This document shows positions 1 to 64,000 of a stretch of DNA of 64,000 nt, in pieces. The position numbers and the translations under genes are program-made. Location of the stretch: positions 186,001 to 250,000 of the forward strand of contig JAIVFI010000026.1 in the NCBI GenBank assembly GCA_025558095.1. Direction: 5' to 3'. Below the pieces are notes generated by a model. That model was given only the letters and a program-made list of their open reading frames with translations. It was not told where the DNA came from and did no database searches. Numbering within the stretch: position 1 is the first letter of the stretch; each line of letters opens with the position of its first letter. The DNA is from Hyaloraphidium curvatum SAG 235-1 (Eukaryota; Fungi; Monoblepharomycota).

Positions 1-1
1 C

Positions 2-427
2 TCGCGCGCGTGGGGGGCGATCTCGGCCTGGCCCGTCGACCACGCCGCGTTCCGACACGGCTTCCCGACGTCGCTCTTGGCCTCGGCCGCCCTCCCGAGA
101 TCCGTCAGGCACATTGCCATCGAAGCTCCGCGCTTCGACGCCGGTTCCTCGGCCTTTCCCCGCATCCGTGCGGCGCTCTCGGGCGTGCGCGCGATCGATG
201 TGGTAGTAGAGAAACCGACCGACGGGAGCACGCTGAACGAGACGGAGAAGGAGGAGCGGGCGCTATGGAAGACGATGCTGAACGTAAGGTGGAGGGAGGT
301 GCCGACGGAGTGCGCGCAAGGGCACCACCATCACCATGGGCATCATCACCACGGGCATCATCATCATCAACAGCCGCAGCAGGGGGGGCAGCAGCAGCAG
401 CAGGCGGGGCCTGGGGCGGACGGGTGA
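2..427 (+). CDS. 3' end of a hypothetical protein with a His/Gln-rich C-terminal tail (5' partial)
   Basis: Frame 2 is open from the window edge to TGA at 425-427; it ends GHHHHHGHHHHGHHHHQQPQQGGQQQQQAGPGADG. Confidence 0.6.
   Translation, partial: SRAWGAISAWPVDHAAFRHGFPTSLLASAALPRSVRHIAIEAPRFDAGSSAFPRIRAALSGVRAIDVVVEKPTDGSTLNETEKEERALWKTMLNVRWREVPTECAQGHHHHHGHHHHGHHHHQQPQQGGQQQQQAGPGADG
322..402 (+). repeat. CAC/CAT/CAG trinucleotide low-complexity repeat (poly-His/poly-Gln)
   Basis: Directly visible: caccaccatcaccatgggcatcatcaccac...cagcagcagcagcag. Confidence 0.85.
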
Positions 428-689
428 CGCGGGGCGTGGAGTAGGGCTTGGGGGCTGGTTCTATCAAGAGACGGCACTTGTCTTCACGTTAGCAGAACAG
501 TAGTATGGATCGTATGAGGACGAGTCGAGTTCCTTCTGGTATGGATCCGATTGCTTCGGTTCCTCGAAATGGAGGCGCGGAAGAAAGGGGGCGGCTGCTC
601 TGGCGAATCTTGGGACAAGCCCCAGGTCGGATTCGCGATTCTCCGGTGCATTCTATTCATTCTCCCCGCGCCAGCTCCCCCGCATCCGA

Positions 690-1331
690 TTGGCCGTTGA
701 CGAAGCAGTCCGCCTTGTGCCCTCCGGCCGCGCGTCCGCCGCGTTCCAGCGCGTTTTTCGGGCCACGGCGTCGCTGCTTGATCCGACCGCGGAGGACGAC
801 GTCGACTGGCTGTTCCGCCACGGCGCCGTGCCGCGGGGCCGGGCGGCGGAAGGGGAGGGCGCTCGCGCGGCGCTGGAGATCTTCCGCGCGGGATGAGCAG
901 GTCCCCATCCATCCCCTTTGCGTGCCCCGATGCCTCCCGCGCGCTCTTCCTGCCGCTGATCGAGAACCCCAATCAGTGGTCGGAACACTGCACCTCGATC
1001 CGGCAGCGCACGGGGACCTCCCCGGGGGAAATCCTCCTGGCGGCCTCCGCCAAGCTCTCCGAGGAGGTGGCGCGCTGCGGCTGGTGGACGCCCGAGGGGC
1101 GAGATCGCGCGCGCACGGACATCGAGAGTTCAGGGGATCGTGCTGACCTCGCTGCTGCCCGAGTTGACGGCCGCGGCGAACGTCCCGGTGCCCGAGCGGA
1201 TGACGGCGATGGGGAGCATCCCCGGGGTGCGACAGGTGCGGGGCCGAGGTGGACAGGCTGCTGGGCTGCATTGCTGGTTGCCAGAAGGCGGCGTGGCCGA
1301 CCACAGGGCGGTCTGCAGCGAGTGGTCGTGA
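690..1331 (+). pseudogene. Degenerate MYND-finger family gene (paralog of 17505-18690 and 18975-19379)
   Basis: Shares HGAVPRGRA...ALEIFRAG, IENPNQW...WWTPE and MGSIP-CDRCGAE..CQKAAW.DH..VC.EWS with the paralogs. It has TGA at 894-896 where a paralog has Trp, several frameshifts, and a deletion in the CxxC-YC part of the finger. Confidence 0.8.
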
Positions 1332-1499
1332 TGGGGTCGCGGACAATGCCCTGTCGGATTCGGGAGCAATCGTACCTGAAGAACGAGAATCTATTCGTGA
1401 ACTGGGTTTCCCGGCTCCGACAGTTCCCTCGAACTCGCAGTCCCAAAGCCGGTCTAAATTCGCTTGCTCACCAGCAGGGGTTGGATCCCAGCCGGTGCA

Positions 1500-4400
1500 T
1501 CACGGAGGCGAAAACCCGGCCACCGAAAGGTTGTAGCTGAAGATGGCCCCCCACTCGACCTCTTGCCGCACTACCGTCCCGCTGCTCAAGGCAATATCCG
1601 CCATGTAGCGAGCCGCCGCCCCGTACAGCACCCCGCCCGGCCCCTGCATAAGGGCGACCCTGGGCTCCCACGCCTCGTCTTTCCGGAAGTTATGCAGGAT
1701 GGTGACGCTTCCGGCCGTCGTGACGCGGAACAAGAAACCCCCGTTGTTCGCCCCGCCGATCTGCGAAACCCCGTACAGCGCCCCATCCCAGCCGACGGTG
1801 AGCTGCACCGGCACGCTGGCGGCTTGGACGTTCGTGGCGATGATGGCCACCTTCGACACGTGACCGGAACCGATGTCGTACTTCCAGACGACGACTTCGT
1901 TGAGGAATTCGTACGACCCATCCCCGTATTGGAAGATGCGCCATATGCCGGTTCCGTAGAGGGCGCAATCCGGCCCGGACACGATGCCGCCGTCGCTGTA
2001 CGGCCAAAAGCCGTTATATGGGTTGTCGCGGAACTCGTGCAGCACAGAAAATACCCCGCTGGGAGTTAGACGGAATAGAAGCATGATGGAGCGGTCGCTT
2101 TTCGTCAGCCCATAGAGGCTATCGTCCCCAGAGCATCCCTGCACGACCCAGATCGGATTGCCCGCAGTCGAGGCATCATAGTTCAGGTTGAAGCCGAGGT
2201 TGGAGAAAACACCCGCCACCGAGAGACGGTACACGAACCCGCGTTCGTCCGAGGTGGACTGGTCCCTGCCCGAGACCCCGAAGATGTCCCCGTTCCTGGC
2301 CCGAACGAGCGGCGGGTACGTCCCATCGAAGGGCCACATCGGCTGCACCGCCTCGATGGCACCGGCATCGGCACGGAACCGGTACAGGGTGCCCCCGTTG
2401 TTGGCGGAACCCGAGAGGGTGCGGCCGAAGAAGGTCCCGTTCCCGACATGCAGCAGGCCCGCCTTGGACTTGTCAAGCACCGGCGAGCCCGCCCCGTTGT
2501 AAGACCCAAAGTAGGCGAAACGGGCAAAGGAGCCGCCCCAGCGGTCGAGCCGGAAGATGGAGCCGAATCCGTAGGCGCCAGACCCCAGGTAGACTGGTGC
2601 GCCGCCCGAGAGGGTGCCGTAGAGCAGGCCATCGTGTCCCAGGGTCAGCGCAGACGGATCGTAAGCGCTGCTGTCCAAGCGGCGGATAATGGAGAATGGA
2701 TGGGGCGTGGCAGTCGCCTGAAGGGGGAGCGGAGGGAGAGTTTAGGCTGGATGATCATGTGGACGGGAGCGGATCCCACCGTCCGGGTGAGCGATCTGGT
2801 GCGTGTTCTGGAGCTCGTGGTCTTTGCAGTCGCGGATGACGTCCCCGATATTGCAGAAGTAGTCGAGCGGGTCCGAGATGTTGCAGAGGGGGGAATTTCA
2901 AAGTAGATGCACCACGACGACAGGGTGCCGGTGTCGGAAATCTCGAAATCCGAGAGGTTCAGCCGCCAATACGCGGCAACTGCAGTGAGTCCACGGAACG
3001 TCGATAGGGACTGGGCCGGCCGGGCGGTCGCGGCCGGATTGCAGGTGAAGGGCGCGGGGGCGGAGTCGTCAAAGCGGGTGGAGTATGTGCGCAAGCTGAC
3101 GCAAGATTCGCGGAGCCGGTCGAAGAGGGCGATCTTGACCTGGGAATCAAACACCCCGGGGGAGAAGGACGGTGCCAACCTCGTCAGCTCGCCGGCCACG
3201 TCGCCGGGGTAGGTGTGGTTCCAGAACACCTGCACGTCGACGTCCGAGATCGCGCCCAGGCCGAAAGGAACCCATATCTCGCTCAGGGCCGTGCCCAAGT
3301 CGGGGATAGTCGCGCGGGGAGTGGCGCAGAAGGTTTCGAGACGGGGTGCCGTTTTCGATTGCTGACCACGGTCAATCGGTTAGCTCTTTCCCCGAGAGCC
3401 TGGCCAGCCACCCACCATAGATGCCGTGCGGGACCCGGTTCTGGTGACGCTGGTGGTTCGGCTCCTCGTGAAGGTGGGCGTTGCAACGGTCCCCACGGCG
3501 ACGCTGGAGCCCGCCATGCGCGTCGTCGAGCCCGCCGCGGGGCCGAGATCAAAGTAGATGCACCACGACGACAGGATGCCGGCGTCGGGACTCTCGAAAT
3601 CCGAGAGGTTCAGCCGCCAGTAGGCGGCGCCTGCAGTGAGTCCACGGAACGTCGATAGGGACTGGGCCGGCCGGACGGTCGCGGTCGGATCGCAGGTAAA
3701 GGTATCGGGGGCGGAGTCGTCAAAGCGGGTGGAGTATGTCCGGAAGCTGACGCAAGATTCGCAGAGCCGGTCGAAGAGGGCGATCTTGACCTGGGAATCA
3801 AACACCCCGGGGGAGAAGGACGGTGCCAACCTCGTCAGCTCGCCGGCCACGTCGCCGGGGTAGGTGTGGTTCCAGAACACCTGCACGTCGACGTCCGAGA
3901 TAGCGCCCAGGCCGAAAGGAACCCATATCTCGCTCAGGGCCGTGCCCAAGTCGGGGATGGTCGCGCGGGGAGTGGCGCAGAAGGTTTCGAGACGGGGTGC
4001 CGTCGTCGAGGTCTTGATTGTGGTTCATCAGCTTATTCCGACGTGAGCCTGGACGGGAACTCACCTTGAACGTCGAGCGCGCGCTGGTTTTGAGCAAACT
4101 GGTGGGTTTGCCGCTCGTGGAGCTGGTCGGCGGGATGGTTCGCGTGGAGCTCCTTGCCGGTGCCGCGGAGCTCGGGGTTCGCGTCTTGGTGGCTGTGGTA
4201 GAGCCGGTCGGCGAGGTTGTAGCCGAAACAAGGTCGACGAAGATGCACCACGATGACAGTGTGCCCTCATATACCCAAAGCCAGTCCGATAGGGACAGCC
4301 GCCACGTCCCACCGGCCGGCAACCCGCGGAACGCCGACAAGGCCTCGGCGGGCCGAGCCGTCGCGGCCGGATCGCAGGTGAAGGGTCCCGGGGCCGAGTC

Positions 4401-5605
4401 GTCAAAGCGAGTAGAATAGGAGCGGAACTCACCGCAAGCGCTGACCTGGCCAAAGAGGGTTATGTTGCGGCCGTCTGCAACTCTCGCAAGAGCCCCCGTC
4501 ACGTCGTAAGGGTAGGTGTGGTTCCAGAACACCTGCACATCTACGTCCGAGACGAGGCCGATACCAGGCGGGACGACGATGTCGCTAGTGACGGTGCTCT
4601 TGTCGGCAATGGCAGCGTTGGGGGTTGCGCAGTAGGTGCCAAGGCGAGTGGAGGTGGCAGAAGTCTGGTCCGGGTCAGCCGCAAAGAACGAAGAACGAAT
4701 CGCACGAACGCCAGACGGAGAACCCACCGAAGAAGTCGTGCGCGTGCCGGTTTTGGCCAAGCTGTTGGTGTTGCTCCTCGTCGAGGTCGCCGGCGAGGCG
4801 CTCCGCGTTCGACTCGTCGTCTTCGAGGTTGCGCTCGGCGTCCGACTCCGCGAGGAGCTTGTTGTCCACTTCGAGCCGGAAGTCGTTTTCGGGGTTGCGG
4901 TTGCCGACCGCGTGCTGGTCAGGCACTGGCAGGCCACGATCGGGTCGAACGCGGGGCATGGGGCCGTGACCGTGGCCGTCACGGTGCGGACCACGGTCAC
5001 CGTCGGCGCAACCTGCAAGTTGGTTGAATGGGGTGAGAAGTCTGTCGGGGCCTCTCTGCCTGGTATACCACCCACATTATTGGCAGCGAGGCGGACACGC
5101 GTCGTGACCACGATTGTACGCGTTTCCGTGACGGTTTCCGCAGGCAGCAGCGGGCAGCAGGCGGCCGCGTCTTCCCCGGGCGCGGCGGCGGCGAGAATTG
5201 TGGCCGACGGCGGGCATCGAGGGCACTCGTCGCGGCGGACGGCGCCGCCGGCGACTTCCGCACGGTCCGCATCGCGGGCGACCAGACCGGCGCCGGCCGT
5301 GCGCGTTACGGTGACGGTTCGCGTCCGACGCAGCGGGGGGCAGCAGCAGCCCGATGCCGCCGTCCTTGCGCGTCGCGTCAGCCGCGCACCACGTCCACTC
5401 ACCCGCATGCAGGTCCAGCAACCCACTGTGCGGCATGGGCGACGCCAATCGCGAGGAAGAAGAGGGCGATCAGTGCAGCGGCGGCCCCCGTCGGCCCGAA
5501 CAACCGGCGCGGCCCCCGCTCGCTCCTCCGCCCGCGTCCCGGGCCACGGGATCCCGCGGGGGGTCTTCCACTGCCGCGATCTCCCTTCGGAATCGTCCCG
5601 GGCAT
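1500..5605 (-). CDS. Secreted/surface modular protein copy A: signal/anchor, Cys/Thr module, 3 proprotein-convertase P-domain-like repeats with S/T linkers, C-terminal GloVer-like (LYGT) beta-propeller; 7 exons
   Basis: Hydrophobic AAAALIALFFLAIGVAHA; three SDVDVQVFWNHTYPxDV...TRFDDSAP...WRL..D...GTLSSWC modules; repeats LTLGHDGLLYGT, LTVGWDGALYGVS, LMQGPGGVLYGAA; canonical introns such as 4013-4064 and 5013-5075 join the frames. Confidence 0.85.
2900..4003 (-). repeat. Recent internal tandem duplication of a P-domain exon (period 651 bp)
   Basis: ~2900-3352 and ~3551-4003 are nearly identical, e.g. gatcttgacctgggaatcaaacaccccggggg at 3131 and 3782. Confidence 0.9.
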
Positions 5606-5844
5606 GAGCGTGCCGTGTGCTGATCGTGGAATGACTGCCGGTCGCCGATCGGGAAGTCCCTGCGCACGGGCACCAGGGACCTGGACCAGTGACGATGACC
5701 GATCCATCGCCGAACGCTGACGTCCGGACCCAAAAATACACTCGCATCCCTGCTTTCATTGCTCATCATGATCGCTGTGCATTGTTCTGTGGTATCCATG
5801 CAATCAGCGGGCGGAAATCGGACGAAGTTTCTGCCGATCTGTCG

Positions 5845-5864
5845 AGTCAGTCAGTCAATCAAAA
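5845..5864 (-). promoter_or_regulatory. Conserved upstream motif TTTTGATTGACTGACTGACT of copy A
   Basis: Reverse complement matches 11136-11169 upstream of copy B; both lie ~200-260 bp before the ATG. Confidence 0.55.
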
Positions 5865-6274
5865 CAATCGAGACGAGGGCGTCCAGAAATCGAAGATCGA
5901 CGCGGGCGGAGTCAGAGCGCCTTCGTGCGGCTGGCGGCCCGACGCCATCGTGAAGGAGTGGCGAGCGGCCCTCGCGGAAGCGGAGGCAAGGGAGTGGTCG
6001 TGATGGCCGGCGCCTAAACAACCCAGCTGGCACCACGCGACGTCGATTCAGTACGCGTGGCATGTTTTCCGACAGTTCAGCCGTCCCTCCGCTGAGTCGT
6101 CTACTCCATGCGTTTCGAGGTGCATGGCTGGTCGAACTGCGGGTCATCGGCAGACGATCCAGACCACGAGCCGAACTGACCGCCTCCAGCCGCCACCCCC
6201 CAAAGATTAGGCATCGCGGGCCGGCGCTCCGCGGCGCCCAGAGGCGGAGCAGGCAGCGAGCCTTGACCACCGAA

Positions 6275-7447
6275 ATGGCCTTCGCGGCGGGCAGCCGCGG
6301 GCCGCCGCCCCCCCCGCCTCGGCGTCCTCCGCTCCCCTCCCTCCTGCTTGCCCTCGCCCTCCTCATCGCGCTCCTGCTGCCCCCCAGCCGCGCCGCCACG
6401 CTTGACCCTCCTCCCCCGGCCCTCCCCCCGCGCTTCCGCTCCCCGCTGTGCCCGGCGCCCCTCTGCCTCCCCGCCTACGAGGCCCTCCACGCCGCCGCCC
6501 GCTCCTCCCCCTCGGCCCCGCTGCTCGTCCTCACGCAGACCGGCGGCTGGGGCAACCTGTACCTCGACCTCGCGCACGCCTTCGCCGCCGCCGTGGCCCA
6601 CGACAGGGCGTTCGTCCTCCGCATGGCCGGCCACGGGGCCGACGCCGTGGAGCCCGCGGGGAACGTGGACTGGCGCGGCGAGGGGTGGCAGCTGCCGGAC
6701 CCGCTCCCGCAGCCGGAGGTGCTGCACATGGATCGGGTGAACCGTTCGGAGAGGGTGTGGAGCGTGCGCGGGGTGGCCTCGCACACGGTGCCGGTATCGG
6801 CGTGGGACGCGGAGCTGCGGGCGCGCCTGGTCGAGCGCGGGCTGGATCCAGCGCGCGTGCCGGAGCAGTGCATGGTCGAGTACCTCGTGCAGCCGGCGGC
6901 GGAGCTGGTGGGGATGGTCGAGGGGTTCCTGCCGCAGCTGGCGCCCAACGGGGGGGACTATGCCGCGGTGCACGTGCGGACGGGGTCGGGGGAGGGTTCC
7001 GAATCGGGGTGGAATTGGTTCGTGTCACCCGCCGAAGCTGTCGCCACGATGCCGGGCTACATCTCCCGCGCGGTGGCCGATGTTGGGCTGCCCCCGTCGG
7101 CCAAGATCTTCGTCGCCGCGGACGACCCATCCGTGGGCGCCGGCCTCCGCGCCGCCTTCCCCGGTCGCGCGGTGGTCACCAACACCAAGCTCACGCTAAT
7201 GGATGGCCTGCACACGTCGCGGGGGGCGATGTCGCGGGAGGGCACCATGCTCGCGTTCGCGGACTGGTTCCTGCTGCTGGGGAGCAGGGTGATGGTGCAG
7301 GCGACCAAGTCGAGCTTTTCGACTTCGGTCGCGGTGCACCAGGGGAGGAACTGCACGCGGTTGGGGGGGATACGGAACACGCTCAACGGGACGGCGGACG
7401 TGAGGAGCTGTGTTCGGAGGTCGGAAGCCGCGGGGCGTCTCGCGTAG
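6275..7447 (+). CDS. Type II membrane fucosyltransferase-like glycosyltransferase (GT11/GT23/GT37/POFUT-type motifs)
   Basis: N-terminal TM; GGWGN; motif I AVHVRTG; motif II KIFVAADD; motif III AFADWFLL...SSFS; intronless. Confidence 0.75.
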   Translation: MAFAAGSRGPPPPPPRRPPLPSLLLALALLIALLLPPSRAATLDPPPPALPPRFRSPLCPAPLCLPAYEALHAAARSSPSAPLLVLTQTGGWGNLYLDLAHAFAAAVAHDRAFVLRMAGHGADAVEPAGNVDWRGEGWQLPDPLPQPEVLHMDRVNRSERVWSVRGVASHTVPVSAWDAELRARLVERGLDPARVPEQCMVEYLVQPAAELVGMVEGFLPQLAPNGGDYAAVHVRTGSGEGSESGWNWFVSPAEAVATMPGYISRAVADVGLPPSAKIFVAADDPSVGAGLRAAFPGRAVVTNTKLTLMDGLHTSRGAMSREGTMLAFADWFLLLGSRVMVQATKSSFSTSVAVHQGRNCTRLGGIRNTLNGTADVRSCVRRSEAAGRLA

Positions 7448-10400
7448 CAGAGCAAACGCTCGTTCGGATTGCTACGTTTGTAATCGTCAATGACAATGAC
7501 CTCCGGCGGCGTGGGACCCTGGTTGGCGCTCCTCCCGTCCTCTCTTGCATCTTTTTCTGTCCAACGTCCTGCCTCGTACCGGCGATCCCCTCCGTTGGGG
7601 CTGCAGCCGTTCCGACCTCCCGCTCCTTGGCAACCAGCCACTCCAGACGCCTCACCGCGGCCGACCACCTGGCGTGCTTGCCCGCCGCCGCGTCGTGCTC
7701 CGGATGCAGTTTCGTCACGGCCAGCTCGAACTTGCTCCCCGCCTTGAACTCCGCCACACGCAGCGACGGCCCCAGCCGGTGCAGCGCCGAGACCACGGGG
7801 GACATCGAGCGCCTGTACGAGAAGGTCCTCGAGGTCCCCGCCGCATCATCGGAGAGGAAAGCGGCGACGTCGTGCGGGAGGCTGCCCCGCGCGGCCCCGG
7901 CGGCCTCGCGCAGGGCCGGCCAGCCGGCCGGCTTTGGGCCGGGGTCCAGGAAGGAGCCCCCCGCGGCGCGGAGAAGCCGCAGGATGTGCGCGGCCGCGCG
8001 CTCCCTCTCGGGAAATGCTTCACAAGCGCGACGGCGGCGGCGGAGCGGAAGACGACATCCGTGCCGGAAGCCCAGAGCGCCAGCGACGCCTCGAGCCTGT
8101 CCGCCAGGACGGTGCCGTACCATTGCCCGCGGGCGAGTGCCGCGATCGCGCCGTCCCTGTCCGCTGCGATCCATTGCGAAACGCAGGCGTCTGCAAACTC
8201 GGCGGCGTCGGGGTCCTTCTCGCACGCCTCCAGCAGCTGCGTCAGACCGCCGGAGGCGCTGAAGCTGTCGCCGTAGAAGCCGATGACCCTTGAGCGGGGC
8301 GCGGTGCATTTTGCCCGCAGCGCCGGCCGCAGCTCGGTCCTCCAGAGGTCGAAGCGCAGGAAGATCTCGCGGAGGTTCCGGCAGCGCTCCAGCAGCTCGC
8401 CCCTCTTGCCGTCCAGTACCGCGCCGGCCACCTTTTTCAGCTCCTCGTCTGTCTCTGCCAGCTTCGCCAGGTATGCCACCGTCGCGACGAGTTCGTCCTT
8501 GGCCGCCTTGCCCCCCGCAGCCGCCGCTTGCGGCGCGGGGCGGCCGACCGAGGTGCTCGGCTGGTACCCGACCCGACCGCCCGATGGCACGCCTTTGGCC
8601 ACCGAGGCCCCCAGCCCTGCGCACGCAACCTCGAGCACCTGCGGGCGGCCCCGCGGCGATCGCCTTGCGCGCGATCGCGGCCAGCCTGTCCAGCTCCGTC
8701 CTCGCGGCGAGCACCCCGCACACCGCCTTCTGGATCTCCCCCCTCGGCCCCGCCGAACCTCCCTCGTTCTTGCACGGATCCAGCGCCAGTACGTCCAGCA
8801 GCACCACCGACTCCCCCTTGCCCGGCGCCCTGGCGCACACCGCCGCCGCGACGGCATCCCACCCCAGCAGCTCCAGCACCTTTGGCTCCGTCCCGATCCT
8901 CCTGGCCAGCGCCGCGGATCCCCGCCGCAGCATCTCCCCCGCCGCCGCGCGCGCGGCCTCGTGGGGGACGGCGAGCAGCGCCTCGGCCGCCGCGTCGGAG
9001 GGTAGCTTGGCGGCGCCGGCGGCCAGCGCCGCCGTCAGCAGGTCCAAAGCTTCCCCCTTGGCGGGGTTGTCGGGTGCGGCTTTGCGGAATAGCTCCATGG
9101 CGTGCGAAAGCAGCTTGGCCGGTACGCCGGCGCAGGCCTTGGCGGTCGATCGGGGGTCCGAGGGGTACAGGACGAGGGCCGTGTTGCGGTACTGGTACTC
9201 GATATGGGGATCGGGAGATCAGTGGAAGTTGGTGCATGGGAGGGTGGGCACCCACGTCGGTCCCTTCGTTCCCCGTAAAGTCCTCGTTCTCCTTGTCCGG
9301 CGACTCCCTGTCCCCGAAGAACGTGGCGTCCCCGCCGGCCATCTGGTCTGCCGCAAACTTGCACGCCGTCCCGCAGAGCACGGCGGGAGCCACCCCCTTG
9401 AGCGCTGCCCGCACCGTCGCCGTCCTGTCCAGGTACGCCTCGCCCCAGCACATGCCGCAGTTTCCGTAGTAGTCGTCCCCGTGGCCGGACGCGACCATGC
9501 TGATCTCGGCGGCGGCGACGTCGAAGCCCGCAGCGGGGTCGGAGAGCAGCCGTCACGCCGCGGCGTCCTTGCCCTTGAGCGCCGCCGCGCCCAGGTGGCC
9601 GAACGAGGCGGCCGAGTACTCGTGCTCCAGGGGGACGAGCAGACAGGCGTGCTTGCCCCTCTCAGCCATGGAACGGGCGATGCAGGAGAGCGAGGTCACG
9701 GCGGCGTCGTGCGTGGGGCCCGCGGGAGCCGAGGGCACGGCGCCCGCGCCGCGGCGGACGAGATTGTACACCAGCACGAGCCTGCGTCCGGATTCCAGGA
9801 GCTCGACCTCGTGCGTGCAGTCGGCGAAGAACCCGAACCCGGACGGGCGGAGGGCGCGCACGGGGTCCGCGACGCGGAAGCGCTTGGTCGTGCCGTTGTG
9901 CGTTCCGACGAGTGCACCGCCGCGCTGCTCCTCGGCGCAGGGCAGCTGCACCACCAGGGTGGCGAACATGCCGGGGGCTTTTTCGGAGTCGCGGTGCGGC
10001 CGGAAGAAGGAGCCGGGCTCGTATAGGATGAGCCGCCAGAGCTGGGCTTCCACTAGAACGTTCGAGTTCACACCTAGCGCGTCGGCCAGGGCTCGGGCCG
10101 ACACCTGGATCGCGGCGTCCCACTCGGGGTTCAGGATCCGCTGCACTGCCGGTGGCGCCTCCAGACTCGTCCTGACCGCAGGGTCCAGCAGCGTCTCGGT
10201 GCCCTTGCCGAATTTGCTGGCGGAGAGGTGCGGCCGCGGCAGCGCATCGGCGGCAAAGGGCACCAGCGGCAGCGGCAGCACGCCGAGCCCGTCGACCGAA
10301 ATGACCGGTGGGAAAGCAGGAACATCGACCTGGGCGGCGAAGGAGGCGTGGCTCGCGGCCGCCTTGAGGATGCGTGCGAGCGCCGCGACCGGAGCCGGGT

Positions 10401-10719
10401 GCGTCCCCTGGCCCGGCTCCTCCTCGTCGCCGTCAAAGTCGTCGAATCCGCCGACCTCGCGCGCCCATTCCTCCTCCTCGGCGATCGCAGTCTCCATTTT
10501 GGGCCTCTTGGCCGGCCTCTCGCCGTCGGAGCGTCGGGACGGCGGTCCCCCCCGGACGACGGGGTTCCCGGTCGCGGGCGGCACGTCGGCGGGGTTCAGA
10601 CGCCGTTCGGAGAAATCGCCGGTGGCGAGCATTGTGATAGACGCGTCGGCGGACGGGCGGAGTGGGTTTCGGGGCAGGCGAGTCTGGCGAAGGTTCGAAG
10701 GCGGCCATCGGACCGGCAC
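7383..10719 (-). pseudogene. Large 2OG-Fe(II) oxygenase-superfamily gene, disrupted
   Basis: LYEPGSFFRPHRDSEKAPGMFATLVVQLP...FFADCTHEV..RLVLVYNL, LEHEYS..LKGKD and FTGNEG motifs. It has an in-frame TGA at 9553-9555, an apparently mutated acceptor near 9203, and compensating frameshifts near 8645 and 8010. Confidence 0.7.
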
Positions 10720-11135
10720 CCGGTGAAAACCTGGTTGTAGCCCCTCGCGAAATTCTTCCTTATATCAACCCCATGAGCGCGCGAGGCCGATTTCGTTATG
10801 CCTGTTTCGATCTGGCCGTGCCGAAGCCTGGGCACGAAGACGTATCGTCCAGAGGTTGGAGCGTCGCCGGAAGTCAGTTTGATTGACATTAGAACATGCG
10901 AACACGCTGAATCCGAAGAGAACGTCCTCTCCTGATTGCCGATTCCGGGGCAAAGGGCCGATCGCGGGAGCTGTGGCTGTGGCGGGCGGTGCCGTCGAGT
11001 TCCTCGCCACGAGGCCCTCGGCCAAAATACCAACGGAATCGAGGTGCACATCAATTCATGAGTTGCCGTTTGGTGCCATCGGCGACGATTCCGAGTTTTC
11101 CCCTCAGCACGGACGTTTGAAGATAGGCTTTCCTC

Positions 11136-11169
11136 GATTGACTGACTGACAGATTTTGATTGACTGACT
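11136..11169 (+). promoter_or_regulatory. Duplicated GATTGACTGAC(T) motif upstream of copy B
   Basis: gattgactgactgac agattttgattgactgact matches the motif upstream of copy A. Confidence 0.55.
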
Positions 11170-11371
11170 TTCCTGGACCTGAAGTCGGTGCATCCTTCGC
11201 CGCGATCTATGCATGGATGGAGTGAAATGTCACAGCGAAATCATAAATGGATGCGCTGGAAGCGTATCGAAGGGCACTTGGTCTCCGGTAGCAACCTCGT
11301 CCCGCTTGCGGCCCAGCCAGGACTTTTCAGGCTGTCGGCCGCGCTCGAGGGGTGCCGACCGTCAGCACACG

Positions 11372-14300
11372 ATGCGAGCCTCACCGACATCGCCGGAACA
11401 AGATCGCGGCGCTGAATGGGCCCGTGGGGGATCCTTCGGCAAGGGAGGCGGCAGGAAGACGGGTGGCGGGGGCTGGCGCAGGCTCTTCGGGGCAACCGGG
11501 GTCGCCGCCGCCGTGCTCGTCCTCCTCATCATTGCCTCGGGGCCCGCCGATGCCGTGCAGTGGGTCGCCGGGCCGGCATGCGGGTGAGTCCTCGGCAGGA
11601 CGGGCCTGCGGGAGCTGACGCCGCCGCCGCGCCACAGCGCAACGCCCTCCGGCTGCTGCTGCCCCCCCCTCCGCCGCACGCGAACCGTCACCGTCACGCA
11701 CACCGCTGGCGCCGGCCTTGTTGCCCGCGATGCGGACCGTGCGGATATTGCCCGCGGCGCCGTCCGCCGCGACGAGTGCCCCCGATGCCCGCCGTCGGCC
11801 ACTATTCTCGCCGCCGCTCCGCCGGGGGAAGACGCGGCCGCCTGCTGCCCGCTGCTGCCTGCGGAAACCGTCACGGAAACGCGTACAATCGTGGCCACGA
11901 CGCGTGTCCGCCTCGCTGCCAATAATGTGGGTGGTATACCAGCAGAGAGGCCCCGACAGACTTCTCACCCCATTCAACCAACTGCAGGTTGCGCCGACGG
12001 TGACCGTGGTCCGCACCGTGACGGCCACGGTGACGGCCCCATGCCCCGCGTTCGACCCGATCGTGGCCTGCCCGTGCCTGACCAGCACGCGGTCGGCCAC
12101 GGCAACGACGACTTCCAGCACAAAGTGGACAACGAGCTCCTCGCGGAGCCGGACGCAGAGCGCGACCTCGAAGACGACGAGCCCAACGCGGACCGCCACG
12201 CCGGCGACCTCGACGAGGAGCAACACCAACAGCTTGACCAAAACCGGCACGCGCACATCGTCCTCCGTGGGTTATCCGGCGGTCGCGTGTGCAGTTTCCC
12301 GACTGACGCGGACCAGATTTCTGCGACCACGGCTCGGGTCGGCACCTACTGCGCGACCCCCAACGCTCTCATCCCCGAACTCGGGACGGTGTCAAGCGAC
12401 ATAGTCGTCCCGTCCGGCATCGGCCTGGTCTCGGACGTCGACGTGCAGGTTTTCTGGAACCATACCTACCCGAGCGATGTGTCGGGATCTCTGACGAGGG
12501 TCGCGGACGGCCGAAACGTCAGCCTCTTCAGCTACCTTTCCAACTGCGGCGTTTTCCACTCGTACTCCACGCGCTTCGACGACTCCGCCCCGGAGCCCTT
12601 CACCTGCGAGCATGCCGGGGCAGCGCAGCCCGTCGAGCCCCTTTCGTCGTTCCGTGGGCTCGCGGCCAGCGGGACATGGCGGCTGACGCTGATCGACTCT
12701 GCGTCACGGGATGAGGGCACGCTGGCGTCGTGGTGCATCTTCTTCGGGCTCGCGTCTGCGTCGACCTCGGCGACCCGCTCCACGCCAACGGCACCGGCAG
12801 GGAGCAAAACCAACAGCGCAACCAAGACGAGCTCACGGACATTGTCTTCGGTGGGTTCTCCGGGGTTCGCGCCAAGCACGTTTCATCTGAACACTCCAAC
12901 AAGACTTCTGCGACGACCACCCGCCTCGGAACATTCTGCGCGACGCCCAACGTTCAAATCGATCCCTATCTTGGCACGACGACCGATATCACCGTCCCCT
13001 CCGAAATGGGTCGCATATCCGACGTCGACGTGCAGCTCTGGTGGTCGCACAACATGCCGTCGGTCGTCTACGGGAGGTTGACGAGAGTTGTAGACGGCAC
13101 AAGTGTCAACCTTCTGTACGGAACCTCGGACTGCTGGGTTTACCACTCGTATTCCACTCGGTTCGACGACTCTGCGCCCGGACCCTTCACATGCGATCCC
13201 GTCGCGACCGCGCGGCCCGCAGGCAGCCTGTCGGCGTTCCTCGGATTGCAGGCTGGCGGATCGTGGCAACTGTGGCTGGGGGGCGGCGTTGGCAATGCTT
13301 TCGGCACCCTGAATTCGTGGTGCATCTACTTCGGGATCGCCCACTCGACATCATCGCGGACCGGCACAGCCAGCCCCACGCGGACGCGGACACCGACCTC
13401 GACGCCACCGGCGAAGAGCACCTCGCGGAGCGGCACGTCAACCACCTCGACGCGGAGCATAACGAACAGCTTGCCCAAAACAAGGACGCGTCCAGCCTCT
13501 TTAGTGGGTCCTCTTCGGTCGTTTGGTCGCATTTGTCGGCTGACCCTGGAGAAGACTTCTGCAACCACCACTCGTCTCGGCACCTACTGCGCAACCCCTA
13601 ACGCCCTCATTCCCGACCCGGGCAACATGACGAGCGACATTGCCGTCCCACCCGGGGTCGGCCTAATCTCGGACGTCGACGTGCAGTTATCCTGGAATCA
13701 CATCTTTCCCTACGATGTTACCGGGTCTCTCACAAGGGTGGCGGACGGCCGGAACATCAGCCTCTTCCGCAACCCCACAAACTGCTTCTATGGGGATCAC
13801 TCGTATTCCACTCGGTTCGACGACTCCGCCCCCGGGCCCTTCACATGCGAGTCCGTTGGGGCTGTGGCGGCACGGCCCGAGGAGGCCTTGGCGGCCTTCC
13901 GCGGGCTGCCGGCCGGTGGGACGTGGCGGCTGTCCCTCAGGGACTTGTGGGCCGTCTATCAGGGCACGTTCTCGTCGTGGTGCCTCTACTTTGAGCTTGT
14001 TTCGGGGACCACGTCGCGGACCGGCAGCACGAGTTCCACGCAGACGCGGACGTCGACAGCAACCGCGAAGGTAACCAGCTCAAGAACGCGCACCAAGTCC
14101 GCAACGCGCACGGTAAGACACCGTCCGGCGCAATGCGATCCCAGCTGACGGGGCCACCACCAGACGACTGCCACACCCCAGCCGCCATTCTCTATCATCC
14201 GCCGCTTCAACAGCACCGCGTGGGATCCCTCCGCGATGACTCTCGGCGATGATGGCATGATCTACGGCACCCTCTCCCAAGTCGGGGTCGATCCCTCAAC

Positions 14301-15351
14301 TCCCTCGGGCCTCATCTTCCGGATGGGTCCATCTGGCGGCTCCTACGAGCACCTGGCCCAGTTCAACAGGTTTTTGGAGGGTCATTTGAGTCTGCGCTGG
14401 TCCAAGGCGGGACTGGTGAACGCCGGTAATGGGGTCTTCTTTGGACGCACCCTCTTTCGCTACACCACCTACCCAGATATGGGGGGGAATCTGTACCGCT
14501 TTAGCGCCGCGGACCGTTCGATAGGACCCGTTCAGTGGTTGCCCGGCTTCGATGGGACCTACCCGCCGCTGGTGTACGCCAGGAGCGGGGACTTGTTCGG
14601 AGTCTCGGCTGGCTATTCCTCCGGCCAGCAGGGTTTCGTGTTCCGTTGCTCGGAAGCTGGCACTTTCTCCAACCTCGGCTTCTCGTTGAACTCTGAAGCT
14701 TTGTCTCCAGGCAATCCGATCTGGATCGTGCAGGGATGCCCTGGGGACGATAACCTCTATGGGCTCACGGAAAGCGACTACAACACGCTTCTATTCCGTC
14801 TGACACAAAGCGGGGAGTTTTCTGTGCTGTACAGCTTCTATGACGATGACTCCAGCTTTTGGCCGTCCATTGAGAGCGGCATCGTACCTGGGCCAGACTG
14901 CGCCCTCTATGGTACCGCCATGATGCAGGAGCGGGTCGAACCCTACACCGGTAAACTGGTTGTCTGGAAGTACGATATCGGCTCGAATCAAGTGTCAGTC
15001 GTGGCGACCATCACGGACTACGAATCATCGGCCGGCGTGGAGGCGCAGCTCACCGTGGGCTGGGATGGTGCACTGTACGGGGTTTCTTACGCTGGCGGGG
15101 CGCACGATGGGGGTTATCTGTTCCGCGTCACGACGGCCGGGAGCTACACGACGCTTCACAACTTCCGGGCCGAGGAAGCGTGGGAGCCCAGGGTCGCCCT
15201 CATGCAAGGACCCAACGGCGTGCTGTACGGGGCGGCTGCCCGCTACATGGCGGACGTCAGCTACAACAACGGGACGGTATTGCGGCAGGAGGTCGAGTGG
15301 GGCGCCATCTTCAGCTACAACCTTTCGTTGGCCGGGTATTTGCCTTCGTAA
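11372..15351 (+). CDS. Secreted/surface modular protein copy B: same architecture (3 P-domain-like modules + GloVer-like beta-propeller); 7 exons, ~1220 aa
   Basis: Introns at 11584-11637, 11927-11987, 12267-12316, 12851-12903, 13504-13554 and 14113-14163 give a continuous ORF collinear with copy A. Confidence 0.88.
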
Positions 15352-16189
15352 GGAAATGATGTTATGTGCTCAAATCGCTTTGGATCAGTTCTGGGTGCCG
15401 ATTTTGGATGCAGGGGACCAAGTGTGAATAGAGTGGATCGCTCTCCGAATCAGTTAAGTTGAGGCTGGCCGAAACCGCGCTGGCAGCCTTTTGGAGAGGC
15501 AGGACAACTCAAGGGGCCGCAAGGGTCCGCCAATGCAACCTCACCAGAAATGGAAGATCCCGTAGTCCGCGAACTCCGGCGGCGGCCGGGCTTCGAACAG
15601 ACCGAAACGAAACACGTAACTATTCAATCGGCGGCGCAAAGCAGGGCACCGGGGTTGTCCGCAAAGTCGACGTTGCCGAGGTTGACGGTGACCGACGACA
15701 GCGGGGAGCAGAGGAAGAAGGCCGAGATCGTTAGAATGGTCGTGGAGGAGGAACAGGTCGCCCGGCCGCCGCCTAGGTTTCCTGAAAGGTGGGTTTGCCA
15801 AGGAGGCGGGAAGTTTTCCCGGGCGGGCCGGTTCCGGCCGACGCCGACGGCCAGCTGTGCGCTTGGCACGAGGAGGATACTCGAGTCGGCCATCATCTCC
15901 GGCGCGACCGCCGCGGCGCACGCCCTTGGAGTCCATGAATCATGATACCGGGATCCAATTCGCGGGATCCGGAATCGAATCACGGCCGATTGGCCCGACG
16001 CGGGGCCTTGGCTGTGGCCGCCCCTGCGCCGCGGCTCTCGATGGGTTCTCCAGGGCTCGGCCAGAGCCATTGCATTCGATCAAGCGCACCGCTCGCACGC
16101 CCTGCTTACTTAAAGATCACTGGGTCGTAGCCTGCCGGAACAGTTTTGCGCATGCATGCGTTCTCGGTCCGTCAGCAGGATGGCCGATC

Positions 16190-17400
16190 GGGCGGGCTCC
16201 CTTGGGACGTGGCTGATTTGTTTGGGACGGCCAACAGCTCCAAACTCCGCCGACATCCCGAACCCAACGCCGACCAACGCCGACGCAGGTGTCGCCCGCG
16301 ACGACCGAAGCGAATATCCCCTCCTCGCCGGGCATGTGGACGCGTGGGCGGGCGCACCTCCGCGGCAGGGTGAGTTGTGCCGCCTCCGTCGGCAGCTTCC
16401 CGTCCCAGGACTCCGGCGCCTCCAATGCAACCGCCGTCACATCGGACGCGCCCTCCGCGGACTTTGCAGTGCCGCCCCCGAGCGGGCGCGTCCACCGCGC
16501 CGCCTACCGCAGCCTGGGCACCGTCGGCACGGGCTCGACGGGCACCGTCGCATGGCGGTGCGGAGCGCGACGGGCGGGATGGTGGCCCTCAAGTCCACCC
16601 CGCGGCGGCGGTGCGAGGATGCCTGGGTGCTGCACCCTGCGTCCGACGTCAGGGAGGCCGAGCTCCGGCGGCGCTTCGAGGCGCTCGCGGCCCTTCGGCA
16701 TCCGAACCTGATCCGCGTCGAGGAGTTCTTCGCCACGCGGGACAAGTTCTACGTGAGGGAGGGGTGAGTGCAGACATCTTTGAAGTTGCAAAGTCGCTGA
16801 CCCGCCTCGCACGACCTCCAGGACCTCGAGGCCTTCCTGCGCAGGAACGGCCCGCTTTCCGAGGCCGACATCCGCAGCGCCCTGCAGTGCATCCTCGGCG
16901 GACTCGCATTCCTCCACAGCAGTGGCATCGCGCACAGGGACGTGAAATCGAGCAACGTGCTGCTCCGGCGCCGGGGCGATCCGTCCTCCGCGGCGCTCGC
17001 GGAGTTTGACGGCTCGTTCGTGGCCCCAAGCGGCCAGGCCGCGCCGCCCATGCGCACGCTGATCGGAACTCCGTACCTTCTGGCCCCGAAGGTCGTCGAC
17101 GGGGGGGAATACGGCCCGCAGATCGACATGTATTCGACGGGCTGCATCGCCTTCCAGCTCGCCTGCGGCCGCACCCGCTTCGAGGACTCGAGGAGCTTAT
17201 TCGGGGAGCTGTACGAGCGCATAGCACGGGGTCGGCAGAGCCTCCGCGGCGGGAGAACAATCAGCGGCCAGCTGAAAGACCTCGTCTCGCGCATGCTCGC
17301 GACCGACCGACCCCGCGGAGAGGATCGGGCGCGGCCGAGGCGCTGGAGCACCCGTTCTTCGCCAAGGCGAGTTGGAGGCTGAGCGGGGTGCCAGTGGTGT
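16190..17400 (+). pseudogene. Degenerate CAMK-like Ser/Thr protein kinase
   Basis: GTGSTGTV, VALK, LRHPNLI, HRDVKSSNVLL, GTPYLLAP and DMYSTG motifs; DFG is replaced by EFD and APE by APK; frameshifts near 16550 and 17320; intron ~16763-16820; start uncertain. Confidence 0.7.
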
Positions 17401-17504
17401 TCGACGAGAGCGCGGGTGTGCTGACTGCGGACCTGGGTGTGCTGGGTGCGTGACGTGCTCGTGTACTAGCGAGTCCGAACACGGCAAGATTGCCTGCAGC
17501 TGCA

Positions 17505-18690
17505 TCAGGACCACTCCTTGCAAACCACTTTGTGGTCCGTCCACGCGGCCCTCTGGCATCCAACCCCGCAGTAGCGCGTCACCTTGCACCCGGAACAGCG
17601 GAGGAGCTTCTCGCCTTCTGCCCCGCATCGATCGCACGTGTCGGTGATGGCCCCGCGAATGATGAGCTTCTGTTCTTCGCGTAGTCCGGCACCATGGCGA
17701 CCCGAGTTGTCCATTCCGAGCACCAATGAGCAAATGGCGTCCACCATCCAGAGCGCGGCTTCGAGGCCGGCTACGGTCTCTTCGGTCCAACGGTTCAGCA
17801 CGGCAAGGTGGAAGCACATCGGTCGCAAGTTCCCAGCGAACAGGGGGGCCGGGCACAGCTCATCCACCTTGCCGGCAACGCGGCAGCGAGCAGCCCAGGG
17901 TTTCGGGTTCTCGATCACGCAGAGGACCAGCGCCGCCGCGGAATCCGTGCCCAACTGCGCGAGCGCCTCCGAGAGCTCCTGCTCGGAAATGCTTTCCAGG
18001 GCCTGCAATCCACCAATGTGGTCGACGACGGCGCAGCGTTCCCAGAAAGGCGGTGCGTGCAGCATTGCCAGCGCCAGGTCGTCGAGGAGCGCGGGCGTCT
18101 CTGCTACGCGGCGACGCACGGGCCGCGACAGCTTCGCGAGGCTGGAAAGAACGTAGAGCGCCATTCGCATGGGCGATCCGAATGCGTTGTTGTACTGGGT
18201 GCTGGCAGAGGGCCAGCTGGGGTTCGCGGGCTCCTTGATCCAAGGCTGCCCGGCCGACGCGTCGACCGCACCCCAGGCGGCACGTCGGCCTGCTGAGCGC
18301 AAACCGACGTGATCTGCCAAGGCACCGCGGACCGCCGGCCAGCCCCTTCGGAACACGTCGAGCGCCGCCTGGGCCGCGGCTTTGTCGGGCGCGCGGCCGC
18401 GGGGGACGCCGCCGTGTGCGGCGCGCCATTCCGCGTCGGGACGAAGCTCCGGGTCGGTCAGCAGCCGCAGCGCCTCCCACGCCGCGTTGAATGCCTGGAT
18501 AGCGCGGGTCCCCGCGGCCTCGACGGGCCGGAACGCCTCGCGCGAGTCGCCCGGGCCACAACGCCGCGGCGAGTTCCGGCCCCGCGGCACCGGCTTCTGC
18601 CAGGGCATCGCACGCCGTCCGCACGATCGCGTCGATCATGTCCGTTTTCCATCCCGACGAAGGGGTACCGGGCTCAGCATCGGCCTCCAT
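17505..18690 (-). CDS. MYND-type zinc-finger protein (possible frameshift near 18540 between the natural-looking N-terminus and the main ORF)
   Basis: C-terminal CDRCGAEGEKLLRCSGCKVTRYCGVGCQRAAWTDHKVVC. Confidence 0.8.
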
Positions 18691-18974
18691 CGTCAATCCC
18701 GGGGCAGAGCAGAATCCCTTGCCATTGTTCATTCCGCGCGTCACTCGAGCTCCCGAACACGCACAGCTTCCTCTCACTTTAAGTCAGGCCCTCCTTTCAA
18801 TCGTTTTAAATCCTTCGCGGCCCGATGGCGTTGACATGGGACCACTTTCGGTTGGAGGACTTCGCTCTGCCAAGGGTGACGGCACGATGCGACTGCTTCA
18901 CCAACGGGCGATGCATTCGAGGGAAAAGGTGCGACAGACGGGACGGAATTCTACCTCTCTTCCTCGCAAACGCA

Positions 18975-19379
18975 TCACGTGCAAATGGCCATGTGATCCG
19001 TCCACGCTGCCCTCTGGCATTCGGCCCCGCAGTACCGCGTCACCTTGCACCCGGAACAGCGGAGCAGTTTGTCCCCCTCCCTTCCGCACCGGTCGCACCC
19101 GTCCGGGATGCTGCCCATATCCGGCGCCGCCATCTGCGCCCGCACAGCGGCGCCATTGGACCCGCTCGTCAGCGCGGGCACCAGCGAGATAGAGACCAGC
19201 CCGTGTGCGGTGTTCATGGCCGCAGCGACGGGTTCCCGGACCTCGGGGGTCCACCACGAGCAGCGCTCGACCTGCCCCGCCAGGTTGGCGACGGCGCGCG
19301 CGAGAAGCTCGCCCGGACATTCTCCCGTGCGTTGCCGGACGACGGCGCAGTGTTCCGCCCAGGGCTTGGGGTTCTCCAT
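18975..19379 (-). CDS. Short, 5'-truncated MYND-type zinc-finger paralog
   Basis: CDRCGREGDKLLRCSGCKVTRYCGAECQRAAWTDHMAIC; it begins at the ENPKPW motif that is internal in the paralog. Confidence 0.7.
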   Translation of the reverse strand: MENPKPWAEHCAVVRQRTGECPGELLARAVANLAGQVERCSWWTPEVREPVAAAMNTAHGLVSISLVPALTSGSNGAAVRAQMAAPDMGSIPDGCDRCGREGDKLLRCSGCKVTRYCGAECQRAAWTDHMAICT

Positions 19380-19622
19380 GGAGTAGGTCGGTGGACCCGA
19401 GGCGGTAGGCTTCTACCCGCGCTACTGATGTCGGCGGGAGGGCACGTGAGCCTTGACGGCCGAAGGCACGGCTGCGTCAGAGCGGTGGGAAGGCTTCAAG
19501 CTGGAGGTCGAGGACCAATGTGGATGTGTTGTAGGTCACAGCCGTTGTGGCTTGGTCTTCAAGATTGATACACCCTGCGATCAATTATGCAACATGTGCC
19601 GTGTCCAATCCTAATCCAAATC

Positions 19623-20234
19623 CTAGTAAGGTGTCGGCACCGCTGCCCTCTGGATCTTGAGCGCCGTCGCGTACCACTCCAGCTCGTCGAAGAAGCGTCC
19701 CACCCGCTTCACGTAGTCCTCCGAGCTGGGCTTGCCCGCCTCGTCGAACGCGCTCCCGATGTGGGGCACGGGGAACTCGGACGGGATCGACACCGTGCCG
19801 AGCTCGCCGAGCATGGCGCGCAGCTGCACCCCGGCACGCACGCCGCCGAACCCGCCGGCCGAGTACGAGGCGATGGCCGAGGGCCGCCAGAACCACTCCT
19901 CGAGGAAGTGGTCGAGCAGGTTGGAGAGGGCCGGGGGGATCGAGTGGTTGTACTCGCCCGAAACCACGACGAAAGCATCCGCCCCGCGGATCAGGCCGGC
20001 GAGCCTTTCGAGATTCGCGGGCTTGGCGTCGGCGGGGTACTCCTTGTACATGCGGTCGAGCAGCGGGAGCTTCTCTTCCAGAGGGTCGACGAGCGTGGCG
20101 CGGTGGCCGCGGGCTTGCAGCTGCGCGACGAGGAAGCGCGCGAGGCGGATCCCCGCGCGGTCGCTGCGCACGGAGCCGTAGATGACGAGCACGTCCAGTG
20201 CGGTACGCAGAGTGGGCGGCATTGCAGACGGCAT
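19623..20234 (-). CDS. NADPH-dependent FMN reductase (flavodoxin-like, chromate/azoreductase family)
   Basis: GSVRSDRAG, ADAFVVVSGEYNHSIPPALSNLLD, YSAGGFGGVRA; intronless. Confidence 0.92.
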   Translation of the reverse strand: MPSAMPPTLRTALDVLVIYGSVRSDRAGIRLARFLVAQLQARGHRATLVDPLEEKLPLLDRMYKEYPADAKPANLERLAGLIRGADAFVVVSGEYNHSIPPALSNLLDHFLEEWFWRPSAIASYSAGGFGGVRAGVQLRAMLGELGTVSIPSEFPVPHIGSAFDEAGKPSSEDYVKRVGRFFDELEWYATALKIQRAAVPTPY

Positions 20235-20425
20235 GGTAGGGGGATGACGGCAGCGCACGGATCGGGGGAAGCGCACGCGTATTATGAACTGCGTCGGCGC
20301 GGAAAGGGCGGACAGATTTCTAGTCTTTCCGCGGTTCACCCGCGTCCAGTCAGCATCGTACAAGATTGCACAGCATCATCCATACACAGCATCATGATGG
20401 ATGGATCGACCAACGACAAAGCCAG

Positions 20426-23116
20426 CTAAACCACGCGGTTGTCCCTCGCCTCCACTCCCGTGGCCCCTCCCTCGACCTTTATCAGCTGCCCCGGCACGAT
20501 CCCCGACCACTCATTCCCCACCACCTGCACCCCGCTGCTCCTCGTCACGAGCACCTGCCCCCTCTCCGCGGCCCCGACGCCGTCGGCCCGCCTGTTGCGG
20601 AACCCGTTGCGGGCCACCACCGCGTCCCCCGCGGCTCCGATCTCCACCGCCGTCCGCGGGAACTCGACGAACTCGTTCCCCTCGATCCGCACCCCGCGAA
20701 GCAGCGGATACGACGTCGGCGCCCAGTCCGCCCCCTTGGCCCCGCTCCACACCACCCCCAGCCCGTCGTCGAGCTTGTCGCACCGCTCGAACCTGCACCC
20801 GCGCACGAAAAAGTCGAAAATGCCGGTGCCCTCGGCCCACGATCCGGGCCTGACGTCGGCGGTGATGCTCAGGGCGCGCTTCTCGATCCCAGTGAAGCAC
20901 GAGTGCTCGATGCCGCCGCGCTCCATCTGGAAGAGCACGCCGCGGGAGCGGTTCGAGTGGCAGTGGAGGCGGCGGTAGACCACGCTCTTGGTGGCGTTGT
21001 CGCGGTGGCTGGACGGCGATTGTTAGCGCGCGATCCTGCAACCTGGCGGGCAGGCAACCCACTTGAAGACGATGATCTTGTCGTCGCTCGACCACCAGAC
21101 CTCCCCGTTTGGCCCCGTCCACCCCTGCGCCGGCATCGGCAGCGCCCCGCCTTGCAGCCCGACCGTCCACCCGTTTGACGCCCACTCGGGCTGCCCCGTT
21201 ATTGTCCTGAACACCCCCGTCGGCGAGAAATCCTGGTTCCGGAACTCGAGCAGGTCCCCCTCCCTCACCGCGATCCTCCCACGCTGCCAATCCTCCAGTC
21301 GCAGCCTGCTGTCCCCGCGGCGCTCGATCCCCACCACGATGGTCTCGTGGCTGTTTGAGCAGTCGTCGCCCTGGAACCCGGCCTCGGCGTCCTCGACATG
21401 CACGTGGCCGTCGGTGCCGATGATGTTGATGGCGTCGGCGGCGGTCGAGATCCGGCGCGTCAGGGCGGGGACGCGGAGGTGCACGACCTCGAGGGTCGAG
21501 GAGTTGCGCAGCGCGCGGGTGGCGTCGCTTGCGGGGACCAGCCTCGCCCTCACGGCACCGGGGGTCGGCTCCTCCACAATCCGCGCCATCTCCTCCACCG
21601 TGGAATTGTCCAGCGCCCCCACGGTGAAGTTGGTCAGCCTCAGGTCCGCCGTCCCCGGCCGCGCCGCGAGCGCCATCCCCGGCGCGCCCCAGACCGACAC
21701 CATGTCCATCCAAACGTCCCTCGTGCGGACGATCTGGACCGCGTGGCCCTCGTAGGTAAAGTGCCGCACGAGGTACAGCGCGCCGACGGTCGGCGCAGGC
21801 CAGAGCCCGCGGAGGAGGGTGACGACGACGGTGTTGTTCGTGCCGACCGCGCGGTCGTACTGGGGTTCCATGCGGAGGAGGATCTCGTCCATGCGCCAGA
21901 AGGAGCCGATCCGGTTCGGGTCGGGCAGGCCGACCGTCATGGTCTCGGGGTCGACCTTGTGCATGTCGGCGATCCCACGGATCGTCGAGAGGTCGAGGAA
22001 GGGGTGGTCCAGGAAGCGCATCCGGATCTGCTGGTCGCCCGTCCCCGCGCGGCTCGACTCGGCCGAGAGCGCCCAGAGGTCCTCGATCCTCACGAGCGAA
22101 GCCAGCCGCCACCTGGCGAAATCCCAGTCGATTTGGAGGTCCCGCACCAGGACCGACCGCGATTCCTCGAAGCTGACGAGGGCGTTGAAAACCTTGGCCC
22201 GGCTGAAAAGCCACACCGAGCCCCCGCCGTCGAGGGTGAAGTTGGCCAGGCCGCGGAAGGCGAGCGGCCGGTCCGTCGCGAAGCGGTACACCCCGCGCCG
22301 CACCACGAAGCGGCACCCGCGCGCCGACGATACCGCCGCGCGGCAGTCGACCACTGCGCGCGCCACGGCGTTGTAGTTGTCCGGGTTCCCCTCGTCGAGG
22401 CCGTATTGCGAATTGAGGTCCACGACGATCTGCAGGGCCGGGTCCGGCTGCGCGGGGAAGGGCAACGGGAAAGAGGCGTAGGAGGGCTGCTGCGCGGAGG
22501 GCGTTTCGAGCACGGGGCAAGGGGGTGCCGGCCGCTTCGAGGTGTTTTCATACCACGAGCGCCAGATGGGCGGGCCGCGGGGCGTTGCCGACGGGGACGG
22601 GAGGGTGTGCGAGGGATAGGGGGTTTCGTTGTCGTCGTAGCCCGACGTGCCCGATGGCGGCAGCACGACGGGGGTTGTCGGGGCGCCGGCGATGCCGAGG
22701 GCCGTTGCGAGAGGCGCCGAAGTGGGCGTGCCCGTGAACGACGCCCCGCCGGCCGGGGCGGGGCCGGAGGGAGAGGGAGTTGCCTGGGCAGGCTGAGCAG
22801 CAGCTCCCGCCTTCTGCTGCGAGAGCACCACGGCGGTCGGCACGGCGATTGCTGCCGCCGCGACGGCGCACGCCGCGGCGATGAACCACGGCCTTTTGTA
22901 GAATGGCCTCCTCGGTGCCGCGCCGGCGTCCGCCACCGACACGCCCGACTCGCTGTCGACGCCCTTGCCGGCGCCGGCCTTGTCGCTGCCGTCGAGCGTG
23001 ATGTCCTCGAGCGACGGCGGCGACGGCGGCGACGGCGGGGACGCGGACCCGCCGCCGGGCGCCCGCGACACGCCATCGCCGCCCGGCGCCGGCGGGGGCG
23101 TTGCCGATTCCGCCAT
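20426..23116 (-). CDS. Type II membrane right-handed beta-helix protein, GH110 alpha-1,3-galactosidase-like
   Basis: TM WFIAAACAVAAAAIAVPTAVVL; P/S/T stalk; ADAINIIGTDGHVHVEDAEAGFQGDDCSNSH and NRSRGVL motifs; one intron ~21009-21063. Confidence 0.7.
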
Positions 23117-23620
23117 GGCAGACGCTGCCTGGCGACCAAGGCGCGATTGGACACCTGAGATCGGCGCAGTGGGCCTGCAGGGGGCGCGCTTATTGCAGCG
23201 GACTGTTCAGCCCGGCTTCCCTTTCGGGAGACCCCGCCGACCTTGCTGACCGCGATCAGCATGGAGACTTCTTCCAAAGCCAATGCAATGCAGGGATCTA
23301 CTTAAGGCTCATAGCCATAGGTGCGGACTGGCTGCCGGGCTTGAGCTCTGCAACGCGAGATGCTAGCGACTCCCCGTCCAAATCCGGTTCCGGCCCAGGA
23401 GGTCATCTACACTCTGCGGAGCTGCTCACAGGCAACCTTCGAGGTTCAAACATTCTCCAGGCTCGGTGTCACGTGCTCTGGGCGGCGGGAGAACCCTCGG
23501 AGGTCCCCCGTCCCCCTCGCGGGCTCGGCAGGGCCCTTTCTCTGTGTTCCCCGGGACGCCCGAAATTCCCATCCCACCAGGCGCCCCCCTGCCCCCTTGT
23601 CCCCCGGAGCAGGCCGCCGA

Positions 23621-24960
23621 CATGCACCGCAGCAACAGTGCCGCAGTGCTCGCTGCGCTGCTGCTCGTCGCGGCAGCCGTCGCGCTCCTCGCGACTACTG
23701 CGCGCGCGGCGGAGCTCCCCGCGCCGCACGGCGCCAAGGGCCCGCTGATGAGCGCGCCTGCACCGGGTGGGGGCTTGGCAGCAAACGCGGTGGCCAAGAA
23801 GGTCGCGACCAAGAAGGCGGCGGCAAAGAAGACGACCAAGAAGTCGGCGAAGCAGACGGCCGCGCCGAAGAAGAAGGTCCCCGTCAATCTCGGCCAGGCG
23901 TGCAAGAGCGGCATGTACTACTTCACTTCCGAGACGGTGGCGTTCAGCGAGGCCGAATTCACCGAAAAGACCGAGGTTTGTACATCTTTTCCGCTCCGCC
24001 CCGCCAACTTCTGATCACTTCAAACCCGGGGCATCCCACCCTCAACCGATGATCACGCTCACGATCAACGTCGTCGCATCCAATCTCCGCGTGCAGTGGC
24101 TCGTCACCTACGACCCCTACAAGCAGTCCGTCCGCCTCACGCCCGAGGGCCTCCGCCAGATCATGGTCCGGTCCCGGGAACGGATCAACGGCTACTTCAA
24201 CGGCATGGGATCGGTGCTCACCTCGACGCGGCGGATGCGCAGGGGCCGAATCACCGCGAGGATGCGGATCGGGCCGAGGCAGGGGCCCGGGGTGGTGGGT
24301 CCGGCACGCCGGTGGAGGATCATTGCGGGTTGCGAACGGTGCCTGCCCTGCAGGTGAGCGCGTTCATCACAATGGCGCCCAACGGCGACGAGATCGACTT
24401 CGAGGTACGTGGGATTTCAAGGCTGCTGTGTGGCCGGGACTGACGGGTGATCGGCACTGCAGTGGACCATGGGCAAGACCCCAACCGGCGCCACCAACAA
24501 CTGGTACCCCGCCCCGCGCCCAGTGCCCTGTCCTCCTTTTGATCCCGCCGCCGCCGTCCAGGTTCCGCAAGGGCCAGCCGTGGTACGGCCGCGACACCCT
24601 CTGCCAGATCCCCGGCGACGCGCGGTGGGCGTTCCACGAGTACACCATCGAGTGGGCTGAGGACCACGTGGCGTGGTACGTCGACGGGCGGCACTGCCGC
24701 ACTGTGCGCAAGTGGGACTGGCCGCTGGCGGGGGGCGACCACCTGTTCCCGGAGGAGCCACCGAACATCCAGTTTGGGATCTGGTGGGTTTACGCGGCGC
24801 TGCGGGTCAAGGCACGGGATCTGATCACGCCTGTGACAGGGACGGCGGGTTCTACGACGGGACGAGGGACTGGGTCGGTGGGCGGATCCCGTGGGAGTCG
24901 CCCGAGTCGGATGCGGGGTACGACCACACGATCTCGTGGGTCAGGGTGGACTGTTTGTAG
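23621..24960 (+). CDS. Secreted GH16 (Crh/Utr2-like transglycosylase or glucanase), multi-exon
   Basis: Signal peptide; VSAFITMAPNGDEIDFE catalytic motif; FHEYTIEW..VAWYVDG; FP..P.NIQFGIW-DGG...DWVGG; about 5 GT-AG introns. Confidence 0.85.
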
Positions 24961-25170
24961 AATCGGAGACTCAGCAAGGTATGGAATAGTCAGATCATTG
25001 TATTTGCATGCTCGGGAATGAACTATGGCCATCGTTGGAATCTGACGCGGCCGCAAAAGCCACTGAGGCGTCCCCATGCCGGCGAGAATACCAATAATTG
25101 TGGTCTGCCCATTGGAGCCCACGGAGAATGTAGTGTAGTGTTACTTTCCGAAGCTTCCCGTAGCAGCAGG

Positions 25171-25734
25171 TCACCCGGCCGGGTCGGAGTCCTTCGCCAG
25201 CACCCACTCCACGTCCACCCTGCACCCCGCGGCGCGCACCATCGACGCCACGGGACATCTTTTCTCCACGTGCGCCCTGAGCTCCTCCACTCTCTCTTGC
25301 GGTTCGTCGGAGCTCCCAGGTTTGAGGTGCACGACCACCGTCCCCTTCAGGTTCTGCAGATGCGACACGCAGGGCGGTTCCGCGATCAGCGGCAGTGACA
25401 CCGCGCCCCTCTCGTCCCGCTCGGCCGAATAATCAAACTCCAGATGTGAAAGCGGGAACGTAGGCCTCATGTGCCGGGCGACGAACGCGGCGGTGGCCGA
25501 CTCGCAGCCCACCAGCGCGGCGAGGAGCAGCTCCACCGGTTGGGGTGCGTTGTCCTTGCCGCCCATCAGTTTCGGGAGGTCCGTCCGTGCGGTGTGTCGG
25601 CCGGGGGGGCCGAAGCGGGTTTCGGACGACGGGCCGCGTCCGATTCCTCGCGCGGCGTAGGATTTGTGCCGGACCGCACCACGCAGGGTGGCCGGGAGGA
25701 AGGCAAAGAGCGCGGACGTGCGTCGGGTCGCCAT
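25171..25734 (-). CDS. OsmC/Ohr-like family protein
   Basis: DLPKLMGGKDNAPQPVELLLAALVGC ... VEKRCPVASM with two conserved Cys. Confidence 0.88.
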   Translation of the reverse strand: MATRRTSALFAFLPATLRGAVRHKSYAARGIGRGPSSETRFGPPGRHTARTDLPKLMGGKDNAPQPVELLLAALVGCESATAAFVARHMRPTFPLSHLEFDYSAERDERGAVSLPLIAEPPCVSHLQNLKGTVVVHLKPGSSDEPQERVEELRAHVEKRCPVASMVRAAGCRVDVEWVLAKDSDPAG

Positions 25735-25923
25735 CGTCAAGAAGGCGTGTTCCTAATCGCGAGCACCTCGCCGTGCGGTCGAACGCGTCGGGACCGTTGT
25801 CCCCATCTCCGCGTCTCCTTTTTGACCCACCTTGGCTTGCCGCAAAATGGGTCGAAAGCTCCCTAAATTGCTCTAAGGGAACATCCATTGCATTTTATCG
25901 GAATTCCTGGCCGTCTGCACGAG

Positions 25924-26619
25924 ATGGCTGTAACAATGGCCTCCGATCCTACCGCCCTTCCGCCGCACCTCGCGCTCGTCCTCGCCGGCGCCAAGCGCGG
26001 CTGGTCCTGGGCATTCGACCGGACTGACGAGCCCCCGGACACATCGTGGGCCCATCCGACGCGTGTTGCCTTCGCACGACGCGTGTCGGAGGCACTGGGC
26101 GGCCGGAGCGCGGAGTTCTACGTGGGCCTGTTTCCGCCGGACCCCAAAGAGCTCGCGGGACGCGTGACGAGGGCGTACCACGTCATCTCCGCCCGGACTC
26201 CGCGGCTGGAAGAGCTGCTTTCCTTCTGGGACTCATTCTGTCGCGTCGGAGCAGGAAATAATCCTCCCGCTTCGCTCGATGCTGTCCTGAACGAGCACAT
26301 GGCCGAGGTGCTCGGGTATCCCGTCGGCTGGCGGCCTTCTCGCCCCCTCGGACGGGACCAGCGGGGGGGAGTGCGGTATAGGGACATGCAGCTGTTCGTT
26401 TGGCTGCGCGGCGCGGATCCCGTCGGGTGGGCGCCTGACGAGGAGGGGCTCGAGTCGGAGGACCCGGTGCTGGTCGAGTCGTACGGGTTCCTGGAGGGGG
26501 AGCGGGAGGCGGTACTGGAGGACGGGGAGCGGAGGGTGTGCGCCTACGGAGCCGTGTTGGAGGGGCTGGGGTTGGGGAAGGTGGAGATGGAGATCGTCGA
26601 CTTGCGCGGAGGTCGATGA
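25924..26619 (+). CDS. Hypothetical protein
   Basis: 231-aa ORF with natural composition and GC3 bias; no family recognised. Confidence 0.55.
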   Translation: MAVTMASDPTALPPHLALVLAGAKRGWSWAFDRTDEPPDTSWAHPTRVAFARRVSEALGGRSAEFYVGLFPPDPKELAGRVTRAYHVISARTPRLEELLSFWDSFCRVGAGNNPPASLDAVLNEHMAEVLGYPVGWRPSRPLGRDQRGGVRYRDMQLFVWLRGADPVGWAPDEEGLESEDPVLVESYGFLEGEREAVLEDGERRVCAYGAVLEGLGLGKVEMEIVDLRGGR

Positions 26620-27036
26620 TCCTGTATGCGTGGCGACCTAGGGAGCTGGCTTGTACGGCTGTTCTCCCGCGAATCCGTAGGTCTTGCGGAAACGTGCAGG
26701 CTACACGATCGGTGTCGCTGGCAGAGACCTCGAATTACTTCTCATTAGACGACTTACACGCCTCCACGGCATCATGCGGGGCAGGGGATGCTACCAGACA
26801 ATCCATGCGACGGCGATCGCCACCCCACCCCACCACGACCATTTCGCCCGTCCGCCGACGGCGCCCGAGACCGTCGGAGTCCCCGTCTGCAGCGCCTCCG
26901 CCGTGGCCGTGGTGGCGCACGTCGGCATCACGCTGCCGTACAGCGCCTTCTGCGCCGCCCGGCACCAACCCGCGTCGAACCCCGCGCACGCCATCCCCAT
27001 GGGCAGGCAATTCAGAGAGACACGGCAATGCAAACT

Positions 27037-28050
27037 CTAGTTGCTCGCCGGAGGCAGCACAAGTCCCCGGGCCTCGAGCGCCTTGCGCGACGTCTCCCTG
27101 ATAAAGTCCACCTCGTACGCCCTCTCCGGGTCGGCACGGACCTCCCTGTCGAACACCTCGGCGTCCTTCCCCACCAGGATCCTCCACCGCCCGTTCCGGA
27201 TCCCGTCCAGGATGATGCCCGCGGCCTCGGCGGGGGGCATGCCGTACGTCTCGAACCGCTCGAAGAGCGACTCGTCAACCTTGTGGTTGAGCATCTTGCT
27301 GGTGTTGACGCCGATCTTGGTGCCGATGTGGCCAGGCATGACGCAGGAGACGCCGATGTGCGGCGCGTTGAGCCGGAAGTCGGTCAGGAGGGACTCGGAG
27401 AAACCCTTGATAGCGTGCTTTGCGGCGGCATAACTGCTTTGTGGGACACCGTCTCCAATGGTCAAGACGGCGTGGAATCCGTTGATAGAGGAAGTGTTGG
27501 CGATCCACGCCTTGGGCGCGGCCTTGAGGTCCTCAATGAAGGTCCGGTTTCCGAGGTAGACGCCTTTCCAGCTGATATCAAAGCACCGTTCCCACTCCTC
27601 GCGAGGTGCGTTAAGGAAAGAGCCGCCGCCGCCGATGCCGGCCTGGCAAATCAGCACGTTCAGCTGTGGTTGGCGTCGGCGCGACGGTCCGCAACACAGG
27701 TGGCGGTCGGCGGCACCAATCGAGGTCAGACATCGCGACAAGCAGGCCAGAGCGGCAAGACCCACGTGCTTCTTGTCGTGCTCCTTCATCGCCGCCTCCC
27801 GGAAGGCCTTCCAGTCCTCCTCGACGGCGACGTCCGCCCTGTGCCCGGTCACCTTGACTCCCGGCGCCTCCGCCGCGCAGAGTTCCAGGGTGCCCTTAAT
27901 ACCGTCCTCGAGGACGTCGCAAAAGGCGACTTCACAGCCCTCCTTGGCGAGCTGCAGCACGAGCTGCCGGCCCATCCCGAAGCCGCCGCCCGAGACGACG
28001 CCAAAGAGGCCGGCGAAGGACTGCATGCCCTGCGACTGGATGGCGGACAT
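27037..28050 (-). CDS. Short-chain dehydrogenase/reductase (SDR)
   Basis: VVSGGGFGMG, NTSSINGF, YAAAKHAIKGFSE, VMPGHIGT; one in-frame intron ~27664-27765. Confidence 0.92.
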   Translation of the reverse strand: MSAIQSQGMQSFAGLFGVVSGGGFGMGRQLVLQLAKEGCEVAFCDVLEDGIKGTLELCAAEAPGVKVTGHRADVAVEEDWKAFREAAMKEHDKKHVGLAALACLSRCLTSIGAADRHLCCGPSRRRQPQLNVLICQAGIGGGGSFLNAPREEWERCFDISWKGVYLGNRTFIEDLKAAPKAWIANTSSINGFHAVLTIGDGVPQSSYAAAKHAIKGFSESLLTDFRLNAPHIGVSCVMPGHIGTKIGVNTSKMLNHKVDESLFERFETYGMPPAEAAGIILDGIRNGRWRILVGKDAEVFDREVRADPERAYEVDFIRETSRKALEARGLVLPPASN

Positions 28051-28292
28051 TTTGGGAGGTGCGGAGGGGAAAGCGGGATTCGGATTCCGGGCGGGTGGGG
28101 AGAGGTGCCGGTTTGAGTGGCCGGTTGACGGGGGACGCTCGGCCCGACGGCGATGCAGGAAAAGTCGCTTTACCCGGACCCCGGGCAAATCCAACGCCTC
28201 GATTCCAAATCTAGTTTCAAAGTCCAAGCACATCACCATCCCTCCTCGGCAGCACCACCACCGTCGATCCTCGCGCTTCGCCGACACCGCCG

Positions 28293-29528
28293 TCACAGCG
28301 CCTCGTAGTCCTCCTCTTTCGGCGCCGGCCGCCCGTACAACCGCGCCACGATCGTGTCCACAAAGAACTTGCTCTTCGGCGCCTTCTCCTCCTGCGGCGC
28401 CGACGCGGTGGGCACGGGCCGCAGTGGCGTGTTCCAGACTGCCCCCGCGAACGTGATCAGCACCGGCCGCGGGGACCCAACGACCGGAAAACCCACCGGG
28501 GTAGGCAAAGTACGCGATCGAGTACCTGGGCTTGCCCCCCTCGTTCATCCCCACCCTGTGCTTGGTCGCCTTGAGCCCCTCGTGCCCGCAGAGCACCTCG
28601 GCCACGGTCCCCAGGTTGACCGTCACGCAGCCCGGCACCGGCGGCACGGGGAACCACGTCCCGTCCGGCCCCTGCGCCTCCAATCCGCCCACGCCGTTCT
28701 GGAACAGCAGCGTGATGGTGCCGATGTCGTGGTGGCCGGCCAGGCGAAGGTTGGAGGAGGTGTTGTGGGGGGGCGGGACGGGGTGGTAGATCATGAAGCG
28801 GAACTGGTCGCCCGAGGGCTTGGTGTCTGTCGATCCACCAGTTCACACAAGTCAGTCATCTGCATGACAGGCTTGCAGCCGCGGGACCGACCGTCGTGCA
28901 TGGCGTCGAAGTAGTCCTCCGGCAGCCCCAGCCCCCGCGCGATGGCCGCGCAGATGTCGCGCACCAGCACGCGGCACCGGTCGGTGAAGTCGCGGATGGT
29001 CTCGAGGCCGCGCTCGACGGGGGCCGGGTGGTGCCGCGGGTCGGCGCGGTCGTGCGAGGCGCCGTCCCACTTGCCCGAGAACTGGTACTGCTCCCGGATC
29101 AGAAACACTGTGGGTCGTCGGCAGAAAACATCGACGAATCAGCCCGCAAAGCCGACTCGCCCGCCTCACGACCCACTTGTGTCGATCTCCTCCTTCTTGG
29201 TCCCCCCCAGCGCCTTGAAATCCCCGTCCCCCTCCTTCCGCGCCCCCAAATCCACCTTGCCCCTCCTCTGGTCCCCCCACCCGAGCCTATCCGCGTCCTC
29301 CCTGCACCGCTCCTTCTCCGCCTCCGGCTCGGCGAACGTCCCCTCGGCGAGTTGGAACATCTCCGCCAAGAGCGCCGGGGGAAACAGCTGGTCGACCTCG
29401 GAGATGTATAGGAAGCCCGAGGTGCGCAGGGCTTCGACGACCGCGGCGTCGCCGGGCTGAGGGGCCCCGTGGGAGGAGAAGGTGGGGCGGGGGACGGCGG
29501 CGACTTCCGGCGGGGCGTCGACCGTCAT
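28293..29528 (-). CDS. 2OG-Fe(II) dioxygenase, isopenicillin-N-synthase/DIOX family, multi-exon
   Basis: ALRTSGFLYI; HHDIGTITLLFQNGVGGLE; ATKHRV; RYSIAYF. Confidence 0.87.
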
Positions 29529-30184
29529 CGCGGCGGTGGGCGCGAGGCGGAGACTGGGACGATTTGAAGAGCGGGCGCTGACCTGGAAACTGGCCCGGAA
29601 AGTGGTCGCGAGGAAGGAGTGTTTGTGGGAGACGGAGGTGGCGAATTGGACTGGCCTTCCGCCACAGGCGGGTCGCCACGACGGAACAGAATTGCCGAGA
29701 TACTTCCCAATGCCGGTTTTCTCTAGAAGGATTCCATACAGAGTGATGATCCGGGAGCTTTCTGTGGTCCTCCGGCCAGGAACGGCGTGGATGCCTCGGC
29801 TGGCAGCAACAACGCCCGCCGAACCAAGCTTAGCTTCACAAATCCCGTGGAATCTGACCCGGTTCTAACTAGAAACATAGCTGACGGATGTTTTATGCCG
29901 TCGTTGCCCCGATCCGGGATGATCACGTGGTTGTGTTCTCCAGCACCTCGGTCGGCGGGACGAGACCACCCAACCGTTCTTGAATTCGGCCCGCGCTCCT
30001 CCCCTCCTCCCGCTCCCCGCTCCTCCGCGGCGCCTCCCCGCCTCCGTCTCAGGTGCGCCGCGCCGCGCCCGCCCCCCGGCTGCTCCCACGGCCGCGCGGG
30101 CCCGTCGCTGTGCCCTCCCGCTGAGCCTCCCGTCCCGCCCTCCCGGCGCCCACCCTTCCCCCACCCGGCTCCCACCGTCTCAGA

Positions 30185-31128
30185 ATGAAGGACACGTCGG
30201 GCTACGTGTACGCCGGCGAGTCGCGCGGCGAGCTGCTGGCGTGGCTCAACGGCCTGCTGCACCTCGGCGTGAACCGCATCGAGCAGTGCGGGTCGGGCGC
30301 CGTCTACTGCCAGATCATGGACAGCCTGTACCAGGGTGGGCCGACCGCGGGCCGCACTCCGCCGCAGTTTCTCTGACCGCAGGCTCGCTCGGGCTCGCCC
30401 GGTCGGGCAGACGTCCCACTCAAGAAGGTCAACTTCGCCGCCAAGTCCGAGTACGAGTACGTGGCCAACTACAAGATCCTCCAGAACGCCTTCGACGCCC
30501 ACGCGGTGCCCAACTACATCCCCGTGGACAGGCTGATCAAGTGCAAGTTCCAGGACAACATGGAGTTCCTGCAGTGGCTCAAGAAGTGGGGACCTCGGCA
30601 GCGTCCAGGGCGCCCGCATCTGACCCGTCCGGCCCGCCCCCTTCCAGATACTGGGACGCCCACTACAACGGCGAGCACTACGACGCCGTGGGCCGCCGCG
30701 GCGGCGCCGGCCCCCGCCTTGCCTCCCCCAACCCCCCCAAGCCGGCCCTCAAGACCTCCGCCTCGGCCGCCCTCCTCCCCCGCACCTCCCGCCCGCAGTC
30801 CTCCTCCTCCCCCCGCGCCTCGGCGCCCGCGCTCAGCAAGCCCGACCCCCTCCGCGCGCAGCTGGCCGCCGCCGAGCGCGCGCTGGCCGAGAGCGAGGCC
30901 GCGCTGGCGCTGGCGACGAGGGAGCGGCAGTTCTACTTCGAGAAGCTGCGCGAGATCGAGATACTCGTCGGGGACGAGGGCGAGCCGGGGCCGGGGTGCG
31001 CGATGGAGACGGGGAAGCTGGTGGACGAGATCAGGGGGATCATGTACAAGACCGAGGACGGCTTCGCGGTGCCGGACGAGGTGGAGGACGGGGTGGCCAA
31101 GCTGAGCGTGGCGGAGGAGGTGTACTGA
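30185..31128 (+). CDS. BIM1: EB1/Bim1/Mal3 microtubule plus-end tracking protein
   Basis: SRGELLAWLN, CGSGAVYCQIMDS, NYKILQNAF, KCKFQDNMEFLQW, ERQFYFEKLREIE..YKTEDGF, acidic EEVY tail; 2 introns. Confidence 0.95.
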
Positions 31129-31226
31129 TCCGGACAATCACAAATTGGGGATCCTTCGCTTGTCTTCTTTGCCCGGCATCTGTCGCCCGCCGCCCACCTC
31201 AGGCCGCGCCACGCAGAAGTCGCAGA

Positions 31227-33184
31227 TCAGGGCCGGATGGCCTGGATCTCGGGCACGATCTGGTCGAACGTCGGCCGTGCCGCGGGGTCGCGGTCCCAGC
31301 ACCTCCTCATCAGCCTCACCAGCGCCGGCGGCGCGCCGCAGCCGGCGGGAACGGCAGGCCGGAGGTCCACCGCGGGATCGAGGATCCGCCGCAGGATCCC
31401 GGAAGGAGCCTGCTTCAGCTTCCGCACTTCGTGGTCGAAGGGCTCGAACCCCCGCGACGCCGCCTGGTAGCACAGCATGGCGAACGCGTACACGTCGCCC
31501 GGCTTCCGCGGGCGGCGCACGATGTTCTGGGTGTGGCGATCGTACGATTCGGGCGGGATGAAGATCCAAGTCCCGACATTGAGCTCGATCCCGCTGAGCG
31601 TGCGGTCGAAGCGGAGGCGGGCGCCGCCGAAGTCCGCGAGCTTGGCCACGGGACGGCCACCCTCGTCGAAGACGAGCACGTTGGAGTTCTTGAGGTCGCC
31701 GTGGACGACGCTCTGGGCGTGGCAGTAGCGCAGGCCCTTGGCGACGTCCGCGAGGATCGACAGCCCCACCTCCCAGTAGTTGGCGTCCCTCTTGCGGTCC
31801 CACAGGAAGTGCAGCATGTCGCCGGCGGCCAGGGGGCAGGCCGCACGGCAGGGGCTGTCGGACCAAGCAAGAAGTGGGAGAACTTGAAACGGCCAAAATC
31901 AGGCACGGACGCACAAACAGGAATGAAGAACCCACTGTTCTCGTGATCGCCGATCGCGGTCCACATCCGGATTTCCCTGTCGAATACGGCGGGATCCAAG
32001 GGCCTCCAGTTGGGGTCGTGCAGGTCCGTTCGCTCCCGCTTCACGGCGACGGCCTGGCCCCGAAACTGTCCCACGGCCGCCTCGCCTTGGCCTCCTCTAC
32101 CGAGTATCCGGGCTTCAACGGGGCAATCGATCTCTGTCGGGTCGTCCAGCTTCTTCCCGAAATACGCAGATTCCCGGAGGCGCAGCTCCCTCTTCAACTG
32201 CTCCCGACGGACCACGTCGGCGACGAGATCGGGGCCGGTGAAACCCGCGCGATTCCGGGCAGCCGGGTCGAAGCGGCCCGTATTGCCGAGAAAGACCTGC
32301 AGCATGGCCTCCTGGCCTCCGGTGCAGGCATGGTGGAACGGCGTGTTGCCCTCCTCGTCCGGGATCGTTGCGTCAACGACACCAAAGAGGTACGAGGCCA
32401 GCTCGAGGTGGCCACTGCGGACGGCCATGGCGAAACCCGTCCGCCCATCCCGGTCGCGGTCGTTGACGTCGAAGGCGACGGCTCGAGGGAGCATCTGTTC
32501 GAGGACCAAATCCGTGTGCCCCTGCGCGCAGGCTGCGATGAATCCGAGCGGGGTGACGCCGACGCCATTCGCGAGCATGTGGACGACTGCGTCGGCGAAC
32601 CCGGTGCGGCACGCAATCTCGAACGGTCCAGGTGTTCCAGGTCGTACGTCGGCAAGGTCCGGAAAATGCGAAAGCAGTACCGCCAGCGCGGCCAGTTTCC
32701 CCGGCAGACGCTGCGATATCTCCGCCGCGTTGCATGCTAGGTCCAAAGAGGATGATCCACGACGTTCCCTCGCGCGAGGGTCGACCCGCTCTCCCTGATT
32801 GAGCAGCTCCGAAACGACCTCGGGCCAGCCGCTGCGCGCGGCCAGCATGAGCGGCGTAAAGCCTCCATCGTTGGCAGGATCCGGCTCTATCCGCGGCCCC
32901 AGAGCAAGGAGCGAACGCACGACAGCGACGTGCCCCTCGCGGGCAGCCAGATGGAGAGGGGTGTTCCCCGACTTGCCGCGCAGGTTCACGTCCGTGTCCG
33001 CCCTCCTGACGAGGATCTCGGTCGCTGCCAATGCCCCGTTCCACGCCGCGAGATGCAGAGCCGCGAATCCTTCGTCGGGGGTCCCGGCGGCCCCGGGCGC
33101 GTTCTGGTCCGCTCCGGCGGCAAGCAGCTCGGCCACCGCGGGCGCATCGCCATTCTTGGCCGCCTCCAGCAGCAAAACGTTCAT
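31227..33184 (-). CDS. Ankyrin-repeat + TKL-type protein kinase (non-RD)
   Basis: Several GxTPLHxA-type ankyrin repeats; GRGGQG, VAVK, HGDLKNSNVL, ADFG, DVYAFAM, CW..DP..RPTF; intron 31883-31935. Confidence 0.9.
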
Positions 33185-33318
33185 CACCAATGGGATTCGC
33201 AACGGATTTCCGCCCTTCCCCGTCGCGCCAAGGAGCCGAGACGTGGCGAGCGATCGACGTCTGAGAGTCAAAGTCAGCGCGCGCAACGCCACTTCCTTCC
33301 GGGGGGGACGGTGGCCCG

Positions 33319-35817
33319 ATGGCCACTCGTGGCGGTCATTTGGTTCCTCGGGACTATGCCAGCGGGCCGTTCGGTCAGTATCCGGTCAACGGGTCGTGCG
33401 GCGGCATCCTCGTCGGTCCCGCCGAGGACGGGCTCTGCTACCCTCCGGGATACAGCTTCTGCCACGCCGCGAACAAATCGCACCCTCCTTTCTGGAACTG
33501 CTGCGGCAACGGAGGGTGGTGCTGCCGGGCGCGGTGCATGGGAAACGGCTACTGCGACCGCGATTGGTGCCCCGAGCCGTACGCCCGCTGCGACGGGACG
33601 TTTCAGGGTCGCGGTTGCTGCTATGACCTCCAATCGGACGTCAAGCATTGTGGCGCGTGTGGCAATGAATGTCCGAACTACTCTGGAAACGGTGTCGCGT
33701 ACTGCAGCAAAGGTGCGTGACTCGCGCTTGGCCTCTGCACCTCTGGAGGTTCAATGTCGAATGCTTCAGGGGAGTGCAAGTTTCAGAACGTCAGTTCGCC
33801 TGCCCCTCTGGTCCGCCAAGTGGCTGCCGGCTTGGACTTCTCGGTCGTCCTGCTTGCCGACGGCACGGTTCGAGCGTTTGGTCGGAACGATGCGGGCCAA
33901 TCAACCGTACCCGAGGGACTCGGGGACGTCCTGCAAGTTGCTGCTGGACACTATGTGGCCGCGGCGCTGGTCCGAGGAGGTCGAGTTGTTGCCTGGGGCA
34001 ACGTTCAGAATCATTCTTTGGAGCTCGTCGCAGCGAATGCGAGGAGCATCGCCTGCGGGGTTTCCTCGGTGGCCGTCGTTTACGACAATGCCTCGCTGCG
34101 GGTCTTTGGTGCGGTGCACCCGGTTCCCTCGACTGCCGGGGAGTACGTCCGGCAGGCCGTAGACAGTGAGTCTTTTGCGGCCGCTCTCCTGGACACTGGC
34201 GAGATCAAGGCTTGGACATCACAATCCTCATCTGAGGGAGTCTCGGAAGCTTGGAAAGTGGCGCACAGGGGCGCGCACCAGTTCTGCTTGGGTTCCGCAC
34301 ATGGCGTCGCTCTCCTTGGGGATGGGAGCGTCGTGGCATGGGGCACGGGCGTGGGGGGACAAACGGACGTGGTTCGCGGCATCGAGAACCGGACTCATGC
34401 GGTGATCTGCGGCTTCCATTTCTCCATCGCGCACCTCGTGGATGGATCCGTTCGTTTCTGGGGCTCGCATCCCTTCCGTCTCGAAGACTACCGGACACTG
34501 AAGGGCCTCACGCAGATCTCAGCCGGAATGAGCCACGTACTGGGCATTGCTTGGGACGGCCGGATTCGTGGGTGGGGCTCCAACTCGTCGGGACAGCTGG
34601 CGATTCCGGCCGAGCTGCTATCGGACGGATCCGCGGGTGAACCTCTCAATCTGTTCATCCCCTCGTGGACTGGCACATCATCCTTTTCCACTCCCCAGAA
34701 TACGGACTACCTATTTTTTCCCGCTCTTTACATCCTCGAGGCCTGTCTGCTGGTCATCATGTTCTCTTTGCCCAACTTGGTGGGGATCTGGCGCCGTTCA
34801 CGCCGCAGGAAGGGGGAGGAGGCACAACCTCTCTTGGAGCGAGCTGACTCCGATTCGGAGGACTCGACCAGCGAGGCGCCCGCCCCGACGGCGGCCCCGA
34901 TAAGCCAGGCAATGGTCTTCACGAAGGACCAGATCAAGGACCTCACCCAAGTACTCGGGCAGCCGGGGGGGTTCGGCACCGTCTACCGCGGCACGTTGCT
35001 TGACGACCATCATCCCGGCGGCCGGGAGGTGGCTGTCAAGGTTCTCGACCGTGGCGGAAAATTGAACGCGAAGGCGTTCCGGGCAGAGTGCGGTGCGTGG
35101 GAGCGACTGGGCCACGAGAACGGTGAGGACCCTTCAGCTTGCAAAGCCCCCAAGATGCTGACGATCGAACGCTCAGTGCTTTCCTTGATTGGCATTTGCG
35201 AAGACCCGCCGATGCTGGTGTCCGAAGTTGCCAGTCACGGCGATCTTGGGCGTTTCCTGAAGTGCAGCCTGCCTCCCCCGGACTCTGCGACCGTCACCCG
35301 CCTCGTCGCCGGCGTCGCCAGCGGCATGGAGTACCTCCACCGCCGCGGGTTCCTCCACCGCGACCTGAAGCCGGACAACGTGCTCGTCGCGGAGCGTATA
35401 GGCGGCCCGGTCGCGCTGCTGTCGGACTTTGGCCTCGCCCGGTTCGAGCGCGGCATGCGCACGGCCAGCCGCCTCCGCGCGTCCGGGACGCCCGGGTACG
35501 TCCCTCCGGAGCTGCGCACGGGGGGGAATTGGTCCCCGCAGGCGGACGCGTACTCGTTCGGGATGATGTGCTACGTGGTCGCGACCGGGTTCTCGATCCC
35601 GCCGCAGAGCGTTCCTTTGCCGCCGGCGAGGCCACCCCGGGTCTCCGATGCCCTCTGGGACATCATTCGACGGTGCTTGGACATCGCGCGCTCCAATCGG
35701 CCGAATTTCGACGAGATCGCGAGGAGGTTCCGCACCGAGGACGTGAGGTTCCTCGACGCCGCCGCCCCGGATCAGACACCGGGGAAAGGCACCTCGCCGG
35801 TTGTAACGGAATATTGA
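33319..35817 (+). CDS. Receptor-like kinase: Cys-rich (Stig1-like) + RCC1/BLIP-II repeats + TM + TKL kinase
   Basis: CYDLQSDVKHCGACGNEC; VAAGLDFSVVLLADGTVRAFG.N..GQ repeats; TM FFPALYILEACLLVIMFSL followed by RRSRRRK; GGFGTVY, HRDLKPDN, SDFG, GTPGYVPPE; introns ~33712-33769 and 35123-35176. Confidence 0.88.
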
Positions 35818-35923
35818 GAAGCAGAGTCTTGATAAGCCGATTGACTAGGCGCGAGGCGGAGTTCAGCGTCACGGCGCGCGACAGCGCGGACCCTTCTCCC
35901 ATCGTCTCCACCGCACGTCCGCG

Positions 35924-37256
35924 ATGTCGTGGAGCCAATCGACCTCGTCCAGCAGCACCGACACCAAGCTCGAGACGGGCGGCGGCCCGGCGCGGACGTC
36001 GACGACGTCGCAGTCGAGCAGCTCGTCGTCGGCCGTCGCCGTCGACTTCTCCGGCATCGCGCTCCTCCTCGTCGGCGCCGCCGCGGCCGTCGGCTACTAC
36101 CTGGTCCGCAGGCGGCGGGGCGCGCAGCGGAAGGCCGCGCCGCCGGCGGACCGCGGCGCGGATCTCGAGGATTTGGAGCGGCTGCTGCGGAGCCCGCGCG
36201 ACGAGGAGCCGCACCGCGATGGGCCGCCGGCGCCGCGCCCGGACATCGGGGACGGCTCGCGGCTGCACGAGCTCGGCCATCTTTCCCGGCTGGAAGCGGG
36301 GGCACTTGGCGGGGGTGCCGCGGGCGCAGTCTCCCCGGGAGTCCGCTTGCCGATCGATCCTGCCATGGTGATCCCGGCTCGTAGCATCCGCTACGACACC
36401 AGGGACAAGCTGGGCCAGCCCGGCGGCTTCGGCACCGTGTACCGCGGGGTGCTTTTCGACGAGCAGCACCCCAACGGGCGCCCCGTGGCCGTCAAGGTGC
36501 TGAACGACGGAAGCGCCATCGACGCCTACAGGGAGTTCGACAGCTGGACGCGCCTGGGCCACGACAATGGTGGGGATCGCCCGCCCGGCACCCGCACGGC
36601 GCCCCTCACCCGTCCATACAGTGCTCCCGCTGATCGGCATCTGCGAGGACCCGCCCATGCTCGTCTCGGAGATCGCGGAGCACGGCAACCTGGGCGATTT
36701 CGTGCGGCATGCGAACCCTCCTCCCGACGCCGTCACGGGCCTCCTCGCCGGCGTCGCTGGCGGGATGGAGTACCTCCACCGGCGCAACGTCCTGCACCGC
36801 GACCTCAAACCCGACAACGTCCTCGTGACGTAACGCAACGGCCGCCCGAGCCCGCTCATCTCGGACTTTGGCCTCTCGCGGTCCGCGGACGGCATGGGGT
36901 CCGCCACGCGGCGGCGGCCGGCCGGAACGCCGGGGTACGTGCCCCCCGAGCTGCGCAGCGGCGGGGTGTGGTCCAAGCAGGCCGACGCGTACTCGTTCGG
37001 GATGATGTGCTACGTCGTCGCCACGGACTTTGCGGTGGCGCCGCAGGGCGTTCCCTTGCCTCCCGCGAGACCGCCGAGGGTCTCGGACGCGCTCTGGGAC
37101 ATCGTGCGGAGGTGCTTGGACGCCGACCCTTCCGGGCGCCCCACGTTCGACGAGATCGCGAGGAGGTTCCGCACCGAGGACGTGAGGTTCCTGGGGCCCC
37201 CCGCGCAGGGACCCGCAAACCGCATAGGCACCTCTCCCGTTGTAACCGAGTACTGA
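35924..37256 (+). pseudogene. TM-anchored TKL kinase paralog with in-frame TAA
   Basis: TM GIALLLVGAAAAVGYYLV-RRRR; kinase highly similar to 34960-35817; intron 36570-36621; TAA at 36831-36833 between HRD and DFG where the paralog has Glu. Confidence 0.8.
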
Positions 37257-37278
37257 CCAACACGCTCCGTCGTTCTGT

Positions 37279-38344
37279 TCAAGGATGTCCCGCACCGGCG
37301 CCCGCGCCCATCCCCTTTTCGCACGCGAACCACCTCCGCCCGAACTCCACCCCGAGCTCGCCCACCTCGAGCGACCCGTGGAACCCCGTCCCCTCCCGGG
37401 TGCAGGAAGTGACGGCGACCGTTCCTCCCGGCCAGGCGTCGAGCAGGAGGATCACCTCCAGCCGATGCCGCGCAGCGAGGGCGTCGGACGCCGCGGATTC
37501 CATGGCGTCCAGCCTGCCCGCGTGCGGGTCGGCGAACAGCAGCCCTAGGCGGACCAGCCCCGCCGCCATGTTCGGCTCCGCGGCCAGCATCCTCAGGCAC
37601 GCCACGGGCGACCGCACCGCGACCCTCAGCTCCCTCAGCACGGGCAGCGACCCCAGCAGCGCCCTGAACGCGCGCACCCCGTACACCGGTCCCGCACAGG
37701 GCAGGTGCGAGATGTCCAGCCGCTCGAGGGCGGGGAACGCGCGGCCGAATGCGGCGGGGTGGTACGGGAACGTGCGCGGGCCGGGGGAGAGGTCGACGAG
37801 GGAGAGGGAGCGCAGGTGCGGGGCGGGCGGCAGCCAGAGCGGCGTTGTTGTGGGGGCGGGGGAGGGGGGGGGTGGGGAGGGCGGCGAGGTGCAGGGAGCG
37901 CAGGGCGGGGAGCGCGGGGAGGAGGGCTTCGAGCGTGCCGCGGAGGTCCTCGGGCTCGCCCACCACCTCGCCCAGTTCCAGCTCCGTCAGCAAGGGAAAG
38001 CCGCCGGCGAGCAGCTCCAGGGCGTCCCGGGCGGATATCGCCGAGATCCGGAGCACCGCGAGCGTCCCCGCGTGCCGGCGCACCAGCTCCCCCGTCGCGC
38101 ACCCGTAAACCCCCGCTACCCGGCCCCATTCCGCCCCCCGCAGGTCCAGCACCCGCGCAAAGCACCCGCCCAGCAGCCCCGCGAACCTGGACTCCCTCCT
38201 CCCCCTGACCGCCCGCCACAGCGCGCGGTCCTCGGCGAGCAGCCGGAACCCGCGGCACACCGCGCGCAGGCGGGGCAGCGCCCGGCGCGGGAGGTGGGCA
38301 AACACGCGGCGGCGCAGCTCGAGCGGGAGGTCGGCGAATTCCAT
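37279..38344 (-). CDS. F-box/LRR-like protein (frameshift in G-run ~37850-37880)
   Basis: FADLPLELRRRVFAHL..RAVCRGFR..ALW F-box; LxxLxL repeats continue in another frame after a homopolymer tract. Confidence 0.75.
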
Positions 38345-38510
38345 GGCGGGGAGGGCGGGACGGTGTTTGGATTCGGAGGGAGGTTGGGCACACGTGACCT
38401 CGGAACTCCGCTCCCCAGCCGCCGCGTTGAGAGACGGTCTCAAACTCACGCAGACACAAACCAAGCAGCCATCGATTCTGCCCTCCATCCGCCCCTGCGA
38501 GCACGCCACC

Positions 38511-40651
38511 ATGTCGGGCGACACCTCCGCCGCCATCGCCGCCGCCACGGGCGTCAACCCCGGCGGCTACACCGTCGTGATCGCCAACGCGACGCCGCGC
38601 CCCATCGTCGTGGGCTGCTCAACGACGCCCGAGGGCCCGTCGATCCGCAAGCTGCAGACGCACTGGCGGGAGGCGCAGTCTGAAGAGGCCGCCCGCCGCC
38701 GCCGGGACTCGGCGGCGCACGACCGCTCGGCGTCGCAAAGCGGGGCCAGCCTCGATGCGGCCGCCGGGGAACGCAAGGCGGAGGATGCCAGCTTCGAACA
38801 CAAACTCGTCCAGTCGGGCCAAGAGACCACCGACGCCTCCCAATGTAAGAGCTCCGGCCAATCGTCGTCGGACTCGCGGAGCGCGTTGGAGGCCGATATG
38901 TATAATGAGGAGCTAGCAATCCCACCGTACACTTAGAAATCCCCCTACGCCCCAAGAATCAGCTCCTCATCTACATTCAAACCAAATGCGACCGGCGCGG
39001 GGGCCGGAGCGTTGACAGCGGCGGCTTCGGTGCACAGCTGAAGCCAGTGTTGGAGTTGGGCCGCGACGCCAAGAGCCCAGGCCACCGCGATCCGTTCGCG
39101 GAAGCGCCGCACAAAACGAGAGTAAAGGCCATCGAGAGGCCGAAGGAGGGGTCTCAGTGCTAGACATTTTCGGCGCCGACGGCAGCTACAAGAAGAACGA
39201 CATAAACACTCAGAACGAGCAGCATGCCGAAGAGGACGCACAGTACAAGGCCTCCAAGGAAAAGCTCAAGGACGACTCCACCGCCGCCGACCGCCAGCTT
39301 CGCCAGGAGGCAGGGAGCACCATGAACGCGAAGATCAACTCCGAGACGCAGATCGACAGGGGTGCGTCCAGTTCGGCCACCAGCGAAGGGCTCAGCAGGC
39401 AAGCCGCTGCCGAAAAGGATGCCGCGATCGAGTTTGGGGACGAGTATCGCGATACCGGGCCTGGCTTCTTTGTGCTCGGACCGTACACGAGCAAGGAGGT
39501 CCGCTGCTTCCGCTACTCGATTGCAGGTGGCGAGGGCTCGGAGTTCCTCGCCCAGAACCTCGTCGTCAACGCCGATCAGACCGCTGTCATAGTCGCGGTC
39601 CGCGACTGGCGCACCCTGGCCCTCACCCCGATGGATTCCAAGGCGCGCGGCAGCAACATCCTCACGGACTCGGTCTGGAAGCTCAGGGACACAGGGCGGG
39701 ACGCCCGAAACGACCAGATCCCCCGCCTCATCGACCACGGCCACGTGGAACTCGCATCCGCGCGCCTGCGGGAGCTGGCCGCCGACCCGTCGACCCGCGG
39801 GCACTACCGCGACGCGATCAAGGCCCTCGGCGCCACGAATCTGGCCGGCACCCTCGCGGGCCACATCCGGGGGTCGGCGGTCGAGCAGGCCGAGTGGATC
39901 AGGGTCCTGAGCGGTCTGCCCGCGGGCGACGCCGAGGAATCCAGGGGGCTGCCCTTCTTCCGCATGGCGAACCTCCTGGAAGGCCTGCCGGCCCCACCGG
40001 CCCTGGAAGGCCCCCGCGTCGCGCCGCGCAAATACGAGATCGAGGCCGTGTCGCACGGCCTGGAGTTCCTCGAGAGGGACAGCGGCGAGAGGGACTTTGA
40101 GCGGCTGCGCGCGCTGACGCCCGTCATCAGGCAGCTGCGCGTATACGACTGCAAGGACAAGAACAAGGTCCTGATGTGGAGCGAGTCCCATACCCTCCGC
40201 CCCAAAGGCGACCTGGCCAACATCGGCCTCCTCGTGGCGGTCTTCGACACGGACAGGATGGACCAGGTAAGGAAGCCGCTGCCGAGCCTGCTCGGAAACC
40301 TGACCCGATCGCCGCATGCACAAGCCCGAATCCACGTTCCTGTGCAACGCCTACGACGACCAGGGCAGCGCCCAGCGACTATCCGAGTTCCTGGCAGGCA
40401 TCAGGGACGGCCGCGCGGTCCTCGTGGCCGTCGGCGACTCGGCGGCGAACCGCTCCACCAAGCAGGTCCCCGAGGTCGTCAAGGGCGCCCTGGAGGATTA
40501 CCTCGGCAGCGACGAGGTCCGCAAGCTGGGCCACCGCGAGTCGTTCGCGCTGGTGTGCGTCAAGGGCCGGGGCGAGCGGCCGGTCGAGCAGCACCAGCCC
40601 GAGAACCGTGCGAGGGCCTGCCTGGAGTTCGAAGTCGCACCTGGGGCGTGA
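38511..40651 (+). CDS. Multi-exon protein with C-terminal ILEI/PANDER (GG-type lectin-like) domain
   Basis: GLLVAVFD...AYDDQGSAQRLSEFLAGIRDGRAVLVAVGDSA...LGSDEVRKLGHRESFALVCVKG; intron 40267-40324; exon structure at 38845-39160 is uncertain. Confidence 0.65.
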
Positions 40652-40767
40652 CGCAGTGGGAGTGGGAAGGGCGGGCGGCCCGGGGAGCAGAGAACTAGAG
40701 GAGCGAGGGAGGAGTGTGCACCGCATCGCATGTGTAAAAGTCAACCGCATCAATACAGATAAGCGCT

Positions 40768-41418
40768 TTAGTGCCCAAACAGCGCATACCGCGAGTAATC
40801 CAGCCTGCAAACGGGGCACCCCGTGTGCCCCTCGCCGAGCTGCGGGCAGTGCGCCTCGACCACCGAGTCCGACCCGCCCTCTGATCCCAGCGAAGAACGC
40901 TCCTCCGTGCCCGTCATCCACCGCACGATGCAGGAGGAATGAAAAGTGTGTCCGCATGCGGAGAGGGTACGCCGGGGGAGGCGTAGGAAGGGGTGGAGGC
41001 AGATGGGGCACTCGGTGTCGGAGCCGGCGCCGCCGACGACGCCCTCCGCGTCCACGAGGTCACCTTCGTCATCCAACTCGGGGCCGAGCTCGGTGGAAGT
41101 CCACGAGGGGAAGTATCGGTCCATGTCCGCCATTCTGAGCCCGCCCCGCCGGCCGATCTCCACCCCCGTGACGACCAGCGCCGACTGCGAGAGGCCGTGC
41201 CCGTGCCACCACCCCGCACGGGCGGCCATCAGACGCGAGACGGAGCGGTAGCCCAGGTAGGCGAGGACGAGGGAGACGGCGAGGGTGCCGACCGAGAGGC
41301 CGAGGATGACGGCGGGGCTGGCGAGGATCGCTTGGCGGCGGTGGAGAGAGGGGAGGGCGGGGGTGGTGAGGGGAAGCTCAAAGGAGCCGAGGGCCGTCAT
41401 TGGCGGGGCACGGCTCAT
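40768..41418 (-). CDS. TM + RING-H2 E3 ubiquitin ligase (ATL-like architecture)
   Basis: N-terminal TM; CPICL...CGHTFHSSCIVRW...CPVCR. Confidence 0.85.
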   Translation of the reverse strand: MSRAPPMTALGSFELPLTTPALPSLHRRQAILASPAVILGLSVGTLAVSLVLAYLGYRSVSRLMAARAGWWHGHGLSQSALVVTGVEIGRRGGLRMADMDRYFPSWTSTELGPELDDEGDLVDAEGVVGGAGSDTECPICLHPFLRLPRRTLSACGHTFHSSCIVRWMTGTEERSSLGSEGGSDSVVEAHCPQLGEGHTGCPVCRLDYSRYALFGH

Positions 41419-41498
41419 TTGTCGGGTGTTTTGTGACTAAAGGTCTGGGTAGCACGACGGGATTGCGTGCCGGTGGCGCCGGGTGACACGAACGTCCG

Positions 41499-41903
41499 GT
41501 GACGAAGACTGCACACCATGCTCCCAAATCCGGGGCCGCGAAGGGAAGTATTCTCCTATTCAACTTACATTTCTTCCGGGTTCCGGTGGTCGCAAACGCG
41601 GGTTTCAAAGTCGGGCTCCTCTCGCTGCTTGTTCCGACCGCGAAGCGCTGGATTCCCCTCGCCGCTGACCCCGCCGGGATCGTGTGGTCGATGCTGTTTA
41701 CGCTTCGCGCTGCGCATGCGGACTTCTCCGACCGCTGCGACCGCTGCCTCGCTGTCGGCCCGTGCTCCAAGTTCAAGCTGGTGCGGTACTGCTCAATGGG
41801 CTGCCAGCGCGAGGACTGGAAGGAGCATAAGCCGACGTGCTGCGAGATCGGCGGGCATCCCGAGGCCAAGTCCAAGGTCTTCTTCGACATTGGAGAGAGG
41901 TAG
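41499..41903 (+). CDS. Small or degenerate MYND-type zinc-finger protein
   Basis: CDRC..CSKFKLVRYCSMGCQREDWKEHKPTC with one ligand Cys replaced by Phe; start uncertain. Confidence 0.55.
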   Translation: MTKTAHHAPKSGAAKGSILLFNLHFFRVPVVANAGFKVGLLSLLVPTAKRWIPLAADPAGIVWSMLFTLRAAHADFSDRCDRCLAVGPCSKFKLVRYCSMGCQREDWKEHKPTCCEIGGHPEAKSKVFFDIGER

Positions 41904-41960
41904 AGGTGTTCGAACATTGATTACAAGAAACTACACGACAGCAATAATTGGATTCCATCA

Positions 41961-43334
41961 TCACAACCTCGCCTTCCAGTCCTCCGTGTCGGTCCTTGCC
42001 GAGGTCGCCAGGCTCGGCTGAAGCTTGGCCTGCAGCATGTACACCTGCTGCGAGGCGGCAAGCAGCTCGTTCAGCAGATTCCACTCCCGAGGCCAGAACG
42101 TCTCCGCACTCTGCAACGCGGCCGTCAACGACGAGAAACGCGGGCAGTCAACGACGAGGGATAACAAACCTTGTATAGGATCGCCAGCCTCCGGTGGACG
42201 AACCTCAGCGACCTGTCCTGTATCGCATTCGCCAGCGCGACCGCCGGATCCACGACGGCGGGCCTCGACGGCAGCGAATGCGGGATCGGGAGGAGCGGCA
42301 CGTCCGGCGCCATGGTGAGGAAGTAAGGTGCCGAGATGCGCCGCTTGCGGACCTTGAGCGAGTTGACGCGGTGCACGGTGGCCTGGAGCGCGCCGCGGGT
42401 GAGCTCCGAGAGGACCAGGCCGAGGTTGACGACGACCGTGCCGGGGATGACGGGGACGTCGACCCAGACGCCGTCATGGGACAGGACCTGCGGCGGCGGC
42501 GGTGAGCGCCGGAGTCCGAGCAACTTCAGTGCAGGAGCCCACCTCCAGCCCAGTTTCATCCTGGATCAGCATGGTCACTGCGTTGAAGTCGTCCCTGTGC
42601 GCCTGGATCCCCCTGACGTACCCCTCCTCAAGCTCCTTCCTGCGCTCCTCCGGAATCTCCTGAATCGGCGGGTAGTGGTTCAAGGTGCAGAACCTCGCGA
42701 GATCCGTGGGATCCTCGACGTCCTCAAAGTACCGCGTGGCGTACGACTCGGGCGCGCCCAGCATTCGGCAAATCAGCCTGCACAGCCGGCGCCCGAGCGC
42801 CTCACACCGGTCCATGTACTCGGTAATCACCGGCCTGAAGTCCGGGATGAGCTCCGGGTCCGGCCAGCGGTTCGGCCCGTGGAGCACGCGCTTCCAGAGC
42901 GGCGCGTCGGGGTCCGTGACCTCGGGCAGCTCCTCGGCAAAGTGGTACGCGTGCAGGTTGATGTTGAGCCGCAGGTCCTTCACTTTGTCCTGGCGCGAGC
43001 TTCCGCGGAGGTGGCGGTCCTGCCGGATGTCCGTGCGCAGCTTGACGTCCTCGGGGAGGTCGAAGAAGGCGTGGGAGACACGGAACACGTCCGACTGGAA
43101 TGCCTCGTCCAGGCCCGGGGCGTTCTTCAGGAGCATGAAGCCGACGTCGGCCGTCGCGTACTGCAGCTGCGCAAAGAAGGCCGCCGGGTCCGAGTCCGCG
43201 AGCGCGAGGTCGACGAGCGGGATCTCGCGGAAGGACGTGACGAGGGAGCCGGAGGAGAACTTGGCACGCGGCGGCGGGCCCAAAGGCACGTCGGGCCGGT
43301 CGGTCATGATGTTGTCCGTCCTCAGGGGCGCCAT
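41961..43334 (-). CDS. 2OG-Fe(II) dioxygenase, IPNS/DIOX family, 3 exons
   Basis: IPLVDL, VGFMLL, GPNRWP, LNHYPP, AHRD...LIQD..GLE, ATVHRV, RISAPYF. Confidence 0.9.
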
Positions 43335-43629
43335 GGTTGCGCGGCGATTCGCGATTCGCGTGGCAGACAGGATGGGCGCTGTGGCACGGAGGCAAAGGCG
43401 CAAAGCCATCATGCATTTGTCGCCCGGGACGTCGAAGAAGGCCAACTATTGCCGAGATACGCCTCATTCATTCATGCCCGTGTCTGGAAGACGGATCGGG
43501 TCACCGATCCCGGGCGGCTCGGTCTCGGACTGCAATTGTGCCGGCAAACGGCCTTCCCGTGTACTTGCGAGCAAGTCGGCTGGGGCACTCTGTATCTGCG
43601 ACTGCCAGCTTGACCAACCGCTCCCGCAC

Positions 43630-44572
43630 TCACAGGTGCACCTTGGATTCCCACCCGTCCGCGTACTCGGTTCCCCCCCTGGTCGCCTTGACAAAGTCCT
43701 CCACCGAGACCGCCTTTTCCCCCACCAGCTTGTCCCACTCGTTCGGCGACACCTCGGCGGCGCCCGTCGCCCTGGCGTAGGCCAGAAACACGGGGAAGGA
43801 GGGGGTGGCTTCGAGCGCCTTCTTTAGAGTCTCGACCGGGATGTGGGTGACGGCCAACTTCTTCCCTGGAGATGCGACGACGGCGTCAGATCAACGGAAG
43901 CCAGCCGCGGCGGTTGAGCTTCCCACCGAGGACGGCCTCGTAGTACCCCAGCACCTCGTTGTCCGTGACGGTCTGCCCAGCCACGCGGACGTAGCGGTTT
44001 GCCGTTTCATCGGCCTTGGCTAGCACCGCGGCCACGGCCCGTCCGACGTCGCCCCTGCTCGTGAACGTGATCCTTGCCGTGCCGTCCCCAGGGATGTTTG
44101 CGGTCCCCTTTGCCGCGTCGAACGTGGGCATCCTCACGAGGAGGTCGCTCAGGAACCCGTTCATGATGCCGGTCCATCTGAGCCCGAGCTGCTCGGCCAG
44201 GGCCTTTGCGGCGCGCTTGGGCGCGAAGAAGGGCGAGTCGGGCGCGACGGTCGGATGGTCCGTGCCGAACTCGGAGAGCACGAACAGCTTGAGGGTGCCC
44301 GCCTTGGCGGCCGCGTGGAGCGCGGCGGTCTGCAGCCCGAAGGCCTGCGGCGGCAGCGTCGAGACGACCGCATCGATGCCCTTCAGCAGGGAAGCGATCT
44401 CGTCGACGTCCTCGGGGTCCGAGAGGGCGACGGCTTTTGCGCCTGTGGGCACCGCGGCACCGGCACGGGAGAGCACCGACACGTTGAGGCCGGCGGCCAC
44501 GAGCTGCTCGACGACGGGGCGGCCGAGGAAGCCGGTGCCGCCGAGCACGGCGACGGTCTTGATCGCGGCCAT
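43630..44572 (-). CDS. NmrA-like/isoflavone-reductase-like NAD(P)-binding protein
   Basis: VAVLGGTGFLG, GIDAVVS, LFVLSEFG, FTSRGDVG; one intron ~43866-43915. Confidence 0.9.
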
Positions 44573-45115
44573 CGACGTGAGGCCAGGGGAGGAAACGCGG
44601 GCGGGCGAAATGAGGGTCCGCGGAGGTTCGGTTCGGGTCCGCGCCGCCGACCGCATCATCGCCGACATGTGTTGGTCTACTGAAAACACTTTAGGTAAAG
44701 AAACTTTTACATCCTAAGGCAGACATGCGACTGCAGTCGCGCGCGCGGTTGCTTGCCCGCTGACTCGTGCATTGGAGCCCGCGGTGTCCGGGAAGTCTGT
44801 TCGGCTGCCGGACAAGAACCGCGCTAGCTCCAGGGGTAAGATGGGGTCAGAAGCGGTGTGAAGTGCCAGTGATCAATCACATGTGTTCGGCAGAACAGCG
44901 ACAAGATGTTTGCAAAGCTCCTCGTAGCCACAATACTCGTGGCCCCTTTCAGCCGACCGCTAAGTGGGGTGCTTCCGAAGCGGCAGGCAAATGGTCTCAA
45001 AACTCGAGGGTAGCGGTGGGCTCGACCGCAGTCGCCGAAGCCACGTCGAAAGGGGGACGGGGGGAGGAAGCCAAGCGGCTTCCCGGCAAGGCTGGTGTGC
45101 GGCGCCTCGGGGCGG

Positions 45116-45123
45116 TATAAAAA
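45116..45123 (+). promoter_or_regulatory. Candidate TATA box (TATAAAAA)
   Basis: Isolated TATAAAAA in very GC-rich DNA, ~240 bp upstream of the ATG at 45353. Confidence 0.4.
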
Positions 45124-45352
45124 GGGGCCATGGGGCTCCCAAAACCTCTCGCAACACGCAACCGAACTCTCTTCCCCGTCAAGCAGACCCCCGCCGTCCG
45201 CCTCAGCCGTCCGCACCGACACCGACGTGAGTCCGCGAATGCGCGCCGCTCGGGCCGTCGCCTCGGGCTCTGGAGCCGACGTCTGGAGCCGAACTCCCGC
45301 CAACCTCTCCATCCCGACAGCCCGACCTACCCACCCACACCCCGACATAAGC

Positions 45353-46318
45353 ATGAACAGCATGAGGGTCATCGCTCCCGCCGCCAACAAGCCCCTGCGG
45401 GCCGGCATTAGCGTCTGCATCCTGCTCCTCGTCGCTGGCTGGGTATAACGCCTGCATCCCCGGACCCGGCGGACCGCCGCTCATCCTCTCACAACCCCCT
45501 TCTCTGTACATTCTCCATCCCGCAGATCATTCAGATCGTCAGTCTCGGCTTTGCCCAGGCCAACCTCGACGGCAGGGAGGTCACCGGCGTCGAAAATGTC
45601 TCCGGTGTGTTCCCGTTCGTGGGGATGGGCGTGGGGAGGGGCGCGTCGAGCTACCTGTCGTTCGACTGGTGGGTCGCCATCCGGGCCGAGCTCACGGGAG
45701 CGGAAATGATAAATGATATGCGACCGCGGTACAGGTTCCTCGTCGCCTTCTTCTTTTTCGTGAACCGTTCGCACCGCCCCTCGCCCCCATCCCGGCCTTG
45801 GATCTGACGTGGTCCGCCGTACGCAGTCCTCGCACTTGCCGTGCTCGCCAAGGACACCCGCACCGGATCGGTGGTTAAGTACCGCATCCCATGCTCCGGT
45901 GCGGTCTCTCGCCCGCTGCATTCGCCGCCGCTCCCGTGCTTACACGTCTACTCCTCCAGTCTACGCCGCGATCGCCGCCGTCTTCGCCACCATCAGGATC
46001 AACGACCTCGCCTTCGCAACCGGCGTCATGTCGTCCTCCGCCAAGGCCCTGCTTGCGTCGTACTTCATCCAGGTTGTCCCGTGAGCACCGCCGGTCGCAC
46101 GGGTCCGCAGCCGTCGCTGACGCCGCGTCGGATTCGGCCCCGGCAGGTACTACATCATCCCCTTCCTCAACGGCACCTCGTTCCTCGACACCGTCGCCAG
46201 CAGGCCGGCCGATGTGCCGCCGATGGCGGCAGAGCAGGGCTACCCGGCGGCGGCCGCGCACGGCTACCCTGTGGCCCACAAACCCGAGGTCGTCGGGGCC
46301 AGGGTGCCGGTAGTCTGA
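45353..46318 (+). CDS. Four-TM membrane protein, tandem copy 1 (multi-exon)
   Basis: CILLLVAGW|IIQIVSL..SYLSFDW|FLVAFF|LAVLAKDTRTGSVVKYRIPCS|VYAAIAAVFATIRINDL..|YYIIPFLNG; exons conserved with copy 2, introns diverged. Confidence 0.75.
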
Positions 46319-46873
46319 GGCCAGGGCGGGCGTGTAGAACAGCTTCTTAAGGCTTCTCCTTCTTCATCTTGTGCATATATCTTTCTCCTTGCGATCGCAA
46401 GAATGGGCGATTATATCATTCGTTTGGCCTCTCATCGACGTTCAGGCAGGGGGGTAAATGCAGGCGGGCGAAATGAGGGTCTGCGGAGGTTCGTTTCTTC
46501 GGGTCCGCGCCGCCCTCGGCCCGATCACCATGCATCGCCGCACCGACTCTTCCACCCAATGAACCGATGAAAGATTGCGCCAGCGAAGGGACGATTGTGT
46601 TTCGGGGTCGCGGAAGATTTCGGGATCGCAAGAATCTTCGGATGAATCCCCGCGCCCAGAACGATCTAGTCACCCGCTCGCGTGGTCTGCCAACCGGCCG
46701 ACTCCGAAGCTCCTGCAAACTTTCACGGAGGCTCACTTCTGTGCGAGGAGTTCCTTCCGAATCAACCAGATCTCCGGCGTCCCCGTCTCCGTGAGCTCCA
46801 GCTCCCCGCAGCCTTTCCCTCCGGCCGCCTCCCGACCTCCCCGACTTGACAGACACCTCCCCCCAGCCCAAGA

Positions 46874-47723
46874 ATGGTGGCCACCCCGCTCCGCGCCGCC
46901 ATCGGCGTGTGCGTGCTCATCCTCCTATCCGGCTGGGTGCTCAAGCTCCTTTCACTCTCGGCTCGTTCCAGGCTCATCACTCGTTTCGGCAACAGATCAT
47001 CCAACTCGTCTCCCTCTCCATCGTCCAGTCCGACCTGCAGGGCCGGCAGGTCAGTGAGGGCGAGACGGCCGCAGGGGTGTTCCCGTTCGCGGGGCAGGCG
47101 GCGGGGAGGACGGACAAGAACTACCTGTCGTTCGATTGGTGGGTTGCGCCGCATGCAGGGTCACGCGGAGCTGATGATGCGGTCGGCACAGGTTCCTATT
47201 TGCCTTCTTCCTCTTCGTGAACCGTTAGCATTTCCCGTTGCCGCCTCATTCGCTCCTGATCTGGCGCACCCGCTCCGCAGTCCTCGCACTCTTCGTGCTC
47301 GCCAAGGACACCCGCTCCGGCTCCGTCGTCAAGTACCGCATCCCCTGCTCCGGTAACCTCTTTCGTTTCATCCTTTTCGCCGATCTGACCGCCCGTCGGA
47401 AAGTCTACGCCGCGATCGCCGCTGTCTTCGCCACCATCCGCATCAACGACCTCACCTTCGCCACCGGCCTCATGTCGTCCTCCGCCAAGGCACTTCTGTC
47501 GTCGTACTACATCCAGGCCGTGCCGTGGGCACTCTGCCGTCGTGCTGGGTCGGAACCCGCCCGCTGACGCCGGGGATCTGCTCACAGGTACTACCTCATC
47601 CCCTTCCTCAACGGCATCTCGTTCCTCGACACCGTGGCGAGCAAGCCAGCCGAAGTACCGGCGGCGGGGCAGCTGATGTACCCCGTTGCCCAGGGGGAGG
47701 GCGAGAGCAGGGTGCCGGTCTGA
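46874..47723 (+). CDS. Four-TM membrane protein, tandem copy 2
   Basis: Same exon series, e.g. LAKDTRSGSVVKYRIPCS and VYAAIAAVFATIRINDLTFATG. Confidence 0.75.
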
Positions 47724-47978
47724 GCGGCGGGGCGGGTGGATGTTCTCGGCGGGACTTGGGTTCTTGGTTCTTGATCTTGCAGCTTTACCTGTCCAAGTGC
47801 GGAAGTAGTGGTTTAGCTCTATGGGATGCAGCGATTAACGATGATTTGAGCTTCGGAACCGGGAGAAAATGAGTCGTCCGATCGCCGTGAACTGCTGCTG
47901 GAGAATCGCGACAATCGCATTGGCAGTTGCATGGCTTCTCGCCACCGACCGCCGCGTCACCAGCACACCCTTTCCACG

Positions 47979-48965
47979 ATGCCCCACGTCCTCTTCGAGT
48001 TCGGCGTCTACGACCACTCCACGAAGCAGTGCGTCGTCGGCCGCCGCTCCGCCGACGTCCCCGCGTCGCTGCTGTCTCCCGGCGCTGCCGCCGGCTCCGA
48101 CAGCGGCCTGGCCGCGGTGCTGCTCCCCTGGGAGCGGGAGCTGCGGGCGTCGCACCCGTGCGGCTGCGCAATCTCCCTTGGAGCGTGCTCGGGGCCCGCG
48201 GAGCGGACGCACCGGTTTGTTCGGACCTACTACGAGTCGCTGGAAGATGGAGGCCCGCCGACGATGGTCTTTGCCGAATCGACCGCCATGCTCTGCTGCG
48301 GCAAGGTGTCTTGCGAATCGACCCTGCTCAAGCACTTCAAGGCGATCGACGCGGTGCACCGCGGCACACCGTTCGGCACCGGCACCGGGTTCCGGTTCGC
48401 CCTGTGGACCGTGTTCAAGGATCCCCGCGGGCAGATCTACCGGATGGAGGACCGGCACGATATGGAGTTGGGAAAACTGCAAGCTGCTCTTGACAACTCT
48501 GCCGGGGAGGAGGCGGGAGATTTCGACCCGCTCATACGGCTGGCCGGCGACTGGATGCTCAAGTGGATTCAGGAAACGCTGGCGCTCCGCCCCCTGCCGT
48601 GCCTGTCGTGCGGCATGCCCGGCGCGGTGAAGACAAAGGACGACATCCGCCTGATGGTGCGCGCTGGCGCGCCGCGGAACAGGGAGGTGATGCAGGAGAT
48701 CTGGCCCGTTTGCGGGAGGGCGGAGTGACTGCGACACGTCGAGTGGCTCCAGAAGGATCATTACGAGGAGCAGGAGAAGGACATGAGAATGGGCAAAGAA
48801 TGCAAGCGCTGCGGGAAGCTCGGATCGGATGGTCGGGGCGGCCGCGGCCGCGCCGAGATCCAGGTGAAGCGCTGCTCGCGTTGCAAAACCACGACGTACT
48901 GCTCCGTCGAGTGCCAGCGGGCCGATTGGCCGAAGCACAAGGCTCACTGCATGCCGAAAGACTAG
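47979..48965 (+). CDS. Cys-rich protein with C-terminal MYND finger, interrupted by one in-frame TGA (48726-48728)
   Basis: The frame continues without shift past PVCGRAE*LRH to CKRC...RCSRCKTTTYCSVECQRADWPKHKAHC; AATAAA follows at ~49002. Confidence 0.7.
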
Positions 48966-49087
48966 CCGATCGTTGGAGCTGGTTGTGGAATCATTCTTGG
49001 GAATAAAGGCGAGGCGTCTATCGAACATCGTCCGGCACGGCTGTTCCTGTCCCCGAATGTACGGTCCATCCGGCTCCATGGCCCGGT

Positions 49088-49966
49088 TCAGAGTGCCCCC
49101 TTGCCGCCAGCCTTCCTCTTCGCCGCCTGAGCCTCGATCGCCTCCCGCACCGAAATCGGCTTCCTCCCCAGCAGCTCCTCCACGGTCCCGTTTGCGGGCC
49201 AGTCCTCCCCCGCGGCGATTGCGGTGTAGGTCGAGATCCACGCGTCCACGAGCCAGTCCGGCGCGCCGTACTTTGCCCTCGACGCCTTGGCTTCAGCCAT
49301 CGTCTCCTCGACGTACTTGACGGGTTTCCCCGTGATCTCGGTCAGCAGCTTTGCCAGGTCCGCCATGGAAATCTCGTCGGGCCCCGTGAGGCTGTAGGTC
49401 TTGCCCGCGTGGGCGGCGGGATCCTTCAGGACCGCAGCGAGGCAGTCGGCGCAGTCGTCGATGGCCACGGGGGCGAACTTGCCGTCCCCCGCGGGGCCCC
49501 GGATCACGCCGTCGTCGGCGTAGCCGGCCAGCAGGTCCGCGTAGATGTTGTTCCGCAGGAAGGTCCAGCTCGGGATCTTGGCCTTGATGATCTCCTCGGT
49601 CGCGTAGTGGTCCCGGGCCAGGAGGAATATAGCGTCGGGCGCCGCGCCAAAGAAGCTCGTGTAGACGATGTGCTTGACGCCCGCGGCCGCCGCTGCTTCC
49701 ACGAACGCCCTGTGCTCCGCGACGCGGTTCTCGCCCTCGTGCGCTGACACCATCAGCAGCGTGCCGACGCCTTTCAGAGCCACGGTGCACGCGTCGCGGT
49801 CCGCGTACGGCGCGGCGGCCTTCTCGCATGGGACGGCGCCGGGGAGATCGGGCAGCTTCGCGGGGTCGCGGCCAAGGAGGCGGAGAGGGAGGCCCGCCGC
49901 GGCCAGAGCCCGCGCGACGCGGGAGCCGAGGCGGCCGGTGACTCCGGTGACGCCAATGAGCGACAT
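49088..49966 (-). CDS. Atypical SDR / NmrA-type NAD(P)H:quinone oxidoreductase (QOR2/YtfG-like)
   Basis: IGVTGVTGRLG, GVKHIVYTSF, ARDHYATE, WTFLRNNIY, HAGKTYSLTGP; intronless. Confidence 0.92.
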   Translation of the reverse strand: MSLIGVTGVTGRLGSRVARALAAAGLPLRLLGRDPAKLPDLPGAVPCEKAAAPYADRDACTVALKGVGTLLMVSAHEGENRVAEHRAFVEAAAAAGVKHIVYTSFFGAAPDAIFLLARDHYATEEIIKAKIPSWTFLRNNIYADLLAGYADDGVIRGPAGDGKFAPVAIDDCADCLAAVLKDPAAHAGKTYSLTGPDEISMADLAKLLTEITGKPVKYVEETMAEAKASRAKYGAPDWLVDAWISTYTAIAAGEDWPANGTVEELLGRKPISVREAIEAQAAKRKAGGKGAL

Positions 49967-50102
49967 GGAGGGAAGCTGGGCGAAGATGCCTTCAGGGAGC
50001 TGGAAGGAGAAGAGGGGAGACGGCTCAGTTCGAGGTCGTTTCGAAACCCCGCCCGTCTGCCGACCCTGGTTTCCGCGGAGGCAAGGCGATACAGCACACG
50101 AG

Positions 50103-51266
50103 CTACTCATCGGTGGAAAAGACCACCTTGACCGCGCCCGCGCTCGTCCCCCTGCACATCTCGTACCCCTCCTGAGCCCTGTCCATCGGCAACAGGTGCG
50201 ACACCAGCTTCCCCACGTCCACCTTTCCCTCCGCGATCATCCGCAGCGCGTCCGGGAACCCCGTCGCGCCGTACCCGAAGGACGGCTTGAGGTCGACCGA
50301 CTTGAGCGAGGCCGGGAGGGAGGGGAGCTCGGGGGTGTAGCTCCCGTAGCCGACGATCGAGACCGCGCCGCCGGGCTTGACGGCGTAGACCGCGGTCGCG
50401 ATCGAGCTGCTGAACCCGGCGGCGTCGATCGCGCAGTCCACCGCGGCGTCGCCGGCGCCGATCGGAGCCATGCCCGACAGCGGGGTCGACAGGTCGCAGG
50501 GGCGCTTGGAGCCGCGGACGGTGTCGGCGATTGCCAGCCCGGCCGCCAGGGGGTCCAATCCCGACACGTCGACCACCTCGGCGGCGCCGACCTTCTTCGC
50601 CGTCTCCAGCCTCGCGGGTGAAAGATCCGACACCACGCAGCGGGACGCCCCGAGCGCCAGCGCGCAGAGCAGCGCCGCCAGCCCCACCGGCCCTCCGCCA
50701 ATCACGGCCACCTTGTCCCCGGGCTTGACCCCGGCGCGGCGTGCGGCCTGCAGCCCGACGGCCAGCGGCTCGACGAGCGCGGCATCGCGGAGGGAGACGC
50801 CGGGAGGCAGGGGGTACACCTTGTCGGCGGGGTGGTTCACGTGCTGCGCCAGCAAGCCGTGGAAGCTCCACGGCAGCAGCGCCACGTGCTGCCCGACTTC
50901 GACGTTGTCCACGGCCGGGCCGACGGCAGTGATGACCCCGGACGCCTCATGGCCCATAACCTGTCACCGGCCGCGGGATCAGAGCGCGATTCGCCGCGCT
51001 CGGGACCGCCGTCGACCCACCATGGGGAACGACATCCCGAACTGCTTGAGCTCATCCGCGTGCTCCCAGACGTGCAAATCCGACCCGCACACCCCGCAGA
51101 ACTTGACGTTGACGCCGACATAGCCCGCGGGCGGCGGGTCGGGGAACGCGTGGGGTTGTTTCGAGAGTTGGCGCGTAGCGGTGAGGGCTACGGCCCAGTT
51201 CCGCGGGGATTTGCCGTCGCGGAGAGGGCCTGGCGGCGCGAGGGCGGGAGGGGCGGCGGCTGCCAT
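50103..51266 (-). CDS. Zinc-dependent medium-chain polyol (sorbitol/xylitol-like) dehydrogenase
   Basis: CGVCGSDLH, MGHEASG, ALVEPLAVG, VIGGGPVG; intron ~50961-51020. Confidence 0.9.
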
Positions 51267-51475
51267 GATTGGCTCAGCGGTTGCGGATTTTGAGGTTGCG
51301 ATCGGGCCGGCGAGGTGGAGGCGGTGGCAAATAGTGAGGCGGCGGCGCCCTCGTCCTGACAGCTCGGTTTAAGCGGGCGAATGACAAGCTTTCCGCTGGC
51401 GGAAATGGTGTAGCCGAAGGACGGATCGCTAGGAAATGCTACTCTATGCGAGCCAAATCTAAGCGTCACCCACTC

Positions 51476-51508
51476 CTCCCCTTCGAAAGGTACTCCCCTT
51501 CGAAAGGT
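51476..51508. repeat. Two tandem copies of CTCCCCTTCGAAAGGT (period 17 bp)
   Basis: Directly visible; each copy contains a CCTT-CGA-AAGG mini-hairpin. Confidence 0.8.
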
Positions 51509-51547
51509 CCGATCGGGTCCCGACAGTAGTCCCTCAGAAATCGGATG

Positions 51548-52752
51548 CTAGATCAGGAGCTCCCTCGCGCGGTAACCCAGGCAGTCCGGCAGCACGCTCG
51601 GGTCGGCGAGCAGCCAGGCTTCTTCGGCGCTGGCGCTGGACGGCACCAGCTCGAGATCCCGACGCTCAAGGGGGCCGCCGTTGGAGACGACGGCACGTCG
51701 GACGCTGAGCGCGGCGCGGGATAGGTCCCCGTCCCACTGGGCAGCGACCGTCACCAGCGACGGCAGGCCGAAGCCTCCCGGTTTCTCGCGTTCCGCCTTC
51801 CACAGCGGCTCCAGAAGTTGCTCCGGCGGATCTTTGGGGAAGGGTTCCCCGAGAAGGAACGAGACCGCGCGGAGATCGGCGCCCATGCGCTGCTGCGCAA
51901 GCTGGCCGAGCGCGAGGGCGGCGCTGCGGAGCCCGTCCGCGCGCACGAACATGGTCTCCATCTTCGGCCACGCCCGCAGAGCTGCAACTGCGGGAGGCTC
52001 CCCGGATCTGTGCGAGCGCAAGCCCACGTCCGAACGCAGGTGGATGACCTCAGGCAGGTGCTTGGCGAGGCGCAGCAGATCGAGGCTTAGGGTCCAGTCC
52101 TGGCGCAGGACGAGGGTCTTTACCCTGCAGGCGCTCCTGGTCCCTTTGGTTTCCGAGCCGGTGTCCTCCGTCCACGACCGCCCTTGCCCGCCCGAACGGC
52201 TGACGAAGTCGAGCTCCAGGATCTCGCTCGGACCGCCCCTCTCGGAAAGCAGCCTGAGGAGCTCTTCGAAATCCTCATAGTTGTCTGCGGGACCCAGATG
52301 CACCGGAAGCCCGAGGTGCCGCAGGTGGGGCATGGTCCGCATGGCCTCCCGCGTCAAATTGCCCAAGCTCCGGTGCCCCATGCCGGGGAAATGCCTCGGA
52401 ATCATGAGGGTCCGGATCCACTGGCCGTGATCGTCGATGAGCGCCGACCAGCTTCGCGAGCGCGTCCTCTCCTGCGGCCCATCGAGATGATGTCCAGCAC
52501 GGCGTGCGGCACGCCCTCCTCCTCGGACTCGCGCGCCAAGGCGGCAATTGCAGTGATCAGGCTGCGAATGCCGCGGCTTGGATACTTCAGCGTGCCGGGC
52601 ATAGGGTGTGGTTGTGCGCGAGCCGCGCGAGGGCACGACACACCGGGCGCAGCCACAGCAGATCCGCGGGGATGTACCCCACGTAGCGCAGGATAAGGAG
52701 GAGCACTTCGGGGGGAAGCGCGAGCAGCGGGGACCCGCTAGTTGAGAGGCAT
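51548..52752 (-). pseudogene. F-box protein, frameshifted
   Basis: SPLLALPPEVLLLILRYV...LRPVCRAL F-box; coding-like sequence switches frame near 52600 and 52460. Confidence 0.6.
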
Positions 52753-53035
52753 GCTTCGGCGAGTCGGCGACGGAGGAAACACGTGGCCCGCGGCAGATGG
52801 ACTCTTTGTGTCTTCGTTGCGCGATGAGGCTGCGCAATGAAGGCGCGCGGGCAGCGAAGGGCTCCGGATGGCCGCGGAGAAGATGAGCGAAATGGTTGGG
52901 GACGGCGCCGGGGGACGGGAGGCAGTGTCTCCTTTATCTTCCACGCACCACTTTGCATGTCTACGTCACATGTGCAAGATGCGTGTTACGAGTGCGACCT
53001 TTCGCCGACAAACCCGAGGCAAGCGGCGGACGGAA

Positions 53036-53152
53036 AGGATCCTCGGCCGATCCCTGGACGAAAAGACAGCAGCGCAGGATTTTGAGCAGGATTTCGGGGG
53101 GCAGCGCGAGCAGCCTGGAGCCCGGTGCTGCTGCCGCGCCTTCGGGGTTCAT
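53036..53152 (-). pseudogene. Truncated F-box N-terminal fragment
   Basis: MNPEGAAAAPGSRLLALPPEILLKILRC resembles the F-box at ~52680-52735, and the similarity then ends. Confidence 0.45.
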
Positions 53153-53374
53153 GTTCGACGCGTCCGGGACCCGAGTCGGCCGCGATTCGGCGGTCCGGCT
53201 CAATCTGTGATCCCAAGCGCCGCTTTTTGATAGCGGACAGAAGGCAGGAGTGCCGGAGGTTGAGGAGGTTGAAGCTTGGAATGCGATGTCGCCGTGATTG
53301 TTTGCCCGCGTGTTTACTCGCCCATCCCGACTCGGGGACGCAGCGGCGCTGCCCTCGGCACCAACATTCGGAGC

Positions 53375-54575
53375 ATGAGCGCGGGCGCCGAGCCATCGTG
53401 GGTCGCGGACCTCCGCGCCGGCCCGGGCCCTCTGCTCTGGGACTGGCGCGCCGGCCGCGACGCGTCGTCGGGCCGCGCCGCCCACGACGGCCCGTTCTGG
53501 AGCTGCCACGGCGGGCCGGAGTCGCTCGGCGCCTACGTGTGCCGCGTCTCGGACGGCCGGCTCGCCGCGGCGGTGTTTGCCGGGCCCGGCGTCGCCGGCG
53601 GCGCGTACGGCCGCGGCGACCTGGCGGCGCAGGGCAGCGTGGGCGCGGGGCTGGCGGTGCAGCCGATGGGCGACCTCGCGCGGTCCGTCGGGTGCGGCGG
53701 GCTCGCGAGGGTCAGGGTCGGCTTCCGCGCCGGGTTGCGGATTCCGGCGTGGTACCGCGTCGAGGGACGGATCCGTGGCACGACGGGAGACTCGGCGACG
53801 TCGGAAGTCCGCGTGATCGACGTTGGAACGGGCGGTGTGGTCCTGGAAGCGGACTCGGACTGGTCTCGCGGGGAGCCGGCCGTGGTCCCCCGGCCGGTGG
53901 CACCCTTGGACGGCGAGCGCCCGCTTCCGACGGCCGTGAAGCGCCTTGCCGAGCTCCACGGCGTCCTGGACAGGCACTCGGTTCCCGCACGCTTCCAGAC
54001 CATGGCGCAGAAGGGCACCGTGGTGTGGGCCGAAATGCTACCGCGCGGTGCGGTCGCCTCGCGGGCGCAGAGCCAGCTGAGGAACGCCAGCTTCCTTTTC
54101 CGCCCGGACGGGACAATCAAGGGCTACCGACGCTTCCTTGAAGTATCGACGCCGGAGACCACGGACGTTTTCCTCGAGGTTGCGGGGCCCCAGATGGCCG
54201 ACCGCTCCGGGGCGATCCATCCGTTCCTCCTCTGCGCGGCTTCCGAGTGAGTACCTCGGCATTCGCACCCCGACGAAAAGCCGGCTCACGGTCCCGCACA
54301 GCAACGCCTGCGCACCCATCACCTGCTTCGCCGCGGACGGCGTGACCGTGACCCGCGAGCTCGAGTTCGCCGTCGCGCCGGGATGGCACGGGTTCGCGTC
54401 CGGGAGCGGCGGTTGGATCCATGTGCGCGGGGTGGCGGGTCCGGACTCCGTCAGGGGGAGGAGGGTGGATGCCGCGTTCGAGATCGTGGGAGCGGAAACG
54501 GGCGAGGTGCTGGCCACGGGCCGTGCCCATTTCGTCAAGGTCGCTTCGTTCGACGGGACGCCACCGAAGATCTAG
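53375..54575 (+). CDS. Probable double hot-dog fold (thioesterase-like) protein
   Basis: Two halves with FAGP...G....GS and VAGP...GAIHP motifs, ending in VLEADSDW and VLATGRAHF strands; intron ~54247-54301. Confidence 0.55.
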
Positions 54576-54769
54576 CCGGGTACCGGACTCGGTGGGCGTG
54601 GCGTCCCCAACAAGTGTTTCAATCGGCTTCCAGACGACCAGGATTTGTCGAGCATCAGGGTGCATTCGATAGATCTTGCGTGGGTTCGGTGATCTTCGCC
54701 AGGTGACGATGCTTGCGCCGCCCGCCGTCAACAGCGACGCGTCCGCCAACCCGGGCCGGGCATCTCGCG

Positions 54770-57700
54770 ATGGGGCCCGTGCCGGCGTCCTACGCGGCGC
54801 CCGGCTGCTCGACGTACGTGCTGCTCGAGCGCGAGGCGTTCCGGCGCGCCGGCGGCGGCGCGGGCTGCGCGGCCGACGGCCACCGCCTCCGCACGGTCGT
54901 CTCGGAATGGGCGGCCGCGCCGCCGGACGACACGCGCGACCGCCGCGAACACGCCGTGTGCGCGGCGTGCGGACTGCACGTGCGCGTGCTCGCGGCCGGC
55001 CCGGGCGAGGCGCGGGAGCACCACTGGCACGCCCACCCCGCCGACCCGCCGCTGCCCGCCGCCGCCGCCGATCGCGCGATCACCCGCCGCTTCGCGTGCT
55101 GCCTGGTCCCCACGACGGTCGAATTCACCGTGTCGCCGCCGGTGCTGCCCAGGGAGGCCCTGAACAGGCTGCTGGCCGGCTCGCCCGTCACGAGGAAGAA
55201 CGTGCTGACGGCGCTGTCGCGCGTGGCCGCCGACTCGCTGGGGGGCGCAAACAAGCCACTGCCCGTGACCCGCGAGGACGAGGAGGGCAAGAAGGAGCCG
55301 ACAAAGTGGTTCAAGGCCGTCGACTGGTCGCCCGAGGTCGAGGGCCTGGGCGCCAGGATGCTCGCGGCCATGGGCTTCGCCCCGTCGCCCGCCGCCGGGC
55401 CCGCGACGAGCTACCTGCCGCCGCCGCCCAACAAGCTCACTTCGGACGCGCTGGCCGAGCTCCAGGCGCTGGCCGACTTTGCCCTCCCGGGACCGGTGTC
55501 GCTCGAGGAGATGCCCGGGCTCGGATCGGGCACCACGGGCATCGAGAAGGCCGTCGGCTTCCTCCCCTACACCATCGCCCCGAAAAAGATCAACCCCCTC
55601 GCGCTGGGCTCCTTTTCCGGCGTCGGCTACGCCGAGTACCTTTCCTCCAAGCCCGCCCCGGCGTTTGCCCTGCTGGGCGTGCACGACAACGCGCCCGACA
55701 ACCTGGTCGTGGACGCGTACCGGTTGCAGAAGGCCGACGACGCCGGGATGAAGGAGTGGTACCTGACCGGGCTCAAGGACATTGGCGACAAGCGGGACGC
55801 GGTCGAGATCAAGACGGTGGTTCGCGAGGAGCTCAACACCGGTGGGCCACATGTCGCCGGGTTGACGTGTCCGCGTTCTTATTCCCCGTTCCAGGGATCC
55901 CGACCATCCCGCAGCTCGTCGGCGCCCTCAACACCTTCGGCGCCATGGAGCCGATCAGCCTCTTCAACCGCAACATCATCGAGATGGTCCCCGAGATCCA
56001 GCCCAAGCTCGCCGCCCTGAGGAAGCAGTTCGACGTGCAGCAGCTCATCGACACGGGCGCCGCCTACGCCGAGAACCAGGACGCCTTCCTCTCGGCCCTC
56101 CGCTCCGTCGGCCACTGGCTCGGCCCGCGGGGCCGCACCCTCCTCGGCTACGCCGACATGCTGGACGGCAAGCAGACCGCGGCCCTCGTCCCGGACTCGG
56201 ACTCGACCGTCGCCGCCTCGGACTCGGGTTCCGTGCGCACGGCGGCGGCGGACGACGACGTCCCCGCCCTGGAACCCAGCCAGCCGGCCTTCACCCCCCT
56301 GGTGCGCGACGCCGCGCGGCCGGCGGGCCTGGTCAACATCGCGCAGACGTGCTACCTCAACTCGCTGCTGCAGTACATGTTCACCCTGCGCCCCGTGCGC
56401 GACGAGGTGCTGCGGCACGCGCGGGGCGTCGAGGCGGGGGAGGGGCGCGCGGGGAGGTTCGTGGGGCTGCTGGGGGGGCTGTTTGGGGAGATGGTGCTCG
56501 GGACCGGGGACGCGGTCAGGCCCGAGAGGGAGCTGGCGGAGCTCGCGCTGACGCCCGGGCCGGCGGTGGTCAAGGGGCCGCAGGACGGGAAGGAGGACGG
56601 GGTTGACGGCGCCGGGAAGAAGGAGGACGGAAAGGTCGGGGCAGACGAGGCCGGCAAGGAGGTCGGCGCGGAGGCGGCGGCCCAGCCCGACGCGGAACCC
56701 GCGCCGGCACAGGACACCACCGTTCCCGCTGCGGACCCGATCCCGCCCTCGGAGGTGCGCGACGAGGAGATGACCGACGCCAGCGTCTCCCCGCCCCCGA
56801 TCGGCACCCTCCACGTTTCCACCCCGCCTCCCGACCCGCTGCCGGCCCCCGTGCCCGTGCAGGGCGCCGAGCTGCGGGCCTTCCTCGAGACCGTGGAGTC
56901 GTTCACGGCGCGGGGCGAGATGATCGGCAGCGAGACCGGCCATGCGGCGGCGGACGCCAAGCCCGAGGCCAAGCCCGAGGCGAAGCAGGAGGCGCCGGCG
57001 ATGAGGCTGGGGCAGCAGCAGGACCTGACCGAGTGCCTGGACAACGTGGGGGAGATGCTGGAGACGGCGCTCAAGACGAGGAAGAGGAAGAGGGACGGGG
57101 AGGAGGAGGCTGGGGAGCCTGAGGGCGGGGAGGGCAACGCGATCCGGAGGTGGGATCGCGCGCGGGGTATCCGCTCAGTCTGAAAGCTGACATCCAGATG
57201 CGCTTGCTCCCCACAGCCTATTCTATGGCCTCACGAGGCAGCACCTCTCCTCCCCGCCCGCCGCGCCGGCGACCAAGGACGAGGACTTCAGCTACCTGAT
57301 CGTCAAGCCCTCCCCCACGCTCATGGAGTCCCTCGAGGGCGAGTTCGGCCCGCAGGAGGTGGACTGGGCCGAGGGGACCAACGGCAGGGGGATGCGCGAG
57401 GTCGGCGTGGCGAGGTGGCCGCCGGTGCTGACGGTGGTGATCAACGTGGGTTCCGGGGCGTGGCGTTAAGTGTCGACGCACTCAACCCCATTCTCATGGC
57501 CGTCTTTTGGACCCACAGCGCGTGCAATACGACCGGGAAAAGCAGCGCGCCTTCAAGAACCAGGAGCACGTGCGGTTCGGGGCCACGATGCGCCTCGGAC
57601 GATTCTCGGACTCGGGGCTCGCGGCGGCGCACGCGCTCCGGGAGCGGGAGGGGGCAGTCCGGGCGGAGCTCGCAGCGCTGGAGGAAAAGCTCAAGGCGGC

Positions 57701-58477
57701 GAACAAGGGGCACATGGGCGAAGTGGGTGCGGTGGACGGCGTGTGCTCTGTGGGGGGCTCACGGTGTCTCCGTTACGCTCACAGGAACCAGCGACGGACG
57801 ACGTCCAGACCCTCCTCAACGAGTCGCTGGACTACCTCACCACGGACCTCGTCGGCTTCGCCACCGACGGCGCTGCCCCCGTCACGCTCGGCTCGGACCT
57901 GGTGCAGGTCATCCACATGGTCACGGAGGAGCAGGTCCGCGCGTCGTCGGCGGCCGAGGCTTGCGAGACCGAGATCGGCATGAGCCGCGCGGAACTCGCG
58001 GGACTGTGGACCGGCGCCGACTCCGAGGGCGGGGCCGAGAGCGACTACACGCTGCACGCTGTGTTCATGCACCGAGGTGGGTGACTCACGAGCTCCCGGT
58101 GTTGCCCTTTGCTGACGTCCTTTCCAGGCCAAGCGTCCTACGGGCACTACTGGATCTACATCCGAGACCACCCGACGGACCAGTGGTACAAGTTCAACGA
58201 CTCGTCCGTGACCGCAATCTCTCCCTCGACCGTCTTCGGTAGCTCCGAGGACGACCCGACAGCGAACGCCTACTGCCTCGTGTACGTCCGGACGGGGGAG
58301 ATCTCGAGGCTGGTCAACGTCAGGGCGAGGGAGGAGGCGACAAAACAGGAGTACCGAGCGATGCTGGGGATCGAAGCGCCGGACCTGGGGATGGCCGAGG
58401 CTCCGGCTGCGGGAGAGGGGCTGCCGGCCGGGGATGTCGCCGCGATGGCGGCCGAGTGGTCAAACGTGCTCGACTGA
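54770..58477 (+). CDS. UBP2: Ubiquitin carboxyl-terminal hydrolase (USP/C19), Ubp2-like, multi-exon
   Basis: Cys box PAGLVNIAQTCYLNSLLQY, GQQQDLTEC, QRVQYDR, His box [29 protein letters not shown]. Confidence 0.88.
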
Positions 58478-58536
58478 TGATACACATTGGCGCCGCCGCC
58501 ATACACGAAACTTTATACTGTCGCCGCGTTGTTGGA

Positions 58537-58854
58537 TCACCAGTTCTGGGGCCGTGTGTGCGGGGGGTCAATGCACCGGTCGCGGGAATGCCGAGGCCGA
58601 CCCACCGCAGACCTTATCACTTGGCCGATTTGCTCGAGCGTCATGTCCCCCGATGTGTCGTCAAGGAAGTTAAAGGGGTCGAACCTCCCCACCTCCTCGG
58701 AAAACCGTTCCGACAGGGCCAACTTGAACGCCTCCCAATCCCCGGCGTTCACCGAGGAGGAAGGGTGACAGACGTCCCTGATTTTGGTGCCGCGGTTGCA
58801 GGGCTTGCCCGTGAAGGCGGTCGAGACCTCGACGACAATGTCCTCGTACGCCAT
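58537..58854 (-). CDS. Small hypothetical protein (weakly acyl-carrier-like helical pattern)
   Basis: MAYEDIVVEVSTAFTGKPC...MTLEQIGQVIRSAV; natural composition. Confidence 0.4.
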   Translation of the reverse strand: MAYEDIVVEVSTAFTGKPCNRGTKIRDVCHPSSSVNAGDWEAFKLALSERFSEEVGRFDPFNFLDDTSGDMTLEQIGQVIRSAVGRPRHSRDRCIDPPHTRPQNW

Positions 58855-59476
58855 TTGAGCGGAGACTGCCGGTCGCTGGAGGCGAGTACGCGGGACGGGA
58901 GGGGCGGAAGGTGGCGCGGAAGGCAACTCGGAGTCAGATTCGCGGCGGGGATAGCGGGGCAATACGGGGACCTTTGCTTCAGGAACGATTCTCTTCGACT
59001 CCGAATGAAGTCACGGCGGCGCGATTACGAAGCGGGATGGAGTTCAGAACGACCCGTCAACGTCACGACGACACATAAATCCGTCATTCGCCAGTCGAAA
59101 AATCGTGCCCAACGACTGCCTCGGAATTCCTCTGCCCGATGAGTGAATCAAAGAGCCTCCTGTCCGCCAAAGGACGCGGAGGACACCGACCACCGACGAG
59201 GTGACTCAATCGACCCCAAGATCCCCAAGTCCAGACCTCACGAATCGCGCCGCCCTGCCACTGCATCTCCATCCTTCGCCGCGCCCGAGCCCGCCTCGTC
59301 GAGCAGCACCTCGGGAGCTTCGTTTTCAACTTGAGTAGGACCCCGTCGTCGGTACGGCCCCGGCAGCCGCACAGGCTCTTGGGGCGTCCGACTAAGTGCG
59401 CCGCCCGCCCGCCCCGCGACCCCCACCCCACCTGCCCTGCAGAACAGAAATGATCGGATGACTCAGAGATGCGATC

Positions 59477-59767
59477 ATGGAGGCGGCGAGGGAGGTCACC
59501 GGGAACAGTTGCAGCCCCAACGACCCCGTCGCGGGGATAGACGCGACCGCCTTCGTCGCGAAGGCCGCGGAATTCGTCCACAAGCAGTCCCACAACTCCG
59601 GCGATGCTATCGAAGAGCACGCCGAGGAACTTGCCCAAGAGATCAATGTCGGAAGGTACAGGCGTTTCGGGGACTTCATCGTGGGCGTCGAGGCGAAGGT
59701 GCGTCGACGGCCCCCTCCACGGTCGCATGCGCTGATGCGGAACCTCAGGGCTGGTAGATGTTGCTGA
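59477..59767 (+). CDS. Small hypothetical protein exon
   Basis: (DAI)MEAAREVTGNSCSPNDPV...RRFGDFIVGVEAK; boundaries uncertain. Confidence 0.4.
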   Translation: MEAAREVTGNSCSPNDPVAGIDATAFVAKAAEFVHKQSHNSGDAIEEHAEELAQEINVGRYRRFGDFIVGVEAKVRRRPPPRSHALMRNLRAGRCC

Positions 59768-59975
59768 GCAAACTTCAATACAGTTTTCGTCAGAAGAGTG
59801 GGCCGGGCCTCCTGTCGTCGCGGCCGGTCTACCAGTTTCGACCTCCGAGAAAGAGTCCTGGGCTGGCAGATGAAGGTATCAGAGTCCATCCGAGTAGTTC
59901 ATGTGATTGAAGAACCGGGCTGCTTCCTGAGGAAGACACGCGTTGGGTGTAAGGAGCAAAGGCCGTTGCCGCACG

Positions 59976-60789
59976 ATGTCTCCCGACGGCGGCCCGCCGC
60001 CCGTTCTCGGGCCCAAATCCCTGTCGAAACCATGCCTCGACGTTGGCTTCTTCAACAATTCCATCTCGGCCCTCGCCTTCTGGAGCGAGTGCATGGGCCT
60101 CGGGGACCCAGAACCGCCGGTCAGGTTCAACGGCAACCTGACCCAACACCGCTTCGCGCTCGGCGATTCGGTCGTCAAAATCAACGAGGTGGAAGGCGGC
60201 GCGGAGGTTGGCGTGCCTTCCGGGTACTCGGAGCTGTACGTGGCGGACCCCGCGGCGAAGGAGCCGGAACGCGTCCGGGATCCGGACGGCAACGAGGTCG
60301 TTCGCGTGCCCGTTGGGCACCTGGGGATCACTGGGATCGGGGTAAAGGTGCGGGTACGCAGCAGGAAGGATCACGAGAGGTTCTACGGCGAGATCATGGG
60401 GCTGGAACGCGTGGGAGACGGTTGCTTCGCGGCCGGGACGAGCCGGATCTTCCTCGAAGAAGACCCCGGTGCCGAGCGAGCTGGACACTGGATCAACGCC
60501 GGATTCAGGTGAGGATTTCCTTTGGATCCATGTCTGCGCCGCGCGGGGATTCCTTCTTCACTGACTGGACCGCGCGTCAAGGTATGTCACCCTTCATGTC
60601 AAGCGAGTCGACGCGTCGTTCGAGGAGATGGTCGCCCGGGGCGCCGAGGTCGGCGAGCGGCCGTACTCTATCGGCAAGGTGGCGCGGATCTCCTTCATCA
60701 GGGATCCGGATGGGAACTGGATCGAGGTGGCCCAGCGGGCGAGCTTGGCGGGACCTTGGTGGACCGAGGAAGGAGAGGATGGGAACTAG
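59976..60789 (+). CDS. VOC/glyoxalase-family protein with two VOC halves
   Basis: KPCLDVG, RDPDGNEV, FYGEIMGL, ARISFIRDPDGNWIEVAQRASL; intron ~60509-60581. Confidence 0.88.
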
Positions 60790-61278
60790 GTATTGAAGGG
60801 CCGTCAACGCAGCTACATCGTCATGTTCTTTAAGTGGCATCGAATCCTAGTTCGTTCACTGGGGAAGTTGTCACTCGTGAGCAGCGCGCGGCCGTGGCGA
60901 GCGGGCAGGAAATCGTTCTCTGCACGACCCGTTGGCGTGCGCAGCTGCGACAGGCAAGTCGCCAGCACAAGGCTACTCGAGGTCCGGAGGGGAAGGGGAA
61001 CACTTTGGCGAGAGGGCGAGCCGGAAGTGAGGCAGCGACCCAAAATCACGCACCGCCAGGCAATAGTCGACCCCGTTTTCGCACTCGTTGCAGTGAGCGT
61101 GCTCATCGCCCAGGTCGACCTCCCGTCACATGCCTCCAGATGGGTAGTTGGCTTTCGTCCTTGGCATGAAGTGGCCCGCGGGGCAGAGTCCGTGGGTAGG
61201 AAAGCGCCGCTCAAGAACGAAAGGCGACCGCGGTCACCCGCTCCTCTGAAATCTCTCAACGAACCGAGGTCTGCCGAG

Positions 61279-62483
61279 ATGGACGCGGCATCTGCCGCCC
61301 CGCCCTTCCGATGGCCTCCTCCCACCTCGAGTTGGACGTGGGTCGAGCGCCTGCTCGTCCCCGCGGGCCGCTATCTGGCCGCCGTCACGCGCAACCGGCT
61401 CAAAGTCCTCCGCGCAATGTCGGCCCTCTCGGTCACGCCGGTGCCGCGGGGAACGCGGATCGTGCCCTTTTCGATCCCGCGGAAGCCGCTCGATGGGAAG
61501 CGGAGCATAGCGGCGGTCGGAGGCATCGACCCGGCGGACCTGGTGGGGCCCAAGCGGCCACCAGGCGATGTGACGGGCGAATGGATCATCCACCCCGATG
61601 CTGGCCACGGCTCGAAGCCCGCCGACGATCCCCACGGCCCGCCCGTCACGCTGTTTATTCACGGCGGAGGCTACGTCATGTCTTCGGCGGCCGAGTACCG
61701 GATGTTGACTTGGAGGCTATCCGCGTTTGCGCGCGTGCGGGTGCTTGCTTTGGACTATCCTTTGGCGCCCGAATACCCCTTTCCCGCCGCTTTGGAAGAC
61801 GCAGTGAACGCGTACCTCCATCTTTCTTCCGCGCACGGGCCGGTCGCGCTCTGCGGGGACAGCGCCGGCGCCGGCCTGGCCACAGCTCTAGCGCTCTACC
61901 TCGCCGGCCTCGCCGACCCCTCCATCCCCTCCCCGAGCGCCCTTGTCCTGCTTTCCCCGTGGACAGACCTCACCCATTCCATGCCCTCCTTCCGGACCAA
62001 CGCGCTCTTGGATTGGCTACCCGGCGACTCCAAAGACCCCGCGCTCGGCCCAGACGGGGGCCACTACTACACCGCGGGCCTGCCGGCGCGGGTGGACCTG
62101 CACCCGTACGTTTCCCCTCTATTCGCCGACCCCGCGAAGATCCGCATGCCGTGCAGGTCGGCACGGCCGAGCGGCTGCGCGACGAAGGCCTCGCGTTCGC
62201 GCTGCGGACGGGTGCGAGGTGCGAGGTGTATGACGGAAAGGTGCACGGATGGCAGTGTGGAGCGCCGTACGGGGACGTGGGTGCCGAGAGGGCGGTGGAG
62301 AACATCGCGTTGTTCCTGGGCAAGGCGGTGCGGGAAGGGTTGCAACCGGAGGAGCGGACGGGGTTCAGCTTCTGGTCGGGCGCGGAGTTTCGAACCGTGC
62401 GGCACCTCTCGCGAACCGAGATCGAGGAGGCGCTGGAGCACGCGAAGGAGGAGGCAGGAATGCTCGGGAACGTCGCCCAATGA
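61279..62483 (+). CDS. Alpha/beta hydrolase (HSL-like esterase), frameshift near 62150
   Basis: FIHGGGY, DYPLAPEYPFPAALED, GDSAG, LLSPW; VQVGTAERLRDE and VHGW lie in another frame. Confidence 0.8.
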
Positions 62484-62513
62484 AGACCACGCGCTTGCAC
62501 ACATCCGCATCCC

Positions 62514-64000
62514 TCAAAGCTTCGGCTTCTCCCCCAGTCTGAACCAGTTCCTTCCCCCGTCCTTCCCGCCGTCGTTCCACGCCCACCCCTCCATCCCGAT
62601 CGGCTCCACCTCCCCCCCCGTCAGCACCCCCACCGTTCCCGCATCCTTGCCGTCCACGCATGCGAGGAACCTCTTCCCGTCCAGCCGCCCGATCACCCAG
62701 CCGCGTTCCGGGGCGCCGGAGCGGGAGTACTCGACGGTGTAGGTCTCGATGGTTGCGCGGGTGGGGGCGCGAGGCACGCTTTCGAGGAGGGGTGGGGGAG
62801 CGGTGGGAGGGGGGTATTGGTAGGGGATGGGGTTGGACGAGGGGTACGGGCGGCGCGGGGTTTCGGTGGAGAAGAGGACGACGTGGTGCTTGGTGAGGAA
62901 CTGTGAGGTCCATGAAAGACAGGGTCGATGGCGGATCAGTTGGCGCCATCGGAGTTCCCGCCCATGATGCCCCACCTCGCCGTTCCCGTGCACGAGCCCG
63001 ACCTTCCCCCTACCTTCCCGCAGCGCCCGCACCACCGCCACCGCCCCGTGCCCCGAGTAGTTGATCCCCCCGAAGAACGTGTTTCCCCCGCACAGGCTCA
63101 GCGGTCTGTCCGTCCCTCTGGGATCGATCCCCAGGTGGCGCGCCGAGATCTTGACCATGATCGGGAAGCACGAATACAGGTCGATCAGGTCGATGTCCTT
63201 GGTCCCCGACAGCCCGGCGGCGGCGACGGCGGCCTCGAAGGAGGCCTCCATGGCGAAGGAGCGGGAGTATGAGGAGCGCGCGAGGATGTCCGTGGAGTCG
63301 GAGGCGCCGGCGCCGCCGAGGACGTGCACCATCTTGGAGGCGGGTATGCCGAGGCGTTTCGCGGCGGAGGCCGAGGCGATGACGACGGCGAAGGATTGGT
63401 TGCAGGGGAGGATGGCGTTCATGAGCAGTGGGTCTGTTTTGGACGCGATCAGCGAGCAGCGCGGCGCACGGAGGTCGGCGACCGACATGGGTAGCAGATC
63501 ATGCGGTTGCTTGGCGAGATGGTCGAGATTTCGTCCGCGGTCTTGGCCCCGTCGCCATAGAACCACGCGCCCTCGTTGGTCTGCGCGATTTTGCTCAGCT
63601 CCGCGTACTGCACGTGCGATCCAGTCAGCCACTCAAGCCGCCTCGATCCCGCGACAAAGCAACCCACTATCTCGGCCGACTCCCTGTCGGCCTCCTTCTG
63701 CGTCTTGCCCTGCGCCGCACGCAGCGCCAGCTCGAACATCGGATAGATCTGCACCGGCTTGTCGAGCCCGTGGCGCTCGCACAGGTCCGACGCCATGCTG
63801 TACTTCCGCTCGCGGGAAGACCCGAGCGCCGTGCGCGCGGGGGCTGTCCACCCCGCCGGCGCGGTTCCGTTCTGCGCGGCCCACGCGTTGAGCGAGTACC
63901 ACGCCTCGCCGCCGGCGACAACTGCCACGTGCGACTCGCCGCGGGCGACGCGCCGCGCGGCCTCGTCGAGGTACCTCATCGGCGTGTTGCCGCCGATGTC
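62514..64000 (-). CDS. Thiolase-like acetyl-CoA acetyltransferase with C-terminal add-on domain (5' partial, multi-exon)
   Basis: GGNTP, VVAGGEA, PVQIYPMFE, NRMICYP, DLYSCFP, LSLCGG..FFGG.NYS.H, LTKH, ATIETYTVEY. Confidence 0.88.

Follow-up and report, generated by a model that had tools for sequence, protein, structure and literature searches.

Two divergent Hyaloraphidium genes joining P domains to a GloVer propeller: putative secreted binding proteins built from bacterial-type modules

Fungal adhesins and flocculins carry a signal peptide, have Ser/Thr stalks that bear folded binding domains, and vary by repeat duplication and gene conversion. Among the secreted proteins of zoosporic fungi that bear CBM or dockerin domains, one small module is reused on many proteins. 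Bacteria provide two further systems for comparison, namely the exported choice-of-anchor GloVer proteins (TIGR03803), which are seven-bladed and often include extra Ig, TIG or PKD modules, and protease-free proteins with tandem P domains (PF01483) of the 140-residue long form with an FDD insertion. The same P-domain fold is found in the kexin/furin family (Kex2, furin, Aeromonas ASP). Our literature search, which covered TIGR03803 and GloVer as well as P domains without a protease and the shuffling of acquired domains as exons, returned nothing relevant, and it found no paper on the function of bacterial GloVer propellers. Intronization and domain fusion of bacterial genes are reported to be common in chytrids and Gonapodya (PMC11291939); in that study we found no mention of Hyaloraphidium, P domains or propellers, and no account of a single module being reused as an exon across tens of genes.

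The window analyzed here, a 64,000-nt stretch of a Hyaloraphidium curvatum SAG 235-1 contig (JAIVFI010000026.1, positions 186,001-250,000), contains two divergently transcribed paralogs. Scripted exon models of gene A (1500..5605, minus strand, stop at 1500) and gene B (11372..15351, plus strand, stop at 15351) have seven exons each and encode proteins of 1,257 and 1,219 aa, respectively, which are 64% identical over 1,195 aligned residues. The exons of gene A are located at 5605-5403, 5364-5076, 5012-4728, 4664-4065, 4012-3416, 3361-2780, and 2717-1500, and those of gene B at 11372-11583, 11638-11926, 11988-12266, 12317-12850, 12904-13503, 13555-14112, and 14164-15351. An in-frame ATG at 5707, upstream of the modeled start, is an alternative start of gene A. 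Each gene has six GT-AG introns (38-63 nt) at homologous sites and in compatible phase, and no internal stops occur in either modeled frame over ~1,200 codons. Both proteins begin with a signal segment and a Cys/Thr module, continue with three P domains carried on Ser/Thr stalks, and end in a GloVer propeller. The original prediction of divergent ~1,200-aa paralogs with a common architecture is borne out by the spliced models, and it had placed the ends of both genes correctly.

In the public annotation gene B is divided between two models, P0047 (partial) and P0001, and gene A is truncated; hence, the full architecture is missing from protein databases. Introns 5 and 6 of gene A match the public model P0002, and introns 4 and 5 of gene B match P0047. 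Searches and fold predictions were run on the exons and on the partial model P0002. Contamination was ruled out by the introns, the eukaryotic neighbors (MYND finger, kinases) and the host-like GC3. The spacer (6272..10719) lies outside the duplication and holds two unrelated genes: on the plus strand, an ORF (about 6272-7447) whose N-terminus includes a hydrophobic segment, and on the minus strand, a 2OG-Fe(II) oxygenase-like gene (about 7383-10719). Because these genes lie between A and B, whose head-to-head starts are about 5.8 kb apart, the pair has no short bidirectional promoter in common.

According to sequence and hydropathy, the first exons of gene A (5403..5605, minus strand) and gene B (11372..11583, plus strand) encode a basic leader, a hydrophobic segment (about 20 residues in A) near residues 35-65 of the proteins, and an Ala-x-Ala motif, which in A precedes the conserved mature start and also occurs in the C10 paralog. 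The leader of A is predicted to be either a signal peptide or a signal anchor, and the N-terminal hydrophobic segment is computationally predicted to direct both proteins into the secretory pathway. Hydropathy revealed no second hydrophobic span (in B, no other window exceeds 1.6), on which ground a membrane receptor was rejected, and no transmembrane or GPI-like tail occurs at either C-terminus. Both proteins stop a few residues past the last propeller blade. The term 'receptor' in the original prediction is therefore not retained, as A and B lack a C-terminal membrane span and a cytoplasmic domain. Exons 2-3 (4728..5364, minus strand, in A; 11638..12266, plus strand, in B) encode a Cys-Cys-Pro / Thr-Val module, common to 5 loci of the genome and without a Pfam match, followed by the first Ser/Thr stalk. 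Each protein has four stalks, with Ser+Thr constituting 42-63% of each.

The P modules of gene A on the minus strand are A1 (4233..4646, exon 4, phase 0-0, followed by a Ser/Thr stalk), A2 (3551..3994, exon 5), and A3 (2900..3343, exon 6), of which A2 appears to be a recent duplicate of A3; those of gene B on the plus strand are B1 (12335..12751, exon 4), B2 (12922..13332, exon 5), and B3 (13573..13992, exon 6). The six modules are 52-90% identical to one another. PF01483 matched B1 with 23.7 bits (gathering cut-off 21) and B3 with 17 bits, below the cut-off, and the scan, which did not include A1, gave no match for B2, A2 and A3; scores were stronger on paralogous modules elsewhere in the genome. 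The AlphaFold model of B1 is a P-domain jelly roll (pLDDT 97) that aligns with the furin P domain (Z 15.4, rmsd 1.7 Å, 116 aligned), and with Aeromonas ASP (Z 11.8; also matched by sequence, E 2e-5), whereas its similarity to CBMs reaches Z 7-8 only. B1 also matched a bacterial P-domain cluster of the Atlas (0.98). Judged from the AlphaFold model, the jelly-roll fold is by itself not proof of glycan binding by the P modules. Change in the P modules gathers in three loop patches. The threefold P-domain assignment made at the outset is correct, and the S8 catalytic domain is absent from both complete models, in agreement with the proposed lack of a protease. The accompanying premise that P domains normally occur with a protease needs correcting, since tandem protease-free P repeats are common among bacterial surface proteins, as found in a profile search with the P modules that returned 24,548 representatives. 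The same search rules out an absence of relatives, which a word search with one module had suggested by finding none; the word search was empty because the relatives reside in much longer proteins. The protein P0049 has six P domains and no other recognized domain.

The last exons encode the GloVer propellers, located at the protein ends (1500..2690, minus strand, in A; 14191..15351, plus strand, in B). TIGR03803 matched them with E-values of 8e-36 and 5e-35 (121.6 and 118.9 bits, four repeats each; curated cut-off 44 bits), and no Pfam match was found. AlphaFold predicts seven blades (pLDDT 85, pTM 0.89), with TM 0.82 to a GloVer cluster, in line with the ~7-bladed propeller anticipated in the original prediction; fold-level neighbors with TM of about 0.6 include PLL/PHL lectins. 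The propellers of A and B are 59% identical, with 71% identity outside the b-c and d-a loops and 41% within the b-c loops, which also hold 18 of the 22 indel columns. In the alignment of 37 homologs, the conserved columns are Gly, Tyr, Phe, and Pro; none of the His, Arg, Lys, or Glu columns reaches 60%, and three Asp columns (67-75%) are repeat-turn positions, two of which are not kept in B. On the basis of the repeat score, the GloVer domain is assigned to TIGR03803, whereas the whole A/B protein is not a typical member. Like the bacterial choice-of-anchor proteins, A and B have the repeat above the cut-off, seven blades and a predicted export route; unlike them, they are encoded by spliced genes, share only about 30% identity with them, lack a bacterial C-terminal sorting signal, and join the propeller to P modules, a combination found in no bacterial GloVer match.

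With bacterial tandem P proteins the A/B modules share the 140-residue long form, the FDD insertion, the tandem arrangement and the absence of a protease, but they differ in having one phase-0 exon and one Ser/Thr stalk per module, two conserved Cys pairs, and a GloVer propeller downstream. Kexin/furin proteins differ from A and B in having the S8 domain and in not having three P copies. The FDD...P insertion is present in the A/B modules and in bacterial repeats and is missing from all three kexins of the genome; these ordinary kexin genes encode an S8 domain, and their P domains form a separate class. The best P-module scores are 28-78 bits to bacterial domains versus 1-18 bits to kexins. 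For both modules, the nearest Atlas clusters are 83-100% bacterial wherever a taxon is given, the relatives that have names come from bacteria and in some cases carry T9SS, PKD, or Ig parts, and GloVer matches outside the Hyaloraphidium genome are bacterial or unassigned metagenomic. In the best tree the P modules are nested among bacterial domains, apart from kexins, and the AU test of a single clade of P modules and fungal kexin P domains gave p-AU 0.44 (the bacterial set in both was picked with the fungal profile); this clade is not rejected, so the tree does not prove transfer. For one versus several GloVer acquisitions the AU test gave p-AU 0.62. Bacterial transfer of the P modules is likely, judging from the sequence comparisons. 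The original proposal of bacterial-type parts in a fungus was right. In database searches the P+GloVer combination was found in no other organism; the combination seems undescribed, as was originally surmised.

The genome contains 35 P-module matches at some 25 loci and eight GloVer genes, most of them without P modules. P modules are mutually 25-70% identical and are also joined to trypsin, CEMIP-like, LamG, EGF, and HpiC1-like domains. Contig C16 carries a second inverted GloVer+P pair with the module order reversed, whereas the C10 paralog has a leader, Cys module and propeller type as in A/B and no P exons; several of the paralog loci were viewed in part only. No Pfam match was obtained for the additional domains in paralogs C16, C32, and C35. 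Immediately upstream of P modules, 17 acceptors were detectable; all are in phase 0, and many are related by descent. Rather than being a stand-alone system, the A/B pair represents one product of a genome-wide module kit.

Exons 2-3 of the two genes are 90% identical and intron 2 is 97% identical, compared with 51-63% for the other introns; we interpret these exons as a gene-conversion tract. A2 and A3 have 90% aa identity and a dS of 0.07. Together, these identity patterns indicate that the pair was shaped by duplication of a phase-0 exon and by gene conversion. Both modules may have come from bacterial surface proteins and subsequently gained introns; the P module with its stalk would then have become a symmetric phase-0 exon, copies of which were inserted into many secreted proteins. 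The A/B pair would have arisen by inverted duplication, after which gene conversion may have homogenized exons 2-3 and exon duplication given rise to A2/A3. The dN/dS between A and B is 0.15-0.63 by region and 0.57 in the propeller loops (one pair, with little power), and pairwise comparison did not detect positive selection.

With a probability of roughly 0.6, we consider A and B to be putative adhesin- or lectin-like proteins that are secreted or kept in the wall, are non-catalytic and bind multivalently. The non-catalytic binding role proposed earlier stands as likely, given that no catalytic domain or conserved catalytic residue was found, and the P module, attached to many enzymes and other domains, resembles the usual accessory binding modules. 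The Ser/Thr stalks would act as O-glycosylated spacers, the Cys/Thr-Val module may oligomerize the protein or hold it in wall or matrix, and the propeller face and P modules may bind extracellular polymers, i.e., glycans or proteins on substrates, on other microbes or on the wall of the fungus itself, with somewhat different specificities in A and B. A putative signal peptide and Ser/Thr-rich stalks are also features of GPI-anchored adhesins (Als, Epa, Flo), but A and B have no GPI signal, no PA14, Als, Flo11, CBM18, or dockerin domain, and C-terminal binding domains of bacterial type; by this comparison the likeness to fungal modular adhesins is a resemblance of design rather than membership.

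The loop divergence raises the question of whether A and B sense or capture bacteria or other cells, with pairing, exon duplication and conversion creating new specificities. Change gathers in the b-c loops and the P-module patches, module exons are shuffled, and there is the second inverted pair on contig C16; however, this architecture is present in two copies only, dN/dS is below 1 in every region, loops included, it is the N-terminal chassis that conversion homogenizes, rather than the binding domains, A and B have no signaling tail, and in most proteins loops change faster than strands. We regard this explanation as unlikely. The 'diversifying system' of the original prediction is correspondingly weakly supported: most change does fall in the b-c loops, whereas two copies with dN/dS below 1 leave a diversifying receptor system unsupported despite the loop variation. 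A scaffold, in which P modules are protein-protein tags on secreted enzymes and GloVer proteins organize an extracellular complex in dockerin/scaffoldin fashion, would suit the spread of the module over diverse secreted enzymes; moreover, the P domain of kexins packs against the protease domain, and propellers are common protein-binding platforms. We consider it quite improbable, as no partner was found, P-module identity is looser than one shared interface would predict, and GloVer genes are mostly free of P modules.

Even less probable is an enzymatic propeller of lyase or lactonase type targeted to its substrate by the P modules. Its structural neighbors do include virginiamycin B lyase (Z 27.7), CylK, and lactonases, and P modules elsewhere in the genome sit on enzymes, but these neighbors are fold-level (10-15% identity), level with lectins, integrins, and WD40, and the propeller family alignment shows no conserved polar catalytic residue. 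The division of B and truncation of A in the public annotation could mean that the propeller and the P repeats belong to separate genes or to genes in decay; with six canonical introns at the same sites in both paralogs, compatible phase, no stops, purifying selection throughout, and a public model of A that connects the third P module to the propeller by the same intron as ours, we find this highly improbable. A more novel reading is possible but doubtful: a lineage-specific, exon-shuffled surface recognition kit made of bacterial surface modules, in which P/GloVer proteins with divergent binding loops would capture bacteria or their polymers and the shared P module would bring secreted proteases and glycan-active proteins there.

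Hyaloraphidium appears to have made two bacterial surface modules into movable exons, reused across its secretome and joined in two orders. This is less surprising in that early-diverging fungi are already known for the general process of transfer, intron gain and fusion. The lifestyle of Hyaloraphidium has been described as unclear (PMC6899921); a recognition kit, if true, would explain part of it and would give protease-free P repeats and GloVer propellers their first known function. The modules are compact and well folded, making a ligand search straightforward, and its answer would bear on the thousands of proteins in bacteria that contain these modules.

Genes A (5605-1500, minus strand) and B (11372-15351, plus strand) encode proteins of 1,257 and 1,219 aa that share 64% identity, and each script-built model comprises seven exons and six introns, all GT-AG and 38-63 nt long, whose positions correspond between the two genes, as expected for the divergent pair of ~1,200-aa paralogs with the same architecture in the original prediction. 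The window belongs to contig C26 of an assembly of 31.9 Mb in 55 contigs, and the last exon of B, used as a query, matched a Hyaloraphidium curvatum protein that gene A encodes. Hyaloraphidium lacks flagella and is related to the Monoblepharidomycetes, and its lifestyle is described as unclear (PMC6899921). A and B lie head-to-head, and the 5.8 kb between them contains two unrelated genes. Searches and fold predictions were made exon by exon. A MYND-finger gene family is present at 17508-19379 as two tandem minus-strand copies, and the inverted duplication may be larger than the pair, since a related inverted piece (69% DNA identity) is located at 959-1268 on the plus strand. The window also encodes a type II membrane protein (21023-23116, minus strand) with a long, repeat-like, possibly β-helical ectodomain and no Pfam match, as well as three clustered kinases (31227-37256) with differing N-terminal modules (ankyrin; RCC1-like repeats plus a membrane span), two of which are tandem and 72% identical.

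In exon 1, a basic leader (~36 residues) is followed by one hydrophobic segment and an Ala-x-Ala motif, the latter retained in a paralog on contig C10; together they form a putative signal peptide or signal anchor. Exons 2-3 contain the predicted Cys-Cys-Pro / Thr-Val module (Cys module), which has no Pfam match and is common to five loci in the genome, and the first Ser/Thr stalk. Each of exons 4-6 encodes one 140-residue module and a stalk, and exon 7, encoding the propeller, ends the protein with neither a membrane span nor a GPI-like tail. The four stalks per protein contain 42-63% Ser+Thr and no acidic residues. A variable stretch of the Cys module (11690-11790 and 5215-5310), directly preceding a conserved Cys-Pro-x-Cys-Pro-Pro, ends in Arg-Arg or x-Arg in all five copies; speculatively, kexin might cleave here between two halves joined by disulfides.

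The repeated module of exons 4-6 is a P domain, as had been proposed for three copies per protein. The first module of gene B exceeds the PF01483 cut-off, and paralogous modules reach up to 36 bits; the module profile matches the P domain of an Aeromonas serine protease in PDB (E 2e-5), and ESM Atlas assigns the first module of gene B to a bacterial P-domain cluster (0.98). The AlphaFold model (pLDDT 97) superposes on the furin P domain with a Z of 15.4 and an rmsd of 1.7 Å; the next-best, unrelated jelly rolls score far lower. The named proteins among 24,548 representatives matching the profile are bacterial. The modules have the long form of the domain, which large bacterial proteins carry in tandem arrays, and in several bacterial relatives Pfam recognises three to six P domains but no protease. 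The genome also has three ordinary kexin genes (S8 + P) at separate loci on contigs C21, C33, and C17. The FDD...P insertion shared by the modules and bacterial domains is missing from the kexin P domains, which score 1-18 bits against the modules, whereas the best bacterial domains score 28-78.

The GloVer repeat (TIGR03803), of which no mention was found in the literature searched, matches the last exon of both genes (E ~1e-35), and the predicted model has seven blades, in agreement with the ~7-bladed propeller anticipated. Its homologs outside this genome are all metagenomic or bacterial, at ~30% identity, and its nearest Atlas clusters are bacterial. The proposal of bacterial-type parts is retained: both the P modules and GloVer are nearest to bacterial sequences. 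The best tree nests the P modules among bacterial domains, apart from kexins, and their transfer from bacteria is likely but not proven, since a tree constrained to group the modules with kexins is not rejected (p-AU 0.44) and the fungal profile was used to pick the bacterial sequences.

GloVer repeats were absent from all 150 best P-module proteins, and P modules from all GloVer matches of other organisms. With a model covering the third P module and the propeller (P3+propeller) as a query, no outside protein spanned both parts (coverage at most 61%). One of five P-module-rich bacterial genomes also has GloVer, with the two in separate genes. These absences agree with the earlier statement that no such family is known to be described, and are suggestive only, because the searches were limited by word seeds, a length window, and the top 150.

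Within the genome, 35 P-module matches were found, joined to trypsin, CEMIP-like, LamG, EGF, and HpiC1-like domains, and GloVer repeats occur in eight genes: the window pair, a pair on contig C16, and single genes on C10, C17, C32, and C35. The C16 genes (C16:590120-601450), head-to-head, ~1 kb apart and 82-85% identical, encode a signal peptide, two propellers, a long Ser/Thr stalk, a ~200-aa unrecognised domain, and a C-terminal P module, whereas the window pair has three P modules followed by one propeller; this reversed order suggests that P and GloVer were probably joined twice. Two further weak P-like modules lie beyond the C16 minus-strand gene on the opposite strand. The closest paralog of the window pair (C10:1-2097), truncated at the end of its contig, shares the leader, Cys module, and propeller type with the pair and has no P exons; its propeller apparently misses the first 100 residues. 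The intronless, stand-alone C17 gene (L042:1368-2621), with a signal peptide and a propeller, looks like an unmodified bacterial-type gene; it has host-like GC3 and adjoins a metallo-β-lactamase-fold-like ORF. The C32 gene (C32:536001-544300) combines the Cys module, several GloVer exons, and a C-terminal, α/β-looking domain of ~250 aa, and the C35 gene (C35:281001-287400) carries two 92% identical propellers on a Ser/Thr stalk, with two Cys-rich repeats after them, neither C-terminal part having a Pfam match. A fusion of a trypsin fold with a P module (C39:349993-351500) has apparently altered residues at the catalytic His and the Gly-Asp-Ser-Gly-Gly motif, suggesting a pseudo-protease. P-module matches also form pairs in opposite orientation at C31:531738-536891 and C43:899-9251, which suggests recurrent inverted duplication of P-module genes.

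We favor, with a probability of about 0.62, a chain that would be secreted or held in the wall, its glycosylated stalks displaying three P modules and one propeller that would bind extracellular polymers with avidity. This corresponds to the non-catalytic multivalent binding protein originally proposed: domain content, intactness, and the lack of catalytic features were established computationally, and we infer secretion, glycosylation, wall retention, and ligand. Split or decaying genes are the least probable alternative. In the public annotation, gene B is split between a partial model of the P repeats and one of the propeller, and gene A is truncated; however, both script-built models have no internal stops, their introns lie at homologous positions, and the public splice sites agree where they overlap (introns 5-6 of A, 4-5 of B). 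An enzymatic propeller is very unlikely. Its solved structural neighbours, tied at the fold level, are lectins, virginiamycin B lyase, CylK, integrins, and WD40, and conservation falls on Gly, Tyr, Phe, and Pro columns with no polar catalytic set, which favours a binding role. A docking scaffold appears quite unlikely.

A variable recognition system is somewhat more plausible, yet still unlikely. Between A and B, dN/dS is 0.15 for the Cys module, 0.26-0.41 for the P modules, and 0.46 for the propeller, or 0.32 in strands vs. 0.57 in loops. The propeller b-c loops, taken to line one face, share 41% identity and account for 18 of the 22 indel columns, compared with 71% identity outside the b-c and d-a loops, and P-module variation sits in three loop patches. 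Such loop-concentrated change would fit either diverged specificity or relaxed constraint; neither positive selection nor a dedicated diversifying mechanism emerged from these values, which do not support the predicted diversifying system.

All 17 branch-point-supported acceptors just upstream of P modules are in phase 0 (many of these exons are related by descent, hence fewer independent events), and exons 4-6 of both genes are symmetric phase-0 units, which provides a mechanism for shuffling P modules. The second and third P modules of gene A are a recent duplication (dS 0.07). Intron 2 is 97% identical between A and B, compared with 51-63% for the other introns and a shuffled baseline of 46%, which marks exons 2-3 with intron 2 as a gene-conversion tract. 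In early-diverging fungi, bacterial genes are documented to have gained introns and undergone fusion (PMC11291939). The union of P and GloVer is a real, apparently undescribed combination of two known bacterial-type surface modules that exon shuffling brought together in a single, poorly known fungus, and the window pair is among the products of a wider module kit in its genome.
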